Origin: a virus
Taxonomy: Duplodnaviria; Caudoviricetes
Length of the DNA stretch: 52,115 nt
Strand: one strand, 5' to 3'
IMG/VR virus record: IMGVR_UViG_3300034175_000039
Coordinates: 1 to 52,115 of that record
Under the pieces are notes generated by a model. The model was not told the DNA's origin. It did not search any database and worked only from the letters and a program-made list of their open reading frames with translations. A program made the translations under genes and the position numbers. Positions 1-52,115 of the stretch are shown here, one piece after another. The first letter of the stretch is position 1. Each line of letters begins with the position of its first letter.

Positions 1-2655
1 ATGTCGAATGTGTTAGATCGCAACGGGCGTTCAGCGAACACCACAGCCGCCGCACAAGGCGTCCTGTCCACAGCGGCGAGTAAAGTGAGCGTGACGTTCA
101 ATGGCGTCACTACGTCGGCTAGCGGCGCTGCTACGGCCACGCAAGGGGTCGCTAATGCTTCGACCGCCGCGACGGGGGCGATTACTGCAACGGGCACCGC
201 CGCCGCGTCCACCGGTAGCAAATTGCAACAGTTGGACGCGCATATGGTCGCGTACCGGGCTAATCTTCGCCAAATGAAGATCGATGCGATGCAAGCCGCC
301 GCTGGCGGTCAACAGTTGGACGCGCATATGGTCGCATATCGTGACCATATGGCTAAAGCATCACAGCAAACATTACTTGTCGGTCAATCAATGAAATTCA
401 GTGCGCGCGATGGCTTGAACTTCTCGCGTCAAATGTCGGACATTGGCGTTACCGCTGCGATGGGCATGAACCCGTTCATGATCGCGCTTCAACAAGGTCC
501 GCAACTATTCGATATTATACAGGAAAAAGCGATTGCGACCGGCACGACCGTTGGTGCTGTGTTTCGTGCCGCTGGCGCTACTATTTGGGCGGCTTTGCTG
601 CCAATCATGCCGCTCATACTCGCAATTGTTGGCGCGGTGGCGTTGGTTGCTGCCGGGTTTGGTCTTGCCACTCGCGAAATCAGCAAAGGCAATGAAGATA
701 TTTCCAAAGGTCTTGGTTTGACCGAAAAGCAATTGGAGCGCGTAAAAAAAGCGGGTGTTGATACCGGCGTCACCATCGGTGACACGTTTACGGCTTTCTT
801 CGAAATCATCGGTGAACGACTTGTTAGCGCGTTCGATGGCCCGTTGAAATGGTTGAAAGAAGCGTGGAATGACGCCATGGATTTCATTGTCGTTTATGGG
901 ACCATGGCAATCAAAGGTGTCATCGGTGGTTTTGTTGGCGGCTTTTATGCAATCAAGGCTGTGTGGTCCCTGCTACCGGCTGCTATCGGTGATCTTTCAT
1001 ACGCGGCTGCCAACAAGGCGATTTCTGCTGTCGATTGGTTGATCAACAAATCTATCGACGGTTTGAACAAGTTAATCAGTTACGCCAATATGGCGGCGCA
1101 GAAAGTCGGTTTAGACGGCATCGGTACGATTGGTAACGTGTCGCTTGGTCAGACTAAGAACCCGTATGCCGGGGCGGCGGAAGATGCTGGCAACGCCATA
1201 GCGGCGGGTTTCGACAAAGGTAAGAAGGCGAGCGACGGCGCTGTTGATCGTTTCTTTTCCGATGTTGGTAAGCGCGCTCGTAAAAACCGTGGCAAGCTGA
1301 TCCTTGAAGCCGCTGGCGATCCCGAAAAGGGTCCGCGCGAAAAGAAACCACGTAAGCCGCCCAAGGGTCCAAAGAGCGACGCGGCGAAGTTTGAAGATAT
1401 CGTAACCGGTGCGCAAAACGATATTGCTACGCAAGTGGCGCGCGGCGAAGCGATCAAGCTGTCAGCGGAAGCCGCCGCGACATTGGAGCAAAAGACCAAG
1501 CTGTTGAACGAAGCGCAGTCCAAAGGGATTACGTTGACCGCTTCGATGAAATCCAAGATCGATGAACTTGCCGGGGCATACGGCAAGGCAAAGGTCGCGG
1601 CGGACAATGCAATTGCGCTACATGATATCCTTAAAGCTGCCGACGCTGACATTGCTTCGCTCAAGTCGCAAGCGGAGTTAATCGGCCTTGTCGGTCGTCA
1701 ACTTGCATATCAAACCGAAATGCAAAAGCTGTTGAATGATGCGAAAGCAAAGGGTTTGACGGTGGACGCGGCAATGCGTGCGCAGTTTGAAGGTAAGGCG
1801 AGTGAGTACGCGGACCAATCGCAAGCCAACGCTAATGCTACGTTTATGGACGGTGTGACGAAGGGCGCAGCCGAACGCATGACCGTTCTTAAACAAGAGC
1901 AAGCGCAAATCGGTCTAAGTGCGGACGAAGTGAACCGCTTGCGCATCGAAAACGAATTATTGGCGCAGGCACGTCAACGGAACATCGATCTTACGCCCGC
2001 CGATATTGCCGCCATCGGTGAAATCGCGAAAGAGCAAGCCGAAGTCGAAGCGGGCATTCGCAAGACCCGCGAAGCCCTAGACTTCGCAAAAGATACGGCG
2101 CGTGGTTTCTTCAAGGATATCACCGATGGTTTGCGCAACGGTAAATCGCTATGGGAAAGCTTTGCACAAGCGGCGGTCAACGCACTGAATAAGATCATCG
2201 ACCGGTTGATTGATAAAGCTATTACGCTTGCGATTGACGCTATCTTCACTGCGCTTGGCGGTGGCGGCGGTTTCGCCAAAGGCGGTATCTTCGGTGATGG
2301 TGGTGTGACGGCATTTGCGAAAGGTGGAACGTTCACCAATAGTATTGTGGACCGACCAACCATGTTCGCCAGTGGCGGCGCGCTCGGCGTGATGGGCGAA
2401 GCCGGACCGGAAGCGATTATGCCTTTAAAGCGTGGCGGGGACGGCGCGTTAGGTGTTCAGATGCACGGTGCCAAAGCGGGCACGGTCATTCACGCTCCCG
2501 TGATGATCCACAACGACAACCGGGTAAGCGGTGCCGTTAGTAGTGCCGATATTGTTGCGCTTCAACGTAAGTCGGCTGAACAAACGAAACAGCAAATCGC
2601 ACGCGATATTCCTGCTATCATTCGTCAGTTCCAGACAGACGGGGCTATCATATGA
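1..2655 (+). CDS. Tail tape measure protein, C-terminal 884 aa; the gene starts at 51898 and crosses the circular junction (about 951 aa total)
   Basis: Long Ala-rich helical ORF with a lambda-TMP-like segment (QMSDIGVTAAMGMNPFMIALQQGPQ) and a C-terminal FAKGG...GVMGEAGPEAIMPL motif. It follows the tail chaperones and precedes the tail-tip genes. Confidence 0.93.
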   Translation: MSNVLDRNGRSANTTAAAQGVLSTAASKVSVTFNGVTTSASGAATATQGVANASTAATGAITATGTAAASTGSKLQQLDAHMVAYRANLRQMKIDAMQAAAGGQQLDAHMVAYRDHMAKASQQTLLVGQSMKFSARDGLNFSRQMSDIGVTAAMGMNPFMIALQQGPQLFDIIQEKAIATGTTVGAVFRAAGATIWAALLPIMPLILAIVGAVALVAAGFGLATREISKGNEDISKGLGLTEKQLERVKKAGVDTGVTIGDTFTAFFEIIGERLVSAFDGPLKWLKEAWNDAMDFIVVYGTMAIKGVIGGFVGGFYAIKAVWSLLPAAIGDLSYAAANKAISAVDWLINKSIDGLNKLISYANMAAQKVGLDGIGTIGNVSLGQTKNPYAGAAEDAGNAIAAGFDKGKKASDGAVDRFFSDVGKRARKNRGKLILEAAGDPEKGPREKKPRKPPKGPKSDAAKFEDIVTGAQNDIATQVARGEAIKLSAEAAATLEQKTKLLNEAQSKGITLTASMKSKIDELAGAYGKAKVAADNAIALHDILKAADADIASLKSQAELIGLVGRQLAYQTEMQKLLNDAKAKGLTVDAAMRAQFEGKASEYADQSQANANATFMDGVTKGAAERMTVLKQEQAQIGLSADEVNRLRIENELLAQARQRNIDLTPADIAAIGEIAKEQAEVEAGIRKTREALDFAKDTARGFFKDITDGLRNGKSLWESFAQAAVNALNKIIDRLIDKAITLAIDAIFTALGGGGGFAKGGIFGDGGVTAFAKGGTFTNSIVDRPTMFASGGALGVMGEAGPEAIMPLKRGGDGALGVQMHGAKAGTVIHAPVMIHNDNRVSGAVSSADIVALQRKSAEQTKQQIARDIPAIIRQFQTDGAII
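226..341 (+). repeat. Internal duplication in the tape measure gene (QQLDAHMVAYR twice)
   Basis: CAACAGTTGGACGCGCATATGGTCGC is identical at 226-251 and 310-335, 84 nt apart. Confidence 0.9.
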
Positions 2656-3335
2656 TTAATCACAAGGTTTGGTCGTTCCCAACCTTCCCTATTAGCAAAC
2701 AACTGTTTGTCGCGTCCGGGCAAGCTTTTGATGGTGGTATGACGGTTGGTGGTATTCATATGCTATCGCCGGAACCCGGTGGTCGATCCATGCTCGAAAT
2801 TCAGCCATCGTTGCAAGTTAGCGAATGGGAATTTCCGCTGTCGTCATGGCTTATGTCAAAAATAAATGGTGACATTTTCCGCGTCCGTTTGGCCCCGACG
2901 CCGCAAGTCGCGAGCAAGCGTAGCGGTGGCGCACCGTGGGCGGAAGGCGGTATTTATCCAGAAAGTCCGTGGAGCAATCAACAGAATTGGTCCGGTGACG
3001 ACGTAGCGTTGTATAAAAGTGTTTCGTTGGAGGGAACCAACGTGGCCTATGTCGATATGTCTGCCTTAGGACAAATCTTACAATGCGGTCATGTAATCGG
3101 TCATGGTGACAACTGTTATAAGATTGACGAAGTATCCTATGACGCGTTTAACGTCGCTACGATCACCGTCAAACCGCCGTTTCGCAAATCCATTGCAGTT
3201 GGCGATATTGCACTATTACGTCCATTCTTTCTTGGTTCAATCGTCAACGGCGAAGAAATGCGTGCGACGTATGACGCCGAAAACGTCGGTCATATTCAAA
3301 TCGGCCGCATTCGGTTAAACGAAGTAATTCTATAA
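2652..3335 (+). CDS. Distal tail (Dit-like) protein
   Basis: Immediately after the TMP with an ATGA overlap; size 227 aa; Trp-spaced loop PWSNQQNWSGD. Assignment is mainly syntenic. Confidence 0.6.
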   Translation: MINHKVWSFPTFPISKQLFVASGQAFDGGMTVGGIHMLSPEPGGRSMLEIQPSLQVSEWEFPLSSWLMSKINGDIFRVRLAPTPQVASKRSGGAPWAEGGIYPESPWSNQQNWSGDDVALYKSVSLEGTNVAYVDMSALGQILQCGHVIGHGDNCYKIDEVSYDAFNVATITVKPPFRKSIAVGDIALLRPFFLGSIVNGEEMRATYDAENVGHIQIGRIRLNEVIL

Positions 3336-3991
3336 TGGATTTCTATTCGACCCTTAACGACTATCTTGGTGAACAAGATGACGTTATGGACATACGTGCC
3401 GTTGTACGTCGTTGCTGGTTCTACGACTTCAATGGTGAACCGGTCCGCCTTTGGCAAGGCCAAGGCAAGTTGTTCACGTCCGATGGAAACACGTGGTTAG
3501 GCACGATTGATGCGAACGGAACAGATTATCATAAAACACCGGCTATGCAGGATGGCCGCGATGGAACAAGCCCGTCATACCGTATGTCGATTCCTATTGT
3601 TGATATTCCCGGTCAGTCGGCGTTTCAGCTATACGAAGAGTTGAAAGCCGACCAATGGCGCGTCACCGGGCGTCGCATCGTTTGTTATCTGGCGATCTTC
3701 AACCAAGGCGAAGCTTTGCGCCCCGCGACGCCGTTATCATTCTTCAAAGAATTCACGATGTTTTCACCACAGTTTTCCGAAAAGGTGGAAGCTAACAGCG
3801 CGGGCACGTTGGTCAAATCGTATCAAGTCAGTGTCAGTGCTAAAGATAACAATTTCGGTCGCTCCAATACACCGCGTGGAACGTACGCAGACACGATCCA
3901 AAAAGAACGCGCCCGGCAACTAGGTGTGACGCTTGATCGTGGCGCGGAATTCCTTGGTTTGCTCGCAAACCGCACGTATCAAATTCCATGA
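3335..3991 (+). CDS. Minor tail / tail-hub protein
   Basis: Synteny; VRLWQGQGKL...GNTWLG and C-terminal DRGAEFL motifs resemble siphophage hub proteins. Confidence 0.6.
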   Translation: MDFYSTLNDYLGEQDDVMDIRAVVRRCWFYDFNGEPVRLWQGQGKLFTSDGNTWLGTIDANGTDYHKTPAMQDGRDGTSPSYRMSIPIVDIPGQSAFQLYEELKADQWRVTGRRIVCYLAIFNQGEALRPATPLSFFKEFTMFSPQFSEKVEANSAGTLVKSYQVSVSAKDNNFGRSNTPRGTYADTIQKERARQLGVTLDRGAEFLGLLANRTYQIP

Positions 3992-4374
3992 CCGACCATA
4001 TTGACGCGTTGTTGAAAATCTGGCGGTCCGTACCGTTCGTTTACGGCGATACGGATTGTATGCTTTCCATAGGCGATTATCTGGCGTCACGCGGCGCTGT
4101 GGACGTGACAGCGCGGTTCCGGGGCACCTACGCCGACGAAGCGGGCGCGCTGGCCCACGTGGCGCTCTGTGGCGGCGTCAGCGGCCTTATCGACATGACC
4201 GGGGTGGAACGGACCGACCGACCGGCGCGCGGCGACGTTGTGTGCTTTGATACGGGTCATGTCGAAGTGGGCGCGCTATGTACCGGACGCGGGATCGCAG
4301 CGCGCTTAGAACGTGGCGTGATCGAAGTTGATATACGATTGGTCAAGGTCGTTCAAAGCTGGAAAGTTCCATAA
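3988..4374 (+). CDS. NlpC/P60-like tail assembly protein
   Basis: PFVYGDTDC...RGDVV motifs; typical position before the central tail-tip gene. Confidence 0.7.
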   Translation: MTDHIDALLKIWRSVPFVYGDTDCMLSIGDYLASRGAVDVTARFRGTYADEAGALAHVALCGGVSGLIDMTGVERTDRPARGDVVCFDTGHVEVGALCTGRGIAARLERGVIEVDIRLVKVVQSWKVP

Positions 4375-6479
4375 TGTCCGCTGTAACCAAAATCGTTACC
4401 GGTATCGTTATTGTGGTTGCCGCAATTGTTGCAGCACCGTTCACAGGCGGCGCGTCGCTTTATCTTATACCGGTTGGCTTGTCCTTGGTCACACAAGGCA
4501 TAATGCAGATTATCCAAGGCAACAGAGGAACCAACACCGAAGCCGGTAAAGTTAACGTGCGCGTTGCTGAACCGATACGTTGGTTGAACGCTGGCATTGC
4601 ACGACAAGGCGGCGGCGTCCTATTTGCTGAATTCGATAGTGTCGGCAATCTTTGGTATTTGATCGTTCACAGTGACAGCCAATTGAAGCAACGAACAAAA
4701 GTGTTCTTGGACGATATTGAAGTTACACTAGACGGTTCTGGTAACGTTTTAACGAATGATTTCTGTTTGACGAGCAAAAACGAACCATACACGGGGAGCG
4801 GCACCCGCGTCCCTTATTTCCAGATTTGGACGACCACATACAGCCCGTCCGATCCTTCACCCCCCGGTGTTGCGGCGTTACTCGCGGCGTTTCCCGGCAA
4901 GTGGACTGCCGACCATAGGCTAGTCGGCACAACCTATACGGTGGTGCGCTGCAAGGCTATCAAGATTGATCATCGGTCGAAGGTTTACAGGTGGCGTGGT
5001 GCGCTTGGATTAGGTGAACCGGCAATCACCCTTGTTGGTGAATGGTCGTTGGTTTTTGACCCGCGTGACCCGGCGCAGACCCTCGGCGTCCCTACGACGT
5101 ATAAGTTCAGTCGGAATGCCGCGCTGATTTGGGCATGGTTCCGAACGCATCCCTTCGGACGTAATAAATCCATCAATAGCGTCAATTGGGATCGTATTGC
5201 CGAACAAGCCGATATTTGCGACGAACTCGTCATCGGGATTAGCGGAACGCAACCTCGCTACACATGCACGGCATCTTTTCCCGAAGATCAAGAGCGCGCT
5301 AATTCCGAACAGCAAATTTTGATGGCAATGGATGCACAGCTTGTTTTTGATGGTGATGGTAAATGTTGGTGTCGGGCCGGACGCTATTATTTGCCAACCT
5401 TAACGTTATCTCGCAATCGCGACGTGATTGCGATGGAAAGTTTAGAAGCGAACAACGGCGAAAGCGAAACACAAGGCGTGATCGTTCGGTATCTTGAACC
5501 GGACGCGAAGTATATTCTTCAACCATCGGCCCCGTGGTATAATCCGCTATATTATCAGCCGAACGAAGCGGCACAGTTTCTAACCGTTGATATCGCGACC
5601 GTCGATAATCACAACCAAGCAATGCGTCTAGCTAAGGCAATGGGATTACGCTCGCAACCATTGCACAAGTTAGCGCCGACTACCGGTTTGCGCGGCTTAC
5701 AGGCCCGTCAAGAACGTGTCATTGATCTTGTCTATGATAACACGTTTGCCGGTGATTATGAGATTTATACGCCAGTGGAAGTGAACGACGCAGGCGTATT
5801 TTGCCAATTCGGGCTTGTTCCAATTGATCCCGACCGGTTCGATTTGTTGCTTGGCGAGGAGAAAGCAAAGCCTGTGTTTGATGATGCAACGACAACGGTT
5901 ACACCAGCTTTGCCTAGCGCGGTTATCGTCACGATCAACAATCAAAGGATTGAAGCAACGTTCACGCCACTAGGGCGTGACGATATACGTTACGAATTTG
6001 AGTACACGCCGACGACGGATATTCTATTAGATAAATGGTCCAAGATGACCGTTGATCCGTCCGCCAACTTCGCTTATAGCAACACCATTCCAACGAATTT
6101 GCAATACAGTGTTCGCTGGCGCAGCGTAACGTCATCCGGGCGTCCGTCCGCATGGTCCGTCATTGTGAATGTAACCAATGCAAGTAGTTTCTTGTCATCT
6201 ACCAACTTGACTGTCAATGCAACTGTTGGACAGGCGGCTATAGCATGGCGTAATTCAACTAGCGCGACGTTTGGATACAGTAAGGTTTTTCGTGGTACGA
6301 CCAACGTATTTTCGTCCGCCACTCAAATTGGCACAGCCATTGCGGGCGGGCTTGGTCAATATCAAGGCTTTACTGACACCGGCTTGACGCCCGGTACTTA
6401 TTATTATTGGAACGTTGCCTATACGACCACCGATGTAGCAGCGACGCCGACCGGTCCGGTGCAAGGAATTGTAACATGA
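4374..6479 (+). CDS. Central tail-tip / host-specificity protein with C-terminal FN3-like domains
   Basis: 701 aa; DPRDP...FSRNAAL...WDRIAEQADICDE motifs; FN3-like YSVRWRSVT and FTDTGLTPGTYYYW segments. Confidence 0.8.
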   Translation: MSAVTKIVTGIVIVVAAIVAAPFTGGASLYLIPVGLSLVTQGIMQIIQGNRGTNTEAGKVNVRVAEPIRWLNAGIARQGGGVLFAEFDSVGNLWYLIVHSDSQLKQRTKVFLDDIEVTLDGSGNVLTNDFCLTSKNEPYTGSGTRVPYFQIWTTTYSPSDPSPPGVAALLAAFPGKWTADHRLVGTTYTVVRCKAIKIDHRSKVYRWRGALGLGEPAITLVGEWSLVFDPRDPAQTLGVPTTYKFSRNAALIWAWFRTHPFGRNKSINSVNWDRIAEQADICDELVIGISGTQPRYTCTASFPEDQERANSEQQILMAMDAQLVFDGDGKCWCRAGRYYLPTLTLSRNRDVIAMESLEANNGESETQGVIVRYLEPDAKYILQPSAPWYNPLYYQPNEAAQFLTVDIATVDNHNQAMRLAKAMGLRSQPLHKLAPTTGLRGLQARQERVIDLVYDNTFAGDYEIYTPVEVNDAGVFCQFGLVPIDPDRFDLLLGEEKAKPVFDDATTTVTPALPSAVIVTINNQRIEATFTPLGRDDIRYEFEYTPTTDILLDKWSKMTVDPSANFAYSNTIPTNLQYSVRWRSVTSSGRPSAWSVIVNVTNASSFLSSTNLTVNATVGQAAIAWRNSTSATFGYSKVFRGTTNVFSSATQIGTAIAGGLGQYQGFTDTGLTPGTYYYWNVAYTTTDVAATPTGPVQGIVT

Positions 6480-6901
6480 TCCGTCTGAACAATGTTAGTG
6501 GGGCAGAATACGACCCTGTCACCGAAACAAGCGAACCGTATCAAGCGCCGGACGAACAAACGACCACTGATCAACAAAGCGAGATAGCCGCGTTGCAGGC
6601 TTCGGTTCTTGCGCTCGCGAATAAAATACGCACCGTTACAGACGCGGTTGTTGCTGCAACAATCTCCGATAAAACAATTCTGGCGGATGCGACTACCGCG
6701 CCGATCATTGTTAATCTTCCAGTCGCGGCTAGCACGGTTGGGCAAATTATCACCGTTAAGAAGATCGATGCGACCGCAAACGTTGTCACTCTTGATCCTA
6801 ATGGTGGCGAGTTGCTTGATGGTGGCGCAACAAGAGCAATTTCAACGCAATGGTCTAGCCTCACCATTCAGTGTAACGGAACGGCGTGGTTTATCCTATG
6901 A
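6476..6901 (+). CDS. Minor tail / fibre-associated protein
   Basis: ATG at 6476 overlaps the previous stop; C-terminal beta-rich motif NLPVAA...GQIITVKK...CNGTAWFIL is common in fibre proteins. Confidence 0.6.
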   Translation: MIRLNNVSGAEYDPVTETSEPYQAPDEQTTTDQQSEIAALQASVLALANKIRTVTDAVVAATISDKTILADATTAPIIVNLPVAASTVGQIITVKKIDATANVVTLDPNGGELLDGGATRAISTQWSSLTIQCNGTAWFIL

Positions 6902-7368
6902 CTTATGATCCGGCTTCCTCATCGATTATTGGAACGTATTTGATAGATACGTTGCCCGCTCCAACAGCGTCGATGATTGGAAAATACGCACGTGTCACCG
7001 ATTTGTTCGGTGAAAAAACGGACCTCTTGCTTTGTTCAAATCTCGGAACAAAGTATTATTGGCAACCGGTACGTCCAACGTATGCGAAAGCTGTTGTTGT
7101 GACGACCGCAACACCGAATATACCATTAACGCCGCTTAAGTCGCCTTCGGTTTTGTATATCACAGGAACGCTTGGCGCTGGTCGATCCATGATGCTAAGC
7201 GATATCAATGCATGGCCGGGCGCGTCGTTTGAAATCGCAATGGACGCGACTTTACTTGGAACACTGAACATCGTCGGAACGGGTCTCGGTTCCGGCGTCG
7301 GCGTCCTACTTGGCTCCCGCAAGAGACTGTTCTATACGGCCGAGGGCAAATGGCAGCAATTCACATAG
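6898..7368 (+). CDS. Putative minor tail protein
   Basis: Translationally coupled ORF in the tail module; beta-rich composition. Confidence 0.5.
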   Translation: MTYDPASSSIIGTYLIDTLPAPTASMIGKYARVTDLFGEKTDLLLCSNLGTKYYWQPVRPTYAKAVVVTTATPNIPLTPLKSPSVLYITGTLGAGRSMMLSDINAWPGASFEIAMDATLLGTLNIVGTGLGSGVGVLLGSRKRLFYTAEGKWQQFT

Positions 7369-7381
7369 TGGGAAATTCCAT

Positions 7382-8146
7382 ATGAGCGCAGTCGATACGA
7401 TCCGAAATGCCTTGTATGGTAGTCCACCGACTGCGACGTTTAAACCGTCGCGTGATGGCGTGTTGGCGGCTTTCACCGAATTGCAATTGGTTGTTGACGG
7501 TATCAATGCTGATATTCGACTATACGCAACCAAAGCATTGTTGGACGCTGACACGACGCGAGCGGCGGGCACGCAAGCGCGCGTTTACGCTGATAGTACG
7601 GCGGCAAATAACAAAGTCTATTATTGGTCCGGCTCCGCATGGGTCGTTGATATCAACTATTACAACGGTCTTGCGGCGGTCGTCCAACCTTTAGTTGACC
7701 TTGCCCGTGATTGGGCATCGAAGGTGTCCGGTGCGGTCGATCCAACGAACTATCCCGGCTTGCTTTCCGCTATTCAGTACGCACAGCAAGCGGCGGCAAG
7801 CCAATTGGCAGCATCTAATTCCGCCGCCGCAATCTCCACACAACAAGTCGCGGACGTGTATCGTGCGCTCGGTGTGGTCAGTGGTGCGTATAATGGTGAA
7901 CGCTCTATTCCGTCCGCGTTCACCATTAAACGTTTTTACGGTATTTGCGATACCGGAAGCGCGACGGTTTCAATCTTGAACAGCGGAGCGCCAATCGGTC
8001 CGGCATTCAATGTCAACGCGGCGGGCATTCTAACAACGGGTCTTGCGTTGGCGGTTCCAGCAAATACCGATATTGATTTTGCTGTTTACAACATAATCGG
8101 CACGCCAACTGGAATGTATCTTAAGACGACGGGAAATCTGATATGA
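7382..8146 (+). CDS. Tail fibre / receptor-binding adaptor protein
   Basis: ATG at 7382 after GGGAAA; motif ATKALLDAD...ARVYADSTAANNKVYYWSGSAW resembles fibre N-terminal anchor domains. Confidence 0.6.
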   Translation: MSAVDTIRNALYGSPPTATFKPSRDGVLAAFTELQLVVDGINADIRLYATKALLDADTTRAAGTQARVYADSTAANNKVYYWSGSAWVVDINYYNGLAAVVQPLVDLARDWASKVSGAVDPTNYPGLLSAIQYAQQAAASQLAASNSAAAISTQQVADVYRALGVVSGAYNGERSIPSAFTIKRFYGICDTGSATVSILNSGAPIGPAFNVNAAGILTTGLALAVPANTDIDFAVYNIIGTPTGMYLKTTGNLI

Positions 8147-9816
8147 GCGCCTATTCTGATCGTTCGAATATTTTGTTTCCGCCGTCAATGGCGTTCCTTG
8201 CGACGCCCGGTACAGCAGGTGGTTATTGGGATGCGTTGGATCGCTACAGCATTTATTCTGATAGTACATTGACCACACTTGCGGTGGTTGATGGACCCGT
8301 TGGCGCTATTCGTGATAAATCCGGAAACGGCAATCATCTTATTCAGCCAAACGCTACTCTTCGCCCAACTCTTCGCCTTTGGTCGGACGGTCGAACGTAT
8401 GTCGAATTCGACGGGATCAACGATGCTTTGTACGCATCGTTTGCACAGGTACAGCCGGTGTCTGTTGCCACTTTCCTCCGATTTCCTGATTTTAGCGGTG
8501 TTACGGAAATTATTGCTGATGGTTATTTCAATGCCACGACCGGTTCACCTAATACGCAAAACCTTCTAACTCGCGGTACAACAACCACGCCCCAAACTCC
8601 GACCTCGCGTGCAATAACGCAAGCATCGCCAACGGCAAGTTTGACTAATTTGAACAATAATCCGTCTGGCAACGCATTCACTGCATTTCAGGAATATAAC
8701 GGCGCATCGTCCGGTTCACATGACGATGATAGACCAATGCTTATGGTCAACAGTGGAACTAATGCACCACAAGGTGTGACGCTTGGTCGCCGCGCCGGTT
8801 ATCAAAATTCTGGTGATCTTCACGCTAAGTTTCATTTCTTTGGTCGCGTGCAAATGGGACGTTCGTTTACGACCAAAGAACGTCGTCAAATATTCGCGTT
8901 CAATGAAGCACGCCGACCAACAGACATCACCGAAACGATTTTTACGTGCGGTGATAGCATCATGAACACACCACTTTTCGCCGACAGTGTTCCCGAAAAG
9001 CTTCGTCAACTTTTAGTGACGGCGGGTGTCACGAATAAAGCCATCTTCAATGAAAACGTATCTACCTCGCGTAGTCACAGCGCGTGGGCAAAAGCTGGCG
9101 CAGGGCCAACCACCGTTGCAATCGCGGGCAATTCGCTCCCCGCCGCCGTTACGCCAGTAGCTCTTACTATCGTAACGCCGCTCGACATTGGCGGGCAATC
9201 ACTATCTGGACCGCTGGCGCTGGTATCAAACACGTTTGTTTCGGGAACATTGACCACCAATAATGGTACGGTTGTACCGGGTCAAATGAACGTTGCCGGG
9301 GCAGGCGTTTATAGTTTCACGCGTGATGTCGCTGGAACAACGGCATTGGACGTTTCATCCGGTGCTGTGTTTACAGTAAATCGTCACCGTCGCGCGAAAG
9401 TCAAGCGCATCATCTGTACTGCAACAAACAACACTGCCGACGCGCGGGCGCTTACCGATATCCAAGCATTAGCGGCGCAGGGTGAAGCTTATATTATTGG
9501 TCCAACCATGTCACGAACCGTCGCATCTGGTTCAACTGCATATATTGCAAATCGTACACTGTGTTCAACGCTAGCAACACAATACGGCGTCCGGTTTCTG
9601 GATTATCATGCGTTCGCACGCGATACGGTTAATGCCAACGGCGCATGGATGATGTTAGGTATGACACCGGACGCAAATAATGCAGCCGATATCGCCGCTG
9701 GCATCATGCCGCGATTATTTACGTATGATGATCTGCACCCGAACGCTTTATTTACGGGCGTTACTGCACAGCGTTTGTATAATGATCTTCATGCCGCTCC
9801 GTTTAATTGGTTTTGA
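8143..9816 (+). CDS. Receptor-binding protein: LamG/lectin-like N-terminal domain plus SGNH/GDSL hydrolase domain
   Basis: WDA...DKSGNGNHLIQ...RPTL...FDGIND in the N-terminal half; TCGDSI (block I) and DDLHPN (block V) in the C-terminal half. Confidence 0.75.
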   Translation: MSAYSDRSNILFPPSMAFLATPGTAGGYWDALDRYSIYSDSTLTTLAVVDGPVGAIRDKSGNGNHLIQPNATLRPTLRLWSDGRTYVEFDGINDALYASFAQVQPVSVATFLRFPDFSGVTEIIADGYFNATTGSPNTQNLLTRGTTTTPQTPTSRAITQASPTASLTNLNNNPSGNAFTAFQEYNGASSGSHDDDRPMLMVNSGTNAPQGVTLGRRAGYQNSGDLHAKFHFFGRVQMGRSFTTKERRQIFAFNEARRPTDITETIFTCGDSIMNTPLFADSVPEKLRQLLVTAGVTNKAIFNENVSTSRSHSAWAKAGAGPTTVAIAGNSLPAAVTPVALTIVTPLDIGGQSLSGPLALVSNTFVSGTLTTNNGTVVPGQMNVAGAGVYSFTRDVAGTTALDVSSGAVFTVNRHRRAKVKRIICTATNNTADARALTDIQALAAQGEAYIIGPTMSRTVASGSTAYIANRTLCSTLATQYGVRFLDYHAFARDTVNANGAWMMLGMTPDANNAADIAAGIMPRLFTYDDLHPNALFTGVTAQRLYNDLHAAPFNWF

Positions 9817-9836
9817 TCTATAGAAGGAATTAATTG

Positions 9837-9986
9837 ATGACTAAAAAAGAGAAACAAGAGCAAGCGAAAATCGACGCTTTAACCGAGCAAGCACCGCTGA
9901 CCGAAGACCGCGCATTGATAGAAATGTTATTTTTAAACGATCAAAGCGGCGGGGTCAAAACCCTCAAGGTGAAAAACCATGACTGA
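9837..9986 (+). CDS. Hypothetical 49-aa protein (below the ORF-track cutoff)
   Basis: GAAGGA RBS; MTKKEKQEQAKIDAL...; overlaps the endolysin start. Confidence 0.5.
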   Translation: MTKKEKQEQAKIDALTEQAPLTEDRALIEMLFLNDQSGGVKTLKVKNHD

Positions 9987-10671
9987 CCGCTTGACAATCG
10001 CCGGTTTGCAAAGGTTCTTGGGCGTTGCCGACGATGACGTGTTTGGACCGCGCACGATGAACGCGATGTTCGCAAAGCTATCGAACAAGAAAGCGCCCGC
10101 ACTGACCAAGGCGGATTTCATGGTTGCGGCAACGCGGCTTGGCGTCCCGGTCGGTCACATTCGCGGCGTCCGTAAGATCGAAGCGCCACGCGGCCCATAC
10201 GATGATGATGGCCGTCCATCCATCCTTTATGAGCGTCACAAGTTTCGCAACAACACCGTCCCCAAAGGGCGGTTCAACAGCACGCATCCGGCCCTGTCCG
10301 GCCCGCCGTATGGACCGGGCGGCTACGGCGCGTTTGGGGCGCAGTACGGCAAGCTAGCGGCGGCATGCGCTCTTGATCCCGAAGCGGCCTTTCGGGCGTG
10401 CTCATGGGGCGCATTTCAGGTGCTAGGCGAGAACGCGGTGGCGCTTGGCTATGCGTCGGCGGTGGACATGGCGCTAACGCTCGTCACGGGCGAAGCGGCG
10501 CACCTTGAAACGTTCGTCCGATACGTCGAAACGAACAATTTGATCGATAAATTTCGTGCTTGCCGACCAAACGACGCCAAATCGTGTCAACCGTTTGTTG
10601 CGGGCTATAACGGACCCGGTTACAAGACCTTCAAATATGATACGAAGCTAGCAGCGGCGATTGCTGGTTAG
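9979..10671 (+). CDS. Endolysin, N-acetylmuramidase (DUF3380-type) with a short N-terminal peptidoglycan-binding segment
   Basis: ILYERHKF, SWGAFQVLGEN, LGYAS and YNGPGY motifs; N-terminal LQRFLGV..D.VFGPRT. Confidence 0.88.
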   Translation: MTDRLTIAGLQRFLGVADDDVFGPRTMNAMFAKLSNKKAPALTKADFMVAATRLGVPVGHIRGVRKIEAPRGPYDDDGRPSILYERHKFRNNTVPKGRFNSTHPALSGPPYGPGGYGAFGAQYGKLAAACALDPEAAFRACSWGAFQVLGENAVALGYASAVDMALTLVTGEAAHLETFVRYVETNNLIDKFRACRPNDAKSCQPFVAGYNGPGYKTFKYDTKLAAAIAG

Positions 10672-10693
10672 CTAGGTCAGCGGAGCGCCGGGC

Positions 10694-11134
10694 ATGAAAG
10701 AATTGACAGATATCTTTCAAACATTCACGCCCGGCGCTTATGGTATTTGGACGGGCGTCCTTATGTTTGTTGGTTGGTGGTTAAAAGAATGGCGCGAAAC
10801 CCGTAAGCTTTCTTTGGATGACCGCAACGCCCGTCGTGAGGGTTACGCCAAACAAGTGACGATGTTGATGGCCGAAAATCGCGCGCTTGGTGTGGACCTC
10901 GCGACGCTGCGTTTACAACATGATCAATACCGTCAAGCGCATGTCGCCGAAGCGGAACAGCTTCGCCATGACATCGTCCGGCTTGAAGATCGCATCACCG
11001 GTTTTCGTCGCACGTTCGCACAACTTGAAATCTCGCTGTCGCGGTTCATTGCACGTCTGGCGCTTGGGGAACCGCCGACACCCGAAAGCATCGCGACGTT
11101 GACCGCGATCTTGGACAAGGTGAAGGCGGACTAG
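10694..11134 (+). CDS. Lysis-module membrane protein (one TM plus coiled coil; holin/antiholin-like)
   Basis: N-terminal hydrophobic helix followed by a heptad-rich region; lies between endolysin and spanins. Confidence 0.5.
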   Translation: MKELTDIFQTFTPGAYGIWTGVLMFVGWWLKEWRETRKLSLDDRNARREGYAKQVTMLMAENRALGVDLATLRLQHDQYRQAHVAEAEQLRHDIVRLEDRITGFRRTFAQLEISLSRFIARLALGEPPTPESIATLTAILDKVKAD

Positions 11135-11135
11135 G

Positions 11136-11501
11136 ATGGCCGGTGTTCCAAACCCTGATCGCTTTCGTAACGCTCTTGCGTTTGCATTGATCATCGCGTT
11201 TATCGCAATGGTCCCGATGTTTTTATTCAAGCCTCTGCCGACCGAAAACAAAGAAATCATCGTTTACATGGTCGGTCAGCTAAGCGGTATGGCAACGACC
11301 GCTCTTGGCTTTTACTTCGTCACCAAAGCCGGTCAAGATGCGCTTGATACCAAGCGCGCGGACAATACCGGAAAACTCGCCGATGCGGTTGTTGCAGCCG
11401 CCAATGCGACGCCGGGCAATGACGGCGCTGTCAAAGCCGCCGACGAAGTTGCCGATGCGGCGGTTGATCGTGCTGACCAAATTAAAGGAGAACAAAGATG
11501 A
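11136..11501 (+). CDS. Putative holin (two TM segments)
   Basis: Two hydrophobic segments ending GFYF; lysis cassette position. Confidence 0.6.
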   Translation: MAGVPNPDRFRNALAFALIIAFIAMVPMFLFKPLPTENKEIIVYMVGQLSGMATTALGFYFVTKAGQDALDTKRADNTGKLADAVVAAANATPGNDGAVKAADEVADAAVDRADQIKGEQR

Positions 11502-11866
11502 TTCCATTATTTCTGATCAAGCTTGTTGGTGAACGCGCCGCAAAGCCGGTGTTCTTCGCGTTCATTGTTGCGTTCATTGCGGTCGTGTCCTTTACGCTCG
11601 CCAAATGCACGGGCGGCGATGACACGGCAGAACTTCAAGCCGAACAAACGACACGTTCCGGCGATGCAATCGCTAATGCAGCGGAAAACGCGGTTGAAGT
11701 AGTGACCAAAAGTGCCGCAACTGATCAGACAATCGACCGTTCCACCGCCGTCGCACAAAAGGAAATCGACAATGCGCAAACTCCCCTTGCTGTTCGTAAT
11801 GCTGTCCTTGACGGCGTGTGCAAGCAAAAAAGCCATCGTAACGATCCCGCCTGCGCGCTGCGCTGA
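11498..11866 (+). CDS. Rz: Inner-membrane spanin (Rz-like)
   Basis: N-terminal TM, helical periplasmic domain with C-terminal cysteines; overlapped by a lipoprotein gene. Confidence 0.75.
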   Translation: MIPLFLIKLVGERAAKPVFFAFIVAFIAVVSFTLAKCTGGDDTAELQAEQTTRSGDAIANAAENAVEVVTKSAATDQTIDRSTAVAQKEIDNAQTPLAVRNAVLDGVCKQKSHRNDPACALR

Positions 11867-12104
11867 TCTAATCCCCAAGCCATGGGCGGACGGAGTAGAA
11901 GCGACGCCGGTGCCCAACGACGCGCCGGTGACGCCTGGCGTGCCGCTGACCAACGCCGTCATCGCTGCGATCATCGGACCATGGGCGAGTGCTTATGTCG
12001 GCATGTCCGGTCAGCTTGAAAAGGCGAATGGTCGCACCGCCGATACCATCGGGATCGTCGCCACGTGCGAACGTATGGTTAACGAAGCCCGGCCGCGCGA
12101 TTAG
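11772..12104 (+). CDS. Rz1: Outer-membrane spanin lipoprotein (Rz1-like)
   Basis: MRKLPLLFVMLSLTAC with lipobox LTAC; Pro-rich; starts inside Rz in another frame. Confidence 0.8.
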   Translation: MRKLPLLFVMLSLTACASKKAIVTIPPARCADLIPKPWADGVEATPVPNDAPVTPGVPLTNAVIAAIIGPWASAYVGMSGQLEKANGRTADTIGIVATCERMVNEARPRD

Positions 12105-12120
12105 TGCGCGGGCCGGGCTA
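12087..12120. terminator. Hairpin between the convergent lysis and early genes
   Basis: AGCCCGGCCGCGC...GCGCGGGCCGGGCT inverted repeat; no clear U-tract. Confidence 0.5.
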
Positions 12121-12124
12121 GCGG

Positions 12125-12376
12125 CTAGTCGTTGTCATCGTCCGGCGCGTAACATTCGCCTTCGCAGTCCGCGTCACCACAATGCGCGCATTCGGTGTCC
12201 GAACGAATCGTTACGACTTCCGCGATATCAACCCACATGGGATCATCTTGACGGCTCACGGTTTGAACCTGAATGCCCCGATGACCGTCAAGGACAGATA
12301 AAACGACAAACGAACCGTCACGGTGCTTGAGCGTCAACGTGTCACCGTCGTTTATGTCATTATGTGTGAAAGGCAT
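12125..12376 (-). CDS. Hypothetical protein with Cys-rich C-terminus
   Basis: GGAG RBS and its own promoter; CAHCGDADCEGEC. Confidence 0.6.
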   Translation of the reverse strand: MPFTHNDINDGDTLTLKHRDGSFVVLSVLDGHRGIQVQTVSRQDDPMWVDIAEVVTIRSDTECAHCGDADCEGECYAPDDDND

Positions 12377-12406
12377 GTTCGTCGCTCCGTCATGGTCAAT
12401 GTGATT

Positions 12407-12435
12407 GGAATAACGGTCATAGCGATGGTTGTCAA
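12407..12435 (-). promoter_or_regulatory. Sigma70-like promoter, family copy A
   Basis: Minus strand TTGACA-accatcgctatgaccgt(17 nt)-TATTCC. Confidence 0.7.
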
Positions 12436-14471
12436 CCGATAATCAGTTTTTTCGCTTCCGCGATGTAATAATCATAATTCAGATTATCGAAACGAAATGA
12501 CCGCGCGTCATTGCATTCGGCAATCTGCCAACCGGCTTGAATGGCGGTCGTTACGTTGTCGTATTTGGTCTTTGCCTTGGTGCAAACTCGTTCATCCCAT
12601 TGACCATGGGTTTCCGCCATAACGCGGTCGTATTCAGCCTTGGTGACGCGCGGTGCGCGCTTCCACTGACCGATGGCGTGGCCAGCGGGCGGCGGGCTTA
12701 CCTTGACCATGGGAGCGCCGTTCAGCGCCACATAGTAACGCGTGGTGCTTTGGATCGGCACGCCGCCTAGATACAGCTTGGACGCCCGGTCCACCTTAGC
12801 GCGACACATGAAATCGAACGGGTCGCTGTGCGCCCGGATATAGGCGGCCGGATCGATACCGTGGATCATCGCGGCGTTGGCAGCACGAACCGATACGATG
12901 TTTCCAAGGTCTTTATACCAACATGGCGGTGATGCCTTGGAAATGCTTTCCGCATAGTTGAACGGGTCCGGGTGCCAATACGCGCCCTTTTGCTTATAGG
13001 ACGGCGGTTCGTTCTGACCGGGTGGCGTGACCGGCTCTGCGATGTAATTGTTTACGTCCCTAATCCACATACGGTTGTAATCGGCATCTTCCAACTTCAA
13101 GCAACTGAACGCTTCCCATTGTCGGCAAATCGCGGCAGCTTGCGGTTCGTGATCACGATGAATGCGATACGTGATGCCGTCCGTATTCGCTTGGATCAAC
13201 TGTATGGTTGGCACAGCTAGCAACCATTCCGCCAACATGCATATCAACAATTGCCCGTTGATCGGAATGGTCATCGCGTACTTGGGATCGTAAAAGATAC
13301 TGAACTTGTTGTTTGACTGCCCCCATGGTCCGTTATTGGCAAGCTTGTACGTTCCGTTCCATGTAGTGCCTTTTGGATACTCTTTACGCTTCGCCTTAAT
13401 TTGCGGATAGGCTAGGCGGAAAGCGTCACCAAGGTGTTCCGGTGCCAGTTGGTTAGCAATCGCGATGCTTGGATATAGCGCCTCAACATCAATATCGCGG
13501 ATGATCCAATCACCGGACGCAATAAACCGCTGCGACGTAACGGACGCATGAACGCCACCGGTGCCAAAATAGAAATCAAGCCCGCCAACGTTGGCGACTA
13601 GATCAGTGAACACGCCTTTGGTTTTAATAGGTGCGTCCGGATCATCCAAGTCGTCTGGCGTCAGCACTTGCTGTTTCATGAATTCTAGGACGCGTTGGAA
13701 TTCCGGGTTACTGAATTGTATGTATGGAAAGATGATATCTGCTAACGCGATGCGATAACGTGGCGATTGCCGCTTTACCTTACGTCCGGTGCTGCGATCA
13801 TAGCAGACGGCATCGCCTAGCAAATGTTCGAACATTTGCGCGCCAATTTTCACGTCGCTAAAATTCAACGCCTGAATGCCGAATTGTTCGATCAACTCTA
13901 TGCGCAAATTGATCGCGTCCATACTGCAAAACGCAAAGCGTTTCGTTTCCTGAACGTCATGACAATTGTACGGGATCAAATCTTGGTCAACTTGAAGTTG
14001 TGAAAGATTGGTGCCGAATTCAATTGGACTGTCCACAACGGTTGGTGAACGCATATTAATTTGCAAAGCCTTAAGACTTGTCATCTTGGCTTTGTTATCG
14101 AAATGATGGATTTTGAATAGATCGATTTGCGGCGCAAAACGGTCACGATCCCAAATGGTATGACCGAACTTGTCAACGCTGCGAAGAATGGTCATCGCTT
14201 TTTCGTATATCTGTTCGACGCTCGCGAGCGGATTGTGATATAAGAAATGGACAACCGGATAATCAAAGTGAAGGCTGTTGAAACCAATCATCGGGACTTG
14301 CGTTTGTTGAAGATAGTTAAACCATGTCATCAACATTTGACGATCATCGCGATAGTGCGAGATTTCCCACGTCGTCCGCGTGTCGCTGTGCAATAACTCC
14401 GCCGTCAACGTAAAGGCGTTGGGCAGTGTTTCAATGTCGTAAACTACCGCATGATGTAGCGATAAAGTCAC
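12432..14471 (-). CDS. DNA polymerase, family B-like, with 3'-5' exonuclease domain
   Basis: Exonuclease motifs YDIET, GFNSLHFD, YNCHDV; polymerase motifs DIDVEALYPS, KLANNGPWG, NTDG. Confidence 0.9.
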   Translation of the reverse strand: MTLSLHHAVVYDIETLPNAFTLTAELLHSDTRTTWEISHYRDDRQMLMTWFNYLQQTQVPMIGFNSLHFDYPVVHFLYHNPLASVEQIYEKAMTILRSVDKFGHTIWDRDRFAPQIDLFKIHHFDNKAKMTSLKALQINMRSPTVVDSPIEFGTNLSQLQVDQDLIPYNCHDVQETKRFAFCSMDAINLRIELIEQFGIQALNFSDVKIGAQMFEHLLGDAVCYDRSTGRKVKRQSPRYRIALADIIFPYIQFSNPEFQRVLEFMKQQVLTPDDLDDPDAPIKTKGVFTDLVANVGGLDFYFGTGGVHASVTSQRFIASGDWIIRDIDVEALYPSIAIANQLAPEHLGDAFRLAYPQIKAKRKEYPKGTTWNGTYKLANNGPWGQSNNKFSIFYDPKYAMTIPINGQLLICMLAEWLLAVPTIQLIQANTDGITYRIHRDHEPQAAAICRQWEAFSCLKLEDADYNRMWIRDVNNYIAEPVTPPGQNEPPSYKQKGAYWHPDPFNYAESISKASPPCWYKDLGNIVSVRAANAAMIHGIDPAAYIRAHSDPFDFMCRAKVDRASKLYLGGVPIQSTTRYYVALNGAPMVKVSPPPAGHAIGQWKRAPRVTKAEYDRVMAETHGQWDERVCTKAKTKYDNVTTAIQAGWQIAECNDARSFRFDNLNYDYYIAEAKKLIIG

Positions 14472-14486
14472 GCGGTAGTTTCCCGA

Positions 14487-14723
14487 TTAACGTTCGTTCG
14501 GCGACGTGCCATTTGCGGCGGCGAGGATCGCCGGGGCCAATTCCTTAAGGGGTGTGTTCGGCCTTTTGATAAATTCCGGTTCCGCGCCCTTCATGATCGC
14601 TTGCGCCAAAATCAAGCCGTTCGCCATGCCTTGCAGATAGTCGTCAGCAAGAGCGTTGCCAGGCTGGATCGCAACATTGGTCACATCGTCCAACGCCTTA
14701 AGCTTCGTTTCCATGTCAACCAT
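14487..14723 (-). CDS. Hypothetical protein
   Basis: GAGAGG RBS before the ATG at 14723; GN...YLQGMANGLILA. Confidence 0.6.
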   Translation of the reverse strand: MVDMETKLKALDDVTNVAIQPGNALADDYLQGMANGLILAQAIMKGAEPEFIKRPNTPLKELAPAILAAANGTSPNER

Positions 14724-14846
14724 GTCGTTCGATCCTCTCAATATGGAATGCAGTCGTCAAGATCGTCACCGAACACGCCGGTGACTTTGGTCCCGCCCAT
14801 TCGGCACGGTTCACCGTTAAGTGAACCGCACCGAATACAGGCGGTA

Positions 14847-15884
14847 TTATCGCGGGGGCATCATTCCCGGCATTCCCGGTTGCGTCGTCGGTGGTGCCAT
14901 CATGCCGGGCTGTGCGGCCAATGGGGCTGGCATCCCCGCGTTCGCGACGAAATCATGCGCGGGCGGCGGGAGCATCGCCGGTGGCGGCGCTATAGGCGCT
15001 GGCGTCCAAGCCGCGCCGTTCCACCACATTTCTGCGCCGGTCGTTGGATCGCGACCGACATGCGACGGGTCTGATGGGCGTTGCGGCCCGACCGGCGCTA
15101 CGGGCGGCGAAAGCATCGCCGGTGGTGCCATCATGGCGGGCTGTACGGCCATAGGCGGTTGACCGGGCTGCGCCATGCCCGGTTGAGCCATCATGCCCGG
15201 CTGTGCAGCCATGGGAGCCGCGCCAGCGCCCATGCCGGGCATACCGGGTGCGCCGGGCGCTTGGACCGGGGTTGCGCTCGCACCGGCTGGCAGTTGGTGC
15301 TGTGCGCCCTTGAAGATGGCCATGGGATCGATCGCACCTTGCGACTGAATTTCCGTCCCGTAACCGACGAATTCGATACCAAGCGGGTTGATATAAAGAC
15401 CGGGCGTGTGCGTCCGATCAACCGGTACGTTCGCCTTGATATTCAGACCGCACACAACGTAATCACCGCACTTGACCGCATCGCCGGGCAATTGGTCGTA
15501 CTTGCCACCGTTCAGCTTGAACAACGGCGGTGCCATCAATTCGCTACTGATAGCGAGAACGTAGCAACCGGCGTAACCTTCGCGAAGATTGAACGGCTTG
15601 CCTTGGTCATCGATACCGTCGCCATCCTGATACTTCCAAGAGAACTTGGGCGGCGTGCCATTGGGGAACACCGTTGCCGCCTCTTGCGCCATCGCTGGCC
15701 AAATGGCGGCTTGAAATTCCGCCTTGGGAAACGCAACGCCAAGTGACCACTGTTGCACCGGTTGACCGTCCTTTAGGACGACTTCATTTGCACCGGTTGA
15801 CGGGTTCTTGCGCGTCTTGTTCTTGCTCTTGGTCGGGTGCCCCCAAACGATGCGCCCAACCGGGGTTGCGATTTCAATTGCCAT
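14847..15884 (-). CDS. ssDNA-binding protein (DUF2815 / T7 gp2.5-like) with long Pro/Met/Ala-rich tail
   Basis: TPVGRIVWG, DGD, Y.GCYV and GLYINP...EFVGYG motifs; located between the Cas4-like nuclease and the polymerase. Confidence 0.75.
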   Translation of the reverse strand: MAIEIATPVGRIVWGHPTKSKNKTRKNPSTGANEVVLKDGQPVQQWSLGVAFPKAEFQAAIWPAMAQEAATVFPNGTPPKFSWKYQDGDGIDDQGKPFNLREGYAGCYVLAISSELMAPPLFKLNGGKYDQLPGDAVKCGDYVVCGLNIKANVPVDRTHTPGLYINPLGIEFVGYGTEIQSQGAIDPMAIFKGAQHQLPAGASATPVQAPGAPGMPGMGAGAAPMAAQPGMMAQPGMAQPGQPPMAVQPAMMAPPAMLSPPVAPVGPQRPSDPSHVGRDPTTGAEMWWNGAAWTPAPIAPPPAMLPPPAHDFVANAGMPAPLAAQPGMMAPPTTQPGMPGMMPPR

Positions 15885-15898
15885 TAGTGTAATCCTTT

Positions 15899-16984
15899 CT
15901 ACTTCTTCAACACACGTTTTGCACGTTGATCCGCTGTAACACGAATTAGCTTTATGCCGGTTTGTGGACGTTCGGTCAAAGCGTCCAAAACGGCTTGCGA
16001 TCCACCGCGCCGCTTGAATTCAGCCGGGGTTATATGCGAGGGTTTAACGCAATCGATCTTACTGGCCATAGTCAACAACCGCGCGTCAAGACCCGGTTTC
16101 CAACGCGTATTCGCGTATTGGTTTTCCATCGCGTAATTATCGATGACCGCGCCGTTGCGTAGCCGGTGCGCTGCCATTTCTTCTAAGGCGTTCAACTGCG
16201 CTTCAAGCGTTGCCTTGGCGGTTCGAACAACGTCTAGTTCGTACGATAAGGCCGCATCGGGCAATTGATCGTTAAACGCAATGGCAGTCGCATCAATAGC
16301 ATTCATGCGCGCTTTTGTTGCAGCGGGGCAAGATGCGAGCGCGTGGCACCGCCGACACCAACCAAGCCCGGTGCGCAATTCATCGGACGGATTGGTTAAC
16401 GTTGCGTTTATGCGAGCGTAAAGACCGATTAGCGTTGCGTAATCGATAGTCCAAGAGCGGTGTTTCCCGTCCGGGTGATGTGGGCGTGGTTGGTGGATTG
16501 TCATAACGATCATATCGGGTTGAACGCTACGCGTGATGCAATAGCCAATGGCATGCCATATCAGCGTCCAATGCATTTCAGGATCAACCAACGACCAACC
16601 GTATTTCAGGTCGTCCACTCGTAAGACGCTGTTACCGGGTTCGTCCGACGCGATATATTTGATGTGATCAGCCCGCCCGCCAACGCGCCATGCGTCCGTT
16701 CCAAAACTTGTATCAACTTGCATTTCGCCGCAATCTAACGCGGACAAATAGTTATCGACATGTTCCGCCATTTCGGCGGTCATATAGAAACCGTTGCAAG
16801 CTGGCGTGTTGATTAATGAGTGGATCGGAACGCCGTTGAATGCTTGCTGCGCCATCCAATCGGCGGCGGTGCCTTCGTTACGGGCCGTTGGATCAACATC
16901 AACAGCCGGGAAAGCTGGCGACATTAGACGACTTCCATTGCATTCCATTAACCGTGGCAAATTATCAGCAATGACCGTCAACAT
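15899..16984 (-). CDS. Cas4-like PD-(D/E)xK exonuclease (DUF2800-like)
   Basis: N-terminal CNGS, EGT, RAD...DLKYG, HQPR and C-terminal WCRRC..LASC cysteine cluster. Confidence 0.8.
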   Translation of the reverse strand: MLTVIADNLPRLMECNGSRLMSPAFPAVDVDPTARNEGTAADWMAQQAFNGVPIHSLINTPACNGFYMTAEMAEHVDNYLSALDCGEMQVDTSFGTDAWRVGGRADHIKYIASDEPGNSVLRVDDLKYGWSLVDPEMHWTLIWHAIGYCITRSVQPDMIVMTIHQPRPHHPDGKHRSWTIDYATLIGLYARINATLTNPSDELRTGLGWCRRCHALASCPAATKARMNAIDATAIAFNDQLPDAALSYELDVVRTAKATLEAQLNALEEMAAHRLRNGAVIDNYAMENQYANTRWKPGLDARLLTMASKIDCVKPSHITPAEFKRRGGSQAVLDALTERPQTGIKLIRVTADQRAKRVLKK

Positions 16985-16987
16985 ATG

Positions 16988-17022
16988 TCGCCAGCTTTCT
17001 AGTTAGTTAAGAGGCTGGCGAG
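16988..17022. terminator. Stem-loop between two leftward replication genes
   Basis: TCGCCAGCTTTCT...AGAGGCTGGCGA inverted repeat. Confidence 0.45.
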
Positions 17023-17820
17023 TTACCAACGACCATCGCGTTGCATCAACTGCGTCGCATACGTGATCATCGCCGGATTGGTTGCGATATCCGTAATTGC
17101 CGTCAGCGGTGCGACGCCTTGCGGCGCAAACGCGGTGCTGATTTCGTTGGTGATCGATGCGAGATAATCCGCATGCACCAACGGTGCGCCCGCGCCGTCA
17201 CGCTTCGTCATCTGACCGGACAAATGTTGCATGAACTGTGCGAAATCCAAAGCGCCGGTCGGCGCAGCGGGCGGCGGTGGCGGCGCGGGTTCAGGCACCG
17301 GCATAGGCGGTACAGGCATTGCGACCGGCTGCGCAACCGGCACGGGGATCGGCGGCGGGTTAAACGCAGTTGTGGCACCGTCCACCGGCAACGCCGTGGC
17401 GGCAGGTGCGACGGGCAAAGGGGGCGGCGTCATCGGTTGCATCGGCGGGATTGGCATTGCCACCGGCTGCGCAACCGGCGCGGGGATCGGCGGCGCAAGC
17501 GTCGCGCGCAATTGCGCTTCCACGGCACTGACCGTCGCTTCGTCCACGCCGCGACGCTTGCGCCACATACCGGCTTCGGTCGTCGCCTTCGTTTTCGCGT
17601 GAATGCGTTCATCCCACGGCAAACCGGATGCGTCGGTTGCGGGTGCGGCGGCATTCACGGGACCGGCGTCGTCGTCATCGCCACCGCCGTTTATGGGCAT
17701 TGCCGGCACCGGAACAGCGACGGGAACGGGCGACCGCGTGGTTGCGACGCCATCGGGAAGATTGGCTAGGACCATCGCAATTTGCGACGCGGAGCCTTTC
17801 AGCATCAATGTAATTTCCAT
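17023..17820 (-). CDS. Pro-rich replication-module protein
   Basis: GGAG RBS before the ATG at 17820; compact motif DASGLPWDERIH...WRKRRGVD followed by a Pro/Ala linker. Confidence 0.7.
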   Translation of the reverse strand: MEITLMLKGSASQIAMVLANLPDGVATTRSPVPVAVPVPAMPINGGGDDDDAGPVNAAAPATDASGLPWDERIHAKTKATTEAGMWRKRRGVDEATVSAVEAQLRATLAPPIPAPVAQPVAMPIPPMQPMTPPPLPVAPAATALPVDGATTAFNPPPIPVPVAQPVAMPVPPMPVPEPAPPPPPAAPTGALDFAQFMQHLSGQMTKRDGAGAPLVHADYLASITNEISTAFAPQGVAPLTAITDIATNPAMITYATQLMQRDGRW

Positions 17821-17929
17821 CGGTGTAATCTCCAAAGAGGCAGAAAATCTGCTATATTGCGATAACGAAGGGCTTGCGCGATGGCAATAGAAATTTTACA
17901 CCATGGTCAAATTAGGGGCTATCAGCATC

Positions 17930-18541
17930 ATGACAGATTACGTTATTCCTTGCGACGCGTTTGCCCGGCTATCGAATATCCTACGCGTGATCCCGGCTGA
18001 ATGTGACGATCATTTCCGCTCCATCCGCATCGATAATGGGGTGATTGTGTCATGTAATCGTACGGTCATGGCGGTCGAAAATATCGGTGCTGTCGCTGGC
18101 ATCATTCATATCATTGCGCATCCCGGTTTGATCGAACAATGCCGAAAAGAAGCACCGTTTGCGAGTACGCTAACGATCACGGTCAATGATGCTTTGAAAT
18201 TCGCAGTAGCCAAAACGACGCTTGGTTACGTTCATCCGGGCAATTGTTGCTTATGGTCCGACGCCGCTACCGATTTTGATCGGTGGCGTTCTATTGCAAT
18301 GGCGACGAAAGAGCCCGCCAAGGTTAATCGGGGCGGCATGTTTTGGGATACCGAACATATCACCAATTTAGCAGCGTCAAGCCCGTCCGGTCGTCTGGTG
18401 TTCGAAGAAACGATAGACGCGCAAGGGCGTCCGACCGTGGTGCGTGATATCAACGATTACAATTGGTTTGGTATCTTCAATCCGTATTCACTAGCGGATA
18501 ATTACAATCCGGCAACTCTGCCGACATGGATGACGGCATGA
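17930..18541 (+). CDS. Putative sliding-clamp-like processivity factor
   Basis: About 200 aa; FRSIRIDNGVIVSCNRTVM and FDRWRSI resemble beta-clamp segments; replication context. Confidence 0.5.
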   Translation: MTDYVIPCDAFARLSNILRVIPAECDDHFRSIRIDNGVIVSCNRTVMAVENIGAVAGIIHIIAHPGLIEQCRKEAPFASTLTITVNDALKFAVAKTTLGYVHPGNCCLWSDAATDFDRWRSIAMATKEPAKVNRGGMFWDTEHITNLAASSPSGRLVFEETIDAQGRPTVVRDINDYNWFGIFNPYSLADNYNPATLPTWMTA

Positions 18542-18957
18542 CCCCGGTTGTATGCAGAATAAAACATGATCCCGAAAACGCCGTTTATGCGGATTGTGTT
18601 CGCGCTTGTATCGCATCGGTGATGGATATGGATGCGGGTGATGTTCCGCATTTTTATCACGACAATTGCGATGGCTTGACCGGATTTGGTCGGATTAATG
18701 AGTTTCTAGCACCGTTCGGACTTGCGGCATTTAGCGTGGCGTATGATGGTGCCTATTCAATGGATGACGTACTAGCGTTGATGGGAGAACAAAACGCCGC
18801 AACGGTTTATCTGTTATTCGGTCAAACCGCGTACGGTGATCATGTGGTGGTATGTCGCGGCGGCGAATGCATCCATGACCCGGCGTGGTTCCGTTCGCCG
18901 TTGTTCAAAGCGGCGCAGGCTGGTTATTGGATCGTTATGGTGTTGGCTAAGTGTTAA
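18538..18957 (+). CDS. Putative papain-fold (C39-like) cysteine peptidase
   Basis: DCVRACIAS ... DHVVV ... IHDP gives a Cys-His-Asp order and spacing like C39-type peptidases. Confidence 0.5.
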   Translation: MTPVVCRIKHDPENAVYADCVRACIASVMDMDAGDVPHFYHDNCDGLTGFGRINEFLAPFGLAAFSVAYDGAYSMDDVLALMGEQNAATVYLLFGQTAYGDHVVVCRGGECIHDPAWFRSPLFKAAQAGYWIVMVLAKC

Positions 18958-19715
18958 TCGGTAACGGTCAATTCCTGCTAGGTGATTGCCTAGAATTGAT
19001 GCGCCACATTCCTGATCAATCGGTTGATATGGTACTGTGCGATCTACCGTACGGTACAACCGCATGCAAATGGGATCAAGTCATACCGTTTGAACCATTG
19101 TGGTCGCATTACTGGCGAGTTTGCAAACCGAATGCCGCAGTAGTGTTGACAGCTTCGCAGCCGTTCACGTCAGCGTTGGTCATGTCGCAACCGAAAGCAT
19201 TTAAATGTGAATGGATTTGGGAAAAAAATATAGGTTCAAATTTTGCACAAGTAAAATATATGCCCATGAAAGAACATGAAAACATTTGCGTGTTTAGTCG
19301 CAATACACCATTGTATAACCCAATCATGGAACAAAGGAATGGTTCCGGTCTCACAAGAATAGGTGAAATATTACCACCTAAACCTAGTATTCAGCATTTC
19401 GGCCCTTCAATGAGATCGCAATATGATGTGAAACCCCGTTTAGAAAGTCGTATTCCACGTTCTGTTCAAAAGTTCAATGTCGTACCTCGCAACGGCGGAG
19501 GTCTAATTCACCCAACGCAAAAGCCCGTCGCGCTGTTCGACTATCTCATTCGCACGTACACCAATCCCGGCGATCTAGTGCTAGACAATTGCGCCGGTTC
19601 AGGGACCACCGCCATTGCGGCGGAAGCGTCCGGTCGCCGCTGGTTGTGCATGGAGCGCGATCCTAGCTATTACTATGCGGCTATCGGTCGCGTGTGGAAA
19701 GCGTGTTATTCGTGA
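18951..19715 (+). CDS. DNA N6-adenine/N4-cytosine methyltransferase (beta class)
   Basis: GDCLE, DLPY catalytic motif, HPTQKP, and VLDNCAGSGTT SAM-binding motif; no cognate restriction enzyme nearby. Confidence 0.92.
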   Translation: MLIGNGQFLLGDCLELMRHIPDQSVDMVLCDLPYGTTACKWDQVIPFEPLWSHYWRVCKPNAAVVLTASQPFTSALVMSQPKAFKCEWIWEKNIGSNFAQVKYMPMKEHENICVFSRNTPLYNPIMEQRNGSGLTRIGEILPPKPSIQHFGPSMRSQYDVKPRLESRIPRSVQKFNVVPRNGGGLIHPTQKPVALFDYLIRTYTNPGDLVLDNCAGSGTTAIAAEASGRRWLCMERDPSYYYAAIGRVWKACYS

Positions 19716-21364
19716 TACAGCTTCGCCCGGACCAATTCGACCTTGATCAACGCATGGATGCCAGTTTCAACGCCGGTGCCGGTAATGTCTTGGGGGTTCT
19801 GCCAACCGGTGGCGGCAAGTCAGTCATCGTGTCTGAACGCACGTTACGACGACACTTGCTAGGATCGGTTCAATTCATCGGCGCGCATCGTGTCGAACTG
19901 ACCGGACAAATGTCTATGCACGTTGCACGGCGTGGCATCAAACATCGTATCATCGCACCTAAAGCCGTGGTCAACGCCATTGTTGCCGAACACCGCGACG
20001 AATTCAATGGTCACTCATTCGTCAATCCTAGCAGCAATTGCAGCGTTGGCAGTGTCGATACCTTGCTCGCACGATCCGATGAACTGGCGGCATGGGCACG
20101 TCAAGTTGACCATTGGACGATGGATGAAGCGCATCACTTGTTGCGGCTCAACAAATGGGGTCGGTCGGTTGCGCTGTTCCCTAACGCGCGCGGCGAAGGA
20201 TGGACGGCAACGCCCCAACGGGCGGATGGCATGGGGCTTGGCAGTCACGCCGATGGTATCTTTGACGATATGGTCGTCGGGCCAGATATGCGTCACTTGA
20301 TCAACATCGGTGCGCTTACCGATTACGAAATAGCTATTCCAGAAAGCGACTTTCAGATTGATGACGCTGACCTAGCGCCGTCCGGGGATTGGTCAACGGC
20401 TCGCATGCGCGACGCGTCCAAGAAATCTCATATCGTTGGTGACGTGGTTAAAGAATACGTCGCGCGAGCGTATGGCAAGCGGTTTATTTGTTTCGCGACT
20501 GACGTTGAAACGGCGAGCGAAATTGCACAACGCTTTACCGATATCGGTATTCCAGTCGCGGCGGTATCTGCAAAGACACCAAGTGATCTACGCCGGGAGT
20601 ATATCAAACGGTTTCGGGCTGGTGCGCTTTGGGGGTTGATCAACGTCGATCTGTTTGGTGAAGGGTTCGACGTGCCAGCGGTCGAAGTCGTCATAATGGC
20701 ACGTCCGACCGCATCGCTTGCGGTTTATCTTCAACAATTCGGTCGTGCGCTGCGTACGATGTTCGGCAAGCTTTACGGCTTGGTCATCGATCATGTCAGC
20801 AACTGGAAGCGCCACGGCTTTCCCGATAAATCGCATTATTGGACGCTTGATCGTCAGGACCGTCGTGCCAAACGCGAGCGTGACCCGGAAGAAATCGAGT
20901 TGACGGCGTGCCGCAATTGCAGTCGTCCATATGAGCGGTTCCACGCATGTTGTCCGCACTGTGGCGCTATTCCACCGCTTCCCGATCCCGCTAGTCGTAC
21001 GTTGCAGCAGGTGGACGGCGATTTGTTCTTGATTGATCGTGATCGTGCGGCGATGATGCGCAAGGCAACCGAACTGGAAAGCCCGGCAGCGGCGAAACAA
21101 CGCGTTGGTGCTGACATGGGCGATATGATCGGCACGGCGGCGCTTAATCGCTCTATAGAGAAGCATGCCGCGCAACAGCGGCTTTCCGGTGCCATTGCCC
21201 AATGGGCAGGCATACAGCGCGCCAAGGGGCGTCCTGACGACCAATCCTATCGTCGCTTCTACATAACCACCGGCATTGACGTTCTAAGCGCATTGTCGGC
21301 TGAACGGACCCGCCAAGAGTTTGAAGCTTTGGCGGTCAAGGTTGAGGGATGGTGCGCGCGATGA
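19712..21364 (+). CDS. Superfamily 2 DEAD/DEAH helicase with C-terminal Zn finger
   Basis: PTGGGKS, DEAH, TAT, EGFDVP, QQFGRALR motifs; CRNC...CPHC. Confidence 0.92.
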   Translation: MIQLRPDQFDLDQRMDASFNAGAGNVLGVLPTGGGKSVIVSERTLRRHLLGSVQFIGAHRVELTGQMSMHVARRGIKHRIIAPKAVVNAIVAEHRDEFNGHSFVNPSSNCSVGSVDTLLARSDELAAWARQVDHWTMDEAHHLLRLNKWGRSVALFPNARGEGWTATPQRADGMGLGSHADGIFDDMVVGPDMRHLINIGALTDYEIAIPESDFQIDDADLAPSGDWSTARMRDASKKSHIVGDVVKEYVARAYGKRFICFATDVETASEIAQRFTDIGIPVAAVSAKTPSDLRREYIKRFRAGALWGLINVDLFGEGFDVPAVEVVIMARPTASLAVYLQQFGRALRTMFGKLYGLVIDHVSNWKRHGFPDKSHYWTLDRQDRRAKRERDPEEIELTACRNCSRPYERFHACCPHCGAIPPLPDPASRTLQQVDGDLFLIDRDRAAMMRKATELESPAAAKQRVGADMGDMIGTAALNRSIEKHAAQQRLSGAIAQWAGIQRAKGRPDDQSYRRFYITTGIDVLSALSAERTRQEFEALAVKVEGWCAR

Positions 21365-21609
21365 TTAACGTAGCCGCTTTTAATGAGTTTGCTTGCCGTG
21401 TATGCGGCAGGGATGCGTTTGTTTCGTTTATTGAACCAACAGCGCACGAAGATTTGGAACACGGCAAAGCACATTTTCAAGCGTGGTGCATTAAATGTTG
21501 CCCCGGTCATCTTTGGCTTAACGAACCCGGTGAAGGATTAATGTGTAAATATTGTTCGGATCAACCACCGTATGATTATTACGATTACGAACCGGACGAC
21601 TGGCAATGA
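21361..21609 (+). CDS. Small Cys-rich hypothetical protein
   Basis: Three CxxC motifs; coupled start and stop overlaps. Confidence 0.55.
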   Translation: MINVAAFNEFACRVCGRDAFVSFIEPTAHEDLEHGKAHFQAWCIKCCPGHLWLNEPGEGLMCKYCSDQPPYDYYDYEPDDWQ

Positions 21610-21989
21610 CCGTCTATGTGGACGATATGAAAGCGCCGTTTGGTCGCTATGTCATGTGTCATTGTTGGGCGGACAGCCGCGCAGAATTGTTCGCGATGAT
21701 GGAATTGATTGGCGTCCAGACGAAGTGGTTTCAGCAACCGCCAAAGGCGAGTTGGGAACACTTCGATATTACAATGTCAAAAAGAAAGCTAGCTATCCAA
21801 CATGGCGCAGTCGAAACGGACCGATATGCGCCGCTTGAACATACCGCGCGATTGGGAGTGCTTGCCGCCGCGTCGGTCGGTGATCTTGACGGCATGGTGC
21901 GCGCTGTTCGCAAAATGTGTATGGTCGGAATGATCCGGTTGGAGCGTGCGGGCGTCGGCGCGCTCTATGACACGCGGCACGAACAATGA
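21606..21989 (+). CDS. DUF4031-like protein
   Basis: MTVYVDD...MCHCWADS..EL...WFQ...HFDI pattern. Confidence 0.75.
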   Translation: MTVYVDDMKAPFGRYVMCHCWADSRAELFAMMELIGVQTKWFQQPPKASWEHFDITMSKRKLAIQHGAVETDRYAPLEHTARLGVLAAASVGDLDGMVRAVRKMCMVGMIRLERAGVGALYDTRHEQ

Positions 21990-22330
21990 CCGCTGTATTT
22001 GTCTTTGGATCGAACCTTGCCGGTCGGCACGGTAAAGGCGCGGCGCTTGACGCGTTGAAGCAACACGGGGCGATCATGGGGCGTGGTTGGGGGCGGCAAG
22101 GCAACAGCTACGCGATTCCGACCAAGGATTTCATGGTAAAGAAATTACCGTTGCCAATGATAGAATACTTCGTCAAGGTGTTCATTCAACATGCCCGCGA
22201 CAATCCGAATGATAGGTTCAACGTCACCGCTATCGGTTGTGGTCTTGCCGGTTACAAACCGCCGCAAATCGCGCCATTCTTTGATTACGCACCGCCGAAC
22301 GTGCGTTTGCCCTTGGCGTTCATATATTGA
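21986..22330 (+). CDS. Macro-fold-like phage protein (A1S_2505-like)
   Basis: VFVFGSNLAGRHGKGAA, SYAIPTK and VTAIGCGLAG motifs. Confidence 0.7.
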   Translation: MTAVFVFGSNLAGRHGKGAALDALKQHGAIMGRGWGRQGNSYAIPTKDFMVKKLPLPMIEYFVKVFIQHARDNPNDRFNVTAIGCGLAGYKPPQIAPFFDYAPPNVRLPLAFIY

Positions 22331-22341
22331 AAGGATAGAAC

Positions 22342-22818
22342 ATGATCATTGCTGGAATTGGCGCACAGGTAACACCGATGCCCGCGTTGATGGCTATCGA
22401 ACAAGTCGGCATGATGCTTGCCATGCGCGGCATAAAGGGGCGCAGCGGTCGTGCGCCGGGCGCTGATACGGCGTTCGAACGCGGTTACACGGTGATCAAC
22501 CCGGCTCTATTCACCGCGTTTCCCGGTCACGTTGGGCACTATCTGGCATGGCAGGATCACGCGTCGCGTTATCATCCGAACTGGCCAGCATGTGACGAAA
22601 CCGCCCGCAAGCTACACGCTCGCAACAGCGCCATTATTTGCGGTCCGTCATTGAACGAACCGGTAGATGCAGTTGTATGTTGGACCAATGGCGGCGCGGT
22701 GGTCGGCGGAACCGGTCAATCGCTGCGCGTAGCCGCTGCATATTCGATCCCGGTGTTCAACCTTGCCATCACCGGCGCGGACGCGGCATTTTGGTGCTTT
22801 GTTGGGGATCGCACCTAA
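22342..22818 (+). CDS. SLOG / DprA-Smf-like nucleotide-binding protein
   Basis: IAGIG, RSGRAPGADTAFE, LHARN and GGTGQ...IPVFNL motifs. Confidence 0.75.
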   Translation: MIIAGIGAQVTPMPALMAIEQVGMMLAMRGIKGRSGRAPGADTAFERGYTVINPALFTAFPGHVGHYLAWQDHASRYHPNWPACDETARKLHARNSAIICGPSLNEPVDAVVCWTNGGAVVGGTGQSLRVAAAYSIPVFNLAITGADAAFWCFVGDRT

Positions 22819-22955
22819 TGACCGACAATCGATCACCGCAAAAACGTCGTAAAGATCGCATGCGGGTAGCCCTTGAAGGGCTTTGCATTCTAGCTGTTGT
22901 CGGCACGATATTCGCCGCTGTAATCGTATTGGCTATGGTGGCAAATGACAAGTGA
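22818..22955 (+). CDS. Small single-TM protein (45 aa)
   Basis: TAATG overlap with the previous gene; basic N-terminus then LCILAVVGTIFAAVIVLAMV. Confidence 0.5.
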   Translation: MTDNRSPQKRRKDRMRVALEGLCILAVVGTIFAAVIVLAMVANDK

Positions 22956-23370
22956 AACCGTCGTCCAACAATTCACACGTTTGGAACACGCGAAGATCGG
23001 TCCAATGTGGCGCAACAATAGCGGTGCCAGCACCGACGAAACCGGGCGCTTGATTCGTTATGGTCTTGGCAATGATAGTGCGCAGTTGAACGCGGAAATC
23101 AAGTCGTCTGACCTGATCGGCATTACACCAACGTTGATCGAACCGCATATGGTCGGTTATTGGCTTGGCGTGTTCACCGCCTATGAGGTCAAGCCGTCCG
23201 GGTGGAAAATGCCGGTGCCAATGGAAGGCCGTGAATTTCGTGATCAGCCGGAAGCAACCAAGCGCGCCTTGGCGCAAGCCAAGTTTCATGACATAGTACG
23301 CGCGGCATGCGGTTATGCCGGGTTCGTCACTGACCCTAGCGACATATACGGGATCATTCGACGTGGTTGA
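22945..23370 (+). CDS. VRR-NUC-like nuclease (putative Holliday junction resolvase)
   Basis: WRNNSG, SSDLIG, AYEVK and Q.KF...V...GYAGF motifs. Confidence 0.8.
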   Translation: MTSETVVQQFTRLEHAKIGPMWRNNSGASTDETGRLIRYGLGNDSAQLNAEIKSSDLIGITPTLIEPHMVGYWLGVFTAYEVKPSGWKMPVPMEGREFRDQPEATKRALAQAKFHDIVRAACGYAGFVTDPSDIYGIIRRG

Positions 23371-23371
23371 A

Positions 23372-23671
23372 ATGGCAGCGCAAGAGCGGCACGGTGATCG
23401 CGTCAAGGTGTCCATCCTTGCGGCCGGGCTGGCGCTGTGGCGCTGCAATCCGGGGTCGGTCAGCGCCCGTGCCATCGGTCAGCGCATCGGCATGTCGCAC
23501 AGCGCCGTGCTATACCATTATAAGTCGTCGGACGCGCTTAAAACGGCCATTGCGGCGGAAGCGGTTCGCATCGGTGATAAGGTAATCATCCCCATGTTGA
23601 TCGCATCACGCCATCCCGCCGCCGACACGCTTAACGCGAATGATCGTCGGCGGTTTTTGGCGGACTGTTAA
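23372..23671 (+). CDS. TetR-like helix-turn-helix protein
   Basis: ILAAGLAL...SARAIGQRIGMSHSAVLYHYKSSDAL matches the TetR N-terminal HTH pattern. Confidence 0.75.
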   Translation: MAAQERHGDRVKVSILAAGLALWRCNPGSVSARAIGQRIGMSHSAVLYHYKSSDALKTAIAAEAVRIGDKVIIPMLIASRHPAADTLNANDRRRFLADC

Positions 23672-23868
23672 TCGACGGCAACACCTATCGGCAATTTGTT
23701 TTCGCTATTGGTTTTGTCGGCAAAGTCGGCAAGTCGATAAATCTCTTCGATTGCCATTGCACGTCCGGTCGGCGTACCGTCTTCGATTGCCGCGACAAAA
23801 ATTGGCACCAATGAACGCCATGAGGGCGTAAGATCGATGGTGCCGACGATTTTAGCAGACCGTGCCAT
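23668..23868 (-). CDS. Hypothetical protein
   Basis: GGAG RBS with promoter copy B upstream; MARSAKIVGTIDLTPSW. Confidence 0.6.
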   Translation of the reverse strand: MARSAKIVGTIDLTPSWRSLVPIFVAAIEDGTPTGRAMAIEEIYRLADFADKTNSENKLPIGVAVD

Positions 23869-23895
23869 TTTCACCACTCCGTTACTGTTGTGATG

Positions 23896-23924
23896 TTTAT
23901 AATGGCCATTGCGATGGTCGTCAA
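23896..23924 (-). promoter_or_regulatory. Sigma70-like promoter, family copy B
   Basis: Minus strand TTGACG-accatcgcaatggccat(17 nt)-TATAAA. Confidence 0.8.
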
Positions 23925-24091
23925 CAGTTATTTTCAACGTGCAATTGATATTTGCGACCGTCAACAGCGTAGGCGATCACCTTGCCGTTTTCCGGCTGAA
24001 TGGTGTTGATGCCGGTGATCTTGCCGGAAGAATGCGTGATTGTGATCCGACCGCCTGCCCGCTTGGCGTTCCAATTGAAAAGCGTGACCAT
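23921..24091 (-). CDS. Hypothetical 56-aa protein (below the ORF-track cutoff)
   Basis: AAGGA RBS; MVTLFNWNAKRAGGRITITH...; an upstream TTGACA lies near 24150-24155. Confidence 0.55.
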   Translation of the reverse strand: MVTLFNWNAKRAGGRITITHSSGKITGINTIQPENGKVIAYAVDGRKYQLHVENNC

Positions 24092-24374
24092 GACACTTAT
24101 CCTTTAGCGCGTTATTGCGCCGGTCGATTATCGGTCATGTTTTGGCCAATGTCAAGAGCGATAATACGGCTCTAGCCAATGACCGCGCATATGGTCCGCG
24201 TAGAGCGTACGCATCGCGGTTCGATCACCGGACGCCAACGGGTGATCGTATAGCCAAACGGTGTGCATGTCGTCCGGCGCGTGTGTTAGCGTCACCATAC
24301 CAGCGTGCATGCCGACTAGGCGGCACGTCCGGTCTATCCCAAGCCGCTTGAACCATGCCGGGCCGTCGTCACGC

Positions 24375-24629
24375 TTAGGGATGCTCGTCACCCTCGTCAG
24401 TGCCCCAACGGATGCCACAGCGGCACACGTGTTCATCACCTTCGCGGCGGATGCTGTGAACCATCCCATCGGAGCGTAATTCGGGCATAACCGGATCGTC
24501 ATCGGACGATGCGTCATGCTGGTTCATGGCGTCAGCAATCAACGCAGCGGCGTCATTGCTGTTGGCGTCGGCAAAGTGCTTACCGTCGTAAAGCACTTGC
24601 TTTCCGCTGGCGACATAAGCGTTAAACAT
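24375..24629 (-). CDS. Hypothetical protein
   Basis: Coupled to the upstream gene; MFNAYVASGKQVLYDGKHFADA...CRCG. Confidence 0.5.
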   Translation of the reverse strand: MFNAYVASGKQVLYDGKHFADANSNDAAALIADAMNQHDASSDDDPVMPELRSDGMVHSIRREGDEHVCRCGIRWGTDEGDEHP

Positions 24630-24900
24630 CGGCCTTGTCCCCAAACATGCCGGTACGCCATGCGCCGTCGTTTGCCTTGCGCCATACCCGCATCTTATCG
24701 GCGCAACCATAAGCTTCGGTGACTTGCTCCATGTCGGACGCCGGGCGTTTACCGTCTCGTATCTCTTGCGCGCGGGCGTCCGCCCATTCTTCTACCTTGT
24801 CTGGCGCGCTGACATCGCGTGCGAGCAAAACGAACATTTCTTCATCGTCAAGCGCCTTGGCAAAACAGCCGTCACGCATTTCGGTTAGCTTGGTGCCCAT
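24622..24900 (-). CDS. Conserved-looking phage hypothetical protein
   Basis: GAGGA RBS; DDEEMFVLLARD..AP..VEEWA pattern. Confidence 0.65.
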   Translation of the reverse strand: MGTKLTEMRDGCFAKALDDEEMFVLLARDVSAPDKVEEWADARAQEIRDGKRPASDMEQVTEAYGCADKMRVWRKANDGAWRTGMFGDKADV

Positions 24901-24914
24901 GGTCAGTTATCCTC

Positions 24915-25217
24915 TCATCGATGATATGGTGCTTGTTCGATAATATCGGTAACGGTTCCGACGTGTGGCCGTAACAATTCCTTCGTTGCGTCCACCGGTA
25001 AAGCCGGATGCGTCTTCGCTATCCGCTCCAATTGTTCGCGAAACGCATTTAAGCGCGACAAGTCGCCGGTGATGTAATCGACAAGCTTTACGGCGGACGC
25101 TTCGTTTACATCACCGCTATCGATCAACAGGCCGCGCAAGTCATCGCGCAACGCACAATGTTCGGTATCGAACAGATTGCCGGACGTGCTGCGAAACATT
25201 TCAACTTTGACGGTCAT
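24915..25217 (-). CDS. Hypothetical protein
   Basis: Coupled ORF in a leftward operon. Confidence 0.55.
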   Translation of the reverse strand: MTVKVEMFRSTSGNLFDTEHCALRDDLRGLLIDSGDVNEASAVKLVDYITGDLSRLNAFREQLERIAKTHPALPVDATKELLRPHVGTVTDIIEQAPYHR

Positions 25218-25480
25218 TCAAACAAATCCCTTTTCCATCCGGCAACGTCGTCATCCCACGTGCCGACTGTGGTGATCCTAAAAATTTCACCGCGACGAAC
25301 GAACGTAAAATTGTTCTTGCGACCATCCCGCGTGATGCTCACTAACGCGGCGCGCTCATTCATACGCAATTCGATCCCGGCGAGGTGTTCCCTCGCCAAA
25401 TCAAGCGCCGCCCTTAACGTCGCTAATTCCGCCTCTTGCACCGCCGCTATTTCGCGCCAGTTCGGACTGCTTTTAAACAT
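25214..25480 (-). CDS. Hypothetical protein
   Basis: AAGGA RBS; first gene of a leftward operon. Confidence 0.55.
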   Translation of the reverse strand: MFKSSPNWREIAAVQEAELATLRAALDLAREHLAGIELRMNERAALVSITRDGRKNNFTFVRRGEIFRITTVGTWDDDVAGWKRDLFE

Positions 25481-25599
25481 TGGTCATCCTTCGGTTATGC
25501 TTGTGCTATTTGCACGCTTTCAACACGTCAAGCAAAAAAAGACAACAAAGGTTAAATTACGCTTGACGAGCCGGGTGCGCCCTCTATCCATGACGCATA

Positions 25600-25797
25600 A
25601 TGCTTTTAGACCACGAACCACCTAAGCCATTGCTTAACCTCAAAAAATACGCTGAACGAATGGGGATTACGCGGCAGGCGGTCCACTATCAGCTATCGAA
25701 GGGGCAATGCCTCGTACCGCCAATCGTCGGCAGTAAACCGCCTAAATGGCGTGTTGTTGACGTTGATGGTGCGCTAGCGCCACTTCGTGATCGATGA
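25600..25797 (+). CDS. Small HTH DNA-binding protein (AlpA/excisionase-like)
   Basis: LKKYAERMGITRQAVHYQL...PKWRVVDV; TTGACG at about 25563 upstream. Confidence 0.65.
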   Translation: MLLDHEPPKPLLNLKKYAERMGITRQAVHYQLSKGQCLVPPIVGSKPPKWRVVDVDGALAPLRDR

Positions 25798-28175
25798 ATG
25801 GTATGGGGGGGCAAGATTTTAATCAGGCATATTCGTTCTTCGATGCTTTGTCCGGTGGTCACGCCGCAACAACCATCTTTGATTTTCGTGCCATTCACGA
25901 CACGCGCAAAGACATACCGGCGCTAATTAACCGTTGCACTGTTCAGGATGCGTGGTCATGGATCGTTGGTCTTAACGATCAAGGATACGGCATATTCGCA
26001 GTTATAGCCGCGATGGACGGTTCCGGGCTGCATTTGCAGAACGTCCACTATCTTCGCGCGCATTACGTTGACCTTGACGAAGGCGATGCGAAACAACAGT
26101 ACGAACGCACGCTGACCGCTTGGCCAGCGCCATCGTTTGCCGTTCAGTCATCGCCCGACAAGTTCCACGTCTATTGGCCATGCCAGCCCTATCAAGGTAA
26201 CGACCGGTTTGAATTGGTGCAACGCAAGCTGCGCCAGACGTTCAACGGTGATCGCACCATTATCGACGCGACGCGCGTTATGCGGGTGCCGGGCACGATC
26301 CACGCCAAAGACCCGTCACAGCCTCATTTGGTCACATGTTGGGCGTTGGCGGGCTTTGGGCAACCAACGACCGTCGAACAGCTTGAACAGGCTTTGGCGG
26401 CGGTCAACGTAATCGACGGCGGCATTGGCACGCGCCATGAATTGGGCGATCCTGAATTAGCCGCGCCGTCTATCGCATGGTTGGACCGTGCGCTTGAACT
26501 TGCCGATCCAAACGCGATGGATCGTTACGAATGGATTGCAATCACAGCGGCGGTCAAGCAATCCGGTTGGTCGTTGACCGATCCCGATACGCTTTTTGCG
26601 AAGTGGTCCAAATGGTGCGAGCGATACACCGAAAACAATCCGGGCGAAAACGCCAAGCAATGGAACAGCATTCGCAACAGCGAATTAGGCTGGCAATCGC
26701 TTTTGACCCGCGTGCCGACCTTACGCGCCGCAATCACCTTTGGCGGCGTTCAGCACAGCGTTCCGGGTGAGGCTCAACCGGCTGTGCCACCAATGCCGGT
26801 TGACGGGGTTAGCGGCTTGCCAGCGGTCAACGCTGCGCCGCCCATGCCGGAGCCGCAACCGTTGGATTGCAGCGGTGAATATTTGACGCACCTTGAACAA
26901 CAGCAATGGTTCAAAGGTTGCATTTTCATCACGAACATCGGGACCATGTTGACCAAATATGGTCGCTTTCTAAACGCCACTCAATTCAACGTCGAATATG
27001 GTGGTAAAAAATTCATTATCGATACGACCGGCAAAATGGTCAATGAACCGTGGCAAGCTGCAACGCGCTCAACCATGTGGACCGTGCCAAAGGTTGATCA
27101 TATCCGCTTTGTGCCCGCCAATGAGTACGGAACGATACTGACGGACGATCTAGGGCGTACCGGCGTCAACACGTACCGCCCGGCCATCGTGCCGCGTATG
27201 GCGGGTGACGCGTCGCCATTCCTTAACCATATCGCGGCGCTGTTGCCGACGCCCGGTGATCAGCGCGTGTTGTTGGATTATCTCGCCCATAACGCCAAGT
27301 ATCCCGGTCATAAGATACCATGGGCACCGGTCATCCAATCGGCGGAAGGGGCAGGTAAAGGCGTTCTTAAGTTGGTCATGTCGCACGTCATGGGGCGGTC
27401 GTACACATACTTTCCCAAGGCGAAAGACTTGTCGGACAGCGGCGCGAAGTTCAACGCGTGGATGCGTAATAAACTGTTCATTCTTGCGGACGAAATCAAG
27501 GTTGACGACCGCGCCGACCTTATCGAAGTGCTGAAACCGATGATCAGCGAAGAGGTCATAGAAGTTCAAGGCAAGGGTCACGACCAAGAATTGGAAGATA
27601 ATTTCTCCAATTGGTTGTTCTTTTCCAACTGGAAAAATGCCATTCCTGTCAATAAGAACGGTCGGCGCTTTTGCATATTCTTTAGTCCGATCCAGACGCT
27701 TGACGATCTGCTAGCGCGTGGGATGAACGACTATTATTTTAAATGTCTCTATGATTGGTTGAATGGTGATGGTGCGGCCATCGTGGCGGACTATCTGCTA
27801 AACTATCCGATTGAACGCGGTGCGATCCCGATGCGTGCGCCGGATACGTCGTCCACTGCCGCCGCCGTTGATCTATCGCGCGGCCCGATTGAGCGCATGA
27901 TAGGCGAAGCTGTTGAGGACGGCATACCGGGTTTTCGCGGTGGTTGGATAAGCGCGACGGCGGTGATCAACCGGGTGAAGGCGACCAATGCCGTCCGGGG
28001 CGGTAACGTGTCCGGTCAGATGGTCGCGACGATCCTAGAAGGCATGGGATACACGGGTCTAGGACGCTCGCCACGCCCGTTCTTCCAAGAGGACCGGGAG
28101 ACGCGCCCATATCTGTTCTATATGGGCGCTGGCGGCGACGTGAACGCCTATGGTCGGGCGCAAGGCTGGGAATGA
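25794..28175 (+). CDS. Primase-helicase: RepB-type AEP primase, PriCT-2-like domain and SF3/DUF5906-like NTPase
   Basis: YVDLD, SSPDKFHVYW, RVMRVPG; W..WCER...KQWNS; Walker A SAEGAGKG, ADEI, RRF. Confidence 0.88.
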   Translation: MNGMGGQDFNQAYSFFDALSGGHAATTIFDFRAIHDTRKDIPALINRCTVQDAWSWIVGLNDQGYGIFAVIAAMDGSGLHLQNVHYLRAHYVDLDEGDAKQQYERTLTAWPAPSFAVQSSPDKFHVYWPCQPYQGNDRFELVQRKLRQTFNGDRTIIDATRVMRVPGTIHAKDPSQPHLVTCWALAGFGQPTTVEQLEQALAAVNVIDGGIGTRHELGDPELAAPSIAWLDRALELADPNAMDRYEWIAITAAVKQSGWSLTDPDTLFAKWSKWCERYTENNPGENAKQWNSIRNSELGWQSLLTRVPTLRAAITFGGVQHSVPGEAQPAVPPMPVDGVSGLPAVNAAPPMPEPQPLDCSGEYLTHLEQQQWFKGCIFITNIGTMLTKYGRFLNATQFNVEYGGKKFIIDTTGKMVNEPWQAATRSTMWTVPKVDHIRFVPANEYGTILTDDLGRTGVNTYRPAIVPRMAGDASPFLNHIAALLPTPGDQRVLLDYLAHNAKYPGHKIPWAPVIQSAEGAGKGVLKLVMSHVMGRSYTYFPKAKDLSDSGAKFNAWMRNKLFILADEIKVDDRADLIEVLKPMISEEVIEVQGKGHDQELEDNFSNWLFFSNWKNAIPVNKNGRRFCIFFSPIQTLDDLLARGMNDYYFKCLYDWLNGDGAAIVADYLLNYPIERGAIPMRAPDTSSTAAAVDLSRGPIERMIGEAVEDGIPGFRGGWISATAVINRVKATNAVRGGNVSGQMVATILEGMGYTGLGRSPRPFFQEDRETRPYLFYMGAGGDVNAYGRAQGWE

Positions 28176-29005
28176 CAATGACGATGCATCACATTTCCCT
28201 TTCCGGTGGTCTTGCTAGTGCGGCAAATGCTTTATTAGCTTATCAGTCAGGTGAACCCTTTATGATGTGGTTCGCTGATACGACAATCGAAGATGATGAC
28301 CTTTATCGTTTTGTTTATGATATTGAACGTCTAAACATCGGGCCATTAATCCGTTTGAAGGATGGTCGTGATCCATGGGACGTGTTTGTTGACGAACAGT
28401 ATATTGGCAACAGTCGTGTTGCACCTTGTTCGCGTGTTTTAAAGACTGACCTAATCGAGCGTCATTTAGAAACGCTAGCAGTGCCAACCGATACTATCGT
28501 GATTGGCTTTAGCTATGACGAAGAGGAACGGCAGGAACGGGCAATCAAGCGTTGGTCGCCCCGCCCCGTGCGGTCTTTCATTGCGGAACAACGATTGAGC
28601 GGGCAACACGTTGAACAGCTTGTGTGCGGCTTATGGGGCATCCGTAAGCCGCGTCTGTATGACATGGGATTTATACATAACAATTGCGGCGGTATGTGTG
28701 TTCGTGGCGGTCAAGGTCAGTTCGCTACGTTACTGGATAAGCGTCCGGCGCTTTATATGAAACACGAACAGCGCAACGAATGGGCACGCAAACAAATTCA
28801 ACAAAAGGCAAATGAACGCATTGCCGCTGGCACTTATCGCGGTAAAAGTGGCGAAGGTTCCAGCGGCGGATTTATTCGTGTTCGACGTGAAGGGGTTACC
28901 GAATATCTCCACATGAAGGAATTTCGCGAACGCGTTCAATCTGGCGAGTTGATCCCGGCACGTTATGAAATGGGCGGTTGTGGTTGCTTTACTGACGATG
29001 CATAA
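28172..29005 (+). CDS. PP-loop / PAPS-reductase-like protein with Cys cluster
   Basis: ISLSGGLAS, FADT..ED.DLYRF, CSRVLK, HNNCGGMC and terminal GGCGCF. Confidence 0.75.
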   Translation: MTMTMHHISLSGGLASAANALLAYQSGEPFMMWFADTTIEDDDLYRFVYDIERLNIGPLIRLKDGRDPWDVFVDEQYIGNSRVAPCSRVLKTDLIERHLETLAVPTDTIVIGFSYDEEERQERAIKRWSPRPVRSFIAEQRLSGQHVEQLVCGLWGIRKPRLYDMGFIHNNCGGMCVRGGQGQFATLLDKRPALYMKHEQRNEWARKQIQQKANERIAAGTYRGKSGEGSSGGFIRVRREGVTEYLHMKEFRERVQSGELIPARYEMGGCGCFTDDA

Positions 29006-29016
29006 CCAAACACTAA

Positions 29017-29048
29017 ACCGCCCGGCTGCATATGATGCGCCGGGCGGT
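29017..29048. terminator. GC-rich hairpin between convergent transcription units
   Basis: ACCGCCCGGC...GCCGGGCGGT. Confidence 0.65.
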
Positions 29049-29210
29049 CGGGGATTTCTATAATTGTCGCGTGCATCGTTTGAAGCGGCATACACTATCG
29101 CCGCCCGGCTAGCCGTATTCAGGTTGGCGCGTCAGCGCAGTGGCGATCATTGGTCAAAACCCTTGCATCGGGGAACTGAAACGTAGCGCCGGCTACGCGG
29201 TTGTCAACCG

Positions 29211-29447
29211 TTAAAAATTACGAGCGCGCGATTGCGCCAGTTGCTGTTCATGATCCATGTCAAGCCGATAACATTCCATGAACCGCTCCATCAAATCGGG
29301 CTTGTCCGCCCTTTTCTGCGCTTGGGCGACATTGTTGAAATAAACCGGATAATCATCGTGATCGAAAGTGTCACACATAACTAACATATGCGTCGCACAG
29401 TCCGGGGCTTTTGCAAGCCATTCGCGAATTTCGGCCTTGGTGGTCAT
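29211..29447 (-). CDS. Hypothetical protein
   Basis: THMLVMCDTFDHDDYPVY motif; AGGGA RBS. Confidence 0.65.
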   Translation of the reverse strand: MTTKAEIREWLAKAPDCATHMLVMCDTFDHDDYPVYFNNVAQAQKRADKPDLMERFMECYRLDMDHEQQLAQSRARNF

Positions 29448-29465
29448 TTTTATTTCCCTAATGCT

Positions 29466-30032
29466 TTACAATTTCACGTTAAACAAATGGTCCAACGCGT
29501 TCAATTCATCGTTGCTTGCTTGTGCAGCAACCATGCTTAGCGCGGCGATAACGTCGGTGGTGACAATCCGGTCGCTTAGGGCGAATTCCGCCAAGGCTTG
29601 ACGGATTGTCGTGGCCCGTACGGCATTTGCTGCGTCGGTCGCGGCACGCTTAACGTCCCGAACCCTAGCGTTATGAGCTTCCACAATTTGCGTGATTGCG
29701 TCGCTGTCCAAGCGGAGAAATTGACTATTGTTGCATTGGCCGATATTCATGGCTTTGATAGCGTGATCCACGGCGGCGCGGTGTGCTTGAACCTCTAATT
29801 TGCCGGTTTTATATTTACCAAATTTTGGCTGAACGATCAAATTTTTGTAAAGCGTCGCGCCTAGCTGCCAACCACGTGCGACGCTGTGCGTCATCCACAC
29901 GTGGTAACGATGTTCGCCCGCTTCGAAATGAAGCGCGATATTCGCATATCGGCCATCATAGCATTCGATTTCGCGATTATCTTTGTCGCTAAAAATGAAA
30001 ATGTTTTTGATGTTCTTGATCGCAATAGCCAT
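29466..30032 (-). CDS. Hypothetical early protein
   Basis: GGAG RBS; promoter copy C upstream. Confidence 0.6.
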   Translation of the reverse strand: MAIAIKNIKNIFIFSDKDNREIECYDGRYANIALHFEAGEHRYHVWMTHSVARGWQLGATLYKNLIVQPKFGKYKTGKLEVQAHRAAVDHAIKAMNIGQCNNSQFLRLDSDAITQIVEAHNARVRDVKRAATDAANAVRATTIRQALAEFALSDRIVTTDVIAALSMVAAQASNDELNALDHLFNVKL

Positions 30033-30059
30033 GTTGGTCACTCCGCTGATAATTCGACC

Positions 30060-30088
30060 TTCCTATCAGTCGTCGCAATGGTCGTCAA
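30060..30088 (-). promoter_or_regulatory. Sigma70-like promoter, family copy C
   Basis: Minus strand TTGACG-accattgcgacgactga(17 nt)-TAGGAA. Confidence 0.65.
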
Positions 30089-30278
30089 GCGTTAAATTGC
30101 GCAATGTGTGTTTCCATGCCGCTTCCGCTGACCGACCGATGCCAAGTTCGATCTTGCTGCGCCGGGTGAGATAGACGGTATATCCGCCTTCGGTCTTACG
30201 ACACATGGCCAGCGGTTTCATTGCAAGCACAAGGTCAACAGTTGATCCCGGCTTAAAATGAAACCGATAGTTGGTCAT
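30066..30278 (-). CDS. Hypothetical protein
   Basis: ATGA overlap with the exonuclease stop; LGIGRSAEAAW. Confidence 0.5.
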   Translation of the reverse strand: MTNYRFHFKPGSTVDLVLAMKPLAMCRKTEGGYTVYLTRRSKIELGIGRSAEAAWKHTLRNLTLDDHCDD

Positions 30279-31078
30279 GCGCCGCGTAACGGCGCTTTGA
30301 TGCCTTCCATATCTTCGCCAAGCCTTTCGAACGAATAACCGGCGTTCTGTTGCACGATCCACACTGACATATGATCGATATGAGCGACGGCGGTGCGGAG
30401 TGATGCCAGCGGAGCGCGTAGCCGCTCATAGGCCGCACAGACGGCGCGTGCCTGCGCTATGGCGTCATCTAGGGCGTGGTGATGCGTGCCGACGTTGAAC
30501 GGCTCCAATCCCTTGTGCGGGTCCATTCCAGCGGCTTCCAAGATCGTCCGGGTGTCACGCGGCGCGCGATAGTGCCACGGCACCGGCAAGCCGACCGCAT
30601 GATAAGCCGCGTCCAATATGGACACGTCGAACGTTGGACCGTGCGACCATATGAGATTGGCCGGGTTGATCCCATCGGGATAATGCAAGAACGTAAATGG
30701 TCGTTCGGTGGACAGACTTTCCAGCCATAGCGCAAACCGCAACAGCGCGTCGCGCAAATCAACGGGATCGCCGAACGCCGCCTGTGCGTCGGTGCTTTGA
30801 TCCTTCCACCATTGAACCGTTTCGGGATCACGGGTTAGCGGGTACTTGCGATATTGATCCGGGCAATCGTTATCATTGTAACCGGGCATTGCCACCGGAT
30901 TATCGGTCGCCACATAGAACGCGCCTTCAAGGAAGCGTAAGCGGTGCCCCGGTTCAGCACTGGCATCCCAACATGGTATATTGCCGGTCAGTGGATCGAA
31001 TACGCATGCGCCGATGCTGCGAAGGTCACAGCCGGGACGCTTGCCCCATGTTTCAAGGTCAAGCATTACGTGGATCAT
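30275..31078 (-). CDS. DEDDh 3'-5' exonuclease (RNase AS / ExoVIII-N-like)
   Basis: MLDLET, SIGAC, WSHGPTFDVSIL, RDTRT and HHALDDA motifs. Confidence 0.88.
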   Translation of the reverse strand: MIHVMLDLETWGKRPGCDLRSIGACVFDPLTGNIPCWDASAEPGHRLRFLEGAFYVATDNPVAMPGYNDNDCPDQYRKYPLTRDPETVQWWKDQSTDAQAAFGDPVDLRDALLRFALWLESLSTERPFTFLHYPDGINPANLIWSHGPTFDVSILDAAYHAVGLPVPWHYRAPRDTRTILEAAGMDPHKGLEPFNVGTHHHALDDAIAQARAVCAAYERLRAPLASLRTAVAHIDHMSVWIVQQNAGYSFERLGEDMEGIKAPLRGA

Positions 31079-32004
31079 TGGTTGTCCTTTATGGTTTCCA
31101 TGGAAACTACGCTATCAAGTCGTGCGCGCCAATATTCTTGACCATCGCGATTGAAGATGATCCAACCGCCCGGCGCATCATTGAAAAAGCTATCAGCTTC
31201 AATGATGCGTAAATCTTGACCGTATTTCATTTCTATTCGAAACTTAAACATTGCCGGTTCCTTTCGCAGCGTCCTTGCGGTCGCATAGGTGTTCGATAGT
31301 TTGTGCGAACGTTGGTTTGAAGCCGAATTGTCCGGTCAGCGCGTTTTGCGCGTCGGTCAGCTTGGCGAACACCGTGCCGCTAAGTGATACGGTGCGGTCA
31401 TTCCGTTTCATCATTCATGCTCTCAACTGGCGGTGTGATCATCCATGCTTGGCGCATGTCGCATATCGACGTAACGAACCGGCGTAGCTGCCATGGCATG
31501 TCGTCATAGGTGCCGGGCGGTTCAGGCGGCGGAACGAATAAGTCGGCGTTGGTTACTGGATTTAGCTCGGCTTGCGATGCGCGCACCATCCACGCGCGCC
31601 GCACAGAAAACATGGCGATGATGGTAAATCGGTTTCGGTCCCGCCCGTCCGACGCCCATATTCGAAGTCACGGGGATTGACGGGAACGGGTGGTGGCGAT
31701 GCTGGCGGCGGTGGTCTGACCGATTGCGGTTTGATCGGCGCGGCAATGCGTTCCGCTTTGCGTTGTGGCATCGGGACCGCCGACGTGGCCGGTGTGATGA
31801 TTGGATCGCTCATTGTTTATTGGCACCTTTCAAACGTTTGACCTTTTTGCGGCATGCGGCGCAGTCGTCCGGGCTGTCATCGTTGCCAAGTTCACCGATG
31901 CGACCAAGGGTCATCCAACGACCACACAATGACCGGCCATCATCGTTAAAGAAATGCCATTTGGTGGCATTGTCGAGTTTCTTCCATCCGATAACAGCGG
32001 TCAT
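31075..32004 (-). other. Cluster of small coupled hypothetical genes (about 31075-31251, 31244-31414, 31562-31813, 31810-32004)
   Basis: Short ORFs with start/stop overlaps, several Cys-rich; two are below the ORF-track cutoff. Confidence 0.5.
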
Positions 32005-32492
32005 AGCCTGCCATTCTTATAGGTGAGTTTGTGACCTTTGATGCTGTCGAGGTTGCCGTTCAGGTGTTGTGAAACCGCTGACTGCGAACAGCCTAGTGCG
32101 CGGGCGGCGGCGGCTTGTGAGGCGTACTCGCGCGCGTCATCGCCGACGATGGTGCGCTTGGCGGCAAATAGATTGTAGCCGTGCAAATTGCATCGTGGCA
32201 TCGTGGTAAACGACTTGACGTGCTTGACGGTAAAATTGAACGCCTCGCGTCGGTCCGCCGTTGTTTTGATGATGCGGACGATCAACGGATAACCGATAGC
32301 GGCAAGCTGGCACCAATCGCTATTATTGCGGGCTTCTCGCATTTGATACACGTCGATAAGCTTGCACGTCGCCACGTATATAAGTGTTGGTGGTTGGCCA
32401 GCTTCAAACATCATATGATGTTCATACACGCACCACACGTCCGGTACGTTCATGGCGTTCGGGACGGCTAGGTTACAATCTTGCTCTTGCAT
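32001..32492 (-). CDS. Protein with C-terminal NUMOD1-like HTH, possibly a degenerate homing endonuclease
   Basis: EYASQAAAARALGCSQSAVSQHL...IKGH; N-terminal CVYEH...LIYV is GIY-YIG-like but degenerate. Confidence 0.5.
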   Translation of the reverse strand: MQEQDCNLAVPNAMNVPDVWCVYEHHMMFEAGQPPTLIYVATCKLIDVYQMREARNNSDWCQLAAIGYPLIVRIIKTTADRREAFNFTVKHVKSFTTMPRCNLHGYNLFAAKRTIVGDDAREYASQAAAARALGCSQSAVSQHLNGNLDSIKGHKLTYKNGRL

Positions 32493-33003
32493 TACTGCGG
32501 TTCGCTTTCAAAGGTGACCGTCCAACCGGTCGCGCGATGTAATTTAAAATCGCATGCCGTCGCGCCGGTTTGATCGTCGGGCGGATATGGTATGTGCTTG
32601 TATCTTGCGAACGCCCAACCCTTGCGTTGGCAATCTATATAAATCGGCGTGATATGAAATTTCCATTCGCCGGGGCGGTGTGGATCGGGTTGGAAGTCGG
32701 GCGGTGTGTCGCCATGGCCATCTTGTGCCAGCGCCGCCGCGAACGTTGCCACGCCCATCATGATCACGTCGGGGAATGGTGTTGTCCGGCTCAACCCTTT
32801 ACGCATGATCGCTTGTGCGATTGGTCGTGTTGCGGTGGTCATTGCTCATTTTCCGCGTTGTGTAATTGCTGAAAACACGCAGGGCCGGTTGGTTCGCGCA
32901 TTGCACGACATAAGCAATCATCGCGATGTTGCGCGCTCGCAATTAGGTCGCGTTGCCATTCGGCGTGTTTCGCTTTGCGCCACCGGCGTTCCTGCGTTGT
33001 CAT
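32492..33003 (-). other. Two hypothetical genes (32492-32842 and 32839-33003)
   Basis: Coupled ORFs; AAGGA RBS and a TTGACA at about 33056 upstream. Confidence 0.5.
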
Positions 33004-33060
33004 AGTCGGTGGTCCTTCTTCGCTGCTACCGTGACGCGGGTGGGCGGGGTTGTCAACCAC

Positions 33061-33340
33061 TGATATCACTTTTATTAGCGTTATTAATTATGGCGCTTGG
33101 CGGTCAGTAATTATCGATATGGTAAATTATGGTTCGATGATCGTTTGGTAAATTGTGTCATTTGCTAATGGTAAATTATGTAATTAGCGAAAAGAGGCGT
33201 TTTTCTAACCCTAAGGGAACTGATTAATAAGTAATCATAAGTAATATAACATTAAGATATCACTAATTATCACTTACTAATCACTCCTGCAAGAAATTGA
33301 AAAACGCTCAATTTCGCTAATTACATAATTTGACGTAATT
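33061..33340. repeat. AT-rich non-coding locus with a 33-bp inverted repeat and short direct repeats (candidate replication origin)
   Basis: Arms 33173-33205 and 33299-33331 match at 29/33 positions; GGTAAATT(A/G)TG occurs three times in 33121-33180. Confidence 0.7.
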
Positions 33341-34973
33341 TACAGTAACGACCGGCTTGCGTTAATTACATCATTTATGTAATCATCATCGCACCACGCC
33401 ATATCAAAGCGTCCGGGCGGCATCGGTCGGTCAACCGGTCGTGTCATTTTAGCCGTCCCGAACGCGGCAAAGGCAAAGCGTGGATCGCTGCTATGCCGAT
33501 TGATCGCCCGGCGTACCGGCTCAACCATGCGTAGCGCGTGTTTCCACTGGCCAAACGGCCCCATTAGCCATGACGTGCGTTGGTTGGCCGTACCGCCGTC
33601 TAGGATGGCTGTGACGTAGAACCCACGATGGTCCTTGCGTTTGGTCATTACCAACGGTCAGCGAAAAAATAACCATCATCGTTGATATCGGTCACGCGAA
33701 CGGCGATCCATTTATGTCCGACGCCTTCTTTGACGCGTATCACGTTGCCAATGGCGATAGTGTCGCGCCCATGCACTCGCACCAATGCCGGGACAGTACC
33801 TAATTTGCATGACACGTCATAGCGTGGCGATTGGCGCGGTCGCTTGGCACGCTCGCGATATTCGCTTTGAAGATCGGCAAGAGCGTCACGCAAAGGCTGT
33901 TGCGCGCGGTCGATATCCTCATTGCTCATTATCGCGATCCTATCACTATGGTCATCTTGAATATCCACCATTGCTTAATCATGATATAGGTTACGTCGGA
34001 ATAACCGTTGCGGCGATTGTAATATTTGCCATATTCTACGCAACCTTCAAGCGTGTCGAATAAACCGGATCGCTTAGCAGGTGTGCCATATATGAAGGCA
34101 TATCTAGTGATCATTGTTCCGGCTCCCTTTGGTCGGCGTGACCTTCCCAATATCCGGCGCTGTACGCGTTGGGATGCCAATCGCGGTCGTTACCGGACCA
34201 CATGCGATAACCATAGAAGCCGTCCGAATAACCCGCACTGAACGCCTTACGGTCATCCGGGTCGCGATAGTCGCGTGCGTCGCGCTTGGCGTCGTGTGCC
34301 CATGCCATGGCTTAGATCGCTTCCACGGCGGCAAGAGCGGCCTTCAATGCGTCGATTAGAGCGACTTTGTTGGCGGTCATTGCAGGTATGTCGTAAGCGG
34401 TCTTGACGGCGCGCTGTGCCGTACGCTCACGCTGTTGCGTTTCCATTTTAGGCCGTCGTTGGTCGTATTGATCTTTGGTGATCAAGAACGCCTTGTCATG
34501 CATTGTTCCGCCGCGTTCAAATCCATTGGTCATGAATGAAACGGGTGATGATATGCCAAAATCAATTTGGACAACCCCGATAGCTGATTTTTTTATTACA
34601 GTTCCTTCACGAACCTCAACGCGACTATATTTGCCGAAATCAGCGTATGCTTTGTCGCCGACGTTTAACGTGGTGGTGGTTTGAATGTTGGTGAGCATGA
34701 TTATGCGTTCCTCTTGTTATGTTCATCCATGATGATGCAGAGATCAAATTTACTGATCTGTTCCACCTGATAAGCGTCAAACGCTTGATCGCTGGCGGCG
34801 TAATAGGTTTTCATCGCGCCTAGCCGACCCGCAAACGGTGCTTGCCGCTTCACTAGAGCGCCGCTCTTAACGGCTGCGTTCAGTGCGCGAAGATCGTTCG
34901 CGTTAAGCTGACCGATATTGCATACGGGTCGAACCATTGCGAAAGCTGGCCAAGTGCTGGTTACGTTGTTCAT
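33340..34973 (-). other. Leftward early operon of small hypothetical genes (33340-33654, 33648-33929, 33929-34114, 34111-34308, 34312-34698, 34701-34973)
   Basis: Tightly tiled minus-strand ORFs downstream of promoter copy D. Confidence 0.55.
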
Positions 34974-34979
34974 GTGATC

Positions 34980-35008
34980 GGTATAATGGTCATTGCGATG
35001 GTCGTCAA
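34980..35008 (-). promoter_or_regulatory. Sigma70-like promoter, family copy D
   Basis: Minus strand TTGACG-accatcgcaatgaccat(17 nt)-TATACC, followed 6 nt later by ATG. Confidence 0.8.
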
Positions 35009-35075
35009 GCATAAAATGACAAATATGCAAAATTATTGACCGATTATGGCAGGGCGCGGTATGCCGCTCGATAAG

Positions 35076-35708
35076 ATGAATATGCCCGCCGCCCCTATCA
35101 GCTTCGCGAGCGCGTACCGCCAGCTACGCCCGACCGAAAAGGCGTTCGTGGATGGCTATGTGGCGGACGTGGAACGCGAAGCGAACCGTAAGGCGGAACG
35201 GATATCGTTGGCGCTACACCGTGCCATCCCTAGCCATGTGGTTGAGGCGTCACGCGGCATGCTGGATCGCCCCATGGTGCGTGCTGCGATCACCGAACGT
35301 ATCAACGATCTTGCCGCCGCGTCCGAACTGACCGTTCATCGGGTCATTAAAGAATTGATGGGCGTGGCGTTCGCTAGCGTTGGCGATTACATGCAAGTCG
35401 GCGAAGATGGTCAACCATGGTTCGACCTTGCCCGGTGCACGCCGGAACAACTGGCGTCCATTAAATCGATCAAGATCGAAGAGAGTGGCGGCGGTGATCT
35501 ATCGCGCCCCAATCGTCGCAAGTTTGAATTCGTGCTTCACGATAAGCTAGCCGGGATCAAGATGCTTGCTGATTATATGGGGCTGTTGGAGCGCGACAAT
35601 CCGCACTGGCGGCAAGATCAAGCCCGCCCGGTTCAGCAACCCGCCTTGCCCGCTACGATGACCACAGACGGCGCAGCGGACGTGTATTCGCAAATGATCA
35701 ACGGGTGA
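35076..35708 (+). CDS. terS: Terminase small subunit (start uncertain, 35046-35082)
   Basis: LRPTEKAFV, ML.RP.VRAAI, VIKEL..VAFA, LHDKLAGIKMLADYMG pattern; upstream of TerL. Confidence 0.8.
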   Translation: MNMPAAPISFASAYRQLRPTEKAFVDGYVADVEREANRKAERISLALHRAIPSHVVEASRGMLDRPMVRAAITERINDLAAASELTVHRVIKELMGVAFASVGDYMQVGEDGQPWFDLARCTPEQLASIKSIKIEESGGGDLSRPNRRKFEFVLHDKLAGIKMLADYMGLLERDNPHWRQDQARPVQQPALPATMTTDGAADVYSQMING

Positions 35709-35986
35709 TGGCTATGGATGACAACGTTGAACCTATTCGTAGCCATATTTTGCCCGTTATGGATGCGGGGCGCGAGATGGTTCAATACGTTGCCGAACAG
35801 CTTGCCAACTATGTTAGCGAAAATGGTGAACAGCCTGCCGCTATCGCGTTCGTTTTTGTTGGCCCCGATAAAGCGGCAAGCGATACGTCGGCGTATTCTT
35901 GGACGCCGTTAGACGATGATCGTTCGCGTTTACAATGTTGCGCGGTCGCGTCGGCGGTGTTGATGAAACGCGCGTTGGGGATTTGA
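35708..35986 (+). CDS. Hypothetical protein
   Basis: Coupled ORF between terS and terL. Confidence 0.5.
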   Translation: MAMDDNVEPIRSHILPVMDAGREMVQYVAEQLANYVSENGEQPAAIAFVFVGPDKAASDTSAYSWTPLDDDRSRLQCCAVASAVLMKRALGI

Positions 35987-35997
35987 ATACCTAGCCG

Positions 35998-37722
35998 ATG
36001 TTCTTTGCAAGTAACGCCGATCTGTTCGTTCCATACACGGTCGCAGCGCCGTCAGTGGTGCCGTGGAAGCCGGTGCCGCTCGCGCATGACCAATGGCCAC
36101 CGGACTATCGTGCGGTCTATGCGTGGCGCGTCCAACAACTGAACGCATTGCGCAGTAACGCCGCTTTGCTCGCGTCGGCAAAGGCATATTATCGCACGCG
36201 TCCCGGTGAATTTATTATGCACTGGATGGACACCTATAATCCGCGCAAGATCGGATCGAAATGGGTGCCGTTCATACTGTTCATCAAACAAGCTGAATTT
36301 ATTCAGTTCTTGGAACAGTTGGATCAAGACGAAGAAAACGGATTGGTCGAAAAGTGTCGCGACATTGGTGCCACATGGCTTGCCAGCGGTTACAGTGTCA
36401 CCAAATGGCTATTTGACCGCGATGACGCAACCGGATGGGGATCGCGCAAGCAAGAGTTGGTTGACAAGCTTGGTGATCCTGACAGTATCTTTGAAAAGAT
36501 GCGTCTGTTGGTCAAGCGGTTGCCTGATATATGGTTACCCGATGGCTTTAAGTCGCGTGATCATGCAACGTTTATGAAGTTGATCAATCCTGAAAATGGA
36601 TCAACGATCACCGGTGAAAGTGGTGACAATATCGGTCGTGGTGGTCGTAAGAAACGTTATTTCAAGGATGAAAGTGCCCATTATGAACGACCGGAAAAGA
36701 TAGAAGCGGCGCTAGGTGATAACACCAACGTTCAAATCGATATGTCGTCCGTCAATGGATTGGGCAATGTATTCCATCGTCGGCGTGAGAGCGGATACGA
36801 TTGGCATCCCGGCGCAGTGATCCCGAAGGGCGAAACGCGCGTGTTCGTCTTTGATTGGCGTGATCATCCCGAAAAGACGCAAGGTTGGTATGATCAGCGC
36901 AAGGCGAAGGCTGAACGCGAAGGCATGCAACATGTTTTCGCGCAAGAAGTGGACCGCAATTATAGCGCCGCCGTCCAAAACACGATCATTCCCTATGAGT
37001 GGTTGCAAGCGTGTGTTGATGCTCATCTAAAAGTTCCATATCTTCGCATACCGCCTGCCGATGTATGGATGGCAGGCTTAGACGTTGCTGACGAAGGGAT
37101 GGACCGTAACGCGCTGGCGCTGCGCCAATGGATCATCTTGCGCAGCGTCGAAGAATGGGGCGAATGCGATCCCGGTGCCACCGCGCGTCGCTCTATTGAA
37201 GCTGTTCGTCATCTTAAGGGGATCAAGGTTCAATACGATAGTATCGGCATTGGATCGAACATCAAATCGGAATACAACCGACTATGCGGTGAAGGCGTTA
37301 TTACGCCGCAAATGGTACAATACGTCGCGTGGAACGCTGGCGGCGAAGTCATCAATAAATATGATCGCATTATTCCCGACGATGATGATAGCCTTTACAA
37401 TAAAGATTTTTTCGCCAACTTTAAAGCACAAGCTTGGTGGTCGTTGCGGTCGCGCGTCTATAAGACGTGGCGTGCGGTTACGTTTGGCGACGTGTATCCT
37501 GCCGATGAACTGATATCGTTCGATAGCGGTATGACATTGTTGCACCAACTGTTGAAAGAATTAGCACAGCCGGTTAGCAAGGCGAGCGCAGGGCTTAAGA
37601 CCATGGTGGACAAGAAACCACCGGGCACCAAATCACCGAACCTTGCGGATGCCGTGGTTATGGCGTATTTCCCGGCGCAAGACCAAGGCGTTTACGCTAT
37701 CATCGGGAATTATTCAGGATGA
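35998..37722 (+). CDS. terL: Terminase large subunit
   Basis: EKCRDIGAT (Walker A variant), GRGGR, KDESAH, SSVNG; nuclease GLDVADEGMD and KSPNLADA. Confidence 0.92.
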   Translation: MFFASNADLFVPYTVAAPSVVPWKPVPLAHDQWPPDYRAVYAWRVQQLNALRSNAALLASAKAYYRTRPGEFIMHWMDTYNPRKIGSKWVPFILFIKQAEFIQFLEQLDQDEENGLVEKCRDIGATWLASGYSVTKWLFDRDDATGWGSRKQELVDKLGDPDSIFEKMRLLVKRLPDIWLPDGFKSRDHATFMKLINPENGSTITGESGDNIGRGGRKKRYFKDESAHYERPEKIEAALGDNTNVQIDMSSVNGLGNVFHRRRESGYDWHPGAVIPKGETRVFVFDWRDHPEKTQGWYDQRKAKAEREGMQHVFAQEVDRNYSAAVQNTIIPYEWLQACVDAHLKVPYLRIPPADVWMAGLDVADEGMDRNALALRQWIILRSVEEWGECDPGATARRSIEAVRHLKGIKVQYDSIGIGSNIKSEYNRLCGEGVITPQMVQYVAWNAGGEVINKYDRIIPDDDDSLYNKDFFANFKAQAWWSLRSRVYKTWRAVTFGDVYPADELISFDSGMTLLHQLLKELAQPVSKASAGLKTMVDKKPPGTKSPNLADAVVMAYFPAQDQGVYAIIGNYSG

Positions 37723-37946
37723 CCATAGTTGTCAGGATCACAAAGCCGCAACAGAAAGCCCTTGATTGGTTGAACGATCATGGCGGCGATGGTGCATTCG
37801 TCCAAGGTGGCGCGACGATTATTGCACAAGGCGAGATTGCGCCGCATCAACGCGAAACATGGGTTGCTCTTCGCGATGCCCGACGCGTTGAATTCTATAA
37901 TGGCGCGGGCCGAGGCTACGGGCGTGTACGGATCGTCAAGTCATGA
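37719..37946 (+). CDS. Hypothetical protein
   Basis: ATGA overlaps at both ends. Confidence 0.55.
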   Translation: MTIVVRITKPQQKALDWLNDHGGDGAFVQGGATIIAQGEIAPHQRETWVALRDARRVEFYNGAGRGYGRVRIVKS

Positions 37947-39604
37947 ATGCTGTTCGCACCAATCACGCTGTCTATCCAGTGGCGTTCGACAACGCCGGTT
38001 ATACGCCGACCGAAGGGCAGGTAAGGCAAACCATCGCTGCAACGGCTGCAAAGAGCGGCAATGACGGTCTGTTGAACACTGACCCGATGATGAAGCGATC
38101 ATCCGATAGCGCATGGATGCTGGAATATTGGGATTTAACCGATACCATCGTTGACGGTATTAATGCGCTGCGCCTTGCCGCCGACCGTTACTTGCCCAGA
38201 TTCACCGACGAAGATCGTGCCGATTACGAATTTCGGCTGAAATGCACCAAAGTTACCAATATCTACCGTGATACCGTCGAAGGTTTGGCGTCCAAGCCGT
38301 TCGAACAGGAAGTTGCATTGCACGTTGATGAAAGCAAGATGGTTCCGCAACCGTTGCTTGACTTTATCGAAAACGTTGATGGCAGCGGGAACAATCTTAC
38401 CGTCTTTAGCGGCGCAACATTCTTCAACGGCATCAATAGTGCCATTGATTGGATATTTGTCGATTATTCAAAGCCTAATCCAAACGTGCGCAGCGTTGCG
38501 GATCAAAAGCGCGTGGGCGCACGGCCATATTGGTCGCACGTCTTGGGACGTAATGTTTTGGACCCGCGATCCACCATCATCAATGGCGAAGAGGTTTTGA
38601 CATATATCAAAATCTATGAGCCCGGTTCACCGGATCGTATTCGCGAATTTGAACGCTTGGACAGCGGCACCGTTGTTTGGCGGTTGTATGAAAAGAGCGA
38701 CCGACCGGGACCGGATGGAAAGACGATGTTCGTTCTTTTGCCGGGCGGTGATGGTGGTGGCGTGATCACCATTGGCGTTATCCCGATGGTTCCGTTCATC
38801 ACCGGTCGGCGTGATGGTCGTACGTGGCGTTTCTTTCCTGCCATGCGCGATGCGGCTGATCTTCAAATCGAATTGTATCAGCAAGAAAGCGCGCTTAAGT
38901 TCGTCAAGATATTGGCGGCGTATCCGATGCTTGCCGGTAACGGCGTCAAGCCGATCATGGAAGCCGATGGCAAGACGGTAAAGAAGATCGCTGTTGGCCC
39001 CGGTCGCGTTCTGTACGCGCCACCGGGTGGCGACGGTTCGTCCGGGTCGTGGGCGTTCGTTGAACCTTCCGCAACGACCATGAAGTTCCTTGCCGATGAC
39101 GTAAAGGACACCATGGCGCAGTTGCGCGAGTTGGGGCGTCAACCGCTTACGGTGGCCAACGTGACCGTCATCAATTCCGCACGTGGCGCAAACAAGTCGA
39201 AGTCGGCGGTCAAAGCATGGGCGCTTGGTCTGAAAGACGCGTTGGAAAACGCAATGGTCATCACGTGCAAATGGTTGGCCATTCCCGACACAACGTATAG
39301 TCCGGTCGTGAACGTATTTATGGAATTTGATGAATTCCTTGAAGGCAAAGACCTTGATACCTTGCAGGCGGCACGTGCGGCAAAGGATATCTCACAACTT
39401 ACCTATTGGGAAGAATTGCAGCGTCGCGCGGTCCTATCGCCCGAATTCGACGCTGATAACGAAACAGAGCGATTGCTTAACGAATTGCCCGGTGATGGTG
39501 AGGATAACAGCAATATTGACGATACGACCGGCCTGCCGATTTTGCCAAGTGATTCACGCTACGTTCCGCCCGGTGTTCCACCGAAGCCAAAGGATAAACC
39601 GTAA
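37943..39604 (+). CDS. Portal protein (DUF4055-like)
   Basis: YLPRF..E...Y..RL, NVDGSGNNL, IFVDY, RPYW and IPMVPF motifs; follows TerL. Confidence 0.88.
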   Translation: MNAVRTNHAVYPVAFDNAGYTPTEGQVRQTIAATAAKSGNDGLLNTDPMMKRSSDSAWMLEYWDLTDTIVDGINALRLAADRYLPRFTDEDRADYEFRLKCTKVTNIYRDTVEGLASKPFEQEVALHVDESKMVPQPLLDFIENVDGSGNNLTVFSGATFFNGINSAIDWIFVDYSKPNPNVRSVADQKRVGARPYWSHVLGRNVLDPRSTIINGEEVLTYIKIYEPGSPDRIREFERLDSGTVVWRLYEKSDRPGPDGKTMFVLLPGGDGGGVITIGVIPMVPFITGRRDGRTWRFFPAMRDAADLQIELYQQESALKFVKILAAYPMLAGNGVKPIMEADGKTVKKIAVGPGRVLYAPPGGDGSSGSWAFVEPSATTMKFLADDVKDTMAQLRELGRQPLTVANVTVINSARGANKSKSAVKAWALGLKDALENAMVITCKWLAIPDTTYSPVVNVFMEFDEFLEGKDLDTLQAARAAKDISQLTYWEELQRRAVLSPEFDADNETERLLNELPGDGEDNSNIDDTTGLPILPSDSRYVPPGVPPKPKDKP

Positions 39605-39813
39605 TGGCACGATTAGTTGTTTGGTGTGAATGGCGTGGTTTCTTTCGACGCCGCTTAGTTTATGGTTGGTCGGTTCGTGATGGGCATGGTAACATTATTA
39701 TTGCTAGTGAGAAAACATACGCCAACCTTGGTGCGCTTCATGATGAAGTGAACGCTGTTTCATTCGCGCTGACCGATGCTGTGAAACGTCCGGTGCCAAT
39801 CCACGGCCCTTAA
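39604..39813 (+). CDS. Small protein, YegP/DUF1508-like
   Basis: YGWSVRDGHGNIIIASEKTY resembles the W.L...NG.IIA.SE.Y pattern. Confidence 0.45.
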   Translation: MARLVVWCEWRGFFRRRLVYGWSVRDGHGNIIIASEKTYANLGALHDEVNAVSFALTDAVKRPVPIHGP

Positions 39814-39852
39814 CATAATCCCGACGTGCAACCGGGGGTGTTGCACAATATG

Positions 39853-39897
39853 GCTAATGTCAGGATAGACATTAGCGCAATTTGGTCGGATGGCCAA
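39853..39897 (+). promoter_or_regulatory. Two GGA-loop hairpins in the scaffold 5' UTR
   Basis: GCTAATGTC-AGGATA-GACATTAGC and TTGGTC-GGAT-GGCCAA. Confidence 0.65.
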
Positions 39898-39911
39898 GAA
39901 AGACGATGACA

Positions 39912-40748
39912 ATGCGTAATTTCAAGATGATCGCCGCTCTACTGACTGGGGCTGTTTTCCCCGTCGCGTTCGATACGGGCGGCAAGTGGAAGATGGACGG
40001 TGACAAGCTGGCATTGGATGGTGACGGCAATCCGATCTATGTCAAGGCGGACAATACCGAACAGTCGGTGAAAGGCGACACCATCGCCAACCTAAACGCG
40101 GAAGCCAAGACGCATCGTACCGCCAAGGAAACGGCGGAAAAAGCGTTGGATAAATACAAGTTGCCCGATGGCAAGTTGGTTGATCCGCAAACCGCTATCA
40201 AGGCGGTCGATACTGTCAGCAAGTTGGATGCGAAACAGCTTATCGACGCTGGCGAGGTCGATAAGGTCCGCAAGGAAATCGGTGATCAGTTTTCGACGCA
40301 GCTTGCCGAAAAAGATGCTGCGATCAACAGTGCCAATGACACCATTGCTAAGCTGAATGTCGCCAAGGTGTTCGATGGTTCGGAATTCGTTCGCGAGCGT
40401 GTTGCGGTTCCCCGCGATATGTTCCAATCGACGTTCGAAAAGAATTTCAAGTTCGAAGACGGCAAAGTTGTTGCATACGGTCGCGACGGCAACAAGCTGT
40501 TGTCCAAAAAAGCCGCTGGCGAATATGCCGACGCCGATGAAGCCTTGGAATTGCTGGTTGAAATGCACCCGCAAAAAGATGCGATTATCAAGGCGCAGCA
40601 AGGCGGTGGCACTGGCAATGGTGGTGGCGGTGGCAATCGCGGCGGCGGTCGTGTGATCCGACGTGCTGAATTCGACGCCTTGACGCCTACGCAGCAAGCG
40701 GAAACGGCAACGGCGGTCGGTAAGGGTGAAATGACCATTTCCGATTAA
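39912..40748 (+). CDS. Capsid scaffolding protein (DUF6651-like); start at 39906 or 39912
   Basis: DGNPIYV, LNAEAKTHR, LIDAGEVDKVR, ADADEALE and a Gly-rich C-terminus; between portal and capsid. Confidence 0.85.
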   Translation: MRNFKMIAALLTGAVFPVAFDTGGKWKMDGDKLALDGDGNPIYVKADNTEQSVKGDTIANLNAEAKTHRTAKETAEKALDKYKLPDGKLVDPQTAIKAVDTVSKLDAKQLIDAGEVDKVRKEIGDQFSTQLAEKDAAINSANDTIAKLNVAKVFDGSEFVRERVAVPRDMFQSTFEKNFKFEDGKVVAYGRDGNKLLSKKAAGEYADADEALELLVEMHPQKDAIIKAQQGGGTGNGGGGGNRGGGRVIRRAEFDALTPTQQAETATAVGKGEMTISD

Positions 40749-40790
40749 CGGTTAGATCGTCGGGGTGGTGCTGCGCCCCGGTTGATCGCC

Positions 40791-40824
40791 CGCCCGACGT
40801 GCTACGGTCATTGCACGTCGGGCG
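40791..40824. terminator. Hairpin downstream of the scaffold gene
   Basis: CGCCCGACGTGC-loop-GCACGTCGGGCG. Confidence 0.55.
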
Positions 40825-40939
40825 GTTGCTAAACGACGCTGGCGTTGGTGATCCTGCCATGCCGCGATATGACGGAAATGATAGCCGTCAAAGTATGATG
40901 CTTCCGCGTAGTCCATCCATCATGGCTAGCGCGTAAACC

Positions 40940-41068
40940 TTAAGGAACCGTTACCGAGACGATTTCGGCGGTGACGCCGTGCTTATCGCAATACGCCTGA
41001 ACGACTGACGGGCGGCACCACGTACCGAACGTGCGAGTGGTGTTGTTGCTGAAACGCAGCGTGATCAT
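40940..41068 (-). CDS. Small antisense-oriented gene (42 aa) between scaffold and capsid
   Basis: GGGAG RBS; own TTGACA...TATATC promoter at about 41100-41127. Confidence 0.55.
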   Translation of the reverse strand: MITLRFSNNTTRTFGTWCRPSVVQAYCDKHGVTAEIVSVTVP

Positions 41069-41222
41069 GATGGTTGCTCCCGTGGTCAAGTGTGCCGGGA
41101 TATACCGCCCGGCCCGGTAGTTGTCAAAGTGATTGTCAACGAATGCGATAATTTTTGTCGGTCGCATGACGCCGCTTGACCGTCTCGGCGCTTATGGATT
41201 ATGGATTTGTGCGATAGCCAAG

Positions 41223-41260
41223 GGTTGGATGACCGCGCGGCGCTTTAGGTCGGATGACCT
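41223..41260 (+). promoter_or_regulatory. Two GGAT-loop hairpins in the capsid 5' UTR
   Basis: GGTT-GGAT-GACC and AGGTC-GGAT-GACCT, downstream of a TTGACC at about 41176. Confidence 0.65.
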
Positions 41261-41294
41261 TGCCAAACCTCATTCAACTGAAAAGGGCGTCCTC

Positions 41295-42530
41295 ATGCGC
41301 AGTCTCATCACCGGCCCGGCCATGGGCATCATTCTGGCGTCGCGCGTTGCGCCTGCCATCGTCCATCAATCGGCGTATGCCAACACCTTGACCGGCGTTA
41401 TCGGTTCGCTGTTCGCGGGTATGAACGTCGTCAGTCGCGAGTTGACGGGCTTCATTCCGTCCGTTCGTCGCGACGCGCGTACCGAACGTGCGGCGGTCGG
41501 TCAGTCCGTCACCTTCCCCATCGCGCCGCCCCAAACCGCGACCGATGTCGTGCCCGCAATGCAGGTGCCGACACCGCCCGACAATACCATCGGTACGGGG
41601 AGCATGGCGATCACCAAGAGCCGCAAGGTCGCGTTCGGTTGGACGGGCGAGGAACAGCGCGCCGTCAACACCGGTGCCGGTTGGCAGGACGTTCAGGCCG
41701 ATCTTTTCGCGGAAGGGATGCGCACGCTCGTCAACGAAGTCGAAAGCGATTTGGCGTTGGAAGCGTCGTTAAACGTATCGCGTTGGACCGGTACGGCGGG
41801 CACGACGCCGTTCAGCGGTAATATCGACGGTAGCGCCGACGTTCGCAAAATCTTGGACGACAACGGCGCGCCGCCTACCGGTCGTTCGCTGATCATCAAC
41901 ACGTCGGCGGGTGCGAATCTGCGCAAGGTTCCCAACCTTACGCGCGTCAACGAAGCCGGGACCGCGATGACGCTACGCCAAGGCGAATTGCTCGATCTGA
42001 ACGCGCTTTCGATCAAGGAAAGCGGGCAGGCGTCGGTGTTCACGAAGGGCACCAACGCGGGCGCAACGACCAACGGCGCGGCTTATGCCGTTGGTTCGCG
42101 CGTGATCACGTTGGCGGCGGCGGGCACCGGTACGATCAAGAATGGCGATGCGATCCAGTTCGCCGGTGACACCAACATTTACGGTGTGTTGCTTGGTGAT
42201 GCAGACGTTGCGAACGGTGGCACGATCACGTTGGCCGGTCCCGGCCTGCGTGTCGCGATCCCGGCAGCGGCCACAGCGATCACCACGATTGGATCGCACG
42301 CCGTCAACGTGGCATTCAGCCAAGACGCCATGGCAATCGCCATGCGCGCCCCGGCTTTGCCGTCCGCTGGCGATCTGGCGTTGGATCGTATGACGTTGGT
42401 GGACCCGCGTTCCGGCATGGTGTTCGAAGTTTCGCTCTATCCCGGTTATCGGATGATCGAAGCCGAAATTGCCGCTGCATGGGGCGTCAAGGCGATCAAG
42501 CCGCAACACATCGCCGGATTGCTCGGCTAA
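41295..42530 (+). CDS. Major capsid protein (P22 coat / gp5-like family)
   Basis: AAAGGG RBS; ANTLT...VVSRELTGFIPSV, LVNEVESDL and WGVKAIKPQH motifs; followed by a terminator. Confidence 0.88.
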   Translation: MRSLITGPAMGIILASRVAPAIVHQSAYANTLTGVIGSLFAGMNVVSRELTGFIPSVRRDARTERAAVGQSVTFPIAPPQTATDVVPAMQVPTPPDNTIGTGSMAITKSRKVAFGWTGEEQRAVNTGAGWQDVQADLFAEGMRTLVNEVESDLALEASLNVSRWTGTAGTTPFSGNIDGSADVRKILDDNGAPPTGRSLIINTSAGANLRKVPNLTRVNEAGTAMTLRQGELLDLNALSIKESGQASVFTKGTNAGATTNGAAYAVGSRVITLAAAGTGTIKNGDAIQFAGDTNIYGVLLGDADVANGGTITLAGPGLRVAIPAAATAITTIGSHAVNVAFSQDAMAIAMRAPALPSAGDLALDRMTLVDPRSGMVFEVSLYPGYRMIEAEIAAAWGVKAIKPQHIAGLLG

Positions 42531-42536
42531 TTCAAT

Positions 42537-42564
42537 ACCGGCGCGACTACTAAATCGCGCCGGT
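42537..42564 (+). terminator. Hairpin after the capsid gene
   Basis: ACCGGCGCGA-loop-TCGCGCCGGT. Confidence 0.65.
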
Positions 42565-42598
42565 TCGTTGCGTTGTGTCATAGGAAAGGAAAATCAAG

Positions 42599-43123
42599 AT
42601 GAAATCTCTTTTGCTCGCATCGGCGGTATCGCTTTGCGCCGTCGCATTCATGTCGGACGTGTGCGAAACCGTTCTGATCAAGGGCGCGGACGGCAAGCCG
42701 CTTCGCGTCAACAAGAGCGATTACGACGCCGATCAGGCGGAAGGCGGCGAAAAGAAGATGACGCTGCATACCGAAGATAAGAAGGAACAACCCGATCCCA
42801 TCGTTGGCGAAACCGTCGTTTCGGTTCATCCCGAATTGACCATTCCGCCCGCACCGTCCGCACCGACGTTCGTCAATCCGGTCGCACCAAGCACCGCCAA
42901 TACGGATACGCTCATGGTCGCCAAGCATGGCACCGGCAAGGCGGCGAAGTTCTTTGTCGTTCGTCCCGATGGTTCGAAGATCGAAGATATGCGCGACGTG
43001 AACAAGGATGGCTATGACACCGAACCGCTGGCATGGGCGGCGGTCATGGAGGTCAAGAAACAGCCTTTCGAACAGCATACGGCACCGCCGCCGAACGTAC
43101 CGCCCGCGCCGCCTATCGTCTAG
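42599..43123 (+). CDS. Putative head-associated protein with leader peptide
   Basis: Strong AGGAAAGGA RBS; directly after the capsid gene; ETVLIK...RVNKSDYD. Confidence 0.65.
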   Translation: MKSLLLASAVSLCAVAFMSDVCETVLIKGADGKPLRVNKSDYDADQAEGGEKKMTLHTEDKKEQPDPIVGETVVSVHPELTIPPAPSAPTFVNPVAPSTANTDTLMVAKHGTGKAAKFFVVRPDGSKIEDMRDVNKDGYDTEPLAWAAVMEVKKQPFEQHTAPPPNVPPAPPIV

Positions 43124-43148
43124 CGCGGCACGTTCAGTCATGATACGG

Positions 43149-43185
43149 AAGGGGCGATAGGCAAGTAACCTATCGCCCCTTTTTT
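43149..43185 (+). terminator. Rho-independent terminator
   Basis: AAGGGGCGATAGG-loop-CCTATCGCCCC followed by a T-run. Confidence 0.85.
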
Positions 43186-43207
43186 GTTTGCAAGGTGAGT
43201 GGAACCG

Positions 43208-43708
43208 ATGGACGAATTTTACGGTACAGCCGGTGGATTTCGCATCTACCATACCGCGCGTGGTCGGAACATCGGTGCTTACGATGATGATAGCGAAATC
43301 GAAGCTGCGTTGTTGGTCGCGTCAGAACGCAACGATGCAAAATACCGGGCTTCGTTTTCGGGCACCAAGGTTGGTTATCGTTCTCAAATTCGCGACTTTC
43401 CACGCGTTGGCGGATTCGATGTGTTTGGTTATTCCATTCCTAGCGATACGATCCCGACTGAAATGATTAACGCGACGTATGAGGCGGCATTGCGCCAGCT
43501 TGTCACGCCGGGATCGTTGTCGCTGGATTGGACGCCTAGCAAATACAAGCGCGTTTCAGTGGACGGCGCAGTTAGTGCCGAATACACCGTGTTTGGGAGC
43601 GCGATGGACGTTCAGACGCAATTCGCCATCATCGATGAAATTATTGCGCCGATCCTTACCGGACATGGCAATTTCGCTGCGTTAAGCGGCGCTGCAATCC
43701 GCGTATGA
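43208..43708 (+). CDS. Head-tail adaptor (DnaT-like domain family)
   Basis: YHTARG, ALLVAS, G.K....Q.RDFPR and IPTEMINATYEAA motifs. Confidence 0.75.
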   Translation: MDEFYGTAGGFRIYHTARGRNIGAYDDDSEIEAALLVASERNDAKYRASFSGTKVGYRSQIRDFPRVGGFDVFGYSIPSDTIPTEMINATYEAALRQLVTPGSLSLDWTPSKYKRVSVDGAVSAEYTVFGSAMDVQTQFAIIDEIIAPILTGHGNFAALSGAAIRV

Positions 43709-43711
43709 AAA

Positions 43712-43739
43712 ACCCCGACACTATCGCTAGTGCCGGGGT
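43712..43739. terminator. Hairpin between convergent genes
   Basis: ACCCCGACACTA...TAGTGCCGGGGT with a T-run on the minus strand. Confidence 0.6.
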
Positions 43740-43767
43740 CATCAAATCAGGCGTACGCCCGGTTCGG

Positions 43768-44238
43768 TTAGATTTCGCGGAACACCAATGCCGTCGAACC
43801 TTCGGCGGGCGTGCCCTTCAACGTCTTCGCCATCGCGGCGTCCACATCCACAGCGAAATACTTGGCCGTCACGTCGGTTTCCGGTTCCGTCGTCGGCGTC
43901 TGACCGACGACCGCGCCGTTCGCGTCTTTGATATCGGTCGTCTTGAACACGGTGTTGCCCGCCGCATCCTTGCGCGTGACGACCGCCTTGCGGTTGGCGT
44001 TGCTGACGACGCTGGAGAGGCTGGCGGCGGTCTTGTTCTTGACGCCGAACGACATGCCCTTGGCGGTCAGGCTGGCGAACGGATAGATCGAAACGGAACC
44101 GCGCTTGCTCTTACGTTCCGGCATCGCGATCGCGTTGGTGACAGCGGTGAATACCGGTTCGACACGCGGCTTTTTGCCATCGTTGGCGAAGGCGGCGGCG
44201 CTGGCGGCGGTCAGTGTGGCAAGTCGAAGATTACGCAT
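43768..44238 (-). CDS. Basic putative DNA-binding protein with leader peptide (start 44238 or 44247)
   Basis: GGAAGGA RBS and own TTGACG promoter at about 44299; core MPERKSKRGS...YPFASL...GMSFGV; Lys/Thr/Ala-rich. Confidence 0.65.
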   Translation of the reverse strand: MRNLRLATLTAASAAAFANDGKKPRVEPVFTAVTNAIAMPERKSKRGSVSIYPFASLTAKGMSFGVKNKTAASLSSVVSNANRKAVVTRKDAAGNTVFKTTDIKDANGAVVGQTPTTEPETDVTAKYFAVDVDAAMAKTLKGTPAEGSTALVFREI

Positions 44239-44316
44239 GTTGGTCATTCCTTCCGTTGTTGGAAACCAAGCCATTAGCGGTGTTTCAAATGGTCGTCAAT
44301 AGGGTGTATCGGGAAA

Positions 44317-44709
44317 ATGTCAGATTTTTACGAAGATATGCGGTCGGTCGCGTCGGAACTCTTAAAAGAGTTCGACCAAAAGCGGCCCGGTGATCCCAGC
44401 CCGACCGATAACGGCATTTATTACGTCGGTATCACGCCCGGCACCGGTCCCGCCGACAATCCGGGTGCGCCGCAAGAGGCACCGCCGATCAAGGTGGATG
44501 CGGTAGCGCGGGGCGTCAGTTTCAAGTACGTTGATGGCACGAATGTCGTTCAGACCGATTTGCAAGCGACGATGGCCGTACGTCCCGATATGACACCGGC
44601 CATATCCGGTTTCATCATTGTGGATGGCAAGCGTCATAAGATCGTGAAGGTGATGCAAAAGCCCGCCGCTGGCACGTCGGTCGCTCATACCGTAATCTTT
44701 CGAAAGTAA
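44317..44709 (+). CDS. Head closure / head-tail joining protein
   Basis: FYEDMRSVASELLKEF, YVDGTNVVQTD and PAAGT motifs; synteny. Confidence 0.7.
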   Translation: MSDFYEDMRSVASELLKEFDQKRPGDPSPTDNGIYYVGITPGTGPADNPGAPQEAPPIKVDAVARGVSFKYVDGTNVVQTDLQATMAVRPDMTPAISGFIIVDGKRHKIVKVMQKPAAGTSVAHTVIFRK

Positions 44710-44714
44710 ACGTC

Positions 44715-45008
44715 ATGGGCGATAAAATAGAGAAATGGTGCGCGCATCCCGCCGCCTTTTGGTTTTTTACCGTGGCGTTTATTGTCGGCGTGCGGATAAA
44801 TGTGGATATATCGAATATCGCTATTTCTTACTTTACCGCCGCTTTGCTGCTACTCACCCTTGGCGGTCAGCGCCGAAGTAACAAGGCGATGCACGTAAAG
44901 CTTGACGACTTGGAAGTTGCGGTTGATGCTGCGAACAATGAAAACGCGCGCCTAGAAGAACTTGCAGAACACGAAATTGAGGCAAAACGAAATGCTATTG
45001 TGGGATAA
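44715..45008 (+). CDS. Small membrane protein resembling the low-affinity iron permease (Fet4-like) family
   Basis: HPAAF, two TM segments, then QRRSNKAMHVKLDDL..AVDAANN...LEEL. Confidence 0.6.
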   Translation: MGDKIEKWCAHPAAFWFFTVAFIVGVRINVDISNIAISYFTAALLLLTLGGQRRSNKAMHVKLDDLEVAVDAANNENARLEELAEHEIEAKRNAIVG

Positions 45009-45108
45009 TAATGCAACGTGGGATAACGGGAGTGGATGGAACGATATCGTTCTGATCATTCTTTGGTCGCATTTGGTGACTTGGAATAATGGTTTGGGTT
45101 GGCAGTAA
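44992..45108 (+). CDS. 38-aa Trp-periodic micro-protein (below the ORF-track cutoff)
   Basis: GAGG RBS; MLLWDNNATWDNGSGWNDIVLIILWSHLVTWNNGLGWQ; TAATG coupling to the next gene. Confidence 0.55.
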   Translation: MLLWDNNATWDNGSGWNDIVLIILWSHLVTWNNGLGWQ

Positions 45109-46127
45109 TGACACCACGTCAGAAACTTGAACAACTGATCGATCTGTTTATTCCTGATCTTCGTTCCGCATTTCTTGCCGCGATCCAAGATATTGTTGAT
45201 AACGTAATATTGAACAGCGTGATCATGGCCATTCAAGATGGCGATGTTGAAGCCGCTTTTCGTGCTATCGGCTATTCGCCTGCCGCCATGCGCCCGTTGA
45301 CCGCTGCGATTGAACGCGCGTTTGAAATGGGCGGCGTCATGACCGGCAACACTTTTCCGAAGTATCTCAACACGTATAGCGGACGTGCGGTGTTTCGGTT
45401 TGACGTACGCAACATCCGGGCGGAAGCTTGGTTGCGCGATAAATCGTCCACATTGGTTGGGCGGATCGAAGATGAAACGCGGACCAATGTTCGCACTGCA
45501 TTGATCGTTGGTATGCAGGACGGTCGCAACCCTCGCAACGTCGCATTGGATATTGTTGGTCGCATAGACAAGGCGAGCGGTCGCCGCGTCGGCGGGATTA
45601 TCGGTCTTACCGAACAACAAGATTATTGGGTTCGTGGCACGCGGACCAAGCTCATTCAGCTTGATAAATCATACTTCAACTTGGAGTTGCGCGACAAACG
45701 CTTTGATCGCACCGTTGCCGCTGCAATTCGTGATGGCAAGCCGCTAACGACCGACGTGGTTGACAAGTTGGTCAATCGATACAAAGATAATGCGTTGAAA
45801 TATCGCGGCGACACCATTGCCCGGACGGAAGCCATGCAATCGTTGAACGCGTCCGAATGGGAAGCAACCAAGCAAGCGGTGGCGCTTGGTGCCACCAAGA
45901 CCGATGCGGTTCAACGCGAATGGGATAGCGCCGGTGATAAGCGCGTACGGTTCTCGCATAGCCGCTTAGATGGTCAGCGCGTCGGGCTTGATACGCCGTT
46001 CACCGCGCCGTCTGGCGCAAGGATGATGCACCCCGGCGATACGTCGCTAGGTGCTAGTGCCGATGAAGTTGTTGGATGCCGGTGCCGCGTCCGCACCGTG
46101 ATCGATTGGCTTACCGACTTGGATTAA
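45108..46127 (+). CDS. Minor head / head morphogenesis protein (SPP1 gp7 / Mu F-like)
   Basis: IARTE, WDSAGDKRVRFSH..LDGQ, HPGD and GCRC motifs. Confidence 0.85.
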   Translation: MTPRQKLEQLIDLFIPDLRSAFLAAIQDIVDNVILNSVIMAIQDGDVEAAFRAIGYSPAAMRPLTAAIERAFEMGGVMTGNTFPKYLNTYSGRAVFRFDVRNIRAEAWLRDKSSTLVGRIEDETRTNVRTALIVGMQDGRNPRNVALDIVGRIDKASGRRVGGIIGLTEQQDYWVRGTRTKLIQLDKSYFNLELRDKRFDRTVAAAIRDGKPLTTDVVDKLVNRYKDNALKYRGDTIARTEAMQSLNASEWEATKQAVALGATKTDAVQREWDSAGDKRVRFSHSRLDGQRVGLDTPFTAPSGARMMHPGDTSLGASADEVVGCRCRVRTVIDWLTDLD

Positions 46128-46568
46128 TCACCGTCTGTAAATCGACGTTCCGGTCGCATAAACTGCCGATCAATAGTGTGTTGAATTTGCGTTAATGTGT
46201 ATTCAGCAGTCGTTGTATCCGGGTCATCGTTCCATTCTTTTATGAGTCCTTCGATTTGGTTAACAAGGCGAGATAATGCCGTATATCCGGCGTTTGGTGC
46301 TTTAGCCATCGCTTGAAATCTCACTCACATAAACCGACATGGGATTGATTGGCGGAACGCCGATAATCTGGATGACGATGTTCGCGCCTGCCGCAATCGC
46401 AGCGCGTTCCGCATCGGTTGGTTCCCATGCGGTAGTCATGGTCGGAAAATCGCCTTCAACGTTCTTGTCGGTCGTCTGACCGTAGTTGACGGCTAAACCG
46501 CGCCAGCCTTGCGCCTTTCCGGCAATGATCGTGCGTGCGGGATCGCCCGGTGGAATGACAGATTGCAT
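46124..46568 (-). other. Two small hypothetical genes (46124-46309 and 46302-46568)
   Basis: Coupled ORFs at the end of the leftward AAA operon; AWEPT.AE.AAI.AGA motif. Confidence 0.55.
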
Positions 46569-46570
46569 TA

Positions 46571-47698
46571 TTATTCTTTCTCTATTTTGACCGGTAGCTT
46601 ATCCGGCACGACATCGGGCAATAAAAACAGGGGATCGTTACCGCTATGATTTACGCTCAACACCGGCACGTAAAATTCATTTGGTCCGCATCGGTGGTCG
46701 TGATCGAATGAATTACTTGCCGATCCTTGTGATGCCCATATTGAACGCGTTTCGGGAACCGACGAACAGGCGGCAAAGCTGAACCGGCGCAAGAACGACG
46801 GATGACCAAGTGCGAACATCAAATCGCTAAGATTGAGCCGTTCACCGTTTTCTTTCAATTTAACCGCCAATTGATATTTCGCACGTCCGCCGCTTACCGA
46901 CGTATCGGTTGCGACAATGGCGCATGAATAGCCCGCGTTCTCCATTAGATCGATCATGGCACCGATCAACGCGGCACGCATGATGGCACTTTCCGCGTTG
47001 ACGTGACCGTTACAGCCGATTTCCACAAAGAACGTCACGACTTTGCGACCGGGCGATTTGGGGCGTCGCACCATATGCGCGGGATCACCGGACAACATGC
47101 GCCCGACGTTGACCGTGCCGCCCGCCACAGCGGCCCGGCGCTGGCGTACGCGGGGACTATCGACGGATAGCCGCTCCATGGCGTCTAGGGCGCGCTCAAC
47201 GCCGTCTGGCCAGCCCTTGCGGGCAAGATCGATAGCGTCCGCCATACGCCGCGTGCCGCGCCAATCACCGTCGTCAATTTCCCATCCCGAACGGTTCGGA
47301 TCAGTCGATTGCGAGGGCGCTAGACTTTCGATGTAATCGGTAAATTTGCCAAGGCTGGAAAAACCAAAGAACGCAGACACGTTTTGGTCGGCAAAGTGGT
47401 TGTGATAAGTCGCGTCATCGCCATAGATGGCAGACGGCGTGCTGTTCGATTGTCGCGTTACGTTGCTTTCAAGCAAGTGCGCCAACAACTCACTAAACGC
47501 GTCATCGGCATCGCTGCTAGCCGCTGGCATCGGATCATTGACCGTTTGCACCATCACGCCAACTAAGCCGCGAAGCTTACTGACTTGATCAGTGCTTAAG
47601 CGGTCAAAGGTCCATCGCTTTTCGTGCTTGTTGAACAGCCCGCCCATGCTGCGCAGCAAGTCGCGGTGTTCGAACGTGCGTCCGGTGGCGGTGATCAT
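46571..47698 (-). CDS. vWA-like partner of a MoxR ATPase (CobT-like position)
   Basis: GGTVNVGRMLSGDPAHM, VVTFFVEIGCNG (degenerate MIDAS strand), DLMENAGY and HPSFLRR; same operon as the AAA ATPase. Confidence 0.6.
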   Translation of the reverse strand: MITATGRTFEHRDLLRSMGGLFNKHEKRWTFDRLSTDQVSKLRGLVGVMVQTVNDPMPAASSDADDAFSELLAHLLESNVTRQSNSTPSAIYGDDATYHNHFADQNVSAFFGFSSLGKFTDYIESLAPSQSTDPNRSGWEIDDGDWRGTRRMADAIDLARKGWPDGVERALDAMERLSVDSPRVRQRRAAVAGGTVNVGRMLSGDPAHMVRRPKSPGRKVVTFFVEIGCNGHVNAESAIMRAALIGAMIDLMENAGYSCAIVATDTSVSGGRAKYQLAVKLKENGERLNLSDLMFALGHPSFLRRFSFAACSSVPETRSIWASQGSASNSFDHDHRCGPNEFYVPVLSVNHSGNDPLFLLPDVVPDKLPVKIEKE

Positions 47699-48093
47699 TT
47701 AGGTGTGGACCAAGTGTAACGATGACCATGTTGTGCGCTTGCATATCCTTGTGCAACTGCGCATCTATCTCTGTCAAAAAATTGATCTATATAGCTTTCA
47801 CCATCCCAATAGGTCGCGCCACTGATATAGCCATTATGCATGCCAATGATGCGTTGAATAGTGTGATTGCTAAATCGTTGCGCTTCCTCTTTTGTACGTG
47901 GCGGATTGGCGAGATAAAACGTGTCATTGATACGTGTGCCGTCCACAATAGCCTCTTGTCTGCCGCCAAATGGACCGACATTAACGGCTTCGCGGGGCCG
48001 TTGAAACCATAGCACTTTGTAACGTTTGGCGATTGGTTTATCGCAAACTATACATCGGGGTCGGTTAAGATCGATACTACGTGCCATAATCAT
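47695..48093 (-). CDS. Hypothetical protein with N-terminal CxxC
   Basis: PRCIVCDKPI...FFDRDRCA; downstream of promoter copy E. Confidence 0.55.
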   Translation of the reverse strand: MIMARSIDLNRPRCIVCDKPIAKRYKVLWFQRPREAVNVGPFGGRQEAIVDGTRINDTFYLANPPRTKEEAQRFSNHTIQRIIGMHNGYISGATYWDGESYIDQFFDRDRCAVAQGYASAQHGHRYTWSTPK

Positions 48094-48117
48094 AATCTCA
48101 AGAATTGTGCAACAACT

Positions 48118-48146
48118 ATCCTAATGGTCATCGCAATGGTCGTCAA
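48118..48146 (-). promoter_or_regulatory. Sigma70-like promoter, family copy E
   Basis: Minus strand TTGACG-accattgcgatgaccat(17 nt)-TAGGAT. Confidence 0.75.
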
Positions 48147-49219
48147 GCGATTTTTTCACGGTCGCGTTCTGACATGCCTTTGAACAGATAAATTTCTTCC
48201 ACGTCATCCCAATCGACGCCGATGGATAGCGCAGCCGCGCCCATCCCAATTGCTCGGCTGCTAACGACGTGGCGAATTTTCTTATCGGTCACGTTCTTGC
48301 GAACGGACCACACGCGGTCTAGCCAACGGTGCTGATCACCGGCAAACATTTGTTCAAGCGTCGTGTCGTAATCCACATTGATCGTTGCGAACCGGTCAAG
48401 CGATGCGGCGTCCAACTCATTGCGCCCGACATAAACGCGGTCTGCGCCAGTGCCGAACGTGTTAGCCGTCGCGATCATGCGAAAATCGGGATGACGCATC
48501 ACCGGTGCGGCTTGGTCGGGAAAGGTACAATAGCCGTTGGCAAGCGCGCTGTTCGCAGCTAGCAGCGCCGACGCATCCCATGCGTCGATTTCGTCCGCAA
48601 TCCAAACGCCGCCGCTTTCGAACGCATGACGAAACGGCGTGCTGTGATATTTGCCCATACCGTCAACAAAGCCGATCAATTCATGTGTATCATTGATGGT
48701 ATTGGTGATCTTGAACGCGAGTTGCAGCGCCTTCGCTACATGTTCACCGATAGTGGTCTTACCGCATCCGGCCGGTCCGACCAACATGACCGCATGTCCA
48801 AGCGATGCGATCTTTATGACCAATTCAGTTCGATAGTGAATTAATCCTTCAAGCGTTATCGATCCACGTGGTGATATGATTTCCAACTGACGTGGCGGCA
48901 TTGCACTTAGTAGCTTTTGCGCTTCGTCAAAGGCGAGTACGCGAATGGTGTTTTCGGTTATGGAACCGTTCGTAAAAACGGTCATCGTCGCTAAGACTGC
49001 TGCCGCTGTTGCACGCTGGATATCGTCAGCTTGGGGGGTGTTCGGACGCCCGCCCGCATGGTAAAGGTTGACAAGATCAACGAAAGACATGGCGTGAACC
49101 GCGACCGGCTGCAAACCGCACTCAATCGCATATTCGATCAATTGCAGTTTATCGCTTGGATTGGGCATGTAATTAGCGGGGTCGCCAAGCTGCCATTCAA
49201 TCAATTTTTTCCGGTTCAT
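48143..49219 (-). CDS. MoxR/CbbQ/CobS-like AAA+ ATPase
   Basis: GPAGCGKT, ADEID, HPDFRMIATANT and LDAASLDRF motifs. Confidence 0.88.
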   Translation of the reverse strand: MNRKKLIEWQLGDPANYMPNPSDKLQLIEYAIECGLQPVAVHAMSFVDLVNLYHAGGRPNTPQADDIQRATAAAVLATMTVFTNGSITENTIRVLAFDEAQKLLSAMPPRQLEIISPRGSITLEGLIHYRTELVIKIASLGHAVMLVGPAGCGKTTIGEHVAKALQLAFKITNTINDTHELIGFVDGMGKYHSTPFRHAFESGGVWIADEIDAWDASALLAANSALANGYCTFPDQAAPVMRHPDFRMIATANTFGTGADRVYVGRNELDAASLDRFATINVDYDTTLEQMFAGDQHRWLDRVWSVRKNVTDKKIRHVVSSRAIGMGAAALSIGVDWDDVEEIYLFKGMSERDREKIA

Positions 49220-49292
49220 CGCACGGTCTTAAAAGCAACCTAACGCAAATGCAACACGAATTTGACCGCTATGTCAAAATTTATTCAGGTGG

Positions 49293-49754
49293 ATGACCAT
49301 GGCGCAACGATACACCGGACGACAACGCGCTTACGGTCATTTGACCGCTGATATAGAAGATTTTGTGGCAACGTCCGAAAAACGAATGATCGCATTGATG
49401 CGTGAAAGCATTCAGGACGTTGTGTTGAACGCCCAAACGCCAGTGGGTAAAGGCGGGCGTATGCGCGTCGATACCGGCTTTCTTCGTGCGTCCGGTCAGG
49501 CATCGTTGACGGGCATGCCGACCGGCCCGACGCGTGGTGAACTAACGGCACCGGGATCATACGGTTACAATGAGAATACCGTTACCGTGAAACTTGGTGA
49601 TTTGAAGATTGGTCAGACGTTCCACTTTGGATGGACCGCCGAATATGCCAAGTATCGCGAGTTATACGATGGTTTTTTAGAGGGTGCTTTGCAGAATTGG
49701 GCAAGGATCGTCGCGTTCAATACTGATAGCATTCGGCAAAGGATCAAGAAATGA
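49293..49754 (+). CDS. Tail completion protein (HK97 gp10-like)
   Basis: MRVDTGFLRAS and WTAEYA motifs. Confidence 0.78.
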   Translation: MTMAQRYTGRQRAYGHLTADIEDFVATSEKRMIALMRESIQDVVLNAQTPVGKGGRMRVDTGFLRASGQASLTGMPTGPTRGELTAPGSYGYNENTVTVKLGDLKIGQTFHFGWTAEYAKYRELYDGFLEGALQNWARIVAFNTDSIRQRIKK

Positions 49755-50167
49755 GCGACATGGAAGATCACGCCATTTTGGCAATCTTGCAAGGTGAAAC
49801 AACCTTAGCGGTTGAGGCGTGCGCAATTCCGACGTTGCCCGTCAAATATTTCGGGATCGGCTTTACCGTCCCGAACGACCAAAAATGGCTTGAAATTGTT
49901 TGGTTGCCTAATAATCGCAGTGGTGATTATTGGGGCGATGAAAAGAACTATCGCGGCACCTATCGTTTGATCTTGCATTGGCCAAATGATGGTGCCGGGC
50001 CTTACGAACCGATGTTGTTGTTGAGTAACATCACGTCACGTTTCGCAAAGAATAGAATGTTGCAATACGTTCAGATTTATGACAACCCGGATAGCGGCGG
50101 CGTGCTAGAGCAAGGGGCCGAAAATCTGTATCCGGCTAGCGTCCGTTATCAGTGTTTCAAACGATGA
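49751..50167 (+). CDS. Tail terminator protein
   Basis: FTVPNDQKWL, RGTYRL..HWPN..G and PASVRY; directly before the tail tube gene. Confidence 0.7.
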   Translation: MSDMEDHAILAILQGETTLAVEACAIPTLPVKYFGIGFTVPNDQKWLEIVWLPNNRSGDYWGDEKNYRGTYRLILHWPNDGAGPYEPMLLLSNITSRFAKNRMLQYVQIYDNPDSGGVLEQGAENLYPASVRYQCFKR

Positions 50168-50178
50168 AAGGTTTCGCT

Positions 50179-50985
50179 ATGCGCCGTCGCTCAATCCTAC
50201 TGGCATCCGCCGTCGCGGCCTTCCCGGTCGCTCACTTCAACACCAACGCCGGGTCGAAGCTGTTCGTGTGCGCCACGCCGCAACAGTCCGATCTTACGCA
50301 GGCGCAGTTTGAAGCCCTCGTATGGGTTCAGGTCAAGGGCGTCGGCTCGCACGGTGAAACCGGGCAGTCCACCAATATTCTGACCTATGACACGTGGGAT
50401 ACGGTCGTCATCCAAAAGGCGAAGGGAATGACCGACGCGGGATCACCGGAAATCGAATTGGCGCGCGATCCCTTGGACGCGGGGCAAATCATTTTGCGAA
50501 CCATTTGTTCGCCGTCGAATATGAACTTCGCGTTCAAGATTACGCGTAACGATCCCAACGTGATCACCGGCACGCCGACGACAATTTACAACCGTGGTCT
50601 TGTCGTTGGACCGCGCCGCCCGATGGGGCGGAACGAAGATTTCGATTTGGAAATGTTCACGCTTGGTTTGCAGCAAGTCGAATTGGTCGTTGATCCGTCC
50701 GGCGCGGGCGTTCCGCCCACGCTTACCGTTGCCCCGGTTATCACCGGAACGGCGCAGGTCAATTCCGTCCTTACCGCCAGTACGGGCACCTTCACCGGTG
50801 ACGCGACCATTGTGCGAACGTATCAGTGGTTCGCGGGTGGCGTGCTTATCCCCGGTGCGACCGCGAACACGTACATTCCGGTCGCCGCCAACGTCGGCAA
50901 GGTCATCAGCGTGCGTGTCACCGGTACGAACGCAGCCGGTAGCGCGATTGGTCATTCGGCACCGACCACCGCCGTCATTGCTTAG
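50179..50985 (+). CDS. Major tail tube protein with C-terminal Ig-like domain
   Basis: GAAAGG RBS; TNAGSK, KAKG..DAGS and D..DAGQ motifs; Ig-like PVITGTAQV...YQWF...GAT..TY...VRVTGTNAAGS. Confidence 0.88.
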   Translation: MRRRSILLASAVAAFPVAHFNTNAGSKLFVCATPQQSDLTQAQFEALVWVQVKGVGSHGETGQSTNILTYDTWDTVVIQKAKGMTDAGSPEIELARDPLDAGQIILRTICSPSNMNFAFKITRNDPNVITGTPTTIYNRGLVVGPRRPMGRNEDFDLEMFTLGLQQVELVVDPSGAGVPPTLTVAPVITGTAQVNSVLTASTGTFTGDATIVRTYQWFAGGVLIPGATANTYIPVAANVGKVISVRVTGTNAAGSAIGHSAPTTAVIA

Positions 50986-51009
50986 AATTAGACCGGCTTG
51001 ACAGAATTG

Positions 51010-51044
51010 GAGAGGCGGCACAAACATGCCGCCTCTCTTTTTTT
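51010..51044 (+). terminator. Rho-independent terminator after the tail tube gene
   Basis: GAGAGGCGGCA-loop-TGCCGCCTCTC followed by a T-run. Confidence 0.85.
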
Positions 51045-51064
51045 GCGTTGATGGGGACGTAAAA

Positions 51065-51502
51065 ATGGCCGATCTTGCACAAATCAAAAGCGGTGATCGT
51101 GAAATCGAAATCGTAAACCCCGGCACGACCGATAAAATCGGTGTTCGTGTCAAGCTCATGTCCATCGATGATGAACGGATGCAAAAGATCAAGCGTCGCA
51201 TTACTGACGAGCGTTTGCGCTTGGAACAGCGTGGCAAGGTTTTCAAGGCGGAAGAGATTGAAGAGAACCGCAACAATATTCTGTTCAACGCCATGATCGA
51301 TTGGGAATGGTATAACCCGACCGGCAAAGCGGGTGACAAGGGTTTTGATCCCGATGCCGCGCCCGAATTCGAAGGCGGTGTACCGCAATTCGACCGGCGC
51401 AGCGTTATCAATGTTCTGACCAAGCTTCCTTGGTTTGCCGATCAAGTCAACGAAGCCGTTGGCGACACCAAAGCTTTTTTCACGACCTCCAAGCCGATCT
51501 AG
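51065..51502 (+). CDS. Tail assembly chaperone (gpG-like)
   Basis: Between tail tube and TMP; ends shortly after a slippery heptamer. Confidence 0.82.
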   Translation: MADLAQIKSGDREIEIVNPGTTDKIGVRVKLMSIDDERMQKIKRRITDERLRLEQRGKVFKAEEIEENRNNILFNAMIDWEWYNPTGKAGDKGFDPDAAPEFEGGVPQFDRRSVINVLTKLPWFADQVNEAVGDTKAFFTTSKPI

Positions 51503-51897
51503 TTGAGGCGATCCGCGTTCGCGTCCGGTACTTGACGCCCGATGAAAAAGGGCAAACCCGACGCGAACGCAATGATCAGTTTGGAGAACCAGCACCGCCT
51601 TTAATTGTTCCTCCAATGGGGCGGTATCTTTGGGATTGGTATTACGACTTAAGCGAAAGTATTCGTCGCGTCCGCGATGGTGTATGCGAACCAATTCCAC
51701 CATCCGAATACATCGCTTGGTTACAAGCGACGGGCAACATTGTTTATGCGCACGAATATGCTATTCTGCGTGCCATGGATGATTCTTATTGCACTGAAAT
51801 GAATTCAGAGCTTTCGGATTATCGTGAACGGGAACGTGCGGCGGCGGAAGCGCAAGCGGAAGCAAACCGCCGTAAATCCAAGCGTAAAGGGCAATAA
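51475..51897 (+). CDS. Tail assembly chaperone -1 frameshift extension (gpGT-like)
   Basis: T TTT TTC heptamer at 51475-51481 in the gpG frame; the -1 frame is open to 51897 (YLWDWY...PIPPSEYIAW...ILRAMD). Confidence 0.82.
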   Translation, partial: FFHDLQADLVEAIRVRVRYLTPDEKGQTRRERNDQFGEPAPPLIVPPMGRYLWDWYYDLSESIRRVRDGVCEPIPPSEYIAWLQATGNIVYAHEYAILRAMDDSYCTEMNSELSDYRERERAAAEAQAEANRRKSKRKGQ

Positions 51898-52115
51898 ATG
51901 GCCGATATTGCTCAACTTGGCTTTGGTGTTGATACCGGTGGTCTTAAAGATGGTAAGGCCGCTCTTGACGCTTTGGTGCCATCGGCTGATCGTGCTGAAA
52001 AATCATCGGCAAAGCTTTCGAATACATTAGCCCGCGTTGATGCGTCCGCCGATAAGTTGATGGCAGCGGCAACGGGGTTGTCGTCCGCCGTTGAAAAAAT
52101 GTCGAATGTGTTAGA
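51898..52115 (+). CDS. Tape measure protein, N-terminal part (MADIAQLGFGVDTGGLKDG...), continuing at position 1
   Basis: The ATG at 51898 directly follows the chaperone stop. 52099-51898 = 201 nt, so it is in frame with the duplicated ATG at 52099/1. Confidence 0.9.
   Translation, partial: MADIAQLGFGVDTGGLKDGKAALDALVPSADRAEKSSAKLSNTLARVDASADKLMAAATGLSSAVEKMSNVL
52099..52115 (+). repeat. 17-bp terminal overlap identical to nt 1-17 (circularisation overlap)
   Basis: ATGTCGAATGTGTTAGA is present at both ends, and the reading frame is continuous when joined. Confidence 0.95.

What the first reader, a model, noticed from the sequence alone, without database searches (positions are those of the whole stretch)
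37943..50240. Shared N-terminal leader peptides on six unrelated proteins: candidate leader-dependent virion maturation or targeting system
Seen in sequence: portal (37943) MNAVRTNHAVYPVAF-DN; scaffold (39912) MRNFKMIAALLTGAVFPVAF-DT; tail tube (50179) MRRRSILLASAVAAFPVAHF-NTNAGS; capsid (41295) MRSLITGPAMGIILASRVAPAIVHQSAY-ANTLT; post-capsid protein (42599) MKSLLLASAVSLCAVAF-MSD; antisense basic protein (44238) MRNLRLATLTAASAAAF-AND. Most have a basic start and an (I/L)LA(S/T)-like hydrophobic core (the portal lacks this core), and all end in an aromatic residue followed by D/N/A/M. Portal and scaffold share AV(Y/F)PVAFD with different synonymous codons (gctgtctatccagtggcgttcgac at 37967 vs gctgttttccccgtcgcgttcgat at 39951), which points to selection on the peptide rather than recent DNA duplication. 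Established: Staphylococcus phage 80alpha capsid and scaffold carry leaders cut by the host Prp protease, but that motif differs and Prp is not a proteobacterial system. Inference: these are cleavable leaders recognised by one protease or targeting factor, covering head and tail proteins alike. Their signal-peptide-like character is unexpected for cytoplasmically assembled proteins, and no prohead protease gene is recognisable.
Basis: partly seen in the sequence, partly recalled or inferred. Interest (0 to 1): 0.88.

Follow-up and report, generated by a model that had tools for sequence, protein, structure and literature searches.

The report
Shared clip-off leaders on phage proteins
This uncultured relative of two Rhizobium phages starts six unrelated proteins (portal, scaffold, capsid, tail tube and two small proteins) with the same kind of short add-on peptide, and its own small cysteine peptidase is the best candidate for cutting it off, though no cut has been shown.

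Summary
All six leaders are at the stated coordinates, lie upstream of where leaderless homologues begin, and recur in the orthologues of Rhizobium phages P106B and RHph_X2_24 and of dozens of IMG/VR relatives. They end in small residue + F/Y/H followed by A/D/N/E/M. A matrix trained only on other phages' scaffold leaders picks out the window's non-homologous leaders.

They are not Sec signals: portal leaders lack a hydrophobic core and the cargo assembles in the cytoplasm. They are not a virion-only tag: three relatives put the leader on their Gp2.5-like SSB.

Best reading (about 45%): a portable propeptide on self-assembling proteins, cut at or just after the aromatic residue by the phage's own 139-aa C39-like cysteine peptidase (18538-18957).
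- The peptidase is in 19 of 19 full leader-bearing records and in none of the four leaderless relatives searched with it first.
- Of the 21 window genes found in all 19, it is the only one missing from the leaderless phage nested in the clade.
- Against: distant homologues occur in three phages without such leaders, there are only 2-3 independent co-losses, and no cleavage data exist.

This is an analogue of Prp/80alpha with a different motif and a candidate phage-encoded enzyme. The scan noted the same motif on another genome and analogous systems elsewhere.

The parts
37943..37987 (+). Portal leader, 15 aa, ending PVAF before DN. It has no hydrophobic core. The portal gene is 37943-39604.
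   Evidence: highest 9-residue hydropathy 0.58. phrog_145 starts at residue 48. Conserved in L006 and L026.
39912..39971 (+). Scaffold leader, 20 aa, ending FPVAF before DTGGKWK. The scaffold gene is 39912-40748 (DUF6651, phrog_784).
   Evidence: 42 distinct orthologous leaders. Leaderless forms in L046, L066, CGphi29 and Me-ZS1.
41295..41378 (+). Major capsid leader, 28 aa, ending VHQSAY before ANTLT. The P22-type coat gene is 41295-42530.
   Evidence: phrog_283 starts at residue 29. 52 distinct orthologous leaders. Leaderless homologues begin M-ANTLT.
42599..42649 (+). Leader of the post-capsid protein, 17 aa, ending CAVAF before MSD. The gene is 42599-43123.
   Evidence: The orthologue in P106B starts at the Met that follows the leader here. 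G004, G010 and G013 have leaders. There is a Shine-Dalgarno-like run before 42599 and none before the internal Met.
44188..44238 (-). Leader of the small basic minus-strand protein, 17 aa, ending AAAF before ANDGKK. The gene is 43768-44238.
   Evidence: Shine-Dalgarno-like GGAAGGA. Weak DUF7303 match. Orthologues with leaders in P106B, X2_24 and others. Found in 12 of 19 leader-bearing records and none of the leaderless ones.
50179..50238 (+). Tail tube leader, 20 aa, ending FPVAHF before NTNAGS. The tube gene is 50179-50985.
   Evidence: phrog_158. 26 distinct orthologous leaders. Leaderless relatives begin MA-NTNAASK.
18538..18957 (+). Candidate leader peptidase: a stand-alone 139-aa papain-like (C39-like) cysteine peptidase, or 143 aa if it starts at 18526. 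Cys20, His102 and Asp114 (numbering from 18538) are the inferred catalytic residues.
   Evidence: phrog_5845 and no Pfam family. Cys20 and His102 are invariant in 17 sequences, and position 114 is D or N. Fold matches. Phyletic link to the leaders.

Best explanation
The window is an almost complete genome of an uncultured Rigallicvirus-like siphophage with a P22-type coat, a separate scaffold and no classical prohead protease. Six proteins are translated with a 15-28-residue N-terminal propeptide: portal, scaffold, coat, a post-capsid protein, a small basic protein and the tail tube. The conserved recognition element is its end, a small residue (A/G/V) followed by F/Y/H, then A/D/N/E/M.

Shown: the leaders exist, are selected as peptide, are portable between unrelated proteins, and co-vary within a genome.

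Inferred:
- The propeptide is removed by one endoproteolytic cut at the aromatic residue, or one residue after it. This gives the same mature N-terminus that leaderless homologues have after Met removal.
- The cutter is the phage's own small papain-like (C39-like) cysteine peptidase encoded at 18538-18957.
- The tag serves proteins that self-assemble in many copies, perhaps by holding them back or chaperoning them until they are clipped.
For: 1. The leaders are extensions relative to the family profiles. The five core families keep them in P106B and X2_24. In the capsid tree, 68 of 84 rows are leader-bearing.

2. Leaderless homologues start exactly at the junction: M-ANTLT for the capsid and MA-NTNAASK for the tube. 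In the post-capsid protein, and in one SSB, the ancestral Met still follows the aromatic residue.

3. Cross-family matrices trained on other phages recover the window's non-homologous leaders.

4. Leader loss is all-or-none. The L046 record lacks the leader on the four families found there: capsid, scaffold, tube and portal.

5. Peptidase distribution: 19 of 31 distinct records matched.
- All 19 full leader-bearing records have it.
- The leaderless G001, G002, DMCA and CGphi29 lack it.
- The one leader-bearing record without a match, G009, is a contig that ends about 1.4 kb short of where its relative carries the gene.
- Seven partial records were not assessable.

6. 21 window genes are present in all 19 leader-bearing records. 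20 of them are also in the leaderless G001, and only the peptidase is missing. In G001 its flanking genes lie about 212 bp apart.

7. On the capsid tree, the leader trait and the peptidase trait each need 3 changes, in the same places.

8. Fold of the peptidase: AF2 pLDDT 79. All of the top VIA-align rows are clan-CA peptidases: PeiR Z 9.0, PCAT1 and ComA C39 domains Z 8.7. The top Foldseek hit is a double-glycine leader protease, probability 0.94. The ESM Atlas structure search gives C39 clusters at TM 0.62-0.64.

9. Scaffold and tube leaders are more alike within a genome than between genomes: 1-3 of 5000 permutations reach the observed value.

10. Precedent: host Prp cuts F|A leaders from the 80alpha capsid and scaffold, and the same motif is on a tail protein (passages read in PMC5744158).
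Against: - No direct evidence of cleavage exists for any member. The primary P106B paper is not in the searchable library.
- Distant homologues of the peptidase (28-37% identity) occur in phages with no recognisable leaders: Me-ZS1, Mallos, and the 50 of 55.7 kb of MW202621 that were read. The family is therefore not tied to leaders everywhere.
- Co-variation rests on only 2-3 independent events, so the sign test cannot reach significance. In G001 the neighbouring methylase is missing too, so the loss could be a block deletion.
- The gene lies in the replication module, not the head module.
- The fold scores are only just above the background quoted by the tool: no Foldseek match at E <= 0.001, and Z 9 against a typical 7-8.
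- There is no Pfam C39 match and no sequence match to a solved structure.
- C39 enzymes cut after Gly-Gly, which is not the motif here.
- The permutation test ignores relatedness, and the tube-capsid pairs show no excess.
Confidence: 0.45

Rival explanations
1. The leaders are cleavable, but a host protease of the alphaproteobacterial host does the cutting, as Prp does for 80alpha. The phage peptidase has another job.
For: - The 80alpha precedent uses a host enzyme.
- The peptidase family also occurs in phages without leaders.
- The peptidase gene sits among replication genes.
- Within-genome similarity of leaders would also follow from adaptation to a host-specific enzyme.
Against: - Prp (PF04327) rang only in B. 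subtilis, T. maritima and L. lactis among the 14 control genomes, and is absent from the record.
- A host enzyme does not explain why the leaderless G001 kept 20 of the 21 core genes and lost exactly the peptidase.
- No host protein with this motif was looked for, because the host is unknown.
Confidence: 0.2
2. The leaders are never removed. They stay on the proteins as a common N-terminal handle, for example for a chaperone, for transient membrane association or for co-assembly.
For: - In 80alpha the scaffold's N-terminal peptide is needed for assembly, while cleavage itself is dispensable.
- There are no cleavage data here.
- The leaders are mostly hydrophobic.
Against: - Leaderless relatives with 59% capsid identity build the same proteins without any handle.
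- The junction coincides exactly with the homologues' mature N-terminus, and the end motif is the best conserved part. Both are typical of a processing site.
- A 28-residue hydrophobic tail on every coat subunit, and 20 residues on every tube subunit, would have to fit into conserved lattices.
Confidence: 0.15
3. The leaders are genuine Sec or Tat signal peptides, and the proteins, or a fraction of them, are exported or inserted in the membrane.
For: - Five of the six have a basic start, a hydrophobic stretch (highest 9-residue hydropathy 1.6-2.5) and a small residue two positions before the junction.
- The tube leader starts MRRRS.
- From memory, many alphaproteobacterial signal peptides end in AFA.
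Against: - Portal leaders lack any hydrophobic core (0.58 in the window). In L050 the portal and scaffold leaders are short and end in FF before DG.
- Many junctions have F/Y/V at positions that signal peptidase I disfavours. That rule is recalled from memory.
- The cargo is coat, scaffold, portal, tube and, in three phages, an ssDNA-binding protein. All of these act in the cytoplasm.
- SignalP was not available.
Confidence: 0.03
4. The leaders are an annotation artefact: the true starts lie downstream and the upstream frames are open by chance.
For: Internal Met or Val codons exist in some leaders. The post-capsid protein has a Met directly after its leader.
Against: - There is no start codon between the capsid leader and the conserved ANTLT.
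- Four of the leader starts have a Shine-Dalgarno-like run, and the internal Met does not.
- There is an excess of synonymous change.
- The leaders are conserved across dozens of genomes.
- In leaderless relatives a stop codon closes the frame within a few codons.
Confidence: 0.02

Closest known systems
Prp-dependent N-terminal processing of capsid and scaffold proteins of Staphylococcus phage 80alpha (host cysteine protease Prp, which also matures ribosomal protein L27)
   Same: - Short N-terminal leaders sit on unrelated, self-assembling phage proteins in a phage with no prohead protease.
- The conserved motif ends in an aromatic residue followed by a small residue (F|A in 80alpha).
- The same motif is reported on a tail protein of another phage (passages read in PMC5744158).
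- The likely cutter is a small cysteine peptidase.
   Different: - The motif here is small residue + F/Y/H followed by A/D/N/E/M, after a hydrophobic rather than an LNLQ-type stretch. The LNLQ wording is recalled from memory.
- The known hosts are Rhizobium and Sinorhizobium, and Prp was not found in the record.
- More proteins are tagged: portal, tube, small proteins and, in relatives, the SSB.
- The candidate enzyme is phage-encoded and has a papain/C39-like fold, not the Prp fold.
C39 bacteriocin-processing peptidase domains (ComA, PCAT1, LahT-type double-glycine proteases)
   Same: - The size is about 140 residues.
- The fold is papain-like, with Cys, His and Asp in the same order.
- These are the top structural matches.
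- Their known job is to remove N-terminal leader peptides from many different substrates that share only the leader.
   Different: - No Pfam match at E <= 10.
- The leaders do not end in Gly-Gly.
- The protein is not fused to an ABC transporter.
- The substrates would be structural proteins in the cytoplasm, not exported peptides.
Capsid targeting sequence (CTS) of phage T4 internal proteins, removed by prohead protease gp21
   Same: A shared short N-terminal peptide sits on unrelated phage proteins, including small basic ones, and is removed during maturation. This description of T4 is recalled from memory.
   Different: - Here the tag is also on the tail tube and, in relatives, on the SSB, so it cannot be a head-loading address.
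- No gp21-type protease was found.
- The motif is different.

Membership tests
Prp/80alpha-type leader system | N-terminal extension on capsid and scaffold that is absent from homologues | tested here: met
   Profile starts and leaderless homologues.
Prp/80alpha-type leader system | A Prp (PF04327, MEROPS C108) enzyme is available and host L27 carries the same motif | tested here: not met
   PF04327 is absent from the virus record and rings in only 3 of the 14 control genomes, none of them a proteobacterium. The host genome is unknown, so host L27 could not be examined.
Prp/80alpha-type leader system | Cleavage between the aromatic residue and the next residue has been demonstrated | not testable with these tools
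   No proteomic data were found.
Peptidase C39 (PF03412) / clan CA | Papain-like fold with Cys, His and Asp/Asn in that order | tested here: met
   Cys20 and His102 are invariant and position 114 is D or N in 17 sequences. The top VIA-align rows are all clan-CA peptidases, Z 9.0-8.4. Foldseek probability is 0.94-0.98 for C39 domains, but no E-value reaches 0.001. The geometry of the triad in the model was not inspected.
Peptidase C39 (PF03412) / clan CA | Match to the family's sequence profile | tested here: not met
   0 Pfam families at E <= 10. No significant sequence match to solved structures. One neighbouring viral ESM Atlas cluster has PF03412 on 11% of its members.
Peptidase C39 (PF03412) / clan CA | Substrate leaders end in a double-glycine type motif | tested here: not met
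   120 distinct leaders end in a small residue plus F/Y/H.
Sec signal peptide (signal peptidase I substrate) | Basic n-region, hydrophobic h-region, small residues at -1 and -3, and an extracytoplasmic passenger | tested here: not met
   The portal leader has no h-region. L050 has short leaders without a core. The passengers are cytoplasmic assembly proteins and an SSB. SignalP was not run.
T4-type capsid targeting sequence | The tag is confined to proteins loaded into the prohead and is cut by a prohead protease | tested here: not met
   The tag is on the tail tube and on the Gp2.5-like SSB of relatives. No prohead protease family was found.

The most novel reading that the evidence does not exclude
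A phage-encoded, stand-alone C39-like cysteine peptidase (phrog_5845) is a new class of phage maturation enzyme. It works in the cytoplasm on a portable 'small + aromatic' leader that evolution can place on any abundant self-assembling protein: portal, scaffold, coat, tail tube, internal basic protein, even the ssDNA-binding protein. The leader would license or time their assembly. A bolder extension is that the many released hydrophobic peptides have a function of their own.
Probability: 0.35. Interest if true: 0.85.

Novelty: new variant of a known kind. Interest (0 to 1): 0.72.

Why it matters
Proteolytic maturation of tailed phages is thought of as a matter for the head, done by serine prohead proteases. 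The one host-enzyme exception is Prp in staphylococcal phages.

Here a large clade of phages of soil and water bacteria has at least 68 leader-bearing capsid rows among the 84 examined and more than 500 peptidase homologues in public data. It tags head, tail and sometimes replication proteins with one leader and carries its own candidate cysteine peptidase.

If confirmed, this would add a new enzyme class to phage assembly. It would show that the leader-and-peptidase logic known from bacteriocins has been put to use inside the cell. It would also explain why gene callers and structure models of these phages get the N-termini wrong.

It is directly testable, because two members, P106B and RHph_X2_24, are cultured on harmless rhizobia.

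Tried and rejected
- Whole-region DNA search against cultured phages: no near match.
- AAA_5 ATPase (48143-49219) and DUF7192 protein (46571-47698) as the leader-associated factor: rejected. They are absent from leaderless G001 but present in only 10 of the 19 full leader-bearing records.
- Distal tail protein 2652-3335 as a seventh substrate (rank 5): rejected. Its orthologues align from residue 2, so the hit lies inside the mature protein.
- Other hits of the loose regular expression (DNA polymerase, TerS, ORF 32492): judged to be chance.
- G009 (L031) as a leader-bearing genome without the peptidase: set aside as not assessable, because the contig ends just short of that locus.
- Complex prediction with the peptidase alignment plus scaffold residues 1-45: 'no answer', score 0.15 against a mark of 0.32, controls not run. 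This is not evidence either way.
- Generic all-against-all comparison of N-termini: too insensitive. Only the portal-scaffold pair exceeded the null in the window.
- Sequence search of solved structures with the peptidase profile: nothing significant.
- Literature: five searches found no paper on leaders in these phages or on a papain-like phage maturation protease. Only search listings were seen, except PMC5744158, of which passages were read. Supplementary files were not opened, and the primary P106B paper is not in the library. Virion proteomics there could bear on the claim.
- SignalP, MEME and inspection of the model's active-site geometry were not available or not done.
- Rows left out:
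  - Capsid hits not covering query residues up to 400, or starting after residue 40, were dropped before the tree.
  - L006 was left out of matrix training.
  - Leader states in the tree were assigned by eye, after the automatic rule proved confounded by Met residues inside leaders.

Full report
WHAT THE WINDOW IS. The window is a whole IMG/VR virus record of 52,115 bases, estimated 94% complete. The tape-measure gene runs across its ends. Its closest cultured relatives are Rhizobium phage vB_RglS_P106B and Rhizobium phage RHph_X2_24, genus Rigallicvirus, at about 61-62% capsid identity and with the same gene order. The head module has TerL, a portal (phrog_145), a scaffold (DUF6651, phrog_784), a P22-type coat (phrog_283), an Ad1 adaptor, Hc1 and a Mu-F-like protein. 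Neck proteins and a tail tube (phrog_158) follow. No prohead protease family was found in the 10 + 60 ORFs scanned with Pfam or the 10 + 8 scanned with PHROGs.

The two quoted DNA strings are at 37967 and 39951 and differ in 5 of 8 codons, 4 of them synonymously. The family profiles begin after the leaders: capsid residue 29, scaffold 26, portal 48. The leader starts of the capsid, post-capsid, minus-strand and tube genes have Shine-Dalgarno-like runs. The portal start overlaps the upstream stop. The Met that follows the post-capsid leader has no such run. Between the window and its closest relative L006, 38 leader codons show 7 synonymous and 4 non-synonymous differences.

THE LEADERS ARE CONSERVED. 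The orthologues in P106B and X2_24 carry leaders on the same five core proteins, ending in TAF/AAY/SAF before A/N-N. A capsid-based scan of IMG/VR returned 80 loci. From these and the cultured phages I extracted 42 distinct scaffold leaders, 52 capsid leaders and 26 tube leaders. The common element is a small residue plus F/Y/H, followed by A/D/N/E.

STATISTICS.
- A position matrix built only from other phages' scaffold leaders was run over 57,681 six-frame positions of the window. It ranked the scaffold leader 1, the minus-strand protein 2, the portal 7, the tube 8 and the post-capsid protein 14. A tube-trained matrix ranked the minus-strand protein 1 and the scaffold 3.
- A cruder regular expression was weaker. 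It hit 9 of 70 N-termini against 25 of 1037 internal windows. It missed the tube, four of its nine hits are not leaders, and at least one of 1000 shuffles reached 9.

WHERE THE JUNCTION IS. Leaderless homologues exist.
- Salicola phage CGphi29 and Caulobacter phage DMCA.
- Microcystis phage Me-ZS1.
- Several IMG/VR lineages, including L044/45/46.

Their proteins start where the leaders end: M-ANTLT (capsid) and MA-NTNAASK (tube). In the post-capsid protein, and in one relative's SSB, the ancestral Met still follows the aromatic residue. A cut directly after the aromatic residue would therefore recreate the N-terminus that homologues have after Met removal. A cut one residue later, which would put F/Y/H at P2 (a preference of papain-like enzymes, recalled from memory), cannot be excluded.

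WHAT THE LEADERS ARE NOT.
- Not Sec signals. The portal leader has no hydrophobic core (highest 9-residue hydropathy 0.58). In L050 the portal and scaffold leaders are short and end in FF before DG. The cargo assembles in the cytoplasm.
- Not a virion-only address. In three related records (G011, G012, G013) the Gp2.5-like ssDNA-binding protein (phrog_7011) carries a typical leader that the other orthologues lack.
- A variable set. The post-capsid protein has a leader in the window, G004, G010 and G013, but not in P106B or G008. A matrix scan of 24 full genomes plus the window found leaders on capsid orthologues in 17 genomes, scaffold in 17, tube in 15, portal in 9, the minus-strand protein in 7 and the SSB in 2. 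These counts are lower bounds at the threshold used.

THE CANDIDATE ENZYME. Another first-stage note on this window (e1-6322894) pointed to ORF 18538-18957.
- It has no Pfam family, even at E <= 10, and belongs to phrog_5845, of unknown function.
- In 17 aligned homologues D19, C20, R22, V36, P37, H102 and P115 are invariant, and position 114 is D or N.
- The AF2 model has pLDDT 79.2 and pTM 0.78.
- Foldseek found no match at E <= 0.001. Its top rows are double-glycine leader proteases and PCAT1/ComA C39 domains, with probability 0.94-0.98.
- The independent VIA-align search listed only clan-CA cysteine peptidases at the top: PeiR Z 9.0, PCAT1 8.7, ComA 8.7 and AvrRpt2 8.4. The tool warns that the best Z for unmatched models is typically 7-8.
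- The ESM Atlas structure search gave bacterial Peptidase_C39 clusters at TM 0.62-0.64.
- A profile search found 517 homologues, all unnamed, mostly on contigs of up to about 73 kb.

PHYLETIC LINK BETWEEN LEADERS AND PEPTIDASE. The peptidase was searched in 31 distinct records, and 19 have it. Of the 12 without a match:
- four are leaderless (G001 = the L046 record, G002 = the L074 record, DMCA and CGphi29);
- seven are fragments of 32-70% completeness;
- one, G009, is a leader-bearing contig that ends about 1.4 kb short of the place where its relative carries the gene.

I then fetched 19 full leader-bearing records and 5 leaderless ones and profiled 69 window genes by tblastn. The peptidase is in 19 of 19 leader-bearing records and in 1 of 5 leaderless ones (Me-ZS1). 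Twenty-one window genes are in all 19 leader-bearing records. G001 is leaderless and is nested inside a clade with 96% SH-aLRT support, next to leader-bearing phages. It has 20 of those 21 genes and lacks only the peptidase. In G001 the flanking genes lie about 212 bp apart, and the neighbouring methylase is absent too. On the capsid tree, leader and peptidase each need three changes, at the same places. That gives only 2-3 independent pairs, too few for a significant sign test. The AAA_5 ATPase and its DUF7192 partner, also absent from G001, are in only 10 of the 19 and are rejected as the factor.

CO-EVOLUTION OF THE LEADERS. The last 4-8 residues of the scaffold and tube leaders are more alike within a genome than between genomes: 1-3 of 5000 permutations reach the observed value, over 21 genomes. 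Scaffold against capsid is weaker (46-301 of 5000). Tube against capsid shows nothing. The test ignores relatedness. The pattern fits one recognising partner that differs between lineages, whether phage- or host-encoded.

EVIDENCE AGAINST THE PEPTIDASE LINK.
- tblastn of the peptidase against cultured phages found distant homologues (28-37% identity) in 21 records, counting duplicate GenBank/RefSeq entries. Examples are Xanthomonas phage Mallos, where the gene lies just upstream of the portal gene, Xylophilus phage Lumi, Caulobacter phage Sansa, Microcystis phage Me-ZS1, the jumbo Pseudomonas phage Noxifer and mycobacteriophages.
- Me-ZS1, Mallos and the 50 of 55.7 kb of MW202621 that I read show no leaders on structural proteins: the annotated N-termini of Me-ZS1 and Mallos are plain, and neither the matrix scans nor the N-terminus comparisons found any. 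The family therefore has other substrates or roles outside this clade.
- The structure-based complex test gave no verdict.
- No cleavage data exist.

COMPARISON WITH WHAT IS KNOWN. The nearest system is 80alpha. Host Prp cuts between F and A and removes 13-14 residues from the capsid and scaffold. The scaffold's N-terminal peptide is needed for assembly, while cleavage is dispensable. [quoted passage not shown] The present system works like that, but it fails the membership test: no Prp, another motif, a wider set of substrates, and a candidate phage-encoded enzyme of another fold. It resembles C39 leader processing in fold and logic, but not in profile, motif or cellular setting.

EARLIER NOTES OF THE SCAN. 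These are unchecked AI notes. They report the same PVAF-type motif on another genome (e1-6287080) and analogous leader systems paired with other small peptidases in other phage groups (e1-6107882, e1-5850089, e1-6203214, e1-5757536). So the theme has been found before on other DNA. No paper describing it for these phages turned up in five searches.

VERDICT. The best mechanism is a portable clip-off leader on self-assembling proteins, most probably cut by the phage's own C39-like cysteine peptidase (confidence about 0.45). A host protease is the main rival. I class it as a new variant of a known kind, with interest 0.72.

Noticed in passing
G011, G012 and G013 (full records fetched as L135-L143); orthologues of window 14847-15884 (-): In three related phages the Gp2.5-like ssDNA-binding protein carries a typical leader ending in AAY, AVAY or TAY. 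The window's own SSB and the other orthologues start without one.
   Followed up: partly
window 46571-49219 (-): An AAA_5 (MoxR/CobS-like) ATPase, a 132-aa protein and a DUF7192 protein sit on the opposite strand in the middle of the structural module. The ATPase and the DUF7192 protein travel together and are in 10 of the 19 related full records. Their role is unknown.
   Followed up: partly
Xanthomonas phage Mallos NC_073030.1, 6690-7361 (L107): A distant homologue of the small cysteine peptidase forms the C-terminal part of a 223-aa protein directly upstream of the portal gene, in a phage without recognisable leaders. Further homologues occur in the jumbo phage Noxifer and in mycobacteriophages.
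   Followed up: partly
window 51898-52115 and 1-2655 (+): The tape-measure gene is split by the ends of the record, so the record is a permuted, nearly complete genome.
   Followed up: no
window 43705-44277 (+): A 190-aa open frame lies antisense to the small basic leader-bearing gene. It is rich in R/G and is probably not a gene. The minus-strand gene has the Shine-Dalgarno-like run and the conserved orthologues.
   Followed up: partly
G001 (L108-L110), about 39671-39883: In the leaderless relative the peptidase and the adjacent DNA methylase are both missing between conserved flanking genes, which lie about 212 bp apart.
   Followed up: partly
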